A stretch of DNA of 64,000 nt from Lysobacterales bacterium (GCA_022844165.1 JALHMH010000008.1:32001-96000); one strand, 5' to 3'; shown: positions 1 through 64,000, counted from the stretch's first letter. Notes: a model not told the origin generated them from the letters alone. Program-made: numbers and translations.

Positions 1-2823
1 CCTGGCGTTTATGGCACGCCGCTCGCTGGTCGCTGGACTTTCTCATTCAATGATGTGCTGACCTTCCAGCCTAATGCGTTGTTGGCGGTCAATGCCACCT
101 ACGAGGTGCGGTTGTCGGGCATCACGGACGCTGCCGGCAATGCGATGCTGCCCTACGCGTTTACCTTTTCCACGGGCGGTTCGGTCGGCGGCAATCGGCC
201 GCCCACGGTCACCGGTTTCACGGCGTTGCCATATCCGGCCGCGCCGGGCCAGAACGTCGATTTCGTCGCCACCGGCAGCGATCCTGACGGCGATCTGTTG
301 GAGTATCGATTCGACTTCGGCGACGGTACGCCTCGCACCGCCTGGGGCGCCGCAGCCGCTCAACGCGCTTATGCCAACCCCGGACACTATCGGGCCAGCG
401 TGCAGGTTCGCGACCCGTCTGGCGTGATCGCCACGCGCACTCGCGTGGTGACGGTACTCTCCGCGTTACCGGTCACTCGGCCCACAGCCAGTTCACCCAT
501 CGCGTGCGATGGCACCGGGCGTCGCGTGTGGACAATCAATCCCGATAGCGACACGATCAGCGTGCTCGACGCCGATTCACTGGCGAAGGTCGGCGAGTAC
601 CCGACGTGCAACGGTCCACGATCGTTGGCGCGCACTGGCAATGAGGTCTGGGTTGCGTGTCACGACGACGACATCGTGCGCATTCATAATGCCGGCACCG
701 GCGCAACGCTGGCCAGCATCGATACTGGGTACGGCTCTGCGCCCGTCGGTGTCGCGGTCGCGCCGGATGGTGTGAGCGCATTCGTGAGCCTGACGAACCG
801 CGGCGAATTGCGGCGCTTTAGCATCTCAACGCGACTACAAACCGGCGTTCTGGCGCTGGGGCGCACACCACGCGGGGTCGCGGTATCTGCCGACGGAACA
901 CGCGTACTTGTGTCGCGTTTCTTGTCGCCGCTGCACCATGGCGAGATTTGGGACATCAACGCGTCGACGATGCAGTTGACACGCACGATCCGCATTCCCA
1001 AATTTGGTGGCGACGCCAATCGGGACACCACTGCAAGCGGTCGCGGTGTCGCCAACTATTTGGCGAACGTGGCAATTTCTCCGCGCAGTGGTCGCGCATT
1101 CGTGCCGGCGAACAAACCCAACAATGAGCGCGGCTTGTTGATTCATCCGAGCCAGGATCTGGATCAGGACAACAGCGTCAGAAATCTGCTGATCGAGATC
1201 GATCCCGCAGGTGCCACGCCGCAAGATCGTTTCCGCCGTGGTATCGACATCGACAACAGTGATTCGGCCAGCAGCGTCGCGTTTTCGCCGCTAGGCGATT
1301 ACCTGCTGGTGACATTGCAGGGAATGAATGAACTGCTCGTGCTCGACGCCCTCGCGCTCGACGCCAATGCCGGACTCGGTGCGCTGGTCACGCGCATCGC
1401 TGTTGGCGCCGCGCCGCAGGGCGTCTGCAGCGACGCAGCGACGGGACGCACCTTCGTACACAACTTTATGGGGCGCAGCGTCAGTGCGCTGGAGACGGCT
1501 GCGCTTTACAGCAGCGGCGATATCCAGGTTGCCTCGACGAATATCGCGATGGTGGCCAACGAAACGTTGGCGCCGAATGTGTTGCAAGGCAAGCGCCTTT
1601 TTTATCACGCGGGCGATCCGCGGATGAGCGCCGAGGGCTATATCTCTTGTGCAACGTGTCATATCGATGGGAGCGAGGACGGTCGCGTATGGGATTTCAC
1701 CGGTCGCGGCGAAGGCCTGCGCAATACGACCACACTGAACGGCCGCGGCGGCACGGCGCATGGACGCGTGCATTGGAGCGCTAATTTCGATGAGATTCAG
1801 GACTTCGAGAACGACATCCGCGGGCCCTTCGGTGGCGCGGGTTTCTTGACAACGCAGCAATTCGCAGCAACCAGCAATCCGCTCGGTGCATCCAAAGCGG
1901 GCTTGAGCGCGGATCTCGACGCGTTGGCTGCCTATGTGGCATCGCTCGATCAAAGCCACATTCCGCGCAGTCCGTTCCGCCAAGCCAGCGGTGCCAACAC
2001 CGCCGGCGCCGTGCAAGGCGAGGCCATTTTTGCGCGGGAGAATTGCGCCAGTTGCCATGCGCCGCCGCGATATACCAATAGTTTATTGGCATCGTCCAGC
2101 TTAAGCGATGTTGGCACGCTGCGTGCCAGTTCCGGTAGTCGCCTTGGCGGAGCGCTCACCGGCATCGACGTGCCGACCCTGCGCGGTGTATTTGCCAGCG
2201 CGCCCTATTTGCACGATGGCAGCGCCGCGACGTTGGACGATGTTTTTCGCTTCAGCGGAGGTGTGACTTTGCCGGCCGAAAATGCGCTGCGCACCGGCGG
2301 CGCTGCGTTGATCAACAATTTTGTCGACCTCAATAACGACGATACGGTGCGGGGCCGTGCGTATGTGCAGCTTGAAAGCAGCGGCCAGCGGCTGACCTTC
2401 AACAATGTCGATGGCGGTGCTGGTGGGGCAGGAGCATTGGAGTTGCGCTACAGCAATTCGCGCAGCGGCGGGCAGACGCAGGCGCTGACGGTTCGGGTCA
2501 ACGGCGTGGCGCTGCCATCGGTCAATCTTCCCGCGACGGATAACGATCCGACGTGGCGAACGACCAACTGGAACAGCCTTCGCGTTGAGAACGTGGTGCT
2601 TAACGTCGGTACAAGCAACAGCATTGAGATCGAAACCAACGGTTGGTATCTGGCGGTCGACGAAGTGCTGATCGCAAACGCCAATCGGCTGCTCCTGGCG
2701 CAAGCACACCGTCGCGTGCTCGGTCTGCCCACGGGCGAACGCGACGCTCTCATGGCGTTCCTTCGCGAACTGGACAGCACGCCGGGCGTCGTCGACGGCG
2801 TGTTCCAAAATGGCTTCGAGTGA
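1..2823 (+). CDS. 5'-truncated large multidomain protein: Ig-like domain, PKD domain, YVTN-type beta-propeller, di-haem cytochrome c (peroxidase-like) with an inserted CBM6/CBM35-like module, C-terminal DGVFQNGFE motif
   Basis: Frame is open from base 1 (PGVYGTPLAGRWTFS...). PKD signature YRFDFGDG..YANPGHY, repeated P.GVAVS.DG propeller blades, two CxxCH motifs (CATCH 1648-1662, CASCH 2044-2058), PTLRGV..SAPYLHDGS motif, and AE..GRAYV..LRYSN..VNG..VDEV carbohydrate-binding-module pattern. Confidence 0.8.
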   Translation, partial: PGVYGTPLAGRWTFSFNDVLTFQPNALLAVNATYEVRLSGITDAAGNAMLPYAFTFSTGGSVGGNRPPTVTGFTALPYPAAPGQNVDFVATGSDPDGDLLEYRFDFGDGTPRTAWGAAAAQRAYANPGHYRASVQVRDPSGVIATRTRVVTVLSALPVTRPTASSPIACDGTGRRVWTINPDSDTISVLDADSLAKVGEYPTCNGPRSLARTGNEVWVACHDDDIVRIHNAGTGATLASIDTGYGSAPVGVAVAPDGVSAFVSLTNRGELRRFSISTRLQTGVLALGRTPRGVAVSADGTRVLVSRFLSPLHHGEIWDINASTMQLTRTIRIPKFGGDANRDTTASGRGVANYLANVAISPRSGRAFVPANKPNNERGLLIHPSQDLDQDNSVRNLLIEIDPAGATPQDRFRRGIDIDNSDSASSVAFSPLGDYLLVTLQGMNELLVLDALALDANAGLGALVTRIAVGAAPQGVCSDAATGRTFVHNFMGRSVSALETAALYSSGDIQVASTNIAMVANETLAPNVLQGKRLFYHAGDPRMSAEGYISCATCHIDGSEDGRVWDFTGRGEGLRNTTTLNGRGGTAHGRVHWSANFDEIQDFENDIRGPFGGAGFLTTQQFAATSNPLGASKAGLSADLDALAAYVASLDQSHIPRSPFRQASGANTAGAVQGEAIFARENCASCHAPPRYTNSLLASSSLSDVGTLRASSGSRLGGALTGIDVPTLRGVFASAPYLHDGSAATLDDVFRFSGGVTLPAENALRTGGAALINNFVDLNNDDTVRGRAYVQLESSGQRLTFNNVDGGAGGAGALELRYSNSRSGGQTQALTVRVNGVALPSVNLPATDNDPTWRTTNWNSLRVENVVLNVGTSNSIEIETNGWYLAVDEVLIANANRLLLAQAHRRVLGLPTGERDALMAFLRELDSTPGVVDGVFQNGFE

Positions 2824-2969
2824 CGCCGTCTGGCGCATAGCGCAAGGCAACGCCATCGTGGTTCAGTTTCTCCTGGTCGGACGTTCGAGAATCTGGCCGC
2901 CGACACTTTTCCTTTAGTTCGCGTCCTGTCGAACATACGTCTCATTGGCGTAGGTTCCGAGAGCAACCA

Positions 2970-3000
2970 AATTGCCGCGCACTGCTGCAACGCAGCAATT
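2970..3000. promoter_or_regulatory. nested inverted repeat (TGCTGC-AAC-GCAGCA core; PhaR-like CTGC-N3-GCAG) upstream of the lipase operon
   Basis: Perfect 6-bp arms at 2983-2988 and 2992-2997. Outer arms AATTGCCGCG (2970-2979) and CGCAGCAATT (2991-3000) pair with one mismatch. TTGACA lies at 3040-3045. Confidence 0.35.
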
Positions 3001-3104
3001 TTGCGTTACGCTCTTTCGTTAGTTTTGTGTTGCGTTCGGTTGACAGCACTACTAGCATCAATCCGATCTTGCCTTATCCCGAACCCCCAACAAGGAACCC
3101 GCGC

Positions 3105-5306
3105 ATGCACCTTCAGCGGCTTGTCCCATTGGCGATTGCTGGTCTTCTGCTTGGCGCTTGTAGCGGCAGCAGCAATAGCCCGCGCGCCACCCCCGTCCAG
3201 GGCGCCACGAATAGCAACGGCCAGTTCGTCAGCGGTATCCATACGGCCCGTTTTGATCCATCGACCGGCGTCATCCCGTTTCCGAACAATCTTTTGCTTC
3301 AAGGTTCGCGGGATCTCACGATCAATGCGCCGGCAGCGAATCCGAACAACTTTGGCGACCCAACCGTCGCTCTGAACGCACTCGACGGATTTTCGACCAC
3401 CTCGCCGTGGTCGATGACCTTTACCGCCGCGATAGCGCCGACGACGCTGACGCCCGGTAACACGGTGCGCCTCTTTGAGGTTGCGGTGGTGACATCCGGT
3501 CCTGGCGCTGGCGCAGTGCAGCGAGTGGTGCGTGAGTTGGCATCGCCTGCCGAGTATGTGGTTGCGATTTCGACCACTGATGCCACCAATCGAACGATGG
3601 CGATCGTTCCGACGCGGCCACTGGAAGAATTAAAGTCGTATATGGCCGTCGTCACCAACGGCGTCACCGACACCGCCGGTAACAATGCGACGCCCGATTC
3701 AGCTTACTTCCTGGCGAAGAGAACTTCCCCATTGTCGCAGGGAACCGGCACGGCATGCGTGTCGCTCGATCCGCTGTTGCCGGCATCCACCGCATGTGGG
3801 TTAGAGCCGCTCCGTCAGCTGACCAACTCATTCGAAGCAGCAGCTGCTGCGGCTGGCGTCAATCGCGCCAATATCGTGTTGTCCTGGGTTGCCAATACGC
3901 AGGGTGTGACACCCACACTGCGCCTCGTCCGCAGCAACGCGCGCCCGGCAACAACCCGGTTCGCCCGCACCGGGCTGACGACCGCAGCGGCCGGCCTGCC
4001 GCCGATCGCTGACATTTTCATCGGCACGATCGGGTTGCCCTACTACCTGACAGCGCCCGGTACGGGAACCCCTGCTGCGCCAGCGTCTGCGGTGCTGACG
4101 GGTTTTTGGCGCGCGGCGCCGGGCGCTTATGTGCCGCCGTTTAACGCCTTGGGACTGGACTCGACATCCACCAACCTGACGGTGGCTAACCCGATTCCGG
4201 TGGCGACCTCAACACAGACCGCGCCCGTCCTGGTGACCATCCCAAATGCCGCCAGCGGCCAGACGCGGCCAGCTGCGGGATGGCCAGTGGTTATCTTTCA
4301 GCACGGTATCACGCGTAACCGATGCGACATGTTGGCGATCTCAGCAACCTTCGCTCAAGCCGGTTGGGCTGTCGTCGCCATCGATCAGCCGCTCCACGGT
4401 GCTTCGCCGACCGCAACCACAGACCAGTGCCAACCGTTCTACATCGGCCGAACACCATTTGCCCAAGCCGGCGCTCGCGAGCGCACGTTCGACGTCGATT
4501 TAATCAACAATGCGACGGGTGCGCCGGGTCCCGATGGGCAAGTCGATCCCACTGGAGCGCATTCGATCAACCTGTCCAGCCTTCTCACCTCGCGTGACAA
4601 CGTACGCCAGGCGGCGGCGGATCTGGGCGTACTGGCCGTCAGCATTCCGACGATGGATGTGGATGGCAACACCGCAGCGGATTTCGACGGCTCACGGATC
4701 GCTTTCGTCGGGCAATCGTTGGGTTCGATTGTTGGCACAACATTTCTCGCATTGGAGCCCACGGTGAACGTGGCCGTTCTAAGCGTGCCAGGTGGTGGTA
4801 TCGCCAATCTCCTCAATGGATCGCCCACATTCGGCCCGCGAATTCGCGCTGGCATTTCGGCGGCCTCAGGTATTCCGACAAACGATCCGCGCTTTCCAGG
4901 AACATTGGGCCAGTTCCTGCTGATTACGCAGACGGTCATCGACTCGGGCGATCCGATCAATTACGCGCGACTTGCTTCGACCAAGCGCATCTTGCTTCAA
5001 GAGGTCGTTGGCGGTGGAACAGTGTTGCCGGATCAGGTGGTGCCAAATACGGTCGCTGGTGCGCCGCTGTCGGGTACGGAACCCCTGATTGCCGCGTTGG
5101 GCCTGAGCACCATCACCCAGAACACCACGAACGCGAACGGCATTCGTGGCGTGACGCGCTTCATCGTTGGCGATCATGGCTCACTGTTGTCGCCGACGGC
5201 ATCGCTCGCGGCCACCGTCGAGATGCAAGGTCAGATGGCGTCGATGGTTGCATCGGGCGGAGCCCAAGTGAACGTCGCGAATCGCGCCGTGATTCGTACG
5301 CAGTAA
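3105..5306 (+). CDS. Pla-1/cef (VolA-like) family lipoprotein lipase/phospholipase
   Basis: ATG 3105 after AAGGAA; lipobox LLGA-C; N-terminal PFPNNL..ALNALDGFST Ig-like region; oxyanion QHGIT; nucleophile elbow GQSLG; PDQVVPN (Asp) and GDHGSLL (His). Confidence 0.85.
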   Translation: MHLQRLVPLAIAGLLLGACSGSSNSPRATPVQGATNSNGQFVSGIHTARFDPSTGVIPFPNNLLLQGSRDLTINAPAANPNNFGDPTVALNALDGFSTTSPWSMTFTAAIAPTTLTPGNTVRLFEVAVVTSGPGAGAVQRVVRELASPAEYVVAISTTDATNRTMAIVPTRPLEELKSYMAVVTNGVTDTAGNNATPDSAYFLAKRTSPLSQGTGTACVSLDPLLPASTACGLEPLRQLTNSFEAAAAAAGVNRANIVLSWVANTQGVTPTLRLVRSNARPATTRFARTGLTTAAAGLPPIADIFIGTIGLPYYLTAPGTGTPAAPASAVLTGFWRAAPGAYVPPFNALGLDSTSTNLTVANPIPVATSTQTAPVLVTIPNAASGQTRPAAGWPVVIFQHGITRNRCDMLAISATFAQAGWAVVAIDQPLHGASPTATTDQCQPFYIGRTPFAQAGARERTFDVDLINNATGAPGPDGQVDPTGAHSINLSSLLTSRDNVRQAAADLGVLAVSIPTMDVDGNTAADFDGSRIAFVGQSLGSIVGTTFLALEPTVNVAVLSVPGGGIANLLNGSPTFGPRIRAGISAASGIPTNDPRFPGTLGQFLLITQTVIDSGDPINYARLASTKRILLQEVVGGGTVLPDQVVPNTVAGAPLSGTEPLIAALGLSTITQNTTNANGIRGVTRFIVGDHGSLLSPTASLAATVEMQGQMASMVASGGAQVNVANRAVIRTQ

Positions 5307-5338
5307 TCGAGAAGCGATCGGACACCATGGAGAAAACG

Positions 5339-7237
5339 ATGAAAAACACCATACCCGTGCGCTCGCGTCTTGCGCTCGCTGTGCTTGGCGCGTTGGTCGC
5401 CTCGCCTACCTTCGCGTGGGAGTACAGCAACGGCGACTTTGCGTTAACCACGTCTAACACCTTCAGCTATGGCGTGCAGTCGCGTGTCGAAGATCCGGAC
5501 AATGCCTTGATCGGGAAGGCCAACTTGTTTGTGCCCACGCCGCCTTCGGCGGCGTTGCCAACGGGCATTCCATTTCCTGCCGCCTTGCCGAACGCGCAGC
5601 AACGCCTGTTGCCCGGTCGTTTTTCGGTCAATAGCGATGATGGCAACCGCAAATGGGACAACGGCGATGTGTTCAGTAACGCCGTCAAGTGGAACGGTGA
5701 GCTCAGCTGGACGTATGGAGAAAACTGGGGCGGATTTGCCCGTGCCCTGGCCTTCTACGATTACGAAAATCAGCGCCGCGACGATATCAGCGATCTGGCC
5801 AAAGAAGCAGTAGGCAAGGACGCGCAGCTGCTCGACTTCTTCGTTTACAACAATTTTGCCTGGGGCCAGACCAATGGTTCGGTCCGTCTTGGACGGCAAG
5901 TGATCAGTTGGGGCGAGAGCACGTTCATCCAGCAGGGCATCAACGTCATCAATCCGATCGATGTTTCGAAACTGCGCGTTGCAGGTTCGGAATTGAAAGA
6001 GGCGTTCCTGCCGATCGATCAGATTTGGGCAAGCTTGAGCTTCAACGAGAACTTCTCGATCGAAGCCTTGTATATGTTCGAGTTTGAACAAACTGAGCCG
6101 GAGCCATCTGGAACATACTTCAGTTCGAACGACTTCGCGGCGCTGGGTGGCGAATACGTCATGTTGAACTTCGGTCTGGTGCCGGAGCCGATCAACTTTG
6201 GATTTTGCCCGGCGATCGGCGCCGGCCAAAACCCGGGTGGCTTCGATCCGTTCACGTTGGCGATTCAGCGATCCGCATGCGCTGCTGCAGTGCCACGTGC
6301 GCCGGATCGTTTTGCATCCGAGAGCGGTCAATACGGGCTGGCCGCACGTTACTTCGCGCCAGAAATCAACAACACCGAATTTGGCTTCTACTATCTCAAC
6401 TACCACAGCCGGTTGCCGCTGCTGTCGGGTATCTCGGTGACGAACTCCAATGCAAACTCCGCAAGATACTTCGCGGAGTATCCGGAGGACATCGAACTTT
6501 ATGGCTTTAGCTTCAATACCACATTGGAAGGATCTGGCATCGCGTGGCAAGGCGAGCTGAGCTTCCGACCCAACGCGCCGCTGCAGATAGACGATGTGGA
6601 ACTGCTGTTCACGGCGTTGAGTCCGCTCAACGCGGTCATTCCGCAGCCCGTAAATCGCTTTGTCAGCCAACTGGGATCGGTAGGACCGGGCCAGTACGTC
6701 AGAGGTTGGGAGCGCCACGAAATCAGCCAGTTCCAGACGACGCTGACAAAAGTCTTCGGGCCGGAGAACCCGGTAGGCGCCGATCAGATTTCGGCCGTGC
6801 TTGAGGTCGGCGCAACCAAGGTTTGGGACTTGCCGGATCCTTCGGTGCTCCGCTATCAAGGTGACGGTACTGACACCGGCGGCGGCCCGGACTTCCTGAC
6901 GGGTGCGTTCCGCAACCCGCAGACCTTGAACAACGGCTTTCCGACCTCGTTTTCGTGGGGCTACCGATTGGCAGGCCGCGCCGATTACAGTAACGCCTTC
7001 GGGTCGCCATTTACGCTGTCCCCGCGTATCGCATTTAACCATGACGTCAACGGTATCACCCCAGGCCCCGGCGGCAACTTCCTGGAAGATCGCCGTTCGC
7101 TGACTTTGGGTGTGGAAGCCAACTACCTGAATGAGTGGAGCGTCGATTTGAGCTACACGCGATTCTCAGGCGCGGGCATCTTTAATTTGCTCAACGATCG
7201 CGACTTTGTGGCCTTCACGGCGCGCTACGCGTTCTGA
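5339..7237 (+). CDS. DUF1302 family outer-membrane beta-barrel protein
   Basis: Signal peptide; SVNSDDGN, RLGRQVISWGESTFI, NPIDVSKLR..GSELKE and NYHSRLP motifs; C-terminal DRDFVAFTARYAF ends in a beta-signal Phe; GGAG RBS before ATG 5339. Confidence 0.9.
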   Translation: MKNTIPVRSRLALAVLGALVASPTFAWEYSNGDFALTTSNTFSYGVQSRVEDPDNALIGKANLFVPTPPSAALPTGIPFPAALPNAQQRLLPGRFSVNSDDGNRKWDNGDVFSNAVKWNGELSWTYGENWGGFARALAFYDYENQRRDDISDLAKEAVGKDAQLLDFFVYNNFAWGQTNGSVRLGRQVISWGESTFIQQGINVINPIDVSKLRVAGSELKEAFLPIDQIWASLSFNENFSIEALYMFEFEQTEPEPSGTYFSSNDFAALGGEYVMLNFGLVPEPINFGFCPAIGAGQNPGGFDPFTLAIQRSACAAAVPRAPDRFASESGQYGLAARYFAPEINNTEFGFYYLNYHSRLPLLSGISVTNSNANSARYFAEYPEDIELYGFSFNTTLEGSGIAWQGELSFRPNAPLQIDDVELLFTALSPLNAVIPQPVNRFVSQLGSVGPGQYVRGWERHEISQFQTTLTKVFGPENPVGADQISAVLEVGATKVWDLPDPSVLRYQGDGTDTGGGPDFLTGAFRNPQTLNNGFPTSFSWGYRLAGRADYSNAFGSPFTLSPRIAFNHDVNGITPGPGGNFLEDRRSLTLGVEANYLNEWSVDLSYTRFSGAGIFNLLNDRDFVAFTARYAF

Positions 7238-7263
7238 CATGGATTGAGGCAGAGGAGAGTAAG

Positions 7264-8619
7264 ATGAGGATGAGAACCAAACTGCTCGGCGCTCTGCTGA
7301 GCCTCGGACTGGCCAGCGGCGCCCATGCCGCAGTGCCAGCAGCGCAGGCTGACCGGCTGGGCAAAGATCTGACGCCGGTCGGCGGCGAGAAAGGCGCCAA
7401 CAAAGACAACACTATTCCAGCCTGGGATGGTGGCATCACCCGGCCACCCGCCAACTTCAAGCTTGGCGATTTTCACCCGGATCCGTTTCCCGGTGACAAA
7501 CCGCAATTGCAGTTGACGCAGGCCAACTACAAGGACCATGCAGCCAAGTTGTCCGTCGGCCAACAGGCGATGTTTGCGAAGTATCCGACGTTCCGGATGG
7601 ATATCTATCCTACCCGGCGTTCGGCTTCGTTTCCGCAACGCATCTACGACATGACCAAGCGCAATGCCACGACTGCCAAGATGATTGGCGAAGGTGCGGG
7701 CGTGGAAAATGCAGCCGAAGGCTTCCCGTTCCCGATTCCCTCCGACGGCTACCAGGTCATTTGGAACCATAAGCTCAAGTACAAGGGCGTCTCGGTTCGA
7801 CGCTGGGCAAATCAAGCGGCGCCAACGGCAACCGGTGCATTCACGCCCATTCGCATTCGCGAAGAGCTGCTTGGATTGTATTGGAAGGAAGGCAATACCA
7901 TCGCCGACATCAATAACGTTCTGACCTACTTCTATCAAGAAGTGCTGGCGCCCGCCCGCCTGGCAGGTAACGTTTTGTTGGTGCATGAGACATTGAACCA
8001 GGAAGCGCAGCAACGTCAGGCGTGGGTGTACAACCCGGGTCAGCGCCGCGTGCGCAAAGCGCCGAATGTGGCTTACGATAATCCAGGCACTGCATCGGAT
8101 GCGCTTCGAACGAACGATATGACCGATATGTTCAATGGCGCGTTAGATCGCTTCGAGTGGAAGCTGGTGGGCAAGCGCGAGATGCTGATTCCGTACAATA
8201 CGTACAAGGCTCACGCCAAAGGGCTGGACTACAAGACGCTGATCCGTCCTGGGCATCTGAATCCAGATGTCATGCGCTATGAACTGCATCGCGTCTGGGT
8301 GGTTGAAGCCACGCTCCGCAGTGGTTTCCGCCACATCAACAGTCGCCGCACTTTCTTCCTTGACGAAGACAGCTGGCAGATCGCCATGATCGACCACTAT
8401 GACAGTCAGGGTCAGCTTTGGCGCTACAGCGAAGCGGCGATCGTCAATTACTACGAACAGCCGGTGCTTTGGACCACACTCGAAACGCACCACGATCTGA
8501 AATCAGGACGTTACATCGTGTCCGGTATCGACAACCAAGAAGAATCCTACAACTTCTCGTTTGTGACGTCGCCGGAGAATTATTCCCCGCAGGCGCTGAG
8601 AAGCCGCGGCGTCCGTTGA
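7264..8619 (+). CDS. DUF1329 family periplasmic protein (predicted LolA-like carrier)
   Basis: Signal peptide; LTPVGGEKGAN..IPAWDGG, RQAWVYNPGQRRVRKAP, RYELHRVWVVEAT and FLDEDSWQ motifs. Confidence 0.92.
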   Translation: MRMRTKLLGALLSLGLASGAHAAVPAAQADRLGKDLTPVGGEKGANKDNTIPAWDGGITRPPANFKLGDFHPDPFPGDKPQLQLTQANYKDHAAKLSVGQQAMFAKYPTFRMDIYPTRRSASFPQRIYDMTKRNATTAKMIGEGAGVENAAEGFPFPIPSDGYQVIWNHKLKYKGVSVRRWANQAAPTATGAFTPIRIREELLGLYWKEGNTIADINNVLTYFYQEVLAPARLAGNVLLVHETLNQEAQQRQAWVYNPGQRRVRKAPNVAYDNPGTASDALRTNDMTDMFNGALDRFEWKLVGKREMLIPYNTYKAHAKGLDYKTLIRPGHLNPDVMRYELHRVWVVEATLRSGFRHINSRRTFFLDEDSWQIAMIDHYDSQGQLWRYSEAAIVNYYEQPVLWTTLETHHDLKSGRYIVSGIDNQEESYNFSFVTSPENYSPQALRSRGVR

Positions 8620-8638
8620 GCGTTCGAAAGTGGTATCA

Positions 8639-8673
8639 GAACGCCGGCCCGGTGGTGAACTTGGCCGGCGTTC
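8639..8673 (+). terminator. intra-operon stem-loop (partial terminator or mRNA stabiliser)
   Basis: Perfect 11-bp stem GAACGCCGGCC / GGCCGGCGTTC with a 13-nt loop; only a weak U tail (GCATTTG). Confidence 0.55.
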
Positions 8674-8712
8674 GCATTTGTGGGTTGGGTTCAATTCTGG
8701 CTGGGGAACGGC

Positions 8713-9789
8713 ATGAGAATTTCGAAACGCGCGCTCGGGTTGCTGGGATTTGTTTGGCTCGGTGGGCTGTCGGCGCAAGATAAGACTTCGCCGCCGGCGT
8801 CGGTTTGGGCCGATCCGGCCACGGCGCCAGCGGAGACGCTCGATCTGGCGCGTATCCAGCGATCATTATTGGTCGATGTGGCGGAAGCACGGGATCGCGC
8901 CGTCATTGTCGGTGACCGAGGGCATATCCTGGTGTCCGAATCACGCAGCGAATGGCGTCAGGTCCCTGTGCCGACACGCGTGCTGCTCACAGCGGTGACG
9001 GCAGTCGACAATCGGCTTTGGGCCGTGGGTCACGATCAGGTGATTGTCTACAGTAGCGATGGTGGCTTAACGTGGACCTTGCAGAATTCGGATATCGCGG
9101 CTGAAGGTCCACTTTTAGATGTGGTGTTTCTCGATGGCGAACGTGGCTTTGCGATTGGCGCCTACGGCCAGTTCCTGAGTACTTCGAACTCTGGCGCCAG
9201 TTGGGAAGTGCAAACGATCAGCGATCGTGTTGCCGGCGTCGATCCTTCCTCCGTGCCGGTTGACGAGCCCGACGACGAGGCATTAGATGATGGGTCGATG
9301 CTTGCCAGCACCGACGTTGGTGAAGACGAAGGTGACCCACACTTAAATGCCATCGCCCGCACCAACGCCGGTTTACTGATCGTTGGCGAAGCCGGCTCCG
9401 TGTACCGGTCAATCGATGATGGCGCGACTTGGGAGCGCTCGGATCTCCCCTATGACGGTTCGATGTTCACCCTGGTTCCACTCGACAACGGTCGAATTGT
9501 CGCCGCTGGGCTTCGTGGCAACGTTTTTGTGACCGGTGATCTAGGTCGAAGCTGGCTATCGATAAGCTCGGGTACGGAAGCCAGCATATTCGGCGGTGCG
9601 GCTGTCGGAGGTAGTCGCGCACTGCTGGTAGGTGCGAGCGGCACCCTCCTCTTGGCGTCTGCAGATACGCTTGAACTAAGGCTTTCGACGTTCGCCGATG
9701 GCGGCATCATGAGTGCGGCGCTACCGATCAGCGAATCGGAGTTCGTGCTTGTTGGAGAGAACGGCGTGGCCACGCATTCCATTCATTAA
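8713..9789 (+). CDS. YCF48-related / BNR-repeat beta-propeller periplasmic protein
   Basis: Signal peptide; repeated VG..G.I..S.DGG.TW Asp-box blades; WAVGHDQVI; canonical position between DUF1329 and RND genes. Confidence 0.88.
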   Translation: MRISKRALGLLGFVWLGGLSAQDKTSPPASVWADPATAPAETLDLARIQRSLLVDVAEARDRAVIVGDRGHILVSESRSEWRQVPVPTRVLLTAVTAVDNRLWAVGHDQVIVYSSDGGLTWTLQNSDIAAEGPLLDVVFLDGERGFAIGAYGQFLSTSNSGASWEVQTISDRVAGVDPSSVPVDEPDDEALDDGSMLASTDVGEDEGDPHLNAIARTNAGLLIVGEAGSVYRSIDDGATWERSDLPYDGSMFTLVPLDNGRIVAAGLRGNVFVTGDLGRSWLSISSGTEASIFGGAAVGGSRALLVGASGTLLLASADTLELRLSTFADGGIMSAALPISESEFVLVGENGVATHSIH

Positions 9790-9804
9790 ACGGGAGAGCA
9801 CGTC

Positions 9805-12315
9805 ATGGCAGGAATGGGTTCGAACGACGTCAGCTACCCGCGACTGGAGAAGCTGATCTTTGGTAACCGCGGAATCGTACTCGGTATCTTCATTCTGATT
9901 ACGCTCGGTTTCCTAATGGCGGCGATGCAACTTCGCATCGATGCCGGGTTCCGCAAGCAGTTACCGCTGAATCATGAGTACATGCAGACCTTCGTCGACT
10001 ACGAGACGGAGTTTGGCGGCGCAAATCGCGTTTTCGTTGCGCTGATCGACAAACGCGGTGATATGTTCAACAAAGAGTTTTTCACGGCTTTGGAGAAGGC
10101 GACGGAGCAGGTTAAGGCGATCAGCGAAGTGGACAATTCGCGAGTGCGATCGATCTTTACGCCAAATACGCGCTTTGTCGAAATCGTAGAAGGTGGATTC
10201 GCGGGCGGAAACGTTATCCCGGCAGATTTCTCGACGACCGCGCCAGATTTCAATCCGACCGCTGACGATTTCGATGCAATCCGAACCAATATCGTAAAAG
10301 CGGGAATTGTCGGGCGCCTTGTTGCGAAAGACTTCTCTGGCGCGATGGTTCAAGCAGAGTTGATTCCTGAGACGGCTGCAGAAGGTGGCAAACTCGACTA
10401 CCAAGGGGTCGGCGATAAACTCGAGCAGATTCGTGCTGCCATCGAAAACAATAATATCAGTGTGCATATTATCGGGTTTACGAAGGTGGTTGACGACATC
10501 GCCGATGGTGCCAGGTCGGTCATTTACTTCTTTCTGCTCACAGTCGTCTTTACTTTCATTCTGCTCTACGTCTACTCGACTTCGTTCAAGCTCGCGATGT
10601 TGACGGTCGTGGCGGCTTTCGTGGCAGTCATCTGGATGCTTGGTGCTTTGCGTTTGATGGGTTTTGGTATTGACCCGATGAACATGCTGACACCATTCCT
10701 GATATTCGCCATCGCAGTCAGTCACGGCGAGCAGATGATCAATCGCTATCGCGGCGAGGTGTTTTTCGGTGGGCTCGAAGAGGGTACACCTGAGGAGTTG
10801 GAGAAGCGTCAAGGAGTGTCAAGCGAGGAGGCAGCGAAGAGTGCATTCCGACGCTTGTTGATTCCCGGTTGCGTCGCCTTGCTCGCCGGGTGCATTGGCT
10901 TCGGGACGATTCTACTGATCCCAGTGAAGATGATCTTTGAGTTGGCTGTGACAGCCACGGTTGGCGTCTTTTTGACGATATTTACCAACTTGATCCTGCT
11001 GCCCATTCTGTTGTCTTACACCAAGCTGTCGAACCTGCCTAAGAAGCGTGCGTTCCGCTTGCGGCAGATCACAGCATTCGATCACATTTGGGCGTTTTTG
11101 ACACGTTTCTCCCGCCCCGCAGTGGCCGCGGGCATCATTGTGATGGGTTTGGTGGTGTGGTTCTTCGCGCACAAACATGCCGAGCAAATGATGGTCGGCG
11201 ATGCACGGGATGGTGTTGCCGAATTGCGCGACGACGCGCGGTACAACCAGGACGCGCGCGAGATTACGCAGCGATTTTCGCTGTCGACCGACATCATCAA
11301 CATCATTGCCGAAGTGGGTCCTTTCGCATGTACCGAGAGTTTCCGGGCGATGGAGACGCTCGACCGTTTCGCATGGCATATGCAGAATGTTGAGGGCGTG
11401 CAGCAAGTTATCACCCTCTCGCACGTCGGGCGAATGGTCACGGCCGGCTATAACGAAGGCAGTCCGCGCTGGCGCGCTTTGCCTAGAAACGCTGAGGTCA
11501 TGCGCCAGAGTTTGCAAAGCGTCGAGACAGATTCGGGATTGATCGATGCGCCAGAATGCAGAGCGATGCCGGTTATTGTCTTTACCACCGATCACAAAGC
11601 AGAGACGATCACGCGTGTGGTCAATGCGGTGAAATCGTTCCGTGAGAAGAACCAGGCTTTCGACATGAGTTTTCGTGTCGAGCGCGACAAGGCGGAAGTC
11701 GCGGCGATGGAAACCGGCGAGGAGTATCGAACCGATCAGGTCAACCTGCGTCTGGCGACCGGCAGCGTAGGCGTTGCCGCAGCAATCAATGAGACGGTCA
11801 GCGAACTCGAAAAACCGATGCTCTATTTGTTGTATGTAGCCGTGTTCTTGATGTGCATTCTGAGTTTCAAGAACCCGCTTGCAGCTTTGTGCATTGTTTT
11901 GCCGCTCATTCTGGTGACAGCGCTCGGTGAGGCCTTAATGGTCGAGCTTGGTATAGGCCTCAAAGTCAATACCCTCACGGTCGTCGCCCTGGGGGTCGGC
12001 ATCGGTGTCGATTATGCGATTTACATTTTTGCGCGAATGCGCGAGCTGATGCTTCAGGGTAAGGGGCTGAGTCAAGCTTACTTTGAAGCACTGAAAACGA
12101 CCGGAATTGCCATCTTCTACACCGCGCTGACGCTGGCTTGCGGTGTGGCAACATGGATATTCTCGGAGCTCAAATTCCAGGCGGACATGGGCTTGATGCT
12201 GACCTTCATGTTTGTAGTCAATATGATCGCCGCCATCGTCTTCCTGCCAGCATTGTGCCGCTGGTTATTGAAGCCTTTCGAGAAAGTGGAGTGGACCCCG
12301 CCCAAATCTGCTTAG
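9805..12315 (+). CDS. RND superfamily (MMPL/HpnN-like) inner-membrane transporter
   Basis: Two repeats of TM + large periplasmic loop + 5 TM; FGGANRV, AIAVSHG, GVGIGVDYAIY and FQADMGLMLTFMF motifs. Confidence 0.92.
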   Translation: MAGMGSNDVSYPRLEKLIFGNRGIVLGIFILITLGFLMAAMQLRIDAGFRKQLPLNHEYMQTFVDYETEFGGANRVFVALIDKRGDMFNKEFFTALEKATEQVKAISEVDNSRVRSIFTPNTRFVEIVEGGFAGGNVIPADFSTTAPDFNPTADDFDAIRTNIVKAGIVGRLVAKDFSGAMVQAELIPETAAEGGKLDYQGVGDKLEQIRAAIENNNISVHIIGFTKVVDDIADGARSVIYFFLLTVVFTFILLYVYSTSFKLAMLTVVAAFVAVIWMLGALRLMGFGIDPMNMLTPFLIFAIAVSHGEQMINRYRGEVFFGGLEEGTPEELEKRQGVSSEEAAKSAFRRLLIPGCVALLAGCIGFGTILLIPVKMIFELAVTATVGVFLTIFTNLILLPILLSYTKLSNLPKKRAFRLRQITAFDHIWAFLTRFSRPAVAAGIIVMGLVVWFFAHKHAEQMMVGDARDGVAELRDDARYNQDAREITQRFSLSTDIINIIAEVGPFACTESFRAMETLDRFAWHMQNVEGVQQVITLSHVGRMVTAGYNEGSPRWRALPRNAEVMRQSLQSVETDSGLIDAPECRAMPVIVFTTDHKAETITRVVNAVKSFREKNQAFDMSFRVERDKAEVAAMETGEEYRTDQVNLRLATGSVGVAAAINETVSELEKPMLYLLYVAVFLMCILSFKNPLAALCIVLPLILVTALGEALMVELGIGLKVNTLTVVALGVGIGVDYAIYIFARMRELMLQGKGLSQAYFEALKTTGIAIFYTALTLACGVATWIFSELKFQADMGLMLTFMFVVNMIAAIVFLPALCRWLLKPFEKVEWTPPKSA

Positions 12316-12350
12316 CGATTGGCTTCGCCGAAGCCCCGATTGATGAGGCT

Positions 12351-12381
12351 CAACGAGGCGGCGCTCAGCGCCGCTTCGTTG
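12351..12381 (+). terminator. strong hairpin closing the lipase-DUF1302-RND operon
   Basis: CAACGAGGCGGCGC...GCGCCGCTTCGTTG stem (one G-U pair), 35 nt after the RND stop codon. Confidence 0.6.
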
Positions 12382-12729
12382 TTGGGCAACAAAGAAGGCG
12401 AAGATCGCCATTGTTGCGTGGCGACCGGAGCTGCGTCGCAAGATGCGTGCGCTCAGAATCCGCGGCACCACGAATGAATGGCAAGTGGCAAGGTCGGTGC
12501 GCCGTCGTCGGCCGCATTCTCCAAACAGCGATGTCTCCGTGGTGTGGCGTCGATCGGACTGCATTGAACTTCGATCCGAGGACCAGGTTCGACTGCTGAA
12601 GGCGCCTTTTGGCTGCGGACGATGATCCACTCGGTATCATTCGATGTTGGATCGCTCGCCCGAGAGGAGACGGATCCCGTGAAACGATCTATCCGGCCCC
12701 GTGACGCTCCGGTCCAATCACGCGATTGC

Positions 12730-15654
12730 ATGACCAGGCAATTTGCTTGCGCTGCTTTTTTCTTTCTTGCCCACTCGATCTCTGGTGATGCTTCCGAGCG
12801 GCGGACTTTGCCAGCACCGTTGGCGCGAATTCCGATGGAGCTGGATTGGACGGCATACAAGGTATTCGACAGCAATTCCGGCCTGCCGCAGAACACGGTG
12901 CTGGCCATTGGCCAAGACGACTTCGGCTTCATCTTTGTTGGCACCGAGCGTGGATTGGCCCGATACGATGGGCGGGCGTTTGAGGCGGTGCCTTTGGGCG
13001 AAAGCTCAGAGCCGGTTCGCGCCATTTCGAATGCAGATCATGCGCTCTGGGTGGGTACCGATTCTGGTATCTGGCGTCTGGCTGAAGATATGGCGCGGCC
13101 TGTTCATATCGCGGTTCCTGGGGTGAATCGATTCCTCCCCAGCACCGATCTGATGTGGGTTGCAACGACCGTAGGGCTTTGGCGTTGCGCCTACGCCGAT
13201 GTCCGCAGCGATCGCCGTTGTGAACGGATCGAAGCGACAAGAGAACTGGGCATTCGAAGTCTGTTGGCCGACGGGGTCGATGCGCTGTGGCTGGGAACCA
13301 ACGGACAAGGACTTCGACGTCTCGTGGATCTTCGTGGTGTACCGAGGCTCGATGACTTCCATTTCGACCGCGACGATGGTGTGCCCAACAATATCGTCAT
13401 CTCCCTGGGGACGTGGCGAGGTGATTTGTGGATTGGCGCGGGGCGTGGTTTTGCGCGGTTACGCGATGATCGTCTTCGCGTCTGGTCTGCGGCCAGCGGT
13501 CTGGCGCCCGCAATGGCTTTTGATTTCGACGCGGGCGAAGATGGCATGTCTGTTGCGATGCGACCTGGCGGCATCGTACGCGTCGATGCAGCGGACAACT
13601 GGTATTCACAGCGGGGCGCGAATGGTCTGCCCGACGACAATGTGCAGGTGTTGTTTCGCGAGCGACACACGCGGAACTTGTGGATCGGCACTTACGGCGG
13701 CGGAATTGCCCGCGAAGAACGCGGGCGATTCGCTGTTCTTGACCAGCGCCGGGGTTTGCCCGATCGCGCGGTAGTTGGGCTCGGTTTGATCGAAGATCAG
13801 CTGTGGGTTGGCACGCCACGTGGCGCGGTCGTTTGGCAAGATGGCGCTTTTGTGCCGCTACTGCCAGATGCCTATGCCGATCTCCACGTCCGTGCGGCGT
13901 TGCGGACGGAAGGCGGCGAGCGCCTCATCGCGACCGACCGCGGTCTGCTGCTGCAACGCAGCGACGGTGAGGTGGTGGAGTACACCGTCGACAATTCTGA
14001 GTTGCCGGCCGTTGCGGCCAACGATCTTGCGCGAACAGGCGGAATCGTATGGGTCGCAACCAGTCATGGACTCGCGCGCTGGACCGCGACAGAGGGTCTG
14101 CGCGGAATGCGCGACGCCGACGGTTTGCCAGACGGTGCGGCCATTCAAGCGATGGCCAGCGATAGCGTCGAACGCCTGGTTGTTGCGACAGACAAAGGTG
14201 TCTGGCGATGGCAGGACGGGAGATTCGAGCCTGCCCGCGATGCTTGCGTTGGTCGGTTGGCGATCAACGATCTGAGCATCGACAGAGAGCGAATCTTGAT
14301 TGCGGCGCGCGAACGCCTTGTGGCATGGACGCCTGGCCGTGGGTGCAGCGATGTACCGAACTCGCCGAAGGGCGATGGCTGGACCCATATTCGCCATAAG
14401 CCAGGCGGTTTTGCAGCCAGCAATGCCCAAGGTCTTTGGCTGGTCGATGAGCGCGGTGCGCGGCTCTTTGGACTGGATGATGGCATGCCTTCGCGCGAGC
14501 TGGCTCGGGGCAACACGCTCGCCATCGACGCTTCGGCCCGCGTTTTCGTCGGCACGCATCTGGGCGTCGGCGCCTTGCGTGATGTGCAGATCGAACCGAA
14601 CCGACCGGCGCCATTGCGTCTTTGGGCCAGTCTTGCCGATGGTACGCCGATAGCTTCCGGTACAACGCTCTCTCGGTCTGAGGCCAGCGTGCATTTTCGC
14701 TACCGGCTGCTCAACTTCGATCGCGAACATCTGCATCGATACGCCAGGCAACTGTCCAGCATCGATTCGAGCATCGTGCGCGACGCGAGTGCTGCTGAAA
14801 GCGATTATGTCCGACTGCCAGCAGGTTCCTATCAATTTCGGGTGTGGGGCGCCGACGCCGATGGAACCGAATCTGGCCCGCTGACGTTTAGCTTCACGGT
14901 CGCAGCGCCATGGTGGCAACGCTGGCCCACCTTGGTCGCAGGTGCTGCGCTCCTGTTAGCCGGTGGTGTGCTGGTTGGGCGTCTCAGGACGCGAGCTTTG
15001 CAGCGCCGTGCAATCGAATTGCAGGAGCAAGTCCAACTGCGAACGTCCGAACTTGCCGAAGCGAATCAACGCCTCGCACAGGCGGCGCTGGCGGATCCGC
15101 TCACCGGTTTGCGCAATCGCAGATACTTGACCCAAATCCAGTCCGACGAAGAAGAGCGGGCCACGCGCCGGACACGCGCTGGCGATCGTCATGCAGACCT
15201 GGTGGTGGTTCTGCTGGACCTGGATCATTTCAAACACATCAACGACCAGTACGGGCACCCGGCAGGCGATGCGGTGCTTGTGGCCACCGCGCAGCGTCTG
15301 ACGGGTGTGGCACGCGCGGGTGACGCGGTGCTGCGTTGGGGCGGCGAGGAGTTTTTGTTGCTCATGCGCGATAGCGATCGCGGCGCGCTCGTAGAGATTG
15401 CCGGTCGTGTGCTCGCCGCGGTCCATGGCGATGTTGAGTTCGGTGGCCGTCGCATCGCAGTCACCGCCAGCGCAGGCGTTGTGGCCTTTCCGGTGTATCG
15501 TCGGCCGGATGCTGGTTTGAACGAAGCCATTGTGATTGCCGACGGCGCTCTGTACGCGGCCAAACGCAACGGCCGGGATGGTGCCGTTGCGATACACAAT
15601 GACGAACAGATTTGGATCAAACGCCCATGGATCGACAGCAGTTCATCGAGTTAG
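12730..15654 (+). CDS. ligand-binding beta-propeller (Reg_prop/Y_Y_Y) sensor diguanylate cyclase
   Basis: Repeated GLP.N.V..LW.GT..GL blades, LPAGSYQFRV (Y_Y_Y), TM helix after PWWQRW, DPLTGLRNRR, LDLDHFKHINDQYGH..GD and RWGGEEF. Start uncertain (12622-12730). Confidence 0.9.
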   Translation: MTRQFACAAFFFLAHSISGDASERRTLPAPLARIPMELDWTAYKVFDSNSGLPQNTVLAIGQDDFGFIFVGTERGLARYDGRAFEAVPLGESSEPVRAISNADHALWVGTDSGIWRLAEDMARPVHIAVPGVNRFLPSTDLMWVATTVGLWRCAYADVRSDRRCERIEATRELGIRSLLADGVDALWLGTNGQGLRRLVDLRGVPRLDDFHFDRDDGVPNNIVISLGTWRGDLWIGAGRGFARLRDDRLRVWSAASGLAPAMAFDFDAGEDGMSVAMRPGGIVRVDAADNWYSQRGANGLPDDNVQVLFRERHTRNLWIGTYGGGIAREERGRFAVLDQRRGLPDRAVVGLGLIEDQLWVGTPRGAVVWQDGAFVPLLPDAYADLHVRAALRTEGGERLIATDRGLLLQRSDGEVVEYTVDNSELPAVAANDLARTGGIVWVATSHGLARWTATEGLRGMRDADGLPDGAAIQAMASDSVERLVVATDKGVWRWQDGRFEPARDACVGRLAINDLSIDRERILIAARERLVAWTPGRGCSDVPNSPKGDGWTHIRHKPGGFAASNAQGLWLVDERGARLFGLDDGMPSRELARGNTLAIDASARVFVGTHLGVGALRDVQIEPNRPAPLRLWASLADGTPIASGTTLSRSEASVHFRYRLLNFDREHLHRYARQLSSIDSSIVRDASAAESDYVRLPAGSYQFRVWGADADGTESGPLTFSFTVAAPWWQRWPTLVAGAALLLAGGVLVGRLRTRALQRRAIELQEQVQLRTSELAEANQRLAQAALADPLTGLRNRRYLTQIQSDEEERATRRTRAGDRHADLVVVLLDLDHFKHINDQYGHPAGDAVLVATAQRLTGVARAGDAVLRWGGEEFLLLMRDSDRGALVEIAGRVLAAVHGDVEFGGRRIAVTASAGVVAFPVYRRPDAGLNEAIVIADGALYAAKRNGRDGAVAIHNDEQIWIKRPWIDSSSSS

Positions 15655-16604
15655 CGCATTCGCAAGCTTGGTCGCCGCAAGAAATATCGCGCGCTGCAGA
15701 ATTGTTGGATCTTCGACCTGACATCGCCCAGTGGTGGCGGTTCGCTCTGTCGTTGTTGCGCGGTGTGGGCAGCGGTTTGCTCGCGGCGGGGATTGTCTGT
15801 TTTGTTGCCGCAAACTGGCAGGACTTCGGCATCTGGGGCAGATTCGCACTGCTGCAACTGGTTTTCGCCAGTGCAGCGCTTTTGGCCTGGTGGCGTCCGC
15901 CGCCGGATGTGTTTGGCGAAACCGGTTGCTTTCTAGCCGCTTTTTTGATCGGCTGCTTGTTCGCGCTTTTTGGGCAGCACTATCAGACGGGCGCCGATGT
16001 GCATGAGCTGTTCTTCTCCTGGGCACTGATTGCCTTGCCCTTTGCGTTCGCATCAAAAAGCGGTGCAACGGCGGCATTGATCGTGGTGGTACTGAACATT
16101 GGGCTGGCGCTCTGGGCCAGCGTTTTCGGCTTCGAACGGGTGGTCGCAAATCTGATCTGGGGATTCCAGCGGCCGCAGGTGGCACTCTCCGTGGCGGTAC
16201 TGGCAAATCTGGCGGCACTCGCGATGCTTTGGTTTCGAGGTCAACGCCAGCACTGGTTGCTTGCGCTTCCGCTCCTCGCGGGGACGGTTTTTTCCTGCGT
16301 GGCCTGTGCGTTGACGGCGTGGGAAGGAAGCATCACGGCATGGTTGATGTTTGCATTGGGATTTGTTGCCTTGTTGACGGCAGCGCGCGCGCTCTCACGG
16401 CACTTGCGCAACGTCCTGCCCGAGACGATCGCTGCCGCGGGTCTGATCGCCGTCACAACGATTCTGTGGGTGCGGATTCTGTACGATGCGATTGATGACG
16501 CGATCTTGCCGAGCTTGTTCATAGCGATCTGGATCGGCGGTTTCGCCGCGTTTCTCGGTTCCAAATTGCTTGCCCGCCATCGAAGCTACGGAGCGGCCCG
16601 ATGA
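15627..16604 (+). CDS. DUF2157 domain membrane protein
   Basis: GIVCFVAANW..GQHYQTGAD..LFFSWA motif; multiple TM segments; overlaps the cyclase stop by 28 nt. Confidence 0.85.
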   Translation: MDRQQFIELAHSQAWSPQEISRAAELLDLRPDIAQWWRFALSLLRGVGSGLLAAGIVCFVAANWQDFGIWGRFALLQLVFASAALLAWWRPPPDVFGETGCFLAAFLIGCLFALFGQHYQTGADVHELFFSWALIALPFAFASKSGATAALIVVVLNIGLALWASVFGFERVVANLIWGFQRPQVALSVAVLANLAALAMLWFRGQRQHWLLALPLLAGTVFSCVACALTAWEGSITAWLMFALGFVALLTAARALSRHLRNVLPETIAAAGLIAVTTILWVRILYDAIDDAILPSLFIAIWIGGFAAFLGSKLLARHRSYGAAR

Positions 16605-17542
16605 ACTTGCGCGACATTGATGTCGTGCGGCTCACTGAAGCGGGCCTGCTGACGCGCGACTTGCCTCAGAGTCGAACATCGCCGTGGATGCTGAAGTTGC
16701 TGCTAGGTGGTGCGGCTTGGTTCGCGGCGATTTTTGTCATCGCCTTCGTCGCGTTGTTGTTCGAGCCGGATACGCCCATCGAAGCCGGCATTCTCGGCAT
16801 CGTGTTACTCGGCGGCGCTTTTGCGTTGTTCCTCGGATCGAAATCGCTATTCGTGGAACAGGTTGCGCTCGCGGCGTCGATGGCTGGCCAGGGTTTTTTG
16901 TTGTTCGCTGCTTATGAGGCGATCAAGTTCGACACGATTCGATCCGCGACCTTTGTCGCATGCGCGATTCAGATCGGCGTATTCCTGCTGTTGCCCAATC
17001 ACCTGAGCCGACTGCTCAGCGCCTTTTTTGCAGCGCTCGCCTGGTCGCTCGCGTGGCGCAGCAACTGGATTGATGGATACGGACCTGGACCTGGCGGGTT
17101 CATCGGCATTCTCGACTGGCTTTATGGCGTCCTGCCGTTGATGGCGTTGGTCGCCGCGCTGTTGTTCAACGAACGTCGCTGGCTTGCGACGTCCCTGCAG
17201 AGCTGGTTGCTGCCAGCCACAATCAGCCTGATCGCTGCACTCTGTGTGGCACCGATCGTGATGTTGCCCTTCGAGCGTAGCAGCCTGTTCGGCGGTGGCA
17301 GCATTGGCTTGGCGCTGTGGCCCTTGTTATCGCTGGCCACCGCGTTATGCGCACTTGCGGCGGCGCGGTATCTCGCCCATCCGGCGCTGATGGCGTTGGC
17401 CATCGTCAGCGCCATCTTCAGCGTCATCGCGTTCTACTATGAACTCAGTATTCCACTACTCGCGAAGTCGCTGCTGATGCTGGCACTCGCCGCGATCGCC
17501 TTCGCGACACACGGCGTATTGCGCAAGAAGGGGGTCGCATGA
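16601..17542 (+). CDS. DUF4401 domain membrane protein
   Basis: SPW..L.G.AAW.AA, EQ.ALA.S.AGQ and FYYEL..PLLAKS motifs; ATGA coupling to the previous gene. Confidence 0.85.
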   Translation: MNLRDIDVVRLTEAGLLTRDLPQSRTSPWMLKLLLGGAAWFAAIFVIAFVALLFEPDTPIEAGILGIVLLGGAFALFLGSKSLFVEQVALAASMAGQGFLLFAAYEAIKFDTIRSATFVACAIQIGVFLLLPNHLSRLLSAFFAALAWSLAWRSNWIDGYGPGPGGFIGILDWLYGVLPLMALVAALLFNERRWLATSLQSWLLPATISLIAALCVAPIVMLPFERSSLFGGGSIGLALWPLLSLATALCALAAARYLAHPALMALAIVSAIFSVIAFYYELSIPLLAKSLLMLALAAIAFATHGVLRKKGVA

Positions 17543-18015
17543 ATGCTCGATTCTGGATATCGATCGGCGCTGCCGTCGGCCTGTTTGCCATCAACTTCGC
17601 CATCGCTGGTAAGGAACGCATTGTGCGTTCCGGGATGCCGGTTTATCTGGCGCTTGCGCCGGTCGACCCGCGGTCGTTGATGCAGGGCGACTATATGGCG
17701 CTGCGCTTTGCCATCGCCGACCAGATCGCCGCCGAGATCGCCAATCACGGTGGCGATCGCCGCGAAGGCAAGTTTTACACGGTAGGCGTTGATGTCGACC
17801 AGCAGGGCGTGGCAACCCTGTCCGCGACCGCCACGCAACGACTCCGATATCGCTGGCGCAATGGCCAGCCATGGATCGGCACGAATGCGTTCTTCTTTGA
17901 AGAAGGCAGCGCCGGGAAGTTCGAAGGCGCCCAATTCGGCGAATTTCGCCTCGATCCAGAAACTGGCGAAGCAGTTCTAATCCGGCTTGTGGACGTGCCG
18001 AACAGCGAGCGATGA
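17539..18015 (+). CDS. GDYXXLXY domain membrane-anchored protein
   Basis: LAPVDPRSLMQGDYMALRF and AFFFEEG motifs; N-terminal TM; ATGA coupling. Confidence 0.9.
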   Translation: MNARFWISIGAAVGLFAINFAIAGKERIVRSGMPVYLALAPVDPRSLMQGDYMALRFAIADQIAAEIANHGGDRREGKFYTVGVDVDQQGVATLSATATQRLRYRWRNGQPWIGTNAFFFEEGSAGKFEGAQFGEFRLDPETGEAVLIRLVDVPNSER

Positions 18016-18909
18016 ATCGAGGACTCCGCCTGAGCGCGCCTTGCCGACCTTGCTGGCATTGGCCCGGCCCAGTCGTTCGCTGATCCACTGCCCGGTCGCA
18101 ACAAGTCGATCAAAGTCGATACCGTGTTCGATACCCAGTCCGTCCAATAGATACACCACGTCTTCGGTTGCGACGTTGCCGCTGGCGCCCTTCGCGTAAG
18201 GGCAACCGCCCAAACCGCCGACGGCGGCGTCGATCACACGAACGCCGGCGTCCAGGCAACGCAGAATATTCGCCACCGCCATTCCATAGGTGTCGTGAAA
18301 GTGCACCGCGAGCGCGCCCATCGGAATCTCGCTGGCAACGGCCATCAACATCTGCCGGGCTTTTTCCGGGGTGCCGACGCCGATCGTATCGCCCAGCGAA
18401 ATTTCGTAAGCGCCCATGGCGTACAGTGCGCGGGCAACGCGGACGACTTCGCTGTTCGGGACCTGGCCTTGGTAAGGACATCCAAGGACGGTGGACACGT
18501 ATCCACGCACACGCACATCGTCGGCTCGCGCCGCTTCCAGGATCGGGGCAAAGCGCGCCAGCGACTCATCGATGCCGGCATTCGTGTTTTTGCGATTGAA
18601 GGCCTCGCTGGCCGCAGTGAAGACAGCCACTTCTTTTGCGCCGGCTGCCCGGGCGCGCTCGTAACCCTTGAAATTCGGCACCAGAACCGGCAACGCCACA
18701 CCCGCTGGCGCAGTCAGCGCCGACATCACATCGGCGGCGTCCGCCAATTGCGGTACCCACTGTGGGCTCACGAAACTGGTTGCTTCGACGGTTCGATGTC
18801 CGCAGTCGATCAGCCGCCGGATCAGTTCGATTTTGTCGTTCGTTGCGACGTTCCTGGCCTCATTCTGCAATCCATCACGAGGGCCGACTTCGACAATGCG
18901 TATTTTCAT
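17977..18909 (-). CDS. hmgL: hydroxymethylglutaryl-CoA lyase
   Basis: EVGPRDGLQNE, HFHDTYG and GGCPYAKGASGNVATED motifs. Confidence 0.95.
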   Translation of the reverse strand: MKIRIVEVGPRDGLQNEARNVATNDKIELIRRLIDCGHRTVEATSFVSPQWVPQLADAADVMSALTAPAGVALPVLVPNFKGYERARAAGAKEVAVFTAASEAFNRKNTNAGIDESLARFAPILEAARADDVRVRGYVSTVLGCPYQGQVPNSEVVRVARALYAMGAYEISLGDTIGVGTPEKARQMLMAVASEIPMGALAVHFHDTYGMAVANILRCLDAGVRVIDAAVGGLGGCPYAKGASGNVATEDVVYLLDGLGIEHGIDFDRLVATGQWISERLGRANASKVGKARSGGVLDSSLAVRHVHKPD

Positions 18910-19025
18910 GGGATGGTAGTCGACAGGGTGGTAAGTGATCGGCTGTCACGCGTTCCGGGCCGCGTATGTGGTCGCCTCTGAGCCATTCGTCCGCGACGAG
19001 CAACGACAAACTACACCCAGGTGGA

Positions 19026-20042
19026 CTACCGCGGCGAGTGTTTGATCGCGCGCCACAGCAACTTGAGTCCAGTCATCCAGCGTCTCAGGTAGGCGAGCGG
19101 AAGGGAACCGCGATTCGTCAATCGGTAACGTGCGCGCATGTATGCGGCGCTCGGAACCAATCGACGCCACAAGTTAGGCGTCTGCGATTCCAGGTACACG
19201 CGATCGCCGGCCCGGTCCGGGCGAAAAGGTTCTTCGGCAGCTGCGGCCTTGAGCAAAGCTAAAGTTGCCATCGGCCAGGAATACTGAAAATACTCGGTGC
19301 AAGCACGCATTGCGTCGACGCACGGTGCCGCCAACGCCAGATCGCTGGCACGGGCGACCAGTGTTGACCATTCTTCTTCGTCGAAACGCTGCGACAGAAC
19401 AACGAAGTCGTAAAGCCAGATGAGGCGGTCGGCCGCTCCGATCTGGGCATTCGCCATGCGGTGGATGGCAGCATGCAAAAAAGCGTCGACCGGACTGAGC
19501 GCATCCATCGGTGGTTCGCCGACGCGGTGGCAACGCGAATGAAGATCGGCAAAGGTCAGGCGTTTGCCGAGAATGGGATGTGTGCTGAGGCGCCAATGCA
19601 GGTCAATCTGCAATTCGGGCCGGACCATCGTGAATTGAACACCATCCGGCAACCAGGAATCTGGGTCGATCGAGTATCCAAGCAGCGATAGTGCATCAGC
19701 CGCTTGACGCGCATCGGCCTCAGAAGCAAACAGCAAATCCAGATCTTCGCGCGCGCGCAGATGCGGCATCCGATAACAACTATTCGCTAATGCCTCGCCC
19801 TTCAGTACCAGGAATGGAACGGCGATGGCGGCCAACACCGCCCGTACGGCAGGCTCTCTGGCCATCTGCCAGGCGATCGCGCCCCGCTGCGCGCGGACGA
19901 TGGCATCGGGCGCCGACGGGCCAAGCGCCTCGAACAAGAGCGCAGTGACACCTTCGCGTTTGCACAGACCAGCAAGGTCCGCCGGCGGCGGTTCGAGTAT
20001 CCGGCCGAATAATGCCGCGCCCAACCAGGCGCGCTCATCCAC
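19026..20042 (-). CDS. nucleotidyltransferase family protein (NTP_transf_5-like)
   Basis: LKG.ALA...Y....R...DLDLL, IDLHWR and RLIWLYD motifs; GTG start overlaps the fumC stop. Confidence 0.8.
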   Translation of the reverse strand: MDERAWLGAALFGRILEPPPADLAGLCKREGVTALLFEALGPSAPDAIVRAQRGAIAWQMAREPAVRAVLAAIAVPFLVLKGEALANSCYRMPHLRAREDLDLLFASEADARQAADALSLLGYSIDPDSWLPDGVQFTMVRPELQIDLHWRLSTHPILGKRLTFADLHSRCHRVGEPPMDALSPVDAFLHAAIHRMANAQIGAADRLIWLYDFVVLSQRFDEEEWSTLVARASDLALAAPCVDAMRACTEYFQYSWPMATLALLKAAAAEEPFRPDRAGDRVYLESQTPNLWRRLVPSAAYMRARYRLTNRGSLPLAYLRRWMTGLKLLWRAIKHSPR

Positions 20043-21426
20043 CCCCGCGCGCTCCCGTCACAATGCCGCCCGCCGTCAGCGTCAATGGATCGAGCAAATC
20101 GCGTAAATCGTGATCGGACAACGCTGTCATCTCGCGAGCCACATCCATAATGGGTCGTCCGCTGGCGTAGGCTGCCTTGGCGATTTTGGCGCCAAGTTCG
20201 TAACCGATGACAGGATTCAGTGCCGTCACCAGAATCGGATTTCGCGCCAGTGCGTCTTGCAATCGGTCGTGGCGAACGCGCAAGCCAGCAATGCTCTGCG
20301 CCAGTGCCGGCAGCGCTCGCGCCGGCAGCTCGATGCTTTCGATCAGATTACGAGCAATCAGTGGCAGCATCAAGTTGAGTTGAAAGTTGCCGGACTGCCC
20401 AGCGATCGTGATCGCAGCATCATTGCCAATCATCTGCGCCGCAACCATGGTTACCGCTTCTGCGATGACCGGATTGACCTTGCCAGGCATGATCGAGGAG
20501 CCGGGTTGCAGCGCCGGCAATTCGATTTCGCCTAAACCGGTGAGCGGGCCGGAGTTCATCCAGCGCAGGTCGTTGGCGATTTTCATCATCGTACAGGCCA
20601 GCGTTTTCAACTGGCCCGACAACTCGACACATTCGTCTTTGGCAGCGATAGCAACGAACAAGTTGGCTGCGGGACCGAATTCAATCCCAGTCATAGCACT
20701 TAGTTGATGACAAACGGTCGCGGAAAACCTCGGGTCGGCATTGATTCCGGTGCCAATCGCAGTGCCACCGAGCGGCAAGGCCTGCACTCGCGCCAGGCTG
20801 TCAATCAGGCGCTGCTGCGCGGCTTGCAGTTGCGCCTCCCAAGCGCCGAATTCCTGGCCCAGGGTCATTGGCATTGCGTCCATCAGATGCGTACGCCCGG
20901 TCTTGACCACACCGGCAAACTCCCGGGCGCGCGTCGCGATCGTATGGCGCAATTGGCCGAGCGCTGGCAACAGCTGCTCGCGAACGGCGAGTGCAGCCGC
21001 GACCTGGATGGCGCTGGGGATGACGTCGTTAGAAGACTGCCCAAGATTGACCTCATCATTGGGATGGACCGCGACCCCGGCGCGAGTCGCCAACGTTGCA
21101 ATGACTTCGTTGGCGTTCATGTTGCTGGAGGTGCCAGAGCCAGTTTGGAACACGTCGACGGGAAATGCCTCGGCGAAATCGCCGTGCGCGATCGCCAACG
21201 CCGCCTTCTCGATTGCCGCCGCTTTCTCGGCAGGCAGCCCGCCTAGCTCGCTATTGGCGCGCGCTGCGGCAGCTTTGATCAGGGCCAGCGCGCGAACAAA
21301 CAAACGTGGCATCGGTTGTCCGCCGATCCGAAAGTTGTCGATCGCGCGTTGCGTTTGCGCGCCCCAGAGTGCGTCCGCCGGTACCTTAAGTTCGCCCATG
21401 CTGTCCTGTTCGATGCGAGTGTTCAT
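20035..21426 (-). CDS. fumC: class II fumarate hydratase
   Basis: RIEQDSMG..WGAQTQRA, QTGSGTSSNMNANEV and GSSIMPGKVNP motifs. Confidence 0.95.
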   Translation of the reverse strand: MNTRIEQDSMGELKVPADALWGAQTQRAIDNFRIGGQPMPRLFVRALALIKAAAARANSELGGLPAEKAAAIEKAALAIAHGDFAEAFPVDVFQTGSGTSSNMNANEVIATLATRAGVAVHPNDEVNLGQSSNDVIPSAIQVAAALAVREQLLPALGQLRHTIATRAREFAGVVKTGRTHLMDAMPMTLGQEFGAWEAQLQAAQQRLIDSLARVQALPLGGTAIGTGINADPRFSATVCHQLSAMTGIEFGPAANLFVAIAAKDECVELSGQLKTLACTMMKIANDLRWMNSGPLTGLGEIELPALQPGSSIMPGKVNPVIAEAVTMVAAQMIGNDAAITIAGQSGNFQLNLMLPLIARNLIESIELPARALPALAQSIAGLRVRHDRLQDALARNPILVTALNPVIGYELGAKIAKAAYASGRPIMDVAREMTALSDHDLRDLLDPLTLTAGGIVTGARGGG

Positions 21427-21497
21427 GCGGCAGCGGCCCGGCGAGTGACTGGCGATTCTATCGCTCCTGGTCAGTGGACAGCGGCGGAACGTCCAGC

Positions 21498-21553
21498 CCG
21501 TCATTTTCTCGCAACCTGTTGCGCATCGGAGCGTCACACAGCCCGCCTAGCGT
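21498..21553 (+). promoter_or_regulatory. putative Pho box array and -10 element upstream of phoX
   Basis: Cores GTCAT (21500), GCAAC (21511), CGCAT (21522) and GTCAC (21533) at an exact 11-bp period; TAGCGT begins 10 nt after the last core, the usual PhoB spacing. Confidence 0.5.
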
Positions 21554-21605
21554 TCGCCGCTTGTGCGGCAGTCAGCCGTCTCGAGCCAACGCCAGAGGAA
21601 ATCAG

Positions 21606-23561
21606 ATGAGCACGTTTCACGATGATGGAATGAGCAACCACTCCAACAACATGAGCTTTCACGACGTGTTGGAACTCAATCAGAAGCGCCGCGAACTGTT
21701 GAAAGGCGGTGTCGCTGCGGCGACCGCAACCGTGGTCGGCGTTCCGTTGTTGACGGCCCGCTCGAACGTGGAAGCGCAGACCTTTACATCGACACCAGGC
21801 ATCGGCTTTAAGCCCGTGCCGGCCACCGATGCCGACACACTCGTGGTTCCTGAAGGTTACCGCGCCGACGTGCTGATCGCCTGGGGCGACCCGATCTCCG
21901 ACAACTTGAAGTTCTTCCGCTACGACGCGACCAACAGTGCCGAAGATCAAGAGCAGCAGTGGGGCATGCACAACGATGGCATGCACTTTTTCCCGTTCGA
22001 GGAGCGCGCGCTACTTGGGCGACCGGTACCATCGAGCCGCCGCGGCCTTTTGGTGAGTAATCACGAATACACCGACGACGGCATCTTGCACGAAGACGGT
22101 CAGCGCACCTGGACACCCGCGAAAGTCCGAAAATCGCAGGCGGCGCATGGCGTGGGCATTGTCGAGTTGTTGTACGACGGCAGCACGTGGCGTGTTGTTC
22201 GTCCCAGCGTCTATGCACGGCGCATCACAGGCTACACGCCGATGGCAGTCAGCGGTCCGGCTAAAGGGCATCGTCTGTTGCGTACTGCCGCGGACCCAGC
22301 GGGTGAGCGCATCCTGGGCACCATCAATAACTGTGCGCACGGCTACACGCCCTGGGGCACGTATTTGACGTGCGAGGAAAACTTCAACGGTTATTTCGCA
22401 AACGGTGCGACGATTCCCGCCGATCAGCGACGCTACGGCATCAGCGCCACCGGGTTCGGTTATCGCTGGCACGAACACGACGAGCGCTTTAACGCGGCCC
22501 TGCACCCGAATGAACCGAATCGATTCGGCTGGGTCGTTGAAATCGATCCTTTCGATCCGACCTCGACGCCGATCAAGCGCACCGCGCTCGGCCGCATCAA
22601 GCATGAAGGCGCGTGGGTTACCTTGTCGCCGGACAATCGCGTCGTCGTTTACATGGGCGACGACGAGCGCTTCGAGTACATTTACAAGTATGTCTCGCGA
22701 GGCTTCTTCAAGCCCGGCGATCGCAATAACAACCGCTCGTTGCTTGACGACGGTACCCTGTACGTGGCGCGATTTGACGAGAACCTGTCGGGCGAGTGGA
22801 TCCCGCTGGTTTGGGGTCAGAATGGCCTGACGCCGGAAAACGGGTTCGCCGATCAAGGCGAAGTGCTGGTCAAGACGCGGCAAGCGGCCGATGTGGTCGG
22901 CGCGACGAAGATGGATCGGCCAGAGTGGATTGCTGTTAACCCACAAACCAAAGACGTGTATTGCACCTTGACCAACAACGATCGCCGCGGCAACACCGGT
23001 CAACCTGCGGTGGATGCGGCTAACCCGCGCGGACAGAACGTCTTTGGCCATATCATTCGATGGGCAGAAGACGGTCAAAATGCGACCGCCCGCCGATTCC
23101 GCTGGCAGCTGTTTGTGCAATGCGGCGACCCGGCACTTGGCAATCCGGCGCGCGCAGGCAATATCAATGGCGATAAGTTCGGGAGCCCGGATGGACTTTG
23201 GTTCGATGACCGCGGCATTCTCTGGGTACAAACCGATATTTCCACGTCCATCGTCTCGCGCCCGGGCAACGAGCGCGGTGACTACCGAAATATCGGCAAC
23301 AATCAGATGCTCGCGTACGATCCGATCAGCGGTGAGTTCCGGCGCTTTATGACCGGACCGCGCGGCTGCGAAATCACCGGCGTGATTTCGACGCCGGACC
23401 TGCGCACGATGTTCGTCAACATCCAGCATCCGGGCGAGCCGGCCAGCGAACGCCTGACGCCCGAGAACCCGACCGCCATTTCGAGTTGGCCTTTCGGCGG
23501 ACGGCCGCGATCGGCAACCGTTGTTATCCGCAAGTTAGATGGTGGAATCATCGGTACCTGA
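21606..23561 (+). CDS. phoX: PhoX family alkaline phosphatase, Tat-exported
   Basis: Twin-arginine KRRELLKGG; GMHNDGM, NHEY, NCAHGYTPWGTYLTCEENF, MDRPEW, SPDGL, CEITG and NIQHPG motifs. Confidence 0.95.
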   Translation: MSTFHDDGMSNHSNNMSFHDVLELNQKRRELLKGGVAAATATVVGVPLLTARSNVEAQTFTSTPGIGFKPVPATDADTLVVPEGYRADVLIAWGDPISDNLKFFRYDATNSAEDQEQQWGMHNDGMHFFPFEERALLGRPVPSSRRGLLVSNHEYTDDGILHEDGQRTWTPAKVRKSQAAHGVGIVELLYDGSTWRVVRPSVYARRITGYTPMAVSGPAKGHRLLRTAADPAGERILGTINNCAHGYTPWGTYLTCEENFNGYFANGATIPADQRRYGISATGFGYRWHEHDERFNAALHPNEPNRFGWVVEIDPFDPTSTPIKRTALGRIKHEGAWVTLSPDNRVVVYMGDDERFEYIYKYVSRGFFKPGDRNNNRSLLDDGTLYVARFDENLSGEWIPLVWGQNGLTPENGFADQGEVLVKTRQAADVVGATKMDRPEWIAVNPQTKDVYCTLTNNDRRGNTGQPAVDAANPRGQNVFGHIIRWAEDGQNATARRFRWQLFVQCGDPALGNPARAGNINGDKFGSPDGLWFDDRGILWVQTDISTSIVSRPGNERGDYRNIGNNQMLAYDPISGEFRRFMTGPRGCEITGVISTPDLRTMFVNIQHPGEPASERLTPENPTAISSWPFGGRPRSATVVIRKLDGGIIGT

Positions 23562-23570
23562 GAACCCACG

Positions 23571-23595
23571 GCGGGCTGCCGGATCGACAGCCCGC
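23571..23595. terminator. hairpin between convergent genes
   Basis: GCGGGCTG-N9-CAGCCCGC starting 9 nt after the phoX stop. Confidence 0.5.
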
Positions 23596-23635
23596 TATCG
23601 AATGGCGCTGACGCGACTTGCGCAGCGCCCGTTCT

Positions 23636-24514
23636 TCAGCTCTTCTCTTCTCGCTCTGCTTTGGTCTCAGATTCAAATCGGATCACCGCATCTTTGCCGT
23701 ACCAGCGTCCCTCGATCTGAGTCAGTTCCAACTCGTGCGATAGCGGTGCGTCGAATACCGTGACGGTGGCGCGAACGAGCGCCTTGTTTCCCTCAACTTT
23801 CAGCGTTTGAAATCGGGCGCTTGCGGCAATGGCGTCGATATCCAGACCGTACAGTTTGACGGCTCGTTTGCTCGCCGCGAACATTTTGCTGGCCGAGCCC
23901 AGTGCTTCTTCAAACGACAGCATCTTGAGCTGATCGAGGTTCTGGATGCCCGTGTCACGCGCAGCGCGAGTCACCAATGTCAACGCTTCACGCGCAGTCG
24001 CCGGATTGAAAAAATCGGTGCCTTTCAGCCAACGTTCCAGCCCTGGCAAGACAGCCCGCAACATCTCGCGTTGCTCGGCTGTCATGGTGTTGTCGGGCTG
24101 CGCCAATGCCATCTGCATCGCGCCGAGAGCCATCAGAATCCCGCCCTCCGCTTGAGGCGCGATCTCATTGAGTTTTGGCTCGAATTCCGCCATCAACCGG
24201 TCGACAGCATCGTTGGCCGTAAGCTTGGCAATCGCTTCTTCGAACTCGGCACGGTCTTTCTCTTCAATGGGCTTGCTGCGCTGCATCTCGTACGCGCCGC
24301 GCATCATCTGGAACTGGCCGGCAGGCATTGAGGCGCGCAACAGTCCAGCCACGTCGTTATTGCGCAGATGGCGCACAGCTGCCTGCAGTTGTTCTGCTGG
24401 ATCGACAACGGCAACGGTCTGGACCGACGCAGCTGCTTCTCGGGCCTGCAACGGAGCCGCAAAACCAGAGGACAACGCAACGCCGATCGTGACTGCTAAC
24501 AGAATCATCTTCAT
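23636..24514 (-). CDS. exported hypothetical protein (helical core, NTF2/DUF4878-like C-terminus)
   Basis: Signal peptide; AGGAG RBS; C-terminal KVEGNKALV..LTQIEGRWY. Confidence 0.75.
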   Translation of the reverse strand: MKMILLAVTIGVALSSGFAAPLQAREAAASVQTVAVVDPAEQLQAAVRHLRNNDVAGLLRASMPAGQFQMMRGAYEMQRSKPIEEKDRAEFEEAIAKLTANDAVDRLMAEFEPKLNEIAPQAEGGILMALGAMQMALAQPDNTMTAEQREMLRAVLPGLERWLKGTDFFNPATAREALTLVTRAARDTGIQNLDQLKMLSFEEALGSASKMFAASKRAVKLYGLDIDAIAASARFQTLKVEGNKALVRATVTVFDAPLSHELELTQIEGRWYGKDAVIRFESETKAEREEKS

Positions 24515-24573
24515 TTGAGGCTCCTACGTATCGGGGGCAAGCGCCAGACTGGTCAGCTTGTGGGGCCATATTA

Positions 24574-24595
24574 GTGTGCTAGTGATGTAGTACAC
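24574..24595. promoter_or_regulatory. palindromic operator resembling YtrA-subfamily GntR sites
   Basis: GTGTGCTA-N6-TAGTACAC (7/8 symmetric), adjacent to a minus-strand TAATAT at 24568-24573. Confidence 0.55.
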
Positions 24596-24607
24596 CAATG
24601 AAAGAAG

Positions 24608-25492
24608 TCATGGTTCAATCGAACGATTGGCGACCAGCGCTTCGCGGGTGATGGCGAAAACACCCATCTGCCCCACCGAAAACGGAATCCAGGCGACTGG
24701 CAAATGCGCGAAGCGGCGTTTGAAAGCACGCCATCCTTCGCCGATTTCGACAATCAGCAGGCCACCCGGCATCAGATGCTCGATGGCGCCGTCGAGGATT
24801 CGAGTCGTTGCATCGAGCCCGTCGATGCCGGATACAAGTCCCAACTCAGGCTCGTGTGCGTACTCTGGCGCCAGTTTCCTGAATTCGGCATCGGTCACGT
24901 ACGGTGGGTTGGAGACAATCAACTCATAGCGAATGCCCTTCAGTTCTGCGTAGAGATCCGATTGGATGGTATGAACGCGCGAGGCAACGCGATGTCGGTC
25001 AATGTTTTCCTGCGCCAGCAGCAGAGCGTCGTGCGACAAATCGACAAGATCAACCCGCCACTGCGGTTGGTACACCGCCATTGCAACGCCGATGGAACCG
25101 CCGCCGCAGCAAAGGTCGAGCACGCGATGTACGCGTGCTGGCTCACACCACCCATCGAAACCCGACTCGATCAATTCAGCGATGGGCGAACGCGGAACCA
25201 GAGCCCGCGGGTCGGTCACGAAATCGAGCCCGGCGAACGGTGCGTGGCCAATCAAATAAGCCGCAGGAATGCGCTCCTGGATGCGGCGATTGATGAGCGC
25301 AGCAATTCGATCCTGCTCGGCGACTGTCAGCTCAGCACTGCCCAGGTTTCCCGGCCAATCGGCCGGCAGCTGCAAGGCGTGTAACGCCAAAGTGCGCGCT
25401 TCATCGAGCGCGTTGTCGGCGCTGTGGGCGACGAAAACACCCGCGGTTCGCAGTTGCGTTGCAGCAAGTCGAATGGCAGAGAGCAGGTTCAT
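24608..25492 (-). CDS. prmB: 50S ribosomal protein L3 N5-glutamine methyltransferase
   Basis: RIPAAYL, RALVPRSPIAELI, LDLCCGGGSIG, SNPPYV and HEPELGL motifs. Confidence 0.93.
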   Translation of the reverse strand: MNLLSAIRLAATQLRTAGVFVAHSADNALDEARTLALHALQLPADWPGNLGSAELTVAEQDRIAALINRRIQERIPAAYLIGHAPFAGLDFVTDPRALVPRSPIAELIESGFDGWCEPARVHRVLDLCCGGGSIGVAMAVYQPQWRVDLVDLSHDALLLAQENIDRHRVASRVHTIQSDLYAELKGIRYELIVSNPPYVTDAEFRKLAPEYAHEPELGLVSGIDGLDATTRILDGAIEHLMPGGLLIVEIGEGWRAFKRRFAHLPVAWIPFSVGQMGVFAITREALVANRSIEP

Positions 25493-25518
25493 GGGCGATC
25501 GGTAGTTGGTGATGGTGG

Positions 25519-25917
25519 TCAGTCTCTTGCCAGACCGAGATAGCGCTCGATCGCGCGTAGACTTCCGCCCAACTGGGTTCTAAGCAGAAACCACCCGAGC
25601 AGCATACCGATGCCATTGGCCAGGAGGTCTGCGATCTCGGCATGCCGGTGCGGAGTTTGCGCCTGCAGGGCTTCGATCCCTATGCCATAGCCCAACAGCA
25701 TGCCGAATGCTCGCGGTAAGGTGGTCAGCTGGCCGAAGTAACACGCCAGGACGATATAGGCGAGCGCATGGTTGAGTTTGTCGATATTCGGCACCTCGAT
25801 TGCCGGGCCCTGGAGCGAGACCAGCGACAAGGTCGCAATGGCCGCCAGCAGCGCGATGCCCAGACCCCACCAGAACCCGCGCCATCGTAGTTCTACCATT
25901 GCCATTTCATGCTTCAC
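25519..25917 (-). CDS. VanZ family membrane protein
   Basis: DKLNHALAY, IEALQ...P.R and DLLANG.G motifs. Confidence 0.85.
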   Translation of the reverse strand: MKHEMAMVELRWRGFWWGLGIALLAAIATLSLVSLQGPAIEVPNIDKLNHALAYIVLACYFGQLTTLPRAFGMLLGYGIGIEALQAQTPHRHAEIADLLANGIGMLLGWFLLRTQLGGSLRAIERYLGLARD

Positions 25918-25955
25918 GTTTCAGCATCCACCTATCTTTGCAACAGCGCGCGATC

Positions 25956-27326
25956 ATGTCTTATTTCCAGCATTTCAATGCCAGTGATATCGAGCGCGAA
26001 TACCCGCGTGGGCAGGCATTCATCGACAAGTTTTCGCGCATCAGTCGCGACGCGTTGTGGCACGAGCAGAATGATCGCTTCAAGCGCTTGCTGGGGCGGG
26101 CGTGGAGAATGGCGTTTTACCGACGCCTTTGGGGCGCTGCGGGCATCGAGCCGGGCGATATTCGCTCGCTGGAGGACATCATCAAGTTGCCGACCTTCGG
26201 CAAACACGAGTTGATGGCCTCGATTGCGCTTCATCCGCCACTCGGCGACTTTCACGGGCGCGACAGTTTCCCGTCAGACCCGCCGCCGATGGTCATGCAC
26301 ACCACCAGTGGCACCACCGGCACACCGCAGCCGCTGTTTTTCGGTCCTCGCGGGCGCGAAACGCAGAATCTGCTGCTGGCGCGAGCGTACCTTCTCCAAG
26401 GCCTGACAGCGAGCGATGTTGTGCATTCGGTTTACGGCCATGGGCTGATCAATGGCGGTCACTTCGTCCGCGAAAGTGTGTTGCACTGGACGTCCGCTCT
26501 TTTCCTGTCTGCAGGTACCGGCATCGAGACGCGTTCGGCGCGCCAGGTAGAGTTGATGCGCGACTTCGGCGCAACCGTGATCGTCGGTTTTGCCGACTAC
26601 ATCAAGAAGCTTGCTGAAGTCGCCCGAGAGGCCGGGATCGAACCTGGCCGCGATATTCGCATTCGCATGATCAGCGGCCATCTCGGTCGCGAGTCGCGCG
26701 AACACATGAGTCAGCTCTGGGGTGGCGCGCAGCTCTACGATTGGTATGGTGTGGGCGATACCGGCACGATTGCCGCCGAAGGCCGCGATCAAAACGGATT
26801 GTATTTAATGGAAGACGCACAGTTCGTCGAAGTCCTTGACCTGGATACCGGCGCTCGAGTCGACGATGGGCAGCCGGGCGATCTGGTGGTGACGACGCTC
26901 TACAAGGACGACATCTATCCGCTGATCCGTTTCAATACCCACGATGTCACACTGATCGAAACGACGCCGTCGGATTTGGGCTTGAACCTCAGGCGAATGC
27001 GCGGCTTCCTGGGCCGCAGCGACAACATGGTGAAGCTGCGCGGCATCAACGTGTTTCCGCAAGCGGTCGGGCCGATCCTGGATGGATTGCCGGGATTTGC
27101 GGGCGAGTTTTTGTGCATGGTCGAGCGTCTCGGCGCGCGCGAGGAAATGACGGTACTGGTCGAGACTCGGGACGCGAGCGATGCGCGATTGGCGGAGGCG
27201 GCAGATTTGTTGCGCGCACGCCTGGGTGTCGATGTGCTGGTTGGGTTTAAACGGCCCGGCGAACTGGCGACGCAGACGGGCATCGAAACACGGCAAAAGC
27301 CCATCCGGCTCATTGATCGTCGTTGA
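25956..27326 (+). CDS. phenylacetate--CoA ligase family (PaaK-like) adenylating enzyme
   Basis: P-loop TTSGTTG.P; WYGVGDTG; PLIRFNTHD; GRSDNMVKLRGINVFP. Confidence 0.85.
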   Translation: MSYFQHFNASDIEREYPRGQAFIDKFSRISRDALWHEQNDRFKRLLGRAWRMAFYRRLWGAAGIEPGDIRSLEDIIKLPTFGKHELMASIALHPPLGDFHGRDSFPSDPPPMVMHTTSGTTGTPQPLFFGPRGRETQNLLLARAYLLQGLTASDVVHSVYGHGLINGGHFVRESVLHWTSALFLSAGTGIETRSARQVELMRDFGATVIVGFADYIKKLAEVAREAGIEPGRDIRIRMISGHLGRESREHMSQLWGGAQLYDWYGVGDTGTIAAEGRDQNGLYLMEDAQFVEVLDLDTGARVDDGQPGDLVVTTLYKDDIYPLIRFNTHDVTLIETTPSDLGLNLRRMRGFLGRSDNMVKLRGINVFPQAVGPILDGLPGFAGEFLCMVERLGAREEMTVLVETRDASDARLAEAADLLRARLGVDVLVGFKRPGELATQTGIETRQKPIRLIDRR

Positions 27327-27423
27327 ATCGACGTGCCGATGGCATGCCCCGCTGCTGCCAATCCACTTGCGCTCTGTTCACAGATCCCCACTCAAACTTC
27401 ATTGTCCAAAACAGGAATCCGTC

Positions 27424-27963
27424 ATGTCCAGAATTCTCTTCGCGCCGCTGTTACTGGCCGCATCGATGGCGAATGCTTCGTGCCCGCCGCTGCTCGATCA
27501 CAGCTTCCGCCCGCTTGCCGGCAAAGAGCCCGTCAAGCTCTGTGAGCAGTTCGAAGGCAAAGTGCTGCTGGTGGTCAATACTGCGAGTCAATGCGGCTTT
27601 ACGCCCCAGTATGAAGGCCTGGAGAAACTGCACAGCGAACTAAAGGACAAAGACTTCGCCGTGGTGGGTTTCCCGTCGAATGAGTTCGGCGGACAAGAAC
27701 CCGGCACGGAGGAAGAGATCAAAGAGTTCTGTACGCTGACCTATGGCGTCGCATTTCCGATGTTCGAAAAAGTACAAGTGAAGGGTGACAACGCCACGCC
27801 ATTTTATCGGGCCCTGGCCAAGGCCGGCGGTGGCGAACCGCAATGGAACTTCCACAAGTATCTGATCGACAAGAACGGCAATGTAATTGCTGGTTATGGC
27901 AGTCGCGTCAAACCCGACGCGCCGGAGCTCCGCGCAGCAATCGACTCCGCACTGAGCGACTGA
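27424..27963 (+). CDS. glutathione peroxidase family protein with signal peptide
   Basis: VNTASQCGFTPQY, GFPSNEFGGQEPG and WNFHKYLID motifs. Confidence 0.93.
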   Translation: MSRILFAPLLLAASMANASCPPLLDHSFRPLAGKEPVKLCEQFEGKVLLVVNTASQCGFTPQYEGLEKLHSELKDKDFAVVGFPSNEFGGQEPGTEEEIKEFCTLTYGVAFPMFEKVQVKGDNATPFYRALAKAGGGEPQWNFHKYLIDKNGNVIAGYGSRVKPDAPELRAAIDSALSD

Positions 27964-28201
27964 TCTACTGTTTTGAGTGCGTCAACGGTCGCTGCCGCGC
28001 CTGCTCACGGCGACCATTCGCGCACTTTGGCATGATGGTGCCACTCAGCTCCGGGCTGCAGGGCACTTGCAACGATCAATGTTGTGCGGCCATGGTTGTT
28101 GCGCAAGGCCGCGTCATGCCGAAGCCCTGCATCACCTCCCCGAATGTCGGGGAGCTGTCATAGCAAAACCAAAGCGATTTACAGCGATCGCGGGAGAATC
28201 C

Positions 28202-29413
28202 ATGCAAGCCTTCTATCGCGAGCAGTTCGTGATCCCAGGAAATGGCGACTGGGCGTATTTTTGCGGTAACTCGCTCGGCCTGATGCCACGTTCCGTGCCG
28301 CATGCGGTCCAACGGGTCACCGAACAATGGGCAACGTTGGCGGTCGAGGCGCATTTCACCGATCGCGACGCCTGGATGCCGTACCACAATTTGGTGCGCG
28401 ATCAACTGGCCCGTCTGGCTGGCGCAAAGCCGATCGAAGTTGTTGCGATGAATACGTTGACCACTAATCTGCATCTGATGATGGCCAGCTTCTATCGGCC
28501 TCGTGGCGAACGCCGGGCAATCCTGATCGAAGCGCGCGCTTTCCCATCGGATCGTCATGCAGTCGCCTCGCAAATCAATTTGCACGGTGGCAGCGTCGAC
28601 GACGATCTGATCGAGTTAGCGCCGCTGCCCGGTCACGAGACCATCGCGCCAGAGCAAATCGCCGCTGCCATTGCGGCCATCGGTGAACGTCTGGCTTTGG
28701 TGCTTTGGCCGGGCGTGCAGTACGTCACGGGTCAACGTTTTGATCTGGCAGCCATCACCCATGCCGCTCATGCCGTCGGCGCTGTGGCCGGGTTCGACCT
28801 GGCCCACGCCATTGGCAACGTGCCCGTCGACTTGCACGCGTCCGATGCAGATTTTGCGGTGTGGTGCAGCTACAAGTATTTGAACGCCGGACCGGGGTCG
28901 ATCGCCGGATGTTTTGTTCACGAGCGTCATGCCGATCGCGGTTTGCCGCGAATGGCCGGATGGTGGGGCCACGATCCGGCAACGCGATTCCAAATGGGGC
29001 CCGAGTTCCGGCCAACGCCAGGGGCCGATGGATGGCAGCTCTCCAACCCCTCAATCTTCGCATTGGCGCCGCTGCGTGCTTCGTTGGAGCTATTCGACGC
29101 TGTTGGGATGGCTGCCCTGCGCGATCGCTCAATGCAAATGACCGGGTTTCTGGCGGCTGCAATCGATGCCGAGATGTCCCGGTATCTCGACATCCTCACG
29201 CCACGCGATCCGCAGCAACGCGGCTGCCAAATCTCACTGCGCGTTCGAGCCGGGCGCGAATCGGGCCGCCGATTGCACGATGCGTTGCATGCTCGGGGCA
29301 TCATTGGCGACTGGCGCGAACCCGATGTCATTCGCGTCGCGCCAGCGCCGCTCTATAACAACCAAAGCGATATCGAGCGATTGCTGTCCGGTTTGCGCGA
29401 GGAACTGCAATGA
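28202..29413 (+). CDS. kynU: kynureninase
   Basis: YFCGNSLGL, MNTLT.NLH, DLAHAIGN, WCSYKYLNAGPG and GWWGH motifs. Confidence 0.95.
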   Translation: MQAFYREQFVIPGNGDWAYFCGNSLGLMPRSVPHAVQRVTEQWATLAVEAHFTDRDAWMPYHNLVRDQLARLAGAKPIEVVAMNTLTTNLHLMMASFYRPRGERRAILIEARAFPSDRHAVASQINLHGGSVDDDLIELAPLPGHETIAPEQIAAAIAAIGERLALVLWPGVQYVTGQRFDLAAITHAAHAVGAVAGFDLAHAIGNVPVDLHASDADFAVWCSYKYLNAGPGSIAGCFVHERHADRGLPRMAGWWGHDPATRFQMGPEFRPTPGADGWQLSNPSIFALAPLRASLELFDAVGMAALRDRSMQMTGFLAAAIDAEMSRYLDILTPRDPQQRGCQISLRVRAGRESGRRLHDALHARGIIGDWREPDVIRVAPAPLYNNQSDIERLLSGLREELQ

Positions 29414-30750
29414 GCGCACCTGTTGTGATCGCCGGGGCAGGGCTCGCTGGCGCTTTGCTGGCAGCGCAACTGGCGTTGCGTGGGCATCGGGTTGCTGTGT
29501 ACGAAAAGCGCGCAGACAGCCGCCGGGAAGAGGTTGCCGCCGGACGCTCGATTAACCTGGCGCTCGCCGAGCGGGGCTGGGAGGGATTGCGTCGCGCAAA
29601 TGCGGTGGATGCCGTGATGCAATTCGCCTTGCCGATGCGCGGACGCATGGTCCATGACCGGCACGGACGTTTGTCTCTGCAACCGTATGGCGTTCGCAGC
29701 GATGAGGTCATTTATTCGGTACATCGCGGCCATCTCAACCAATGTCTGCTGGATGTGGCACAAGACGCCGGGGCCGAACTGCATTTCGACGCACCGCTGA
29801 CACGAGTCGACTTTGCAGCGCGACGAGCTCAGTTTGCGCAGGCCGAGGTGCCTTTTGAAGTGCTGATCGGTGCTGACGGCGCCGGCTCGGTGGTCCGTGC
29901 GTCGATGAGCGCCGCAGCGCCGCTGGGCGACTACACGGACTTTCTCGATCACGGTTATAAAGAACTCCGCATCCCCGATCGGGACGGAGCCTTTGCGCTC
30001 GATCCGGAAGCGCTGCATATCTGGCCGCGCGGTGGTTACATGTTGATCGCGCTGCCCAATCCAGATCGCAGTTTCACCGCCACGCTGTTTCTGGCCAATC
30101 GGTCCGAGAATGGGGAGGCGAGCTTTGCAGCGCTGTCGGATGCAAACGCGGCCCAGCGGTTCTTTGCCGCACAATTCGCGGACGTATTGGGATCGATTCC
30201 CGATTTTGATCGCCAGTGGACGGACCACCCGGTTGGCATTCTGGGAACCTTGCATTGTCCACGATGGCACCACGGCGATCGCGCGCTACTGATTGGCGAC
30301 GCTGCCCACGCGATAGTGCCATTCCATGGTCAGGGTATGAACTGTGCGTTCGAAGATTGCGTTTCGTTGATCGACGGCATAGGCCACCACACGCCTGGTA
30401 GCGCGATCGATTGGTCGGCAGTATTCGATCGATTCGATGCGGATCGTCGCCAGCACTGCGAGGCGATCGCAGCTATGGCCCTGGAAAACTACATCGAAAT
30501 GCGCGACTCGGTCGCCGATCCTGCGTATCAGCTACGTCGCGCATTGGAACTGGAGCTGGCCCGTCGCCTGCCGGAATTTCGCCCTCGCTACGCTCAAGTC
30601 ATGTTCACCAACATTCCCTACGCTCAAGCGCGTCAGAATGGCCGCGCCCAGGCAGAACTGATGAAGCGGCTGACCGAGGGCAAAACTCAGTTAAGCGAAA
30701 TCGACATCGACGCTGCTACGGCTGCAGCTTTGCGCCTGCGCTCCGGCTAA
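29410..30750 (+). CDS. kmo: kynurenine 3-monooxygenase
   Basis: GAGLAG, GRSINLALAERG, LHIWPRG, GDAAHAIVPFHGQGMNCAFED and NYIEMRD motifs. Confidence 0.95.
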   Translation: MSAPVVIAGAGLAGALLAAQLALRGHRVAVYEKRADSRREEVAAGRSINLALAERGWEGLRRANAVDAVMQFALPMRGRMVHDRHGRLSLQPYGVRSDEVIYSVHRGHLNQCLLDVAQDAGAELHFDAPLTRVDFAARRAQFAQAEVPFEVLIGADGAGSVVRASMSAAAPLGDYTDFLDHGYKELRIPDRDGAFALDPEALHIWPRGGYMLIALPNPDRSFTATLFLANRSENGEASFAALSDANAAQRFFAAQFADVLGSIPDFDRQWTDHPVGILGTLHCPRWHHGDRALLIGDAAHAIVPFHGQGMNCAFEDCVSLIDGIGHHTPGSAIDWSAVFDRFDADRRQHCEAIAAMALENYIEMRDSVADPAYQLRRALELELARRLPEFRPRYAQVMFTNIPYAQARQNGRAQAELMKRLTEGKTQLSEIDIDAATAAALRLRSG

Positions 30751-33145
30751 GCAACTCGTGCAAGGCAGCGCTGAGCTGTTCGATGCGAAAGGGTTTGCGC
30801 ATGAACATTGTGACGTCGTCTTCGGCGCACAAGTCGGCTGCATGTTGTTTGGAATAGCCGCTGACGAACAGTACGGGCAGTGACGCCCGCACCTTGCGCA
30901 ATTCGGCGGCGACAACTGAGCCGTCTTTGTCCGGCATCGTCATATCCACCACCGCAATATGAAAGCGATCGGGCTCATTCGCGAACGCAGCAACCGCATC
31001 GTCGCCGACCAGGTAGGCACTCACGTTGTAGCCACACTGTTCCAACATCACGACAGTAATTGCCAAAACGTCCTCATCATCATCGACGGCCAGCACTTCG
31101 ATCGACTCTGGACTGATTTGAATCGAAACTTGCTCTCGCTCGACCGAAGACGAAGGTGCTGGCGCATCGATCAACGGCAACAGCAGTTTGATTTCCGTCC
31201 CAATGCCCTCTTTTGTTGTCAGGCGGATCGAGCCGCCTGACTCACGGATGATGCCCTGCACGACCGAGAGCCCGAGCCCACGGCCGGTCGATTTGGTGGT
31301 AAAAAACGGCTCAAAAATCCGTCGGGCTGTCGCCTCATCCATTCCTGGGCCATCGTCTCGCACCGATACCTCGACATAGCGCTCCGCATCGGCAATGGGC
31401 CACTGCAGCGTGATCGGTCGTACGTCCTGAGATGTGACCGCTTGAGCGCGCAGCAACACGGTTCCGCCGCGTTCGCCGATAGCGTCAACGGCGTTTTGCA
31501 CAAAGTTGAGGATCACTTGTTCCAGTTGCGTCTCATCGCCCAGGACCCAGAGCGCCTGTTCGTCGACTTGATAGCGCAGGCGCACGAAGCGTCCGGCGGA
31601 TGCTTTGAGCAAGGGTTCCATGTCATCCAGCAACCTTGCTACATTCAGCGGAGAACGTCGTCCGGATGATTTGCCCGCATAGGCAAGCATACGTTCGGTC
31701 AGGCCCTCCATCCGCGCCATAACGCTCTCGACGGTATGTAGATACTGTCCCAGGGGCGACTCATGGTTCACTGCCGATAAAGCGAGATTCAACTGCCCCA
31801 GGGCGGCCATCAGCATGTTATTGAGGTCGTGTGCGATGCCGCTGGCCATGACGCCGAGGCTTTCTGCCTTTTGCGCTTGATACACCTGACGCTGCAAGCT
31901 GTCGCGCTCAGCAAGTTGCCGATAATCGTCGGTTTTGTCTTGCAAAACGGCGAGGAAGGTTCCGTTCGTATCGGCGGCGTTCTGGCGCTCCAGTCGCATA
32001 TGCGCGCGCAGCCATCGTTCGCTACCATCTGGCAATAAGATGGGATAGTCGATGGTGTCATGCTCGCCGCCACGCAGCAACGCAAAAATCCGATCGCGCA
32101 ATAGATCGCGATAGTTGGGTGCTACCAATGCGAGGAGTTCTTCGGTGCTCACGATGTGAGGATGGGCTTGCCCATAAAGTTCCGAGTACGCCCCAACCAT
32201 CTCCGATCGCATTGATGAGCGGTCGACGCGCAACGCGCCGACGTGAGCATCGCGCAAGATCCGATCGAGCCATTGGTGGCGGTCGATCAAGGACTGGCGT
32301 TCGTGTTGCACACCGCTGGCATTGGTGCCGACAAAAACAAAGTGCCGCTGGCGCTCACCCGGGGCCGTAAAGGTGCTTGCATCGACATTCAACCAGCATT
32401 CTTCGCCCGATCGTCGGCGCATGCGCCAAGTCGTATTGAGCGCACCCTTGGCCAACAGTTGCCGTGCAAATTGCGCACGATATTCGATGCCCTCCGGGAA
32501 ACATAAGTCGATGATATTCAGGCTCAGCGTCTCCGAAGGAGACGCTCCAACTGCGTGGCTGAACGCCTCGTTGGCCATGACCACCTGGCCCCTGGGATCG
32601 AGCATCCAAATGCAGGCGGTAGACGTATTCAAGAACGATTCGAGCCGAGCCGCAGCACGCTGCGACTCGTACTCTGCGGTGACATCACGAGAGACGCCAA
32701 TGACACGGGCGACCTTTCCATTCGGACCTCGCTGGACCACGGACGCCGATCGCAGCCATCGTATCTGGCCGTCGATATGAACCCGGAAGTCCACAGTCGG
32801 CAGTACGCCATCTTCAGGGTTCGTCCAGCGCTCGCGCAACCACTGTCGGTCGTCGACGTGCACCGATTTGAGCCAGTCGTCGATTTTGACTGGCACTTCG
32901 ATCGTCTGGGGAATGCCGAGCAGCCGCCGGTAACCGGGAGAGGCATGAAACTCGACGCCCGGACGCCAGCTAAAGAACTCCACATCAGCGACGTGCAGTA
33001 ACAGGCGCAGCTGTTCGTTGTCGGCAGTCAGGTCATCGATCAGTCGCTTCCGCTCTTCAGCGAAAGCGCGCTCCCGATCGGCCAGAGCTGTCGTCAGCTG
33101 CTCGACTTGCGAGCGCAATTGGTTGATCAACTTCGACGCAGCCAA
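30716..33145 (-). CDS. cytoplasmic multi-PAS hybrid sensor histidine kinase/response regulator
   Basis: N-terminal coiled coil; about 3 PAS/PAC domains; GIAHDLNN H-box; QVILNFVQNA, DDGPGM, FEPFFTTK and GRGLGL boxes; C-terminal receiver (VDDD, DMTMP, KPF). Confidence 0.9.
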   Translation of the reverse strand: MAASKLINQLRSQVEQLTTALADRERAFAEERKRLIDDLTADNEQLRLLLHVADVEFFSWRPGVEFHASPGYRRLLGIPQTIEVPVKIDDWLKSVHVDDRQWLRERWTNPEDGVLPTVDFRVHIDGQIRWLRSASVVQRGPNGKVARVIGVSRDVTAEYESQRAAARLESFLNTSTACIWMLDPRGQVVMANEAFSHAVGASPSETLSLNIIDLCFPEGIEYRAQFARQLLAKGALNTTWRMRRRSGEECWLNVDASTFTAPGERQRHFVFVGTNASGVQHERQSLIDRHQWLDRILRDAHVGALRVDRSSMRSEMVGAYSELYGQAHPHIVSTEELLALVAPNYRDLLRDRIFALLRGGEHDTIDYPILLPDGSERWLRAHMRLERQNAADTNGTFLAVLQDKTDDYRQLAERDSLQRQVYQAQKAESLGVMASGIAHDLNNMLMAALGQLNLALSAVNHESPLGQYLHTVESVMARMEGLTERMLAYAGKSSGRRSPLNVARLLDDMEPLLKASAGRFVRLRYQVDEQALWVLGDETQLEQVILNFVQNAVDAIGERGGTVLLRAQAVTSQDVRPITLQWPIADAERYVEVSVRDDGPGMDEATARRIFEPFFTTKSTGRGLGLSVVQGIIRESGGSIRLTTKEGIGTEIKLLLPLIDAPAPSSSVEREQVSIQISPESIEVLAVDDDEDVLAITVVMLEQCGYNVSAYLVGDDAVAAFANEPDRFHIAVVDMTMPDKDGSVVAAELRKVRASLPVLFVSGYSKQHAADLCAEDDVTMFMRKPFRIEQLSAALHELLSRSAGAKLQP

Positions 33146-33711
33146 AACTGCATCTCCTTGGCGCTTTCTTGCGCCTCTCCTAGTTCACGCCAGGAAAATT
33201 GTGCCTTCATCGCTGGCACAGGATGATAGCCCCGCGAATGCCAGAACGTGTCCAGCGAACGCGCCAATGCGGGGCGCCGCGGATCGGCCGGATGACGAAC
33301 CACTGCGCAGAATGCCGTGATCGGATAACCCAACTCTTTTGCGCAGCGCTCGCGTTCATCGAAAAAACGATGCCCGATGCCACGGCCGCGCCAGGTGTCG
33401 AGCAACACCGACTCGCCAAAGTAAAACACCTGGTCGATCGCTACGCCGGCATGCTCGAAGGGCGCGCGACAGTGGTCCGGCTCGTCTTTGAGCGGCACGC
33501 CGGTGGCGCATCCCACCAGGTCAATGCCGTCGAATGCCAGGACAAATACCGCATCAGGCGATGCTGCATAGGTGCTCAGATAATTCTGCTCGTACTGAGC
33601 ATCGCCATCGTACAGGTACGGCCACTGTCGGAACACTTGCATACGCAACGTGGCGAGTTGTGGCAAGACCGATCTCGCTTCGTCGCCCGTAGCTGTACGG
33701 ATGGAAATCAT
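33127..33711 (-). CDS. GNAT family N-acetyltransferase
   Basis: WPYLYDGD..YE..YL and YFGESVLL..WRGRGIG motifs. Confidence 0.88.
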   Translation of the reverse strand: MISIRTATGDEARSVLPQLATLRMQVFRQWPYLYDGDAQYEQNYLSTYAASPDAVFVLAFDGIDLVGCATGVPLKDEPDHCRAPFEHAGVAIDQVFYFGESVLLDTWRGRGIGHRFFDERERCAKELGYPITAFCAVVRHPADPRRPALARSLDTFWHSRGYHPVPAMKAQFSWRELGEAQESAKEMQFWLRRS

Positions 33712-34574
33712 CGCATCGCTCGCTCGCGGGCGAGCCACAATGTGGCCGGAAAGTCACCGAACAGGCCGTCGCACCCGGCGCCATAGGCGCGAAAGGCAGT
33801 CTCCTCCGGGTCAGCGCCCGGGGTCTCGTCGTCATCGCGAAAGGTCCACGCATGAATCGCCTGTCCTCGTTGATGCGCTGCCTCGATGAACTGTGCGCCG
33901 CCATCGAGCGCGGTTCTGGCGATGCCATACCCGTCGACGCCATCGACCAGTGCCAGTGGCAAGTCAGTGCAGAGCAACGTGGTTCGCAAACCAAGCATGC
34001 GCTTGACTTCGATCAGCGTCTTCAGGTCAAAACACTGCACCCACACCGGTGCATTCGCACCCCAGCCGAAAGCGGCAAGATCCTTCGCAAGCGAGTGCAC
34101 CATCGACATCCCTTGCGCCGCGAAGTAGTCCGGGTGTTTAAGTTCAGGATAAACCAGGAGCGGGCGATCGCGGCGCCGGCGTTCCTGGTCCAGGAGCAGC
34201 AGCACGTCGGCAAAGCTCGGAATCCGATAAGCGCCGCTGCGCTCCATGGGGCGATCTGGGCGCGGCTGGATCGCCCGAAGTTGCGCTAACTCACCGGCGG
34301 CAAAGTCGCTCACCCACCAGTCGTCGCGGCCTTCGTCATGGCGACAGCGAGCTGCGAACTCGGGGCGCTCCGCGATATCAGTCGAACGCCGCAGGGTCAA
34401 ATCATGGCGCGCATGCAATATGCCATCGCCGCTCAACACCAGGTCGGGCTCGATCACATCGGCACCCTGCTCGATCGCCAGCGCATAACCCGGCAGCGTA
34501 TGTTCCGGCACAAGGCCGCTCGCGCCGCGGTGCGCGATCACCCAGGGTTTTGCGAATGGTTGCCAGCGCTGCAC
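33708..34574 (-). CDS. glycerophosphodiester phosphodiesterase family protein
   Basis: IAHRGASG..PEHT, IEPDLVLS.DG....RHD, PELKHP and HAWTFR motifs; start uncertain (34574-34625). Confidence 0.9.
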   Translation of the reverse strand: MQRWQPFAKPWVIAHRGASGLVPEHTLPGYALAIEQGADVIEPDLVLSGDGILHARHDLTLRRSTDIAERPEFAARCRHDEGRDDWWVSDFAAGELAQLRAIQPRPDRPMERSGAYRIPSFADVLLLLDQERRRRDRPLLVYPELKHPDYFAAQGMSMVHSLAKDLAAFGWGANAPVWVQCFDLKTLIEVKRMLGLRTTLLCTDLPLALVDGVDGYGIARTALDGGAQFIEAAHQRGQAIHAWTFRDDDETPGADPEETAFRAYGAGCDGLFGDFPATLWLARERAMR

Positions 34575-34658
34575 AAGTGCTCTCGAATACCGACAGTCGC
34601 CGAGACTAAGCCAGAAATGCGCCACATCGGCGGCTCGGCCACGCTAATTTGCAATCGC

Positions 34659-35309
34659 CTACGCAGAAGCGAGAAATGGTAACCAGTGTGCCAGCCAGGT
34701 TGCCGCTTCGGCACCTAGAAAATACACTGCATAAAAGAAGCCACCAAAGTAGACGGCACTGGCAATCAACCAAAAAACCGACATCGGCACCATCCAGCCA
34801 TCGCGCTCCAGGATGGCCACGGCACCAAACAAGCAGCCGAGCGCTGGAATCGTATTGTTGAACGGCAGGACCGGAACTGGAATCGCAAGCAGTACACCGC
34901 CAGTGAGGATCAGTGCGCCGCATAAACGCTCGCCTGTGCGCCCGTCAACCCATCCTGTCAGGCGCTCGCGCGTCAGTTTCGCCAGCATACGAATGACAAA
35001 TTGGCATACGCCCAATAAGCGCTCCCAGGCTTTGCGCGAAGGTTTGATGGCGTAAATGCGGTCGGGCAACCATAACTTGGTTCGTCCTTGGTACAACTGC
35101 CATCCCAGAGAGGCCAGTACCAGGCCACCCGCTGTGGACACTGGCCCCAGCGTCACCGGTGTCAAGAACGGCAAGGACAGCAGAACAGCCGACAGTGCTA
35201 ATGCAGATGTGCTCAAGCTCGCGAGCACTTCGCCCAGACTTAGGCTCTCGTGTTCAGCGCGTTCCACGCACTGCTCGAGTACACGAATCAAGGTTTGCCG
35301 ATGTTCCAT
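34659..35309 (-). CDS. exoD: exopolysaccharide synthesis ExoD family membrane protein
   Basis: LSLPFLTP, LWLP and PFNNTIPA..ERDG motifs. Confidence 0.85.
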   Translation of the reverse strand: MEHRQTLIRVLEQCVERAEHESLSLGEVLASLSTSALALSAVLLSLPFLTPVTLGPVSTAGGLVLASLGWQLYQGRTKLWLPDRIYAIKPSRKAWERLLGVCQFVIRMLAKLTRERLTGWVDGRTGERLCGALILTGGVLLAIPVPVLPFNNTIPALGCLFGAVAILERDGWMVPMSVFWLIASAVYFGGFFYAVYFLGAEAATWLAHWLPFLASA

Positions 35310-35439
35310 TGCGCAGGCGCCACCAATCAAGAAGCGCCGGAGAATAGACGTTCGCTGTGACCGGGGAGCGGTTCGAATCGCCAGCAGAAGGCCAAGTGCA
35401 TAACGGAATCGCTGATCGACGCCGATAATTCAAGCGATC

Positions 35440-36294
35440 TTAGGTTTGCGCCAGGACGGGGAACTTGTGAGGCGCGATGGGCGACATGCCGCGAACAAAC
35501 AGATATGGATCGGGATCAACGCCTGTGGCTTTTGCGCAAGGCCAGAGTCGATCCGGACAAAAGCCAAATCGGAGACGTCGGACAGGGCGCTCGATGAGCC
35601 GCGGCAGGTATTCCGTCAGATCGACTGGATGGCGGCTGATGACGTCCAGCAGATACAAGGTATCGTCGGCTTGTTGGGAAAAGACGAATGTCTCATCGTC
35701 TAACTGGCGCGGCGCCGAGACAAAGCCATTCGCCAGATACCACTGCACGATTGGGCCATGTTGCACGCAGGCAAAGCGCTCGCTGATCGGCGTTGTCGCC
35801 AGGGCATTCAGTTGCTCGCGCAGTCGGGCGTCAGTCGGGTCGATCGCCGGGGCCAACGTCGAAGGCTGGATGTCGACATCGGCAAAAAACAGAGATTCCT
35901 CGCGCGGCTCAAATCCGTATCGTGGATAGAATCCCAGAACGTCCGGGTTGGCGAACAGCAGCGCCGGGTCGTCGCCGACGATTTCCAGCGCGCTTGTCAT
36001 CAAAATCTGCGCGAGCCCTTGCCTGCGCGCTTCCGGGCGCACGCCGACAGCGCCGAACTGCCAGGCGCGCTTGCGGCCACCATCGAGCACCAGATGCATG
36101 GTTTGAAGCGAAACATTGGCCACGATGTCATCGCCCTCGAACCAGGACAATGTCCGGTAGTCTTCGGTCCACTGTTGCCACTCAATCCAGCGCTCGAAAC
36201 CGGCGCTCGGAAACACGGCACGGACATAGCGGCAGAAAGCGGCTTTGTCGAGAGCCGAGCTGTCCTGGCGAAGTTCACGGATCGGCATCGCCAT
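35440..36294 (-). CDS. GNAT family N-acetyltransferase
   Basis: QFGAVGVRPEARRQGLA and LFAN..V.GFYPRYGF motifs. Confidence 0.85.
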   Translation of the reverse strand: MAMPIRELRQDSSALDKAAFCRYVRAVFPSAGFERWIEWQQWTEDYRTLSWFEGDDIVANVSLQTMHLVLDGGRKRAWQFGAVGVRPEARRQGLAQILMTSALEIVGDDPALLFANPDVLGFYPRYGFEPREESLFFADVDIQPSTLAPAIDPTDARLREQLNALATTPISERFACVQHGPIVQWYLANGFVSAPRQLDDETFVFSQQADDTLYLLDVISRHPVDLTEYLPRLIERPVRRLRFGFCPDRLWPCAKATGVDPDPYLFVRGMSPIAPHKFPVLAQT

Positions 36295-36477
36295 TTCTCT
36301 AGACCAGGCACAAAGTCTGCTGCGTGGATTCCAGCCCCCACTCACTCGACATGAGTTCCCTTTTTTGCCACATCTGTGATTTGCCGAGCTGAGCCCAGGC
36401 ACCCGGCAAAACGCCGGGTCTAAAAGCCAATCCGGACACGAATTCTCAATGGACTCACGTGACGCAGATCGCTGCTT

Positions 36478-37512
36478 TCAACGCCGCGGCAACAGCGGCA
36501 TCGGGTCTACCGGTTTGCCATTGCGCCGAATTTCGAAGTGCACAAGCACTCGATTGGCGGCGTTTTTGCCCATTTCGGCGATCTTCTGACCGGCTTTGAC
36601 CTTATCGCCTTCCTTCACCAGCCGCACTCGATTGTGGCCGTAAGCACTCAACAGTTCAGGCGAGTGCTTGATGATGATCAGTTCGCCATAACCAATCAAT
36701 CCGGCGCCGCTGTACACCACTTCGCCGTCGCGCGACGCGACGATGGATGCGCCCGGTTCGCCAGCGATGTCGATGCCCTGGCGCGTCGGATCGCCCGCTG
36801 CGTAGGTTACGACGACGCGCCCCTGGGCGGGCCAGATCCAGCCCGCCGAGCTGGGTTGCTCGATAGACACCGGCTTGGGCGCTGCACTGGGCGTCGCGCC
36901 GGCCGCTGTGTTCGCACCAGTCGCTGGGGTGGTGTCAGTCGCTGCCGTCGCAGGCGCGGTAATTGGGGCAACTGCGGGCGCAACGACGGGCTCTGGGGCG
37001 CTCGTGATCGGCGTTTCGGCGGGCGTCGGCGCGGGTGGAGCGGCAATGCCATCCAGTGGGACAGCGCCCTCAGGTACGGTGACGCCGTACCGTTGGTCAA
37101 ACCCCGGATCGCGTGGGCCAACCACCGCGCCGCCAACCCGTTCGCCGCCGACGGGCATTGGTGCACTGGCGATCGGCGCAACAGCCGACGTCGGCTGCTC
37201 TGCCACCGGAGGGGAGGGTGCTTCGGCCGTGACTGCCGGCTGGCCTTCGTTGCTGGCGACTTGCAGGCGCTGTCTTGGGTAGATGGTATATGGCGCTTCG
37301 ATGCCGTTCCATGTCGCCAGATCGCGGTAGTCGACGCCGTACTGCACGGAAATTTTGTACAGCGTATCGCCTGCCTGGACCTCGTGATACCGCGGCGCAT
37401 CGCCGGATGCCTGTATCGCTGGCGGCGGCTCGGTCACTGCCGCCGGTCGCACGACGACCGACTGTTGGCAAGCCGCCAAACTCAGCAGAATCAGCGGTCC
37501 CAGTGCTCTCAT
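36478..37512 (-). CDS. nlpD: LysM/M23 lipoprotein NlpD
   Basis: Lipobox LAAC; LysM VQAGDTLY; Pro/Ala-rich linker; degenerate M23 domain WIWPAQG..GIDI..SAYGHN..HFEIR; follows pcm. Confidence 0.9.
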
Positions 37513-38183
37513 GCCACGCCCTTTACCCAGGGCACGAAACTGACCGCGCCGAGCGATTCTTTGGTCCATCCCTCTGTTCCCCTTGTCATCCGAACCAACG
37601 TTTGTTGTCCTGGCGGCCCGACCGGTGCGACCACGATACCGCCAACGCGGACCTGATCGAGCAGTGTCGGGTCGATGGATTCGCGCGCCGCAGTGGCCAG
37701 CACGGCATCGAAAGGTGCGCATTCAGGCCAGCCCACGTTGCCGTCGTCGTGTTTCGACCGAATGTTCAGTGCGAGTTTGCGAAAGCGCTTGCGCGCCAGT
37801 CGCAGCAGTTCGTCGATTCGCTCGATGGTGAAAACCTCTTTGAAAAGTGCCGCCAGCACCGCCGCCTGGTAACCCGATCCGGTGCCGATCTCGAGCACTT
37901 TTTCGACACGATCGACATGCAACGCCTGAGTCATCAGAGCGACGACATAGGGTTGCGAGATGGTCTGTCCCATGCCAATCGGTAACGCCGTGTCCTCGTA
38001 GGCGCGGCTCGCCAATGCCTCATCGATAAACAGATGCCGGGGCAGGGCACGCATGACTTCAAGCACAGCTTCGTCCTTAATGCCGCCCGCGCGCAAGCGC
38101 TCGATCAGACGATCGCGCGCGCGTTGACTGGTCATGCCGGCGCCTTTCATTGCAGACGGCGGCGGCGCGGTGAAGCGCGTCAT
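37509..38183 (-). CDS. pcm: protein-L-isoaspartate O-methyltransferase
   Basis: [15 protein letters not shown] and [13 protein letters not shown] motifs. Confidence 0.95.
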
Positions 38184-38956
38184 AGCGCCAACTCCGCACG
38201 CCCGCCGCTGGGATTGACCCAGGCACTGAGTTTTTCGAGCGCCGTGTAGCGCGTCAAATCCACCGTCAGCGGGGTAATGGAGACAAAACCGGTGCGCACG
38301 GCGTGAAAATCGGTTCCCGGGCCGGCATCTTGCTCCGGACCGGCAGGCCCGATCCACCAAACCGGCCGCCCGCGCGGATCGGTCTGCCGAATGCAGGCCT
38401 CGGATCGATGCCGATGGCCCAAACGTGTCACTTCAAAACCGCGGATCTCACTGACGGGGCGATCGGGCACGTTGACGTTGAGGATCGTGTCCGCTGGAAG
38501 AGGATCGGACAGCAGCCGCAACACCAACTTGACGGCGACTTGCGCGGCAGTTTCGTAGTGTCTGCCGAGGTGCTCGCTGGTCACCAGCGACATGGCGATC
38601 GCCGGCAAACCGAGAAATCTCCCTTCCATCGCCGCCGCCACGGTGCCCGAATAGAGCACGTCATCGCCCATATTTGCCGAGTTGTTGATGCCCGAAACGA
38701 CAATGTGCGGTAGTTCGTCGAGCAGTCCTGCCAAGGCCAGGTGCACACAATCGGTGGGAGTTCCGGCGACACGGTAGCGCCCGCCACCAAGCTCGAATGC
38801 GCGAATCGGTTGGTCGAGCGTCAGTGAATTGCTCGCGCCGCTGCGGTCGCGATCCGGGGCGACGACGCTGACGCGCCCCAGTGCACGCAGCGCGTCGCTC
38901 AAATGCGCTATCCCTGGCGCATCCACGCCGTCATCGTTGCTGACCAGTAAATGCAT
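38180..38956 (-). CDS. surE: 5'/3'-nucleotidase SurE
   Basis: [26 protein letters not shown] and [11 protein letters not shown] motifs. Confidence 0.96.
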
Positions 38957-39046
38957 CGCTGATACGCACCAACCGCTAGTCTTAATGCCCGGGATCATAC
39001 GCGGGGCGACGCAAGCATTAACGTCAAAGCGAAAACGCGCCGTATC

Positions 39047-39565
39047 GTGGTCAGCAATGACGACCGCGAACTTTTCCGTGGGGCCATAGGGCCGGTTCGG
39101 AAGCTTGATGCTGCGCCCGATCTGCGCCGGGAGACAGCGCCCCAGCCGGCGCCGCTGCCCGTACAGTCGGAGGCGGACGAACGTGCCGTAATCCGCGAAC
39201 TACTGGCCAGCGATGAAACTGCCAGTGGCGCCACGAGTGGCGAAGCGTTGAACTTTTTGCAAAACGGTTACCCGCCCAGGCTGCTCAAGCAACTGCGCCG
39301 TGGCCAGTTCCGAATCGAAGACGAGATCGACCTGCATCACTTGCGGGTCACGGAGGCTAAACAAGTGCTCGCCGAGTTCTTTGCCGCTGCGCGAAATCAC
39401 CGTCGCCGCTGCCTGCGAATCGTCCACGGCAAGGGCCGCAGTGGTGAGGGTATTCTCAAGTCATTGGTGGATGGCTGGTTACGGCAGCGCAGCGAGGTTA
39501 TCGGCTTTGTCTCCGCACGCCCGGCCGAAGGTGGTACTGGCGCCGTTCTCATCCTGCTGAAATAA
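39047..39565 (+). CDS. Smr/MutS2 C-terminal domain protein
   Basis: DLH, IVHGKG and GGTGA motifs. Confidence 0.9.
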
Positions 39566-39701
39566 CCTGCCCGGAACGATGGCGATAATCCTCAGGGGCT
39601 GCGGGCTTGACCTTGGCGCCGCGACCAGTCCACGATAGGTCATTGATCGCGAATCTGTGGCTTTTTGAGATCGCAGAGTGATTTCCAAGAGGGGTTGAAA
39701 A

Positions 39702-40502
39702 ATGAAGTTGGCCATTCGAACGCTGGCATTGGTGTGCGCATTCTTGCTTACCGCGTGTGCGACGAATCCAGCCGGGCGCAATACGCTGAACATGATTCCA
39801 GCTTCGCAAGTCAATCAGATGGGCCTGGCCGCATTCGCTGAATACAAGACCAAGAAGCGGGTCGCAAACGCACCGCGAGAACAGGCTTACGTCGAATGTG
39901 TCTCGCGAAATCTGATCGCCCAGCTGCCGGATCAGCAGCGCAGCCTGCCATGGGAAACCGTGCTGTTCGATGACGAGACGCCAAATGCTTTTGCGCTTCC
40001 AGGCGGAAAAATCGGCGTGCATACCGGTTTGCTTGCGGTCGCTCAATCCGAGGACCAGCTGGCCAGCGTGATTGGCCACGAAATCGCGCATGTCTGGTAT
40101 GGGCACGGCGGCGAGCGCGTCTCGCAGCAGTTTGCGGCTCAAGCCGCGTCGGCGGCAGTGAACGCATACGCCGGATCTCGGCAGGATGGCAACTCGCAAC
40201 AGGTTGTTGCGCTCTTGGGGCTCGGTGCGCAAGTGGGTGTTCTGCTGCCATTTTCGCGCAAACATGAGACTGAGGCCGATGTTGCTGGCGCAAGGCTGAT
40301 GGCTGAGGCTGGTTATGCACCCGGCGAAGCCGTGGCGCTCTGGGAGAACATGGCGCGCGCTGGCGGGCCGAACGTGCCGACGTTCTTGTCCAGTCATCCG
40401 AACAATCGCCAACGCATTGAAGGGCTGCAGCGCATGCAAGACGAGTTGTCGCAAATCGCCGCTGTCGCCCAGGCAGCGGGTCGGCCGAAGCGTTGCCGTT
40501 GA
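39702..40502 (+). CDS. M48 family metallopeptidase lipoprotein
   Basis: Lipobox LTAC; NAFALPGG, HEIAH, FSRKHETEAD and FLSSHP motifs. Confidence 0.92.
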   Translation: MKLAIRTLALVCAFLLTACATNPAGRNTLNMIPASQVNQMGLAAFAEYKTKKRVANAPREQAYVECVSRNLIAQLPDQQRSLPWETVLFDDETPNAFALPGGKIGVHTGLLAVAQSEDQLASVIGHEIAHVWYGHGGERVSQQFAAQAASAAVNAYAGSRQDGNSQQVVALLGLGAQVGVLLPFSRKHETEADVAGARLMAEAGYAPGEAVALWENMARAGGPNVPTFLSSHPNNRQRIEGLQRMQDELSQIAAVAQAAGRPKRCR

Positions 40503-40646
40503 CCGTGCAGCGGTCGTGACATACCGAGAGAGTCTCACCGGCTTCCCGAACAACGATCATTGATCCAGTTGCCTCGTAAAACGCAACTGCGCAATAACGT
40601 CTATCCGGTCTTGGCGTGACGTCCCGAATGTGCTGCCGAACCCGCT

Positions 40647-41564
40647 TCAGCCAACCAGGTGTGCACCCGCCGCGTTCACAGCGCTGACGATCACATCGCT
40701 GTCCAGGCCAGCTTGCCCAAACGCTTGCTGCATCGCGGCACCCGCCGCGGCCGCAGTCGGGCGATCCATGAACCACGCGAACACGCTCGGGCCGGCTCCG
40801 GAAATGGATGCGCCGATCGCTCCGGCATCGATGGCCGCTTTCTTGACTGCAGCGAAGCCCGGAATCAGCGCCGCTCGCCGGGGCTCGATGAGTACATCGC
40901 GAAGTCCACTACGCAGCAACCCGATATCGTTGCTGAAGCAACCCGCCAGCACAAGCGCCAGTCCCTCCGACTGATGGACGAACTCGCTCAGTGCGTACAC
41001 ACCTTGCAGCGCTTCTCGTGCTCTTCGTGTTTCCAGCACAAAGTGCGGGTGGACGACGACAGCGATGAGCCCCGGTGGCGTCGGAATCGGCACTACCCGA
41101 TCGCGCGTCGCCAGCACCAATCCGCCGTAGAGCTGCGGACCGATATTGTCACCGTGTACGCTGCCGCTGGCTGCGGCTTCCCCCTGCAGTGCATGAAGAT
41201 AAAGTGTCGATAGCGGCAGCGGTTGATCGAGCAGCGCATTGGCCGCAACGACGGCAGCGCAAGCAGATGCGGCGGAGCCACCCAGTCCCGAGCCTAAGGG
41301 TATGCCTTTGTGGATCGTAATCTCGAACCCAAAGTGCAGCTTTTCGCCATCAATCAGCGACTGCAATGCGCGTGCCGCTGTGTTCTTCTGGTTGTCGACA
41401 GGCAAGTCCGTCACAACACCGTCGATCCGTGCGACGCGGGCGATCCTCTCGGGGATGCGCGATGCTGTGACGGTATCGCCCAGTCCTTCCAGTGCGTGGC
41501 CGAGCAAATCGAAGCCGACGCCAACATTGCCGACGCTCGCCGGTGCGAATGCGCGCACACTCAT
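40647..41564 (-). CDS. thrB: homoserine kinase
   Basis: [17 protein letters not shown] motif [16 protein letters not shown] and ISGAGPS. Confidence 0.95.
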
Positions 41565-44017
41565 ACGCGCGCGCCCAGCGCTGCGGCAACCCGCAGCAGA
41601 TCGGCAAACACACCGGCAGCAGTGACATCCGGGCCTGCACCTGGTCCGCGAACGATCAACGGGTTGCGATGGTAGCGTTCAGTGGTAAAACTGACGATAT
41701 TGTCCGTGAGCGCGATATGCGCGAACGGATGGTCTGTCGGCAGTGCTCGCAACTGCACCGCTGCGGCGCCATCCGCCTCCAGCAGCGCACAGTAGCGCAG
41801 CACTTGTCCGCGTTCTTTGGCCTCGCGAAATCGCGTCGCCATCGCGGCATCAAAACTCGGAAGTCCGGCGAGAAACGCTGCGCTGTCACCGTCGAGTAAA
41901 GCGTCCGGAACCAGACTCTCGACCGTCACCTGTGAGAGTTCCAGTGCGACACCCATTTCGCGCGCCAGGATGACCAGCTTGCGCGCAACATCAAGGCCGG
42001 ACAAATCGTCGCGCGGATCGGGCTCGGTATAGCCTGCTTGTCTGGCCTCCAGCACCAGTGCCGAAAATGGCTGACTGCCATCGAAACGGTTGAACAAATA
42101 CGCCAGGGTGCCGGAGAAGATTCCCTCGATGCGTTCGATGCGATCGCCGGTGTCGATCAAGTCGCGCAATGTGCCGATCACTGGCAGGCCGGCGCCGACC
42201 GTGGCCTCGTAGCGCCAGCGAGCACTTTGGCGCGCCGCATCCTGGATAGCGCGATAGCGCGCAAGCGGCCCTGCGCCGGCTTGTTTGTTGGGCGTCAGGA
42301 CGTGGATGCCGGCTGCCAACCACTTGGCGTAGTGTTCGGCGACGTCCGAACTGGCCGAACAATCGATGATCATCGCGTGCGGCAGATGCTCGGCGCGCAC
42401 ATGCCGGGCAAGGGCATCGAGATCGCACGACAGGTCGCTGCGTTCGAGCGCCGCTTTCCAGTCGCTCAGATCCAGCGTCAACTCGTCCAGCACCATGCGT
42501 TTGCTGGCTGAAATCGCGCGCACGCGAAGGTCGATATTGTTGTCGCGCAACAGGCGCGGTTGGGCCATCCGGATTTGTGCAAGAAGGGCTTGCCCGACAT
42601 GCCCCGGGCCAATGACCCCAATCGACAGGGTTTGAGCCGAAAGATAAAAGCCGGCGTGCACGGCGCGCAGAGCGCGGGTCGCTTCGCCTTCCGCCAATGC
42701 AACCGAAATATTGCGCTCTGACGAACCTTGGGCAATCGCGCGCACATTGACTTTGGCGCGCCCTAAAGCGTTGAACACCTGCGCGCAGATGCCCGGCGTG
42801 CCTGCCATGCCGTCGCCGACCACGGCAAGGACGCTGATGCCGCGTTCGCTGACGACCCGTTGAATGAGGCCTAGCGTGATCTCCCGGCCAAAGGCGTCGG
42901 CCAGTACTTCGCGCGCCCGATCGGCGTCGCCGGCATGGATGACGCAACAGATCGAATGTTCGCTGGAGCCCTGCGAAATCATGGTCACCGACACCTTAGC
43001 CGCGCGTAACGCTGCGAACACGCGTTCGGCGGTGCCCGGCACGCCAATCATGCCAGCGCCTTCGATGGTGATCAGTGCGAGGCCGCCGATCGTTGTGATG
43101 CCCTTGATCGGCGGTTCGCGCCCCCCGTCGTGATCGATGCGCGTACCGGGGTGGCTCGCGTTAAAGGTGTTGCGGATATAAACCGGTATTGACTTGGCGG
43201 TTGCCGGTGCCATCGTTTGTGGGTGGATGACTTTGGCACCGAAATACGCGAGTTCGAACGCCTCGTCGTAGGAAACGTGGTCGAGCACTACAGCCTCGGG
43301 CACCCGCCTGGGATCGGCCGACAGGACACCATCGACATCGGTCCAGATGTGGATCTCGGCAGCATCGAAGAGCGCGCCAAAAATGCTTGCCGAGTAGTCG
43401 CTGCCGTTGCGGCCTAACGTAGTGATTCGATCGTTCTGATGGCGCCGCGCAACAAAGCCGGTAATAACATAGCGCTTCGATGGATGGTCATGCCGGAATC
43501 GCGCCAGCAATTTCTCGCTCGGCAACCAGTCGACCCCAACGTGCAACTCGTTCGGTGTCACTCTCAACACATCGCGCGCATCGAGAAAAACGCCGGGTTG
43601 ATCGAGTTCGTGAAAGTGTGCCGCGAGCAGCATCGCCGACCAGACTTCTCCGAGGCCCTGCACAATTTCGACCATTTCTTCAGGCGCAGAACCAATCAGC
43701 TCCATCGTCCGCAGCAGATGCGCAAGATCCTCGAAACCGGTCCGATAGGCGCTCAGGATCTGGCCGGGGTCGGAAAGCAGTTCGCGCGCGGCGGTGTTGT
43801 GTTTGTTGTGCAGCGCGGTGAGTTTTTCCACCCAAATCGAATTCTTGGCACTGGCCAACTGCGTGAGCTCGATGAGCAGATCGGTCACGCCTTGCATCGC
43901 CGAAACGACAACGACCTGCTCAGTGTCGCCTCGAGCGATCATCAATTGCGCAACGTGTCGGTAGCGCTCGGCGCTGGCGACACTGCTGCCGCCGAACTTG
44001 TGGGCAATAAGGGGCAT
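41561..44017 (-). CDS. thrA: bifunctional aspartate kinase/homoserine dehydrogenase I
   Basis: [18 protein letters not shown], two ACT domains, [16 protein letters not shown] and [11 protein letters not shown] motifs. Confidence 0.96.
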
Positions 44018-44323
44018 GGGTTTCGATTGGTTGGATAGTGATGGTTGGTGGTTGGTGGCAAAGCTGCACGCAACCGCTGGGCCGAAAACTAGCAGTTTTC
44101 CAGAACGCAATGACTCGATCGCGATAATTGCAAGAATCCCGATGTCACGACCACACATCCCCGTGCACACTGAGCGCTCTAGAATCATCGACCACCAATC
44201 GATTCCGTGCGGTGGCGCTATTGACAGATGGGAAAGCCGCGTCGCCAAAGGGTGTTTTGCACAGCGCGCCAATCGGCCGAACTTTTGTTGCAGGATTGTC
44301 AAGGAGCTGTCTTGCCGAAACTG

Positions 44324-44336
44324 CAAACGTTTGATT
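44324..44336 (-). promoter_or_regulatory. IHF consensus site
   Basis: Minus strand AATCAAACGTTTG matches WATCAANNNNTTR exactly, in an AT-rich patch flanked by a CTTGCCGA/TCGGCAAG inverted repeat. Confidence 0.6.
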
Positions 44337-44422
44337 TATAAGCATTTTACCCAGTCGGCAAGGAACTGCCCAAGAGGCGAAAAAGGGCGTCCCGACGCGG
44401 TTTTTGCGGTCGTCAAGAGGCA

Positions 44423-44457
44423 TGCTCCACAGGGTTATCCACAGGCAGTGTGGATAA
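44423..44457. promoter_or_regulatory. DnaA-box triad with DARS-like architecture
   Basis: TGCTCCACA (7/9) - GGG - TTATCCACA (perfect, 44435-44443) - GGCAG - TGTGGATAA (perfect, inverted, 44449-44457). Confidence 0.75.
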
Positions 44458-44545
44458 GGAGGAAAGCGCCTTTGTTGGCAACCACTTAGCTCGAATTGCT
44501 GAAGCAGGCGTCAAGAATGGGCTGCAAGTGACGCATAAGGTCAGA

Positions 44546-46681
44546 TCACGAGAAATCGAGCGGGTCAACATCAATCGAATAGCGAAGTTTAATCTTCGAT
44601 GCGCGCATCCGTGCAACGCGATCCCTGAGAGCCGAATGCAGCAGCGCTCGTTGCGTAGACAACACAATCAACTGGTATCGATATCGATCCTGACGTTTCC
44701 TGTTGGGGGCTGGCAGTGGTCCCACGATTTCGACGCCGGCCATTGGCGGATGAACCAACTCGCCAAGAAAGGACTCGGCAACCTGAGCATCGCGATGTTC
44801 GGCGCGCAGTACGGCAGCATGTTGAAGCGGCGGCAATTCTGCTTGTGCGCGTTCCGCCAGCGCGGCTTGTGCGTATGCGCCGTAGCCTTGGGCAATCAGC
44901 ATGGTCAGCATCGGGTGTTCGGGCAGGTGCGATTGCAGCAGTACCTCGCCAGCGCGCGAAGCGCGTCCGGCGCGCCCAGCGACCTGCACCAGCAGCTGCG
45001 CCAAATGTTCGGCGGCGCGAAAATCCGGGCTCATCAAGTGTTCGTCGACGCCGGCGATTACCACCAGCGACACGTCCGGCAAGTGGTGGCCCTTGGCCAA
45101 CATCTGTGTGCCGACGATGAGCATCGGCTGGCCTCTCAGTACCGTCGCGATCGCATCCTCGAATGCATTCTTTCGCGCTGTCGTGTCGCGATCGAGTCGC
45201 AGCAATGGTGTTTGCGGAAAGTGTTCCGCAAGCGCGACTTCCAGCCGCTCGGTGCCGCTGCCCTGCGGCATCAGCGCCAGACCGTGGCACTGTGGACAGG
45301 ATCGCGGTGCGCGGATCTGATAACCGCAGGTATGGCAGCGCAACACGCCTTCCCCGCGGTGCCACGTCAGGGCGTGTTCGCATGCTTCGCAGTAACCGTG
45401 CCAGCCGCAATCGTGGCACATCATCGCTGGCGCATAACCGCGGCGATTCTTGAAAACCAGCACTTGTCCGCCGGCATCGAGATGGCGGCGAATATGCACA
45501 AGCGACTCGGGCACGAGGCCATCGCGCAGCGATCGCTGGCGCAGATCGATGGTGGTCCATGTGGGTGGCTTGGCGGAGCCGATTCGCACCGGCAGTTCGA
45601 GGCGCCTGAACTTTCCCGAAGCGACGTTGTGCAGCGATTCGAACGACGGCGTTGCGCTGCCGAGCAGCACCGGCGCACTCGCAGCCTGCGCGCGCAGCAA
45701 GGCGACATCGCGCGCGTGATAGCGAATGCCATCCTGCTGTTTGAACGAGGCATCATGTTCTTCATCGACAACGATCAGACCCAGCCGCGGTAGGGGCGTC
45801 CAAACGGCAGAGCGGGTGCCAACCACAACATCGACCTCGCCCCGTGCAGCGGCGGCATAGGCGGCCGCACGTTCGCCGTCGCCGAGGCTCGAATGCAACG
45901 CCGCAACTCGTGCCGGTAAACGCTCCCGCACACGCGCCAGCAGTTGCGGCGTCAATCCAATTTCCGGCACCAGCAACAAGCCTTGTTGGCCGGCGCACAC
46001 GATATCGGCCAGGCGCTGCAAATAAACCTCGGTCTTGCCGCTGCCGGTGACACCATCGAGCAGACAAACATCAAAACCAAGTGAGGCCCGCAATGTGGTC
46101 AGCGCGCTGTTTTGCGCAATGCTCAGCGGCGGCGCTGGCGCGAGGATCGGCGGCGGCGAATATGGCGAGACCTCGGTGACACTGACGAGGCGCTTGTCGC
46201 TCCAGCGGCGCACGATGGCTCGCCAGGGACCATGGATCGTGGCCAACTCTGCGCCGAATGCCGGCCCCGCCAGGAGGCGTTGCCAGAGCGCTTTGGCGTG
46301 CGCGCCGCGCATAGGGCCCGGCGCAGTGCGATCAATAAGCGCGATCAGCGTCTCGCGCTGCACGTCGATGGCTTCGGACCGCTTCAGTCCCGAGGGGAGT
46401 GCCGTTGCGATCAACTCACCCAGCGGCGCATGGTAATAGCGCGCCGCTCGCTCCAAGGTCTGCCACAAGATGGGATCGAACAGCGGTTCGCGATCGAGCA
46501 CTTCGGCGATCGATTTTAAGTCGCCATCGTGCTCCTTGCCGATGGCCGCGACCACACCAATCACTTCGCGTTTGCCGAATGGCACGCGCACGCGACAGCC
46601 GACTGCTGGCGGGTCGCCGTCATAGCGATAATCGAACAGCCGGTCGAGCGGCACGGGAATAGCGATTTGCAAAATTGACAT
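44546..46681 (-). CDS. priA: primosomal protein N'
   Basis: GVTGSGKTEVY, VDEEHD, NRRGYAP, four CxxC pairs and GTQMLAKGH motifs. Confidence 0.96.
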   Translation of the reverse strand: MSILQIAIPVPLDRLFDYRYDGDPPAVGCRVRVPFGKREVIGVVAAIGKEHDGDLKSIAEVLDREPLFDPILWQTLERAARYYHAPLGELIATALPSGLKRSEAIDVQRETLIALIDRTAPGPMRGAHAKALWQRLLAGPAFGAELATIHGPWRAIVRRWSDKRLVSVTEVSPYSPPPILAPAPPLSIAQNSALTTLRASLGFDVCLLDGVTGSGKTEVYLQRLADIVCAGQQGLLLVPEIGLTPQLLARVRERLPARVAALHSSLGDGERAAAYAAAARGEVDVVVGTRSAVWTPLPRLGLIVVDEEHDASFKQQDGIRYHARDVALLRAQAASAPVLLGSATPSFESLHNVASGKFRRLELPVRIGSAKPPTWTTIDLRQRSLRDGLVPESLVHIRRHLDAGGQVLVFKNRRGYAPAMMCHDCGWHGYCEACEHALTWHRGEGVLRCHTCGYQIRAPRSCPQCHGLALMPQGSGTERLEVALAEHFPQTPLLRLDRDTTARKNAFEDAIATVLRGQPMLIVGTQMLAKGHHLPDVSLVVIAGVDEHLMSPDFRAAEHLAQLLVQVAGRAGRASRAGEVLLQSHLPEHPMLTMLIAQGYGAYAQAALAERAQAELPPLQHAAVLRAEHRDAQVAESFLGELVHPPMAGVEIVGPLPAPNRKRQDRYRYQLIVLSTQRALLHSALRDRVARMRASKIKLRYSIDVDPLDFS

Positions 46682-46968
46682 GCGACGGGCGTCTCGTGGG
46701 TAGGCGAACGCTACGCTAAGAAGAACGGTCTCAGGGATTGAGAATAGATCCGCGCCTCGTCTGCAGGCGTTGGCTTGGGGCAGCAATCCAATGGCAGAGG
46801 GACACGATCAGCAACACGATAGGCAGTACCGTTGACCGAGGCGCATGTACACCTGAAAGCACGGGAACCGTGCGGTTTGCCTGAACTGCTCGCTGAAGCC
46901 GCTCGCCCAATCACGCCCTCCCGACGGCGGCGAACGCTAACATGCGCATCAGAACTGAGTACATCATC

Positions 46969-47553
46969 ATGATCGATATTGACGCTGCTGCCACTTCGTA
47001 CTTTCAGAAGCTCATTGCGCAACAGGGCATCAAAGACCTGAGCATTCGCCTTCGTGCATTGCATGCGGGCACGGCGAAGGGCGATTGCCGGCTGGAGTTC
47101 TGCGAGCCGAGTGAGGTGGAGAGCGACGATTGGCGCATCGACTGCGAGGGGTTTTCGCTGATCGTCGATAGCGCCAGCGAGCCGTTCTTGCGCGAGCTAT
47201 CGATCAGCTATCAGCCGGATCGTACCGGTGGTCAACTCACGATCCGTGCGCCGCAGCTGAAGGGCAAGCCGCCGGAAGCAGGTGCGGGTGTGATCGAACG
47301 TGTGCAGTACGTTCTGGCCAGTGAAATCAATCCTGGTGTTGCCGCGCACGGTGGCAAGGTGAGCCTCGTCGAAGTGACATCCGAAGGGGTGGTGGTGCTG
47401 CAGTTCGGCGGCGGCTGTCACGGTTGTGGGCAAGTCGATGTCACGCTCAAACAGGGTATCGAGAAGACCTTGATGCAACGCGTGCCCGAAATCTCCGCCG
47501 TCCGCGATGCCACCGATCACTCCACAGGACATGCGCCGTACTTCAAGCGCTGA
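46969..47553 (+). CDS. nfuA: Fe-S biogenesis protein NfuA
   Basis: Degenerate A-type N-domain; INP..A.HGG and FGGGCHGC motifs. Confidence 0.92.
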   Translation: MIDIDAAATSYFQKLIAQQGIKDLSIRLRALHAGTAKGDCRLEFCEPSEVESDDWRIDCEGFSLIVDSASEPFLRELSISYQPDRTGGQLTIRAPQLKGKPPEAGAGVIERVQYVLASEINPGVAAHGGKVSLVEVTSEGVVVLQFGGGCHGCGQVDVTLKQGIEKTLMQRVPEISAVRDATDHSTGHAPYFKR

Positions 47554-47559
47554 CGGCAC

Positions 47560-48948
47560 TCAGGCTTCACGCATGATCGAGCGGTAGTGGTTGCCCGCCT
47601 GGAGCGCGGCGAGCGTGCGAGAGGCCAATGTGTCGAGGTTCAGCGCCTGAACGTCGACCGTCGGTTTTCGCGGCTCGGCAAACGCCGGTGCAAAAAGGCC
47701 GCGTTCGCGAGCGATACGCCAGGCGGCGACGAAGTGCGTGCCGTCCCAACGGGGTGCCAGATCGAAATCATTGCGTTGCCAGGGCTCGTACGGCAGCGAG
47801 TCGGCCCCCGGTAACTCGGCAACGAGCGCCGCACTCCAGCGGGCACTCTGACTCGAAACTGCCGCATCGATGAATCCCAGTTCGCGCGCCACTTCGGCCA
47901 CGGGTCCGATCAAATCCGATGGTTCAAAGTTGCCTTGAGTCTCGCCATGCAATGGCAGATCGACGCGCAGACAGGGCGTTTCGGTATCGAAGGGATCGGC
48001 AGCCATCGACTCACATGGCGCATGCAGACGGATGATTGGCCGACCCTGGCCTTCCGTTTTCAAGCACACATGCAACACGCCATCCCGCACCGGTTGAAAG
48101 CGCTTTGCCGCTGCGCAAGGCGTTGGCGCCTCTTGCCATTCGCCAACCTCAAGCGTCGCACGGATGACGGCAAAACGCTCATCGGGACCAGCGTCGGCCA
48201 CGCGAACGCAAGATGGCAATCCATAAGCGATGAGCGCATCGATCTGTCGCAACAGCAGACTCGATTGCCATCGAATCAATGTTGTTGGCACGGTGAGGCC
48301 GGCATATCGTGAGGCATGTTCATTGCAAAACGCAGCGCGATAGGCGCGGTGGTAATCGGCGCCTGCGCGGAGCGTATCCAGAGCCATGTGGTGGATCACT
48401 TCGAGCGGCGGCAGCTCGCGCCGCAGTCGCGCTTCCGAGCTTTGTTCGAACCACGGGAAAAATGTGTAGATTTCGCGCGCGAAATGCCACAGCTCAGCCA
48501 AATGTGCGCCGCTGGCACGTGGCGACAGGTCTGGGAAATAGGCTTCCAGAATTCGTGCGCGCTCCGGCTCTTCAAAATGCGCGGCATTGTCCAAAACCAG
48601 ATGCGCCAGCCGCTCCGGATAGCGTCGCGCAAATTCCAGTGCGATCTGCGCGCCCGTAGCGCTGCCATAGAGCGCAAATCGTGTCAGGCCCAGCGCATCA
48701 GCCCACTCGCGCAATCCGTCGGCGTAATCGGCGACGCTCTTTGGGTTCTTCGGATCCGCACTCGACAAGCCGTAGCCCGGTGTATCCGGCGCCAGCACAG
48801 TAAATCGATCCTCGAGCGCCTGCATCAGCGGCAACATTGCTGCCGAGGACATTGGCGACGGATGCAATGCGACCACCACCGGACCGCGCCCACAGCGGCG
48901 GTAGTGAATGTGCCGCGATTCCAGTGCCGTGAAGTAGCGGCCGATCAC
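47560..48948 (-). CDS. alpha/beta fold hydrolase with a degenerate second hydrolase-like domain
   Basis: LHPSP, APDTPGYGLS and GSATG at the nucleophile position; second repeat with VDLPLHGET. Confidence 0.75.
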   Translation of the reverse strand: MIGRYFTALESRHIHYRRCGRGPVVVALHPSPMSSAAMLPLMQALEDRFTVLAPDTPGYGLSSADPKNPKSVADYADGLREWADALGLTRFALYGSATGAQIALEFARRYPERLAHLVLDNAAHFEEPERARILEAYFPDLSPRASGAHLAELWHFAREIYTFFPWFEQSSEARLRRELPPLEVIHHMALDTLRAGADYHRAYRAAFCNEHASRYAGLTVPTTLIRWQSSLLLRQIDALIAYGLPSCVRVADAGPDERFAVIRATLEVGEWQEAPTPCAAAKRFQPVRDGVLHVCLKTEGQGRPIIRLHAPCESMAADPFDTETPCLRVDLPLHGETQGNFEPSDLIGPVAEVARELGFIDAAVSSQSARWSAALVAELPGADSLPYEPWQRNDFDLAPRWDGTHFVAAWRIARERGLFAPAFAEPRKPTVDVQALNLDTLASRTLAALQAGNHYRSIMREA

Positions 48949-49349
48949 GCAGCAGCCCGAGCGTAATCCCGGATCTTGGCGAGCACAGCCGACAAGCCGT
49001 TTTTTCGCGTTGGCGACAAGTGCGCCGAGAGTCCGATTTGCTCAATGAACTGCGGTTCCAGCCTGGCGACGTCGGCCGCTGGCCGGCCGCTGTAAACACG
49101 TAACACCAAGGCCAGCAATCCAGAGACGATTGCCGAGTCGCTTGCTGCCTTAAAGACCAGCGTGCCATTGGACTGCGCAGGCTTGAGCCACACCATCGAT
49201 TGGCAACCAAGGACTCGGTATGCGTCGATGCGATCCTCAGCGGGCAGCGCATCCAGTTTCTTGCCCAGATCAATCAGGTACTGATAGCGATCCGACCAGT
49301 CCGTGAACAGCGCGAACTCATCGACGATGGTCTGCTGAATTTCATCCAT
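48945..49349 (-). CDS. sufE: SufE family sulfur acceptor protein
   Basis: RYQYLIDLGKKL, GCQS.VW, SDSAIVSGL and HLSPTRKNGL motifs. Confidence 0.92.
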   Translation of the reverse strand: MDEIQQTIVDEFALFTDWSDRYQYLIDLGKKLDALPAEDRIDAYRVLGCQSMVWLKPAQSNGTLVFKAASDSAIVSGLLALVLRVYSGRPAADVARLEPQFIEQIGLSAHLSPTRKNGLSAVLAKIRDYARAAA

Positions 49350-49362
49350 TGTCGGTGTCCGT

Positions 49363-50661
49363 CTATAGCAACAAGCGTCGAATATCAGCCAGCTGTTGTG
49401 CAAAGTAGCTGGTGAATCGCGCGGCATCTGCGCCGTCGATAACGCGATGATCGTAGCTCAGGGACAGCGGCAACATCAGTCGTGGCGCAAATTCACTGCC
49501 GTTCCAGACCGGTTCCAGGGCACTCTTTGAGACGCCCAAAATCGCCACTTCGGGTGCGTTGATGATCGGCGTAAAGGCATGGCCGCCAATGCCGCCCAGA
49601 CTGGAGATCGAAAAACACCCGCCGGACATGTCTGCGGGCCCGAGCTTCTTGTCGCGCGCTTTGGCGGAAATCGTTGCCATTTCCCTGGCCAGATCCAAAA
49701 GCCCCTTTTTGTCGCAATCGCGAAGCACCGGCACCACCAGTCCATCCGGTGTGTCGACCGCAATGCCAATGTGGAAATAGCGCTTCAATATGAGGATTTC
49801 GCCGCTCGCATCCAAAGACGCATTGAAGTTCGGGAAGCGTTTGAGCGCGGCTACGGCTGCCTTGATCAAGAACACCAAAGGTGTGACTTTGACGTCCTTT
49901 TGCTCATCCGCGAGGCGCTTGCGGAATGCTTCCATCTCGGTGATGTCGGCTTTGTCGAACTGCGTAACGTGCGGAATGCGGATCCAATTTCGCGCAAGAT
50001 TGGCGCCCGAAATCTTCTTGATGCGCGATAGCGGCTGCGATTCGACCGCACCGAATTTGCTGAAATCGACTTGCGGCCAGGGCAGTACATCGAAACCCAG
50101 GTTGCCACCTGCGGCGGTTTTCGCCGGTTCCGCCAATGTGCGTTTGACGAAGCCCTGGACGTCCTCCCTGGTGATGCGTCCCTTGCGGCCAGTGCCAGTA
50201 ATCCGCGTCAAATCGACACCGAGTTCGCGAGCGAACAGGCGAATGGCCGGCGAAGCATGAGGGCGATCGCCGGGCTTGGGCTGCGCGGCGGTCGTCACCG
50301 GTGGCGTGACGCTGGTCGCTTTTGCTGGTGTCGACGCCGGCGCGGCTGGCGGTAGGGCGACCGGTTCTGAAGGTGCCGCCGGCGTGACTGGAGCGACCGG
50401 GGCACTCGCAGCAGCACTTGCCGCAGCAGGTTCAATGATCGCGACCAGACTGCCCTCTTTCAGAGAATCGCCCAGTTTCACTTTCAATTCGCGAACGATA
50501 CCCGCCACAGGCGAGGGTACTTCCATCGTCGCTTTGTCCGATTCCAGGGTCACAAGTCCCTGATCGAGTTTCACGGTATCGCCTGGTCTGACCAGGATTT
50601 CGATCACCGGCACATCCTGATAGTTGCCGATGTCCGGCACTTTGGCTTCGATTGTGGCCAT
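49363..50661 (-). CDS. aceF: pyruvate dehydrogenase E2 dihydrolipoyllysine acetyltransferase (single lipoyl domain)
   Basis: LESDKATMEVP lipoyl motif; ASPAIR..GTGRKGRI binding domain; DHRVIDG catalytic motif. Confidence 0.94.
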   Translation of the reverse strand: MATIEAKVPDIGNYQDVPVIEILVRPGDTVKLDQGLVTLESDKATMEVPSPVAGIVRELKVKLGDSLKEGSLVAIIEPAAASAAASAPVAPVTPAAPSEPVALPPAAPASTPAKATSVTPPVTTAAQPKPGDRPHASPAIRLFARELGVDLTRITGTGRKGRITREDVQGFVKRTLAEPAKTAAGGNLGFDVLPWPQVDFSKFGAVESQPLSRIKKISGANLARNWIRIPHVTQFDKADITEMEAFRKRLADEQKDVKVTPLVFLIKAAVAALKRFPNFNASLDASGEILILKRYFHIGIAVDTPDGLVVPVLRDCDKKGLLDLAREMATISAKARDKKLGPADMSGGCFSISSLGGIGGHAFTPIINAPEVAILGVSKSALEPVWNGSEFAPRLMLPLSLSYDHRVIDGADAARFTSYFAQQLADIRRLLL

Positions 50662-50857
50662 TCGCGATCCCTTGAGAGCTTTGCGCCAGCCGCGATTGAT
50701 AGCAGTAAGCCGGGTGCGAGTCGAGCTTGCCAGAGACAGACGCTTGCGACGGATCGCGAAACGAGCGGCCACGATAAACCCGACAAAGATGGAAGAATCG
50801 TCCGGGAGCGGTGTTTGGATCGATTTTTCGGATTGGCTTTGATTTTGCAGCCCAAAA

Positions 50858-51412
50858 TCAAGGTGCTTCGACCCCTTGCGCGATGCGTGCCAGGGCGCGA
50901 TTGACACGCATTCGAACAGCATCCGGTGTGTCGTCCAGCTCGGACGCGATTTCGTGAAAACTCATGCCGAACTCGAAGCGCATCAAGACCAGATTGCGCA
51001 AATCGGCGGGCAGCGATTGCAGTGTTTGTTCATAGGCCAGCCAATCGTCGAGCGCTACCGTATCGGCGGGCAAGATCGCATGCGCCGCATCAAAGCCGAT
51101 GTGGTCGATCGGCGCGCGGCCATGGCGTCGCAGCGCTTCTCGCAGCGCGTTGATCAGAACCGTGCGTAGGTAGGCGAAGAAGTCGCCGGGGCCGGTGGTT
51201 GAGATTCCGTCCAGTTTGTCGAGTACTTTGAGCCAGGTGAGCTGCACCAGATCCGACGTATCTTGTTCGTGGCGCAGCAGCTGTGGCACCCGGCCATGCG
51301 CAAAGCGCTGCAACAGAGGTTCAATACGGGCCACCAGAAGTGCGCGGGCGCTGGTATCGCCGCTGCGCATCCGACCGAGCAGGAACTGGGTTGTGTGGGT
51401 GGCGTTGTTCAT
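50858..51412 (-). CDS. ECF RNA polymerase sigma factor of the type usually linked to a Ser/Thr kinase
   Basis: GD..AR..L..R..P.L.R.AHGR, DTSDLVQ, F.AYLR and region-4 HTH motifs; ATGA coupling to the DUF2062 gene. Confidence 0.85.
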   Translation of the reverse strand: MNNATHTTQFLLGRMRSGDTSARALLVARIEPLLQRFAHGRVPQLLRHEQDTSDLVQLTWLKVLDKLDGISTTGPGDFFAYLRTVLINALREALRRHGRAPIDHIGFDAAHAILPADTVALDDWLAYEQTLQSLPADLRNLVLMRFEFGMSFHEIASELDDTPDAVRMRVNRALARIAQGVEAP

Positions 51413-51978
51413 CGGTCTGCGTTGCCACGGCGGTGCCTGGCCTTGCTCACGGCGGCAGCCAGCTGGGAGGCTTCCCAGGCAAGAAACCGCCAGGCCAGAT
51501 CGCTGAGGAGGGCAGCGACCAGGCCCACCAGCACCCCACCGATCATCAGCGCGTTGGCGTAAAACATGGCCGTTGGCCACTCGGTCCCGATGTTCAGAGC
51601 GCTCATGAGAGACGCACCGGTCCAGCCGGTAAATGCGTACACAGGTACGATCGTCAGTGGGTTGGTGACGAACTGCAGGGCTACCATGACCGTTACGTTG
51701 GCGCGCAATCCTAACGCGACAACGAATGCAATGAAGAATTGCACGCCATACAGCGGCAGCAGCGAAATAACCCATCCGGCGTAGAGCGCAGGCACGATCT
51801 GCGCGCGCTTGAACGACCAAAGATACGGGCGCGCTCGTGCGGCGTCGCCGAACCAGCGGATGACCGGGTAGCGATGCGCGTTGTCGCGCCTGGGCAGATG
51901 CTTGAGCAGACGGCGCAAACGCGCGCGGCGCCGATTTCGGCGCTGCGTCAGCGAATCGAGATCATCGTTGTCAGACAT
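51409..51978 (-). CDS. DUF2062 domain membrane protein
   Basis: LWSF.R, LP..G.Q and RAN......FVTNPLT motifs. Confidence 0.85.
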   Translation of the reverse strand: MSDNDDLDSLTQRRNRRRARLRRLLKHLPRRDNAHRYPVIRWFGDAARARPYLWSFKRAQIVPALYAGWVISLLPLYGVQFFIAFVVALGLRANVTVMVALQFVTNPLTIVPVYAFTGWTGASLMSALNIGTEWPTAMFYANALMIGGVLVGLVAALLSDLAWRFLAWEASQLAAAVSKARHRRGNADR

Positions 51979-52357
51979 ACTGGATCAAGTCCCATCGATT
52001 ACCGTACAAATCCTCAAACACGGCAACCACGCCGTAGCTCTTTGTGTCCGGGCCGCGCACAAAGTGCACGCCGTGACTCTGCAGGCGCGAGAACTCTCGG
52101 TAGAAGTCGGTCGTTTCAAGAAACAAGAACACACGTCCGCCGCACTGATCGCCGACGAACCGCGCCTGCTCTTCGGTTGTCGCGCGTGCCAACACCAACG
52201 CAGCGCCGCCGCCGCGTGGGCCAACACGAACGAAACGTTTGTTCTGTTCCGGGACGGCGCGATCCTCGATCAATTCGAAGTCCATCGTATGACAGAAAAA
52301 TTCAATTGCCTCGTCGTAGTCGCGGACCATCAGCGCCACATGCGCCAGTTTGTTCAT
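51971..52357 (-). CDS. VOC (glyoxalase-like) family protein
   Basis: VRDYDEAI.F, GGRVFLFL.T and FEDLYGNRWDL motifs. Confidence 0.9.
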   Translation of the reverse strand: MNKLAHVALMVRDYDEAIEFFCHTMDFELIEDRAVPEQNKRFVRVGPRGGGAALVLARATTEEQARFVGDQCGGRVFLFLETTDFYREFSRLQSHGVHFVRGPDTKSYGVVAVFEDLYGNRWDLIQYV

Positions 52358-52854
52358 CGAGAGTCTCCGCGAAGTGCAGCCAGCCAGGCCGACTGCTTGC
52401 GTGCGAAGGTCCAACTGGCGTTGGCCGGGCTGGTCGATGGCAGTTTCAATACTTGAAGGTCTGGGCGCTGGGCCGCAATCGGGGCAAACCAATAGGCAGC
52501 TGTTGCCCCGTTCAACAGAATACGGCGAAGATTGTGATGCTCTTGGAGGAACGGTCCAAGCGGATTGATCACTGCGCTCGACCTGTCGATTTTGCTGTCG
52601 AGGCTTCCCAGGCGTCGACATTGTGCGAGCACGTCCCATAAGGCAATGCCATGTGCGACCAATGCGGCGCAGCGTTCGCTATAGGGTGCTGCGGCGGCAA
52701 CGCCCGTGACTGTCGATGCGATCGACCAGAAGACATTGCGTGGGTGTGCATAGTACTGGCCCGCGGTCAGCGAAGCTGCGCCCGGCATCGAACCGAGCAC
52801 AAGGAGGTTCGCGGAAACATGCGACAGCGGCAAGAAAGACTGTATTGCGGACAT
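52354..52854 (-). CDS. DNA-deoxyinosine glycosylase (UDG superfamily)
   Basis: LGSMPG..SL...YYAHPRN.FW, GSLDS and LPSTSPAN motifs. Confidence 0.9.
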   Translation of the reverse strand: MSAIQSFLPLSHVSANLLVLGSMPGAASLTAGQYYAHPRNVFWSIASTVTGVAAAAPYSERCAALVAHGIALWDVLAQCRRLGSLDSKIDRSSAVINPLGPFLQEHHNLRRILLNGATAAYWFAPIAAQRPDLQVLKLPSTSPANASWTFARKQSAWLAALRGDSR

Positions 52855-52959
52855 GCTCGCCAAAGTCCGAATTCTGTCAAAAGGGCATGGACCGAAGTGT
52901 CGCTGGACACAAGGGTTTTCTGCAAGCGGCCTTTTTGATTTGGACGGGCGGAAGCGGGT

Positions 52960-53451
52960 TCAGTGGACCTTATGTAACGCGTCGAGAAGTACAGCGCAAG
53001 CGGTGCCCGCAGCCGCCGCCCACAACAGCGGACTGCCCAGCAATCCGACCCCCGGTAGTAGTGTCAGAGCGTCTGAAGTGCGCAGAGAATCCACGAGTAT
53101 CGGACCCGCAAAGACAGCCAGGCAAACCGTGGCGACAGCACCAGCAACACGGGTCACCCAGCGCTCGATATGCTCGTCGACTTGCGCATCGCGCACCGCG
53201 CGCGCAACTGCGGCTGCAAAATCGTCCGGCGGTTCGGAGCGCGGCATTTGTGTGAGTGCGTGAAACAAGAGACGGTACTCGCCGATCGTGTTGGTATCGG
53301 TGCAACCGCCACTGGATGCGGTTGGGGACAACGGATCAGGCTGTTGATCGCCAGGCAAAGCGCATCGCCCTGACGCATATCTGCGTAACAGCTCCAGTGC
53401 CCTTTCCTGTGCCAACCACTCGTTCTGATTCGGCTGCGATGGCTCGTTCAT
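52960..53451 (-). CDS. putative membrane anti-sigma factor
   Basis: Coupled directly downstream of an ECF sigma; PPDDFAAAV motif followed by two TM helices. Confidence 0.65.
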   Translation of the reverse strand: MNEPSQPNQNEWLAQERALELLRRYASGRCALPGDQQPDPLSPTASSGGCTDTNTIGEYRLLFHALTQMPRSEPPDDFAAAVARAVRDAQVDEHIERWVTRVAGAVATVCLAVFAGPILVDSLRTSDALTLLPGVGLLGSPLLWAAAAGTACAVLLDALHKVH

Positions 53452-54017
53452 GCGACTACTCCAATGGCCTGCTCCAGACACGCGCGCAATCGTTTGCGCG
53501 CGCGAAACAGGCTGTTCTTGACCGTTCCTTCGGGTAATCCCGTCATTTGGCTGATCTCGCCGATTCCCAACTCGTCGAAATGATAAAGACTGATCAGCGT
53601 TCGCTGCACGGGAGGTAGCGCTTCGACCGCGGCGGAAACGGCGGCGCCGAGCTCCGCATCGGCATAAGCATCGGCGAAGTCGAAGTCGTCGGCAATTCGC
53701 GTCAGCGGATCCTCCGACGAACTGTCTATGCGATGATCGTCGTTGACAGGCAGCTGTTTTCGTTGCAAATGGCGGGTCGCCAGCGAGAATGCGATACGCC
53801 CGATCCAGGTCGCCAGCGAGCTGTCGTACCTGAACTGCGACAGCTTTTGGTACACGCGAACGAAGACCTCCTGGCTGAGTTCGCGCGTGTCCTCCGGGTG
53901 CCGCACCATACGCTCGACCACATGCCAGACCAGCCGCTGGTGTTGCCGCACCAAACGATCGAACGCACCCGGGGCATATGCCAGTGCTGCTTCCACCAGA
54001 GTGCGGTCATCGTTCAT
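53448..54017 (-). CDS. ECF sigma-70 family RNA polymerase sigma factor (SigW/RpoE-like)
   Basis: ELSQEVF..F..SSL.TW..RIA and EIS....PEGTVKNSLFRAR motifs. True start is 54017; the 516-aa ORF in the track is over-extended. Confidence 0.92.
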   Translation of the reverse strand: MNDDRTLVEAALAYAPGAFDRLVRQHQRLVWHVVERMVRHPEDTRELSQEVFVRVYQKLSQFRYDSSLATWIGRIAFSLATRHLQRKQLPVNDDHRIDSSSEDPLTRIADDFDFADAYADAELGAAVSAAVEALPPVQRTLISLYHFDELGIGEISQMTGLPEGTVKNSLFRARKRLRACLEQAIGVVA

Positions 54018-54026
54018 GGAAAGATG

Positions 54027-54053
54027 GATACCACGACCGCATCTTCGGTTGCA
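54027..54053 (-). promoter_or_regulatory. putative autoregulatory ECF promoter (TGCAAC-N15-GGTATC)
   Basis: Same motif and spacing as the divergent plus-strand copy; the -10 ends 9 nt before the sigma ATG. Confidence 0.65.
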
Positions 54054-54102
54054 GTGCCGCCGCGAGTGAGCGTCATGCCGTGGGCGCTTTTTTGGTACCG
54101 CA

Positions 54103-54129
54103 TGCAACCGTAGCCACCTTCCCCGTATC
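54103..54129 (+). promoter_or_regulatory. putative ECF promoter (TGCAAC-N15-CGTATC) for the divergent gene
   Basis: Mirror copy of the motif at 54027-54053; resembles the SigW-type TGAAAC..CGTA consensus. Confidence 0.65.
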
Positions 54130-54170
54130 TGTCGGATGCAACGGGCAATTCGACCCGAGCCACGAGGAGC

Positions 54171-54500
54171 ATGGTTGTGAACCTGGAATTTTTGATCCCG
54201 ATCGTTTTGTTCGTTTGTATCGCAGCGGCCGTCAAGTTCGTGATGGACGGCCGGGTGCGGCAACGATTGGCGCAGTCCGGCACATCGGAAGATCTGGTGC
54301 GAATGATGCTGGCGGCCGACGAAGTGAATCGTAAAGTGTCTTCTCTCAAATGGGGACTGGTGCTGGTTCTGATCGGAATCGCCTTTGGCATCATCGATAT
54401 CGCAAACCTCGACGGCAACGATCCCGCCACCTTCGGCATCGTGATCGGCGCTGCCGGACTGGGTATGCTCGGATTTCATGCGCTGGCCAATCGCAAGTGA
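54171..54500 (+). CDS. small 3-TM membrane protein (DUF6249-like)
   Basis: GAGGAG RBS; N-terminal TM, short cytoplasmic helix, then SSLKWGLVL..G and two further TM segments. Confidence 0.75.
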   Translation: MVVNLEFLIPIVLFVCIAAAVKFVMDGRVRQRLAQSGTSEDLVRMMLAADEVNRKVSSLKWGLVLVLIGIAFGIIDIANLDGNDPATFGIVIGAAGLGMLGFHALANRK

Positions 54501-54539
54501 CGAGGGAACGATCTTGAACGACTGCCGTTCAAATCGTCC

Positions 54540-55232
54540 ATGAGCGCGCCAGCAGGGGATGCCTGCGGAAATTCGCGATCCGTGACGAGCAACCAGGATG
54601 GCGTGCATCCGCGCTTGTTTGACGTGGTATCCCGCCATCGGAGGCATCAAGATCGGACGCCGATTCACCCGCGCGATGCGGCCGTGGTCGATCAGTGGTT
54701 GCAGTTTTCCAGCCCTTTTTCGGCCACGGCCTTCGATGCTGGCTGCGGCACCGGTGAGAGTACGTTGCAACTGGCGCAACGCCGGCCAGACCGGGCGGTG
54801 CTGGGTGTCGATCAATCGGCGCATCGTTTGTCGCGCATCGGGCGCCATGCGATGCGCAACGCGCTGCTGATTCGCGCCGATTGTTCGGGCGTATGGCGCG
54901 CGATGGAGCGGCGCGATGTCACAGTCGATGAGTTGTATCTGCTGTATCCCAACCCTTGGCCGAAAGCGCATCACTTGTTGCGGCGTTGGCATGCGCATCC
55001 GGTGTTCCCGGCGTTAGTAAAAAGCGCGCGAGTTATCGAGTTGCGGACCAACTGGCTGATCTATGCGGAGGAATTTGCCGCCGCGCTGGGGGTTTTTGGC
55101 ATCGATGTCACGGTTGAGCCATACCTGGCGCAAGAGCCCATCAGCCCTTTCGAACGCAAATACCGCGACTCGCACCATCCGCTCTGGCGTCTAAAATCGA
55201 AGGAAGCCGCCTTGTCGCGAACAGGCGTATAG
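54540..55232 (+). CDS. TrmB-like SAM-dependent methyltransferase
   Basis: DAGCGTGES SAM motif; LYPNPWPK..H..RR (TrmB-like with Asp to Asn); ELRTNW..YA; SPFERKY. Confidence 0.8.
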   Translation: MSAPAGDACGNSRSVTSNQDGVHPRLFDVVSRHRRHQDRTPIHPRDAAVVDQWLQFSSPFSATAFDAGCGTGESTLQLAQRRPDRAVLGVDQSAHRLSRIGRHAMRNALLIRADCSGVWRAMERRDVTVDELYLLYPNPWPKAHHLLRRWHAHPVFPALVKSARVIELRTNWLIYAEEFAAALGVFGIDVTVEPYLAQEPISPFERKYRDSHHPLWRLKSKEAALSRTGV

Positions 55233-55262
55233 ACGTCTAAACGTCTAGCGGTTTAGAATGCT
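55223..55262 (+). promoter_or_regulatory. tandem Met boxes (MetJ-type operator) overlapping a sigma70 promoter of metB
   Basis: Consecutive 8-mers AGGCGTAT (6/8), AGACGTCT (8/8), AAACGTCT (7/8), AGCGGTTT (5/8) and AGAATGCT (5/8). -35 TAGACG at 55230 and -10 TAGAAT at 55254, 18-nt spacer. Confidence 0.8.
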
Positions 55263-55289
55263 TTCATCGATCGCCATGACGAGGGCAGC

Positions 55290-56474
55290 ATGAGCAACAC
55301 TTCCACCACCACCAAAGCGGTTCGCGCCGGGATCGATACCGATCGTGGTCACGGCGCAATCGTGCCGCCACTGGTGTTATCCAGCAACTTCTCGTTCGCG
55401 GGATTTGCGCAGCCGCGCCGCTACGACTACACACGCTCCGGCAATCCAACGCGCGACACTCTGGCCGACGCTTTGGCGGAGCTGGAGGGTGGCTGCGGCG
55501 CGGTGGTCACGGCGACCGGGATGGCCGCGATAACGTTGGCGCTGCAGTTGGTGCCTGAGGGTGGTCATCTGGTCGCGCCGCACGACTGTTATGGAGGAAC
55601 CTGGCGGCTGTTCGATACTCTGGCGAACCGCGGGCGCTTTCGGCTCACGCTGGTCGATCAAGGCAATACCGCTGCGGTTGTGGCAGCGCTGGCAGACGGC
55701 GCCGATTTGTTTTGGATCGAAACCCCAAGCAATCCGCTCTTGCGCGTTGTCGATATCGCGGCCTTGGCCGCTGCTGCCAAGGCTCATGGCACCATTGTTC
55801 TGGTCGACAACACTTTCTTATCCCCGGTTTGGCAACAGCCTTTGCAATTCGGCGCTGATCTGGTTTTGCATTCGACCACCAAATACTTGAATGGTCATAG
55901 CGACGTTGTCGGCGGCGCTATCGTCGCCGCAGGGCCAGAGCATCTGGAGACGCTCAAGTGGTGGAATAACTGCATGGGCCTGGCGGGTGCACCTTTCGAC
56001 AGTTACCTGACACTGCGCGGTCTGCGTACGCTGTCGGCGCGGCTCCGGGTGCATGGCGAGAATGCGCAAGTGCTGGCGGAACTACTGGCCGCACATCCGG
56101 TCGTCGAGCACGTGCATTTTCCGGGCCTGACCGAGCATCCGCAGCACGATCTCGCGGCGCGCCAGCAGCGCGGTTTCGGCGCGATGATCAGCTTTGAGGT
56201 CGCCGGTGGTGAGCCCTCTGTTCGAGCACTGATTGATGGCCTGAGGCACTTCTCGCTTGCCGAATCCTTGGGCGGTGTCGAGAGCCTGATCGCACATCCG
56301 GCGACGATGACGCATGCCTCCATGACGCCAGAAGCGCGCCAGGTTGCAGGCATCTCCGATCGGTTGTTGCGCCTGAGTGTTGGCATCGAGGAGGTGGGGG
56401 ATCTTGCCCACGACCTGCGCCAGGCCCTGGACCGTGCCGCTGCGGCCCGGCCTGGGCTGAGGCGGGCCGCGTAA
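55290..56474 (+). CDS. metB: cystathionine gamma-synthase / O-succinylhomoserine (thiol)-lyase
   Basis: YDYTRSGNPTR, ETPSNP, VDNTF, HSTTKYLNGHSDV and LAESLGGVESL motifs. Confidence 0.93.
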   Translation: MSNTSTTTKAVRAGIDTDRGHGAIVPPLVLSSNFSFAGFAQPRRYDYTRSGNPTRDTLADALAELEGGCGAVVTATGMAAITLALQLVPEGGHLVAPHDCYGGTWRLFDTLANRGRFRLTLVDQGNTAAVVAALADGADLFWIETPSNPLLRVVDIAALAAAAKAHGTIVLVDNTFLSPVWQQPLQFGADLVLHSTTKYLNGHSDVVGGAIVAAGPEHLETLKWWNNCMGLAGAPFDSYLTLRGLRTLSARLRVHGENAQVLAELLAAHPVVEHVHFPGLTEHPQHDLAARQQRGFGAMISFEVAGGEPSVRALIDGLRHFSLAESLGGVESLIAHPATMTHASMTPEARQVAGISDRLLRLSVGIEEVGDLAHDLRQALDRAAAARPGLRRAA

Positions 56475-56628
56475 GCCAGTGCGATTCCGGAGCAGCGCTT
56501 TGAACGCGCACCGCACAGGCTGGCGAACGGAATCCGCGTTCAGTGTCGGCGAGCGCTGACAGCGAGCGGCTTGCGGCAATATTTTTGGCCGGGCTCGCGG
56601 AGAATATGCCTGTCGGCGATTCGTGCGG

Positions 56629-56730
56629 ACCGAGATCGCGCACTCGCGCAAGCACGATCTGGGATTGGCGCAGTTGCTCAACGGCGAAACTTCACATATG
56701 AACCGGGTCAGCCCCCGGTTTTGAGCGACC
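56629..56730 (+). pseudogene. decayed fragment homologous to the 3' part of the serine hydrolase gene (59817-59918)
   Basis: Ungapped 102-nt alignment with 16 mismatches (hand count); TEIAHSRKHDLGLAQLLNGETSHMNRVSPRF* versus TEIAYSRKHDLGLALLLNGETLHINRISTWFW. Confidence 0.85.
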
Positions 56731-56887
56731 GCGCAGCCGTCATTGACCTGATACTTCGCATTGAGCTCGATCAACAACCCGTCACGGTCGATGGATCGGT
56801 CGAAGTCCTCGCAGGGCGTCTCTCCCTTGCCATCGCAGGCCGGGCCGATGATCCGCACCACGACCAATGGCAACTAAAGGCACTGCG

Positions 56888-57676
56888 TCATCGCGCCGTG
56901 TGATGCTGCACCCACCATTGCCCGGCGGTGCGCACAACGAATGCGCGCCCGTTCGGTTCACCTGACGAGACCTCGCCATGGAACAAGACTTCAGCACCAT
57001 CACCGTCGATGCGTACGCGGTCGACGACTGCATTGCTCATGGCGAACGGGCGCCACAGCCTGAAATTCTCCCGATGCTCGGCGATCTTGTCAGCACTGCG
57101 TGGATCCTGATAGCCGGGTGGAAGAGAGAGTTTCCTGGCCAGATCGTAGTCGCCATTGGAGCGTGCCTTCAGCAGCGCCAGCAGAGCCTCGGCGGGCGCC
57201 GAATCGTTGGCGGCGGGCGACCCGGGAGTAGAGAGTGTGTCGCTGATCGGAACATCAATGACGAGATCGGATTGGGCATAGCGCCAAGTCGCCTGGACTC
57301 TGCCGGTATCGACAGATGCGGATAAGCGCCATCCGCCAATCGGGTTTCGGTCGTCTTCCATATCCGGCGTGCCAGCACTATCGAAGGCGCGAAATTCGCC
57401 ATCAGGATGCAGCTCGAAAATCGCAGTTGCGTATGAATGCCGCGCCTGATGTTCGTCGCGAATCACTCTCTTATTGACGATGCCGGCGTCGGCAATCGCG
57501 AAGCGATCGAAGCGATAGTCGCTGATCGCTACGTACAGCCGTTTCTCCTCGCGCCAGGCAATGGCATCCACCACGTCCCAATGGCGACCTGCATCGAAAA
57601 ACGTCCCAGTGACGGAACCTGATTGGGCCAGCGCAGATGTTGCGATGGCGAACAGAACGACTGCGATCCGGAACAT
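56888..57676 (-). CDS. exported hypothetical protein
   Basis: GGAG RBS; signal peptide ending ALA-Q; NTF2-like C-terminus (P.EA....GDY..A..DGDGAEV..GQWW). Confidence 0.7.
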   Translation of the reverse strand: MFRIAVVLFAIATSALAQSGSVTGTFFDAGRHWDVVDAIAWREEKRLYVAISDYRFDRFAIADAGIVNKRVIRDEHQARHSYATAIFELHPDGEFRAFDSAGTPDMEDDRNPIGGWRLSASVDTGRVQATWRYAQSDLVIDVPISDTLSTPGSPAANDSAPAEALLALLKARSNGDYDLARKLSLPPGYQDPRSADKIAEHRENFRLWRPFAMSNAVVDRVRIDGDGAEVLFHGEVSSGEPNGRAFVVRTAGQWWVQHHTAR

Positions 57677-57758
57677 GCCTGACTCCCGCTCAAGTGATGT
57701 ACTCAAATCACCTACGCATGATCGCAGCAAACCGGGTCACCAAGTCGCCAGCCGCGGG

Positions 57759-58679
57759 TTAGGCTGCCTGAGCGCTGGTGCGAACGAAATCCACGATCAC
57801 CTGCGCCAATTCCTCGCCACAATCTTCCTGCAGAAAATGGCCACCGCCAATGAGCGTGGTATGGCGCTGCTGATTGCAGCCCGGGATCAGCTTCTGCAGA
57901 ACAGCATCGGCGCCGCGTGTGATCGGATCGCCGTCGCTGAACGCAGTGAGAAAGGGTTTGTCGAATCGCATCAGCTGCGCCCACGCCTGGCGATTGGGCT
58001 CCGCGGCCGGGTCATCGGGACTTGCAGGCACGAGTGTCGGAAACGCGCGTGCACCGGCCTTGAAACGTTCGTCGGGGAACGGCGCATCGTAGGCGGCCTG
58101 TTCTGCCGCGGTCAGCGATTTGACGGTGCCCCTGGCGATGATTTGTCCTGTTGGGAACACCGGTACGGTTTGCGAGAACTCGCGCCACGCCAGGAAAGCT
58201 GCGCCGGGTTTGCTGTCGCCGGTTGGCAGGAACGTATTCGCGGCGACCACGCGCGCAAAGCGTTCGGGCATGGCTGCGACCAGGCGCAGCCCAAGCAGGC
58301 CGCCCCAATCCTGGCAAACCAGTGTGATGGAATTCAGATTGAGCGTGCAGACAAAGTGTGTGAGCCAGTCGACATGTCGTTGGTAGCTGTAATCGCTGCG
58401 CTCAGCGGGTTTGTCGGAGCGACCAAATCCCACGAGATCCGGCGCGATGACCCGGTGACCCGCAGCCGCAACGATGGGAATCATCTTGCGATACAGATAC
58501 GACCAACTAGGTTCGCCGTGCAGCATCAACACCGGTGCGGCGGCGGGCGGTCCCTCGTCCACATAGTGCATGCGCAGAGTTTGTTCGCCTTCGCCGGCCT
58601 GGATGTGGACAAAGTTCGGCGCGAAGGGAAACCCAGGCAGTTCGGAGAAGCAGACATCTGGCGTACGTAGCACTTGCAT
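57759..58679 (-). CDS. haloalkane dehalogenase (HLD-I/DhlA-like)
   Basis: HGEPSWSYLY, DLVGFGRSDKP, nucleophile QDWGG, YDAPFP, SDGDP and GHFLQED motifs. Confidence 0.92.
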   Translation of the reverse strand: MQVLRTPDVCFSELPGFPFAPNFVHIQAGEGEQTLRMHYVDEGPPAAAPVLMLHGEPSWSYLYRKMIPIVAAAGHRVIAPDLVGFGRSDKPAERSDYSYQRHVDWLTHFVCTLNLNSITLVCQDWGGLLGLRLVAAMPERFARVVAANTFLPTGDSKPGAAFLAWREFSQTVPVFPTGQIIARGTVKSLTAAEQAAYDAPFPDERFKAGARAFPTLVPASPDDPAAEPNRQAWAQLMRFDKPFLTAFSDGDPITRGADAVLQKLIPGCNQQRHTTLIGGGHFLQEDCGEELAQVIVDFVRTSAQAA

Positions 58680-58814
58680 GGCGGGATCCTTCGACGGTGC
58701 GGCATCGGTGGGCGGATCATCGCTGCTTTCCTGATATCAGAGTACTTGGGCACCAGGGTACTTTGCGGCTCACCAGCCGCGTATTGTGGCAACAACTTTG
58801 TAGCCATTCTTTCT

Positions 58815-59969
58815 ATGACTCGATACTTCGCGCCACTCGGCACATTGGTTCTCTGCGCTGTCGCTGGCGCAACTTTGCAGGCCGCAGTGCCGGAACTAGA
58901 GCGCTTCGATCAGCGCTTTCGTGAGGTATTGATCGAACAATCCATCCCAGGTGGCGCTTACATCGTCGTTGGCAAAGGCCAGGTGCTAAGGTCGGGCGCA
59001 CACGGTGTGCGACAGATCGGTCAGGTGGAGCCGGTGGATGTCGACACCGTGTTTCGTCTCGCCTCGGTGTCGAAAACCTTCGCCGGACCGCTGGCGCTCC
59101 AGCTGGTTGCCGAGCAACGGATCGATCTTGCCGATTCGTTGGTCACGCAGCCGCCCGACTTTCGCTTGAAGCCCGCACTGATGAAACAACTGCGCGTCGA
59201 AGATTTGCTTGGGCAATCGACGGGGCTGGTGGCGAATGCCTACGACAATCTGCTCGATGACGGTCTGCCTTTGGCCAAGATTCTCCCGCAATTCCGCACA
59301 CTGGAGCCGATTTGTGCGCCCGGTCGCTGTTACAGCTACCAGAACATCGCTTTTGCGCAGATTGCGCCCATCCTGTCCAGGGCGGCCGGCACTTCTTACT
59401 CGGAGTTAGTCACGCAGCGTCTGTTCGATCCGCTGGGGATGCGCAGTGCGACGTTTGGACGAGACGCATTGCTGGCCGAAGCGAATGTCGCGCGACCGCA
59501 TCGCCGCAGGGACGGCGTCTGGGTTCCTGCAGAGTTGAACGAAGCGTATTACCAATTGCCGGCGGCAGCAGGCATCAATGCCAGTGTCAACGATTTGAGC
59601 AAGTGGTTGCTTGCAATGCTGGGCAGCCATCCGGACGTATTACCGGCCGAGCTGATTGAGGCAACGACGCGCAAGCGCGTGCGTACGCCACGCGAACTCA
59701 AACGGCAATTATGGGCCGATCTGCTCAGCGATGCCCACTATGGTCTGGGTTGGCGCATCTACCAAATCGGCGAGGATGAGCTGTATTTGCACAGTGGTTG
59801 GGTCAGAGGTTACGTCACCGAGATCGCGTACTCGCGCAAGCACGATCTGGGACTGGCGCTGCTGCTGAACGGCGAAACTTTGCACATCAATCGAATCAGC
59901 ACCTGGTTTTGGGCCACCACACACGGCCGCTCCGTGCCTGGCGACCCAATGCCGGCTGCTTCGAAGTGA
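58815..59969 (+). CDS. serine hydrolase, beta-lactamase class C/AmpH-like, exported
   Basis: Signal peptide; FRLASVSK (SxxK), YQN (YxN) and HSG motifs. Confidence 0.9.
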   Translation: MTRYFAPLGTLVLCAVAGATLQAAVPELERFDQRFREVLIEQSIPGGAYIVVGKGQVLRSGAHGVRQIGQVEPVDVDTVFRLASVSKTFAGPLALQLVAEQRIDLADSLVTQPPDFRLKPALMKQLRVEDLLGQSTGLVANAYDNLLDDGLPLAKILPQFRTLEPICAPGRCYSYQNIAFAQIAPILSRAAGTSYSELVTQRLFDPLGMRSATFGRDALLAEANVARPHRRRDGVWVPAELNEAYYQLPAAAGINASVNDLSKWLLAMLGSHPDVLPAELIEATTRKRVRTPRELKRQLWADLLSDAHYGLGWRIYQIGEDELYLHSGWVRGYVTEIAYSRKHDLGLALLLNGETLHINRISTWFWATTHGRSVPGDPMPAASK

Positions 59970-60176
59970 GCGCAGGCCGAACGAGGAATCCGCTATGGGT
60001 TGGATAAAGACGGGTGGGATCAGGACAGCCTCGCCGGTACGGTTGCTGGAGCTGTTGATTACCCGGTCCGCCGCTTAAGCGGTTGCACTTTTTGCTTCGC
60101 TCTTGCTGTCAGCATTCAGGCAGCGCAAGCCTGATCACACTCACTTTTCGCATTCGTCCGAGTTCACCCATGCGGG

Positions 60177-61046
60177 CTAAGGCATCCCGTCGTGCAATGC
60201 TTCCGCTTCGTCACGACCTTGCTGGCGAATCGCTGCGACTTGTCGCGCGTCTTCGATGGCGTCGAGGACTGCATCCACGTCGGCCGGACTTTCGTCGAAA
60301 ACAAACGTGCCGGTCAGCTCAATATCCGGAGTGAGCGCGCCGGCCTCGAACAGCGCCCACATTTCTTCGCCGTAGTGCGTGAGCATCAGTTCCGGTGCGA
60401 AGCGGCTGAAGCTGGCGCGCAGGTTATGGACATCGCGCAACAACATGTCACGCGCGGCATTGTTGCCAGCTGCGCTCACGACCTGCGGCAAATCGATAAT
60501 GACCGGACCGGCGGCCTCGATCAGTACGTTGTACTCGGATAAATCGCCATGGATCAGGCCCAGACACAACATACGCACCACATCGCGCATCAGCCGCGAG
60601 TGCCAGTCGAGCGCTTGCGCGTGAGTCAGCTCGACTTCGCCCAGGCGTGGCGCTGGGTCGCCATGTTCGTCGGTGACCATCGACATCAGCAGTACGCCGT
60701 GGAAGTAACCGTGCGGCTTCGGCACCGACACACCCGCGGCCGCAAGACGGTAGAGCGCATCGACTTCGGTGTTCTTCCACACCGCTTCTTGCTCCCGGCG
60801 GCCAAACTTGCTGCCGCGATGGATCGCCCGCGATTGCCGGCTGCCGCGCACATTGCGGCCTTCCTGATATTGCACGCGCGCTTTGAAACTGCGCTGCGCC
60901 ATATCCTTGTAGACCTTGGCGCACAGCCGGTTCGGCCCAGATCGCACGACAAAAACCGAGGCTTCCTTGCCACTTTTCAGCGGCAGCAGCACCTCATCGA
61001 CAAGGCCATCGTCGACCAGCGGTTGCAGGCCTTTGGGTATTTTCAT
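60177..61046 (-). CDS. PA4780-type RIO1-like protein kinase
   Basis: LKSGKEASV, CAKVYK, IHGDLSEYNVL and IIDLPQ motifs. Confidence 0.92.
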   Translation of the reverse strand: MKIPKGLQPLVDDGLVDEVLLPLKSGKEASVFVVRSGPNRLCAKVYKDMAQRSFKARVQYQEGRNVRGSRQSRAIHRGSKFGRREQEAVWKNTEVDALYRLAAAGVSVPKPHGYFHGVLLMSMVTDEHGDPAPRLGEVELTHAQALDWHSRLMRDVVRMLCLGLIHGDLSEYNVLIEAAGPVIIDLPQVVSAAGNNAARDMLLRDVHNLRASFSRFAPELMLTHYGEEMWALFEAGALTPDIELTGTFVFDESPADVDAVLDAIEDARQVAAIRQQGRDEAEALHDGMP

Positions 61047-61131
61047 CTGCAGTGACCGAAGAACTAAGCGCCCTAGTATGGCGCAAGCGTCCCCGAGAGC
61101 ACCTTCAATTGCCAATGCACGCAGCTGAGCG

Positions 61132-63870
61132 TCACTTCGCCAACCACCGATCAGCCAACCGCACGGCGTAGTGCCGTTCGCCACGCCGTGCCGCGACGAT
61201 GTCTCGGGCCTGCTGTACTGCAAGGCGATCCAAGGTCGGGCCTTGCATGAGCCGTTCGAGCAACGTTGCGATTTCGGAAAGTCTGGTCGAGTCGTCGCGC
61301 GCAATGCGCTCATTGGCAGCGTGCAGCGCCGAGCGTGCGTTGTCGAGTTGTTGCTGTTCAATGGCGAGAGCGGCAATCGACAAGCACACGCTGGCGATGT
61401 CGCGTGGGGCCTTGGTTTCGACGGCCATGGTACGTATCAGCTCAGCCATCGCGCTGGCATCCGGAGCAAGGCGTAGCCGTATGGCGACAAGCTCGAAGTA
61501 GCGCCAACGAGCGTTGCCCGCGATCTGGGGCGGCGGGTCTGGGCCGCCCGGTGGCAGAAGCTCGAGTGCGCGGGCAGCGCGACCGGTTTCGGCGAGCGCG
61601 ATAGCGGCGTAACTGACGGCGTCCAGGTAGAGCGGATGCGCCTGGCCGACTTCGCGTTTCAGGTCCGCAAGCGCTCGTTGTGCCTCAGTTGCGGCATCTT
61701 CGTAGCGTTGTTGGCGATTCAGACTCATCGCGAGAAACGAACGCGAGCGAGCCGCCGCATAACTTTGCGGGCCGTAGTGCTGTTCGCGAATGCCAAGTAC
61801 CTCGCGCCACAATGGTGTGGCATCCGCGCTGGGGTCACTTCGGGTGCGAATACGGGCAAGCTCTTCCAGGATTCTGGCCAGCTGAGGATGCTGGTTTGGA
61901 TAGGCGCGCCGTGCGACGCTCGCGGCGCGCTCGGCAAAGGGCAGCGCTGCTGCGATATCGCCTTTGATGCGTAGAACGCCGGCGACCCGCATGGCAGCGT
62001 AAGCGGTCTCCGCATGGTCCTGTCCGAATCGTCGCTCGGAGAGCTGCAGCGCGCGACGCGCGAGGGTTTCGGCTTGCGCACGGTAGATTTGATCGTGCGA
62101 ATAAGCGACCACGGCCTGAGTGAGTGCGCCGATTTCCCGGTCGGCGTCTGGTGCCGTACGCGCGATCAGATCCAGCAACTCATCGGCCAGAGAGCGTGCG
62201 GTATCGCCATCGTCGCTATCGACGTTGGCGCCGATCATCTCCATGAATTTGCCCATCAGCCAATCGTTGGGCGCGCCTTGCGCACGCGCTTGCGCAACTG
62301 CGCTGCGCAAGGCATCCAGCCCGTGCGCGCGGTTGCCAGGATCGAGTTGCGTGTGTACCGTGGCCAGATCGGCTTCGATGGCTGCGCTTTGCCAGATCGG
62401 TGCGTCGGCGATTTCAGGAACCAACGCCTGGGCGGCTTCGAAACTGCGGCGCGCTGCAGACCATTGACGCTGTCCTCCCTGGATGCGGGCCAGGGACAGC
62501 AACAGCGACAGCCGAGCGCCGGGCTCGGCATTGGTGTCGGCCAGCGCCTGCTCGGTGCCGCGGGCCAGCAGTTCAGCCGTGCTCGGAAGTTCGTCGCGCG
62601 GCGCTCCGGGCAGTTCGTTGGCGAACAGGTCCTCAAGAAACGACTGCACATACGCTGCACGCTGCGCCTCGCGGCGAGCGATGTGCGACTGTTGCCAGGC
62701 GCCGATCGCGCCGACCATGCTGGCCAGCAGGCCAATCGCGATTGCGCTGCTGGCGACACGATTTCGAGCGATGAGCTTGACCAGCCGATATCCGGCGCCC
62801 TCGCGTACGCGCACGGGCAAACCATCGAGCCATGCCGACAGTTCTTCGGCGAGCGCTTGCGCATTGCCGTAGCGGCGCGCGGGATCGGCCTGCAGCGCGC
62901 GCGCGAGTACGGCATCGAGATCGCCACGCAGCTCACGCGTTCGCTGACGCACCGCTGGATCTTCAGTTCGCGCAACGACGCGCGAGGCAGGCAATAGCAT
63001 CTCACCCTGGCGCTGCGGCCGCTGTCCGACCAGGAGTTCGTGCAACACCACCCCAAGGGCGTATACATCGCTCGCTGTACTGACCGGCTCTCCGCGCAGT
63101 TGCTCGGGTGCCGCATAGGCTGGCGTCAACGCGCGTCCCATGGCATGCGTCAGTTCGGTGCTGTCGCCGAAGCCGCTGTGATCCAGCAATTTGGCGATGC
63201 CAAAGTCGAGCAGCTTGGGTATGCCGGAGCGATCGATCAGAATATTGGCAGGCTTGATATCGCGATGGACAATCAGCTGGGCTTGTGCAGCGGCGACCGC
63301 ATCGCAAATCGCGCGCATCCAGAGAACGCGACCGCGCACGTCCAGCTTGCTGCGGTCGGCAGCGTCCAGCAGCGGCTGGCCATCGACGAACTCGATCACC
63401 AGAAACGGCTCGCCCGAGGCCGTCATACCGCTATCGAGCAGTCGCGCGATGTTCGGGTGTTTCAGGCGCATCAAGATGTCGCGTTCGCGTCGCAAACGCT
63501 CGCCGAGCACGGCTTGCGACAGGTGGCTGCGGATCAGCTTGAGCGCGACATCGATATGCGCTTCATTTTGTGCGAGCCATACCTCGCCCATCCCACCCGT
63601 GCCAAGCATTCGTTGCAACCGATAGCGCCCGATCGTATCCCCGGGTGCGTGCGATGTGCCGAGATTGGGTTCCAGCCGTGCCCAGGGCCTGGCATCGAGC
63701 ATCGGGTCGTCTTGCTCCGCCGCATGGATCAGTTGCCGCAGCTCCACTGCCAGGGTTGCGTCTTCGCCATCGAGCGTATCGAGCATTGCGTCCCGCTCGG
63801 ACGACGTCGCATTCAGCGCTGCGTCGAGCAGCGCATCCAGTCGCCGCATTCGCCCGATATCCCGGTTCAT
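61132..63870 (-). CDS. membrane Ser/Thr protein kinase with C-terminal TPR repeats
   Basis: LGTGGMGEV, VALK, HRDIKPANIL, LLDFGIAK and TPAYAAPEQ motifs; TM helix; repeated G.DHP-type TPR units; ATGA coupling to the upstream sigma. Confidence 0.93.
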   Translation of the reverse strand: MNRDIGRMRRLDALLDAALNATSSERDAMLDTLDGEDATLAVELRQLIHAAEQDDPMLDARPWARLEPNLGTSHAPGDTIGRYRLQRMLGTGGMGEVWLAQNEAHIDVALKLIRSHLSQAVLGERLRRERDILMRLKHPNIARLLDSGMTASGEPFLVIEFVDGQPLLDAADRSKLDVRGRVLWMRAICDAVAAAQAQLIVHRDIKPANILIDRSGIPKLLDFGIAKLLDHSGFGDSTELTHAMGRALTPAYAAPEQLRGEPVSTASDVYALGVVLHELLVGQRPQRQGEMLLPASRVVARTEDPAVRQRTRELRGDLDAVLARALQADPARRYGNAQALAEELSAWLDGLPVRVREGAGYRLVKLIARNRVASSAIAIGLLASMVGAIGAWQQSHIARREAQRAAYVQSFLEDLFANELPGAPRDELPSTAELLARGTEQALADTNAEPGARLSLLLSLARIQGGQRQWSAARRSFEAAQALVPEIADAPIWQSAAIEADLATVHTQLDPGNRAHGLDALRSAVAQARAQGAPNDWLMGKFMEMIGANVDSDDGDTARSLADELLDLIARTAPDADREIGALTQAVVAYSHDQIYRAQAETLARRALQLSERRFGQDHAETAYAAMRVAGVLRIKGDIAAALPFAERAASVARRAYPNQHPQLARILEELARIRTRSDPSADATPLWREVLGIREQHYGPQSYAAARSRSFLAMSLNRQQRYEDAATEAQRALADLKREVGQAHPLYLDAVSYAAIALAETGRAARALELLPPGGPDPPPQIAGNARWRYFELVAIRLRLAPDASAMAELIRTMAVETKAPRDIASVCLSIAALAIEQQQLDNARSALHAANERIARDDSTRLSEIATLLERLMQGPTLDRLAVQQARDIVAARRGERHYAVRLADRWLAK

Positions 63871-64000
63871 CGCGCAGCGCTGAGTTCGCCCAACCACGCT
63901 TTGGCGCGTTTCCAGTCGCGCTGCACCGTGCGCACATCGACGTCCAGAATATCGGCCGTTTCTTCTTCGGTGTAGCCGGCAAAAAAGCGACACATGACCA
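63867..64000 (-). CDS. 3' end of an ECF43/TIGR02999-type ECF sigma factor (truncated by the window edge)
   Basis: Translation VMCRFFAGYTEEETADILDVDVRTVQRDWKRAKAWLGELSAAR*; the TV.RDW..A.AWL motif is typical; the stop overlaps the kinase ATG. Not in the ORF track. Confidence 0.88.
   Translation of the reverse strand, partial: VMCRFFAGYTEEETADILDVDVRTVQRDWKRAKAWLGELSAAR

Follow-up and report, generated by a model that had tools for sequence, protein, structure and literature searches.

The window studied here, the whole 64,000-nucleotide stretch of Lysobacterales DNA that was analysed, carries on its plus strand (3105-12315) five closely packed, co-oriented genes followed by a strong hairpin. 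A lipoprotein lipase of the VolA/Pla-1 family is encoded first, and the remaining four genes, the "quartet", specify a DUF1302 outer-membrane beta-barrel, a periplasmic DUF1329 protein, a Ycf48-like BNR beta-propeller and an RND inner-membrane transporter. The linkage of the lipase to the quartet is conserved, and the same lipase family alternates between FadL and DUF1302 partners, which is the new observation of the present work. The most likely job of the operon is to acquire acyl lipids or fatty esters from outside the cell by an inward route, a reading that is advanced tentatively and with somewhat less than even confidence.

Gene calls and family matches bear out the content, order, common orientation and short gaps that the original prediction gave for the five genes. 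The lipase gene (3105-5306, 733 aa) is followed by those for the DUF1302 barrel (5327-7237; PF06980, 549.6 bits) and the DUF1329 protein (7264-8619; PF07044, 500.5 bits), both of whose products have a Sec signal peptide; the latter is LolA-like, with a sub-threshold match to LolA_like at 29.3 bits. The gene for the periplasmic propeller (8680-9789; PF14870, 61.6 bits, cut-off 27) more likely begins at the ATG at 8713 than at 8680, and the later start yields the signal peptide MRISKRALGLLGFVWLGGLSA. The last gene (9805-12315) encodes the MMPL/HAE3-like RND transporter (PF03176 MMPL, 77.2 bits against a cut-off of 20.5). The intergenic gaps are, in gene order, 20, 26, 60 (93 if ATG 8713 is the propeller start) and 15 bp, a spacing that is operon-like, and the barrel, carrier, propeller and RND genes are adjacent in the order of an AmeABCD-type cassette. 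The five genes probably form a single operon and would then be transcribed together. A profile search of the host genome found one DUF1302 gene. None of seven antisense ORFs matched a Pfam family above the curated cut-off (one weak match, E 0.0005, fell below it), and no Rfam family was found in positions 1-16000 of the window.

The operon is flanked by elements that may control its expression. A perfect 6-3-6 palindrome, TGCTGCAACGCAGCA, lies at 2983-2997 (no strand assigned), about 122 nt 5' of the lipase start, and is a candidate operator or 5' hairpin. Of the 21 order members checked, 13 have a copy with at most two substitutions at approximately -117 to -174, and a fourteenth, L057, whose start codon was probably mis-called, has one at -42; some of the copies are variants that are still palindromic (TGTTGC..GCAACA), while none of three class-level loci has the palindrome. 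A conserved upstream block, GTTAGTTTTGTGTTGCGTTC...TTGACAGCACTACTAGCAT (3018-3058, plus strand), is a possible promoter, with a putative -35 element TTGCGT (3030-3035), a 17-nt spacer and a putative -10 element TAGCAT (3053-3058; TATCAT in relatives). Six of the 21 order members have its 20-nt core, with at most four substitutions, between -87 and -90, and the core is kept even when the upstream gene differs (one encoding a GAPDH-like C-terminus as against a dihaem protein); the block is not among the promoters listed by a consensus promoter scan. A hairpin rich in GC follows the stop codon of the RND gene (12348-12387, plus strand) and is the likely transcript end. Its stem, 12 bp long at 12353-12379, extends to 12348-12387, and the 85-nt stretch containing it has a folding energy of -39.5 kcal/mol (z = -2.8), which 1 of 200 shuffles equals, in agreement with the prediction of a strong closing hairpin. 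A terminator scan did not list the hairpin, the T-poor tail of which fails the T-run rule of that scan.

The first gene product was predicted to be a lipoprotein lipase with a GQSLG motif, and lipobox, family profiles and active-site motif are all found. The N-terminus, MHLQRLVPLAIAGLLLGAC-SGS, bears a lipobox (LLGAC19-S20) in which Cys19 is followed at +2 by Ser rather than Asp, and a lipobox-like N-terminus ending in Cys is seen in most of 58 homologues, as judged by eye. A flexible tether (approximately residues 17-31) leads to an N-terminal Lipase_bact_N/Ig-like domain (PF12262; residues 84-304 of the longer ORF score 52.6 bits, the cut-off being 22.3) and an alpha/beta-hydrolase domain. 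The match to the VolA/Pla-1 profile TIGR03502 is a narrow one, its 388.8 bits exceeding the cut-off of 383.9 by about 5 bits; among order relatives 37 of 39 genomes match this profile, and only 20 of the 39 (G000 included) do so above the cut-off. GQSLG occupies residues 536-540, with S538 as nucleophile, and H400, S538, G540, D616, D643 and H691 are invariant in all 48 aligned homologues. Two of these invariant residues, D616 and D643, are candidates for the acid of the triad. The AF2 model of the lipase (pLDDT 92, pTM 0.90) gives Foldseek matches to generic alpha/beta-hydrolase esterases only. Sequence identity between the window lipase and L026, the representative of the Vibrio type, is only 31%, and no lipase residue marks the quartet context, 1 conservative position of 733 being different.

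The AF2 model of the DUF1302 protein (pLDDT 80, pTM 0.79) has OccAB1, chitoporin and AlgE as its best PDB folds, with TM-scores on the target of 0.5-0.57; FadL is absent among the best 40 or so fold matches listed, and the protein has no match to PF03349 (FadL/TodX). Membership of the FadL family is therefore rejected, although the barrel may still work like FadL.

The RND protein falls below the cut-off of the HAE3 profile (TIGR00921, 123.8 bits against 351.9), is 38-49% identical to the RNDs of other quartets and has weak matches to SecDF/SecF; its hydropathy fits a predicted 12 TM segments with two large periplasmic loops. It shares its fold with HpnN, MmpL3 and AcrB-MexB, for which structures have been solved; no partnership with a DUF1302 barrel is known for any of these pumps. 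A weak similarity (E 1e-7 to 1e-4) links the second TM bundle of the protein to MexB 333-504 and HpnN, and its GVDYA aligns with MexB LVDDA, the Asp-Asp motif of MexB TM4. An asymmetric proton relay had been proposed on the basis of the motifs AIAVSHG in the first repeat (TM4) and GVDYA in the second (TM10). The motifs are as described, with a Glu directly after SHG (SHGE), and the placing of the acidic residue in TM10 and of Ser-His in TM4 distinguishes this protein from HpnN, MmpL3 and AcrB-MexB. However, the asymmetry is invariant across quartet RNDs with or without a lipase, and acidic residues on one side only are ordinary among RND pumps, so the feature is uninformative about import or direction.

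The association of the lipase with the barrel was surveyed across genomes. In the order (Lysobacterales/Xanthomonadales) the lipase gene lies directly upstream of, and co-oriented with, the DUF1302 gene in 35 of the 36 genomes holding both, the two genes being split across contig ends in the 36th; two complete genomes from one family of the order have neither. The full order lipase-DUF1302-DUF1329-BNR-RND is kept in 20 of 20 fetched relatives, as far as their contigs reach, with lipase-DUF1302 gaps of 14-75 bp. Outside the order, 300 genomes of the class were sampled, and the two genes are linked in 10 of the 13 that hold both. These cases span nine other family codes, and the arrangements vary: the lipase may be first or last, an enoyl-CoA hydratase gene may intervene, or barrel and lipase may stand alone. 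The linkage is thus not peculiar to one genome, and the reading of the five genes as a conserved unit is supported. In the same sample DUF1302 went undetected in 24 of 37 lipase-bearing genomes, and 31 of 44 genomes with DUF1302 lack a lipase of the VolA/Pla-1 family, so each gene can do without its partner. Among 20 quartet loci not linked to this lipase, an alpha/beta-hydrolase lipase was upstream of none. Frequent neighbours are beta-oxidation genes (FadE-type acyl-CoA dehydrogenase, ECH, acyl-CoA synthetase and thioesterase).

The alternation of partners emerges from the 37 sampled lipase loci, 11 of which have FadL (279-367 bits) directly upstream and co-oriented, 10 of which have DUF1302, and none of which has both. 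No FadL homologue was found in the 64-kb window, at the 10 class-level DUF1302-linked loci or in the 20 fetched order relatives. In the lipase tree the quartet-linked sequences are intermingled with the FadL-linked ones, and the starred branches force at least five changes of quartet label; the 21 lipases of the order form one clade. The claim that the quartet replaces FadL holds for the locus but not for the genome, since a weak FadL-family gene is present elsewhere in the host. The idea that the module stands in the place FadL has in Vibrio cholerae gains real comparative support from the alternation.

In V. cholerae, VolA is described as a lysophospholipase that is a surface lipoprotein and is transcribed together with fadL; it is exposed at the surface there and in E. 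coli cells made to express it, and its route to the surface is stated to be unknown (PMC3656444). The fadL (vca0862)-volA (vca0863) pair resembles the window in combining a TIGR03502/PF12262 lipase with an outer-membrane barrel in one operon, and the two lipases share a lipobox, an N-terminal domain and a GxSxG hydrolase. In the window, however, the barrel is a DUF1302 protein of porin/Occ/AlgE-like fold encoded downstream of the lipase, whereas fadL precedes volA, and a periplasmic carrier-like protein, a propeller and an RND pump are added.

The only quartet to have been studied directly is AmeABCD of Castellaniella defragrans, which has the same components in the same order (DUF1302, DUF1329, a COG4447 BNR protein and RND). 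It lies without a lipase in a monoterpene catabolic island, unlike the lipase-led operon of the window, and is read as a tetrapartite HAE3-type RND efflux/tolerance system, export and tolerance being shown indirectly: the mutant accumulated more Nile Red, was less tolerant of monoterpenes, and grew like the wild type on acetate with up to 5 mM limonene and poorly on limonene alone (PMC6394551). Quartets also occur within terpene, aromatic and steroid clusters (10.1101/072470; PMC6394551). The same four families are cofit in Shewanella amazonensis (Sama_1588-1591) and in Pseudomonas putida (PP_0765/0766 and PP_2018/2019), where the module is split over two loci, whereas the window has the four genes and a candidate hydrolase in one operon (10.1101/072470; 10.1101/2020.07.04.188060; PMC10866462). 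In P. putida, mutants in all four genes are specifically defective on Tween 20, DUF1302, DUF1329 and BNR mutants alone are defective on butyl stearate, the quartet is needed on esters and dispensable on free fatty acids, and no hydrolase for these esters is identified (10.1101/2020.07.04.188060). A transport system has been proposed from AlphaFold co-folding (PMC10866462). The quartet and its proposed transport role are therefore already in print, while no paper linking the quartet to a lipase was found. The lipase was predicted to name acyl lipids as the substrate class, but published mutant phenotypes on Tween 20 and butyl stearate had already indicated that class.

In the favoured inward route, the presence of the lipase points to fatty esters or lipids as the quartet's cargo. 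The lipase would cleave an ester at the outer membrane, probably from the cell surface; DUF1302, in the place that FadL has in fadL-volA, would pass the hydrophobic product through the outer membrane; DUF1329 would ferry it across the periplasm; and the propeller-RND pair would deliver it to the inner membrane, driven by the proton gradient. The last steps would follow, by analogy only, the logic of eukaryotic NPC2-NPC1, in which a soluble carrier hands sterol to an RND-superfamily protein for insertion into the membrane. Simple uptake of released fatty acid fits uneasily with the dispensability of the P. putida quartet on free fatty acids, and for the same reason the quartet cannot simply be a FadL-like fatty-acid uptake route. 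An inward route with another order of steps, in which the intact ester or lipid enters through DUF1302 and DUF1329 and the RND-propeller pair then handles the products, accommodates this result and is rather unlikely overall. In the pooled P. putida assays, quartet mutants fail on esters and not on the matching free fatty acids (10.1101/2020.07.04.188060); a public esterase would have rescued them, so hydrolysis seems private and quartet-dependent. The window lipase, with Ser at +2, could also reside at the periplasmic face, the default location of Lol-sorted outer-membrane lipoproteins, but VolA, the characterised member of the family, is surface-exposed in both hosts, and the same lipase family pairs with FadL, a free fatty-acid channel.

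A serious rival, which we likewise consider improbable on balance, is export or detoxification, in which the quartet clears membrane-damaging lipase products (free fatty acids, lysolipids or fatty alcohols) or exports envelope lipid, and the coupling of lipase and pump would serve self-protection or envelope remodelling rather than feeding. To our knowledge all biochemically characterised bacterial RNDs are exporters, which counts against the inward reading; the tolerance and Nile Red phenotypes of the ameABCD mutant point the same way (PMC6394551), as does the proposal of Price et al., who saw pleiotropic phenotypes for the quartet, that a cell-wall component is exported (10.1101/072470), and the ester-specific defect in P. 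putida fits product toxicity as well as uptake. Against export, the alternative partner of the lipase is an uptake channel, the neighbouring genes are catabolic, and the limonene growth pattern of ameABCD is also explained by an uptake defect (PMC6394551). It is very improbable that the quartet sorts the lipase itself, with the RND extracting the acylated N-terminus, DUF1329 carrying it and DUF1302 exposing it at the surface: the LolA_like and SecDF/SecF matches and the unexplained surface route of VolA would suit this idea, but the lipase is missing at the 20 non-lipase loci and from 31 of 44 DUF1302-bearing genomes, quartets also lie in terpene, aromatic and steroid clusters, FadL-linked lipases manage without a quartet, and VolA reaches the surface of E. 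coli, in which a control search found no DUF1302. Inherited synteny without functional coupling deserves equally little credence; a single inheritance within the order is possible given its one lipase clade, but the linkage recurs in nine other family codes in several gene orders, the one family of the order that lacks the lipase lacks DUF1302 as well, and the gaps are operon-like.

The fuller form of the inward route, in which DUF1302 does the work of FadL and all four quartet proteins together move lipid inwards at the expense of the proton gradient, is possible though doubtful. If true, it would make the quartet the first demonstrated case of import by an RND system in bacteria, and the VolA-type lipase would name acyl esters as the quartet's natural substrate.

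The operon at 3105-12315 (+) is filled by five co-oriented ORFs separated by intergenic gaps of 20, 26, 60 and 15 bp. The first gene (3105-5306, +) encodes a predicted lipoprotein lipase that matches TIGR03502 (VolA/Pla-1) with 388.8 bits against a cut-off of 383.9, and also PF12262 (Lipase_bact_N); its N-terminus, MHLQRLVPLAIAGLLLGAC-SGS, is a lipobox with Ser at +2, and GQSLG occupies residues 536-540. The remaining four genes, here called the quartet, encode a DUF1302 protein (549.6 bits), a DUF1329 protein (500.5 bits) and a Ycf48-like BNR protein (61.6 bits), each with a Sec signal peptide, provided in the last case that the start is the ATG at 8713, followed by an MMPL/HAE3-like RND protein (PF03176, 77.2 bits; TIGR00921, 123.8 bits, below the cut-off) with the usual 12-TM, two-loop hydropathy pattern. 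The genome holds one DUF1302 gene. A 12-bp GC-rich stem at 12353-12379, extendable to 12348-12387, lies 3' of the RND gene; this stretch folds with z = -2.8, and one of 200 shuffles folds equally well, while its tail is T-poor and it is absent from the listing produced by a terminator scan. Gene content, gaps and stem all confirm the original prediction of five co-oriented, closely spaced genes with a hairpin at the end. Inspection of antisense ORFs and Rfam searches of the operon region found nothing; an antisense ORF of 532 aa within the DUF1302 gene (5444-7042, -) has no family match and most likely owes its existence to high G+C content.

The records matched by the lipase belong to the Lysobacterales/Xanthomonadales and are mostly MAGs (Ahniellaceae, Rhodanobacteraceae, Aquimonas, Pseudomarimonas). 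Among 39 genomes of this order, the window's own included, the lipase model is matched in 37 and DUF1302 in 36, and in 35 of the 36 genomes that hold both, the lipase shares its strand with the DUF1302 match and ends 90-160 bp ahead of it; the remaining genome (G037) has them at the ends of different contigs. Both are missing from two complete genomes of one family, and one 72%-complete genome has a lipase fragment only. The order lipase-DUF1302-DUF1329-BNR-RND is kept in all 20 fetched relatives as far as their contigs reach. In a set of 48 loci from public genome contigs, 46 have a lipase of at least 53% identity (locus L107 over the last 44 residues only), which is followed by DUF1302 in 43 cases and by a contig edge in the other three; the two distant matches (Cellvibrionaceae, Glaciecola) are without the quartet. 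Several of the 48 loci come from genomes that are also among those compared, so the two sets of counts are not independent. The operon is real and conserved, and is a new combination of two parts that had already been described. Variants within the quartet were also seen: two tandem DUF1329 genes are present at L052 (8016-11141, genome G031) and L123 (4940-7839, G243), and at L042 (G003) the RND gene is in two pieces 8 nt apart at about 11649-11657 (query residues 1-406 and 409-835), which could reflect a frameshift or a MAG assembly error.

Conservation extends into the region upstream of the lipase. A palindrome, TGCTGCAACGCAGCA, lies at 2983-2997, within 300 nt upstream of the lipase, and 14 of 21 order members have copies with at most two substitutions, 13 of them at about -117 to -174 and one (L057, whose start is probably mis-called) at -42; a 20-nt core, GTTAGTTTTGTGTTGCGTTC, is found in six of the 21 with up to four substitutions. 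Some of the variants of the palindrome (TGCTGCNNNGCAGCA in the window) found in relatives are still palindromic. The palindrome and a promoter-like block (3018-3058) are kept also when a different gene lies upstream, and the pair fits a candidate promoter and operator in front of the lipase gene, possibly the operator of some regulator.

The genes that flank the operon in the window do not share this conservation. The upstream gene (1-2823, +, running off the window start) encodes a large protein that combines PKD and Big_5 domains with beta-propeller repeats; it also contains a MauG/di-haem cytochrome c peroxidase region and a RoxA-like cytochrome c motif, and its end weakly resembles CBM35. 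Directly after the operon, 12622-15654 (+) encodes a diguanylate cyclase (GGDEF) of 1010 aa whose sensor repeats are of the Reg_prop and Y_Y_Y types. Homologues of either above 80 bits were found beside the operon in none of the 20 fetched relatives or 48 contig loci, and both genes were therefore rejected as members of the system. A membrane-protein pair, DUF2157 and DUF4401 (15612-17542, +), overlaps the GGDEF gene at its end. Further away, at 10-20 kb from the operon, are a PhoX alkaline phosphatase (21474-23561, +) and a glycerophosphodiester phosphodiesterase (33708-34625, -); that these could, with a lysophospholipase, complete the use of phospholipid head groups is pure speculation.

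The association reaches beyond the order. An even sample of 300 gammaproteobacterial genomes was scored with a lipase family threshold of E <= 1e-20, all 37 lipase loci were fetched, and linkage was taken as location on the same strand within 5 kb. Beyond the window's genome, 37 sampled genomes have the lipase family, 44 have DUF1302 (45 of 301 when the window's genome is counted) and 13 have both; linkage is found in 10 of these 13, and the neighbourhood survey upholds the association inside the order and elsewhere in the class. The lipase precedes the full quartet directly in four genomes (G085, G109, G305, G323) and with an enoyl-CoA hydratase and other genes between in two (G169, G202); it follows the quartet in G252, follows DUF1302 alone in G192 and, up to the contig end, in G087, and precedes DUF1302 alone in G289. 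The two genes are unlinked in G110, G119 and G222, the last of which has a Vibrio-type VolA (868 bits). The insertions between lipase and DUF1302 at L018 (G169, 11150-11980) and L021 (G202, 11276-12912, where a short-chain dehydrogenase, SDR, is also present) put beta-oxidation genes inside the unit, and the flanks of lipase loci often hold such genes (FadE-type dehydrogenase, enoyl-CoA hydratase, acyl-CoA synthetase, thioesterase).

The 27 class-level lipase loci without DUF1302 linkage were examined for FadL. A co-oriented FadL-family gene (PF03349, 279-367 bits) stands directly upstream of the lipase at 11 of them, neither barrel occurs within two ORFs on either side at another 11, and five could not be judged owing to contig ends or truncated lipases. 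A tblastn search with seven of these FadL proteins gave matches at exactly the same 11 loci; the 10 class-level DUF1302-linked loci, the 20 relatives within the order and the window gave no match. Both barrel types lie near each other at only one of the loci seen, L117 (G276), a non-lipase quartet with a FadL-like fragment (165-551) directly behind the RND gene at the contig edge. In a lipase tree of 55 sequences (three truncated rows dropped; quick search, LG+G4) the 21 lipases of the order form one clade (SH-aLRT 100), outside which lipases linked to the quartet, to FadL or to neither are intermixed; six changes of the quartet label are needed, and the starred branches force at least five of them. 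On the evidence of this tree, the same lipase lineage has repeatedly switched between the two outer-membrane barrels as its partner. Within the genus coded g125, the lipase is FadL-linked in G141 (L015) and quartet-linked in G323 (L038), and the two are not sisters on the tree. DUF1302 itself was rejected as a FadL homologue, as it has no PF03349 match; the best matches of its AF2 barrel (pLDDT 80) are OccAB1, chitoporin and AlgE, a likeness that agrees with PMC13499233.

The lipase looks catalytically competent from its conserved residues, because H400, S538, G540, D616, D643 and H691 are invariant across a 48-member family alignment. Its AF2 model is confident (pLDDT 92, pTM 0.90) outside the signal peptide (pLDDT about 52-54) and the disordered tether that follows it (residues 17-31), and its fold matches in the PDB are generic alpha/beta-hydrolase esterases; sequence searches of the PDB with the lipase and with DUF1329 found nothing at E <= 0.01. 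An interface signature in the lipase was sought and rejected, since the comparison of 13 quartet-linked with 21 other lipases yielded one conservative context-specific position among 733. Co-folding of the DUF1302 protein (residues 31-636) with the part of the lipase (20-360) that precedes its hydrolase domain (361-733) scored 0.00 and is neutral on interaction.

Quartets also occur apart from the lipase. Among 20 non-lipase DUF1302 loci, 18 have all four families and two (L116, L119) only the DUF1302-DUF1329 pair; the upstream genes vary (GatAB, PAS kinases, Ser/Thr kinases, LuxR, AraC), none of the 20 has an alpha/beta-hydrolase lipase, and acyl-related genes are present at four (L111, L119, L124 with enoyl-CoA hydratase and SDR, and L125 with acyl-CoA synthetase). 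At two of these a penicillin-amidase-type (Ntn) acylase, another class of acyl-cleaving enzyme beside the barrel, adjoins DUF1329-DUF1302, co-oriented and leading at L119 (G088, 131-5965) and divergent at L111 (G056, 10191-13097). The RND proteins of the two kinds of locus share their motifs: S-H-[G/A] in the first repeat (TM4) is found in all 25 lipase-linked RNDs whose sequence spans it and G-V-D-Y in the second (TM10) in 26 of 26, and a pattern search recovered each motif in 17 of 18 non-lipase quartets. The Glu after SHG in the window's RND varies in relatives (E or V). A PDB search aligns the second TM bundle of the window's RND with MexB 333-504, placing GVDYA over LVDDA, the TM4 Asp-Asp motif, whose residues are those of the AcrB/MexB proton relay. 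A one-sided acidic relay is normal for RND pumps, and in the window's RND the halves are swapped. The suggestion that the asymmetric relay hints at import was consequently dropped: motifs that are near-invariant with or without a lipase are neutral on direction.

That the lipase and the quartet are functionally coupled is very probable, and the rival idea that their adjacency is mere synteny is highly unlikely. The direction of transport and the order of steps are less well supported. The favoured reading, held tentatively, is an inward acyl-lipid route in which the lipase would hydrolyse its substrate at the outer membrane. VolA is described as a lysophospholipase and surface lipoprotein that shares a transcript with fadL and is needed for growth on lysophosphatidylcholine (PMC3656444). 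The same inward route might instead carry the intact ester across first, a variant that is somewhat unlikely but is favoured by the ester-specific phenotype of P. putida: according to 10.1101/2020.07.04.188060, growth on Tween 20 specifically needs PP_0765/0766/2018/2019 and growth on butyl stearate needs PP_0765/0766/2018, all four are dispensable on laurate and myristate, and no hydrolase is known there.

An outward direction, with the quartet exporting or detoxifying the products of the lipase, is somewhat unlikely; outward readings of the quartet are in print. AmeABCD, the quartet of Castellaniella defragrans, is read as a monoterpene exporter in PMC6394551, where the mutant is reported to grow normally on acetate with up to 5 mM limonene and poorly on limonene alone, and 10.1101/072470 reports cofitness of the quartet in Shewanella, Kangiella and Pseudomonas and proposes export of a cell-wall component. 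From co-folding, PMC10866462 derives a "novel hypothesized substrate transport system", and PMC13499233 records conservation of the quartet in 629 of 635 P. aeruginosa strains. A role of the quartet in lipoprotein sorting is very improbable. Searches of the literature for DUF1302 or DUF1329 with lipase returned only papers that were unrelated by title and opening of the abstract, and no printed statement of the lipase-quartet linkage or the FadL alternation was found in the passages and abstracts covered.

The quartet is widespread. The presence of the lipase in the operon, together with the alternative pairing of its family with the fatty-acid channel FadL, gives the quartet a concrete substrate class, and makes its cargo testable genetically as esters versus free fatty acids. 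For the esterase left without a name in the P. putida work, the operon's lipase is also a candidate. If transport by the quartet is inward, the textbook picture of bacterial RND transporters as exporters only would change.
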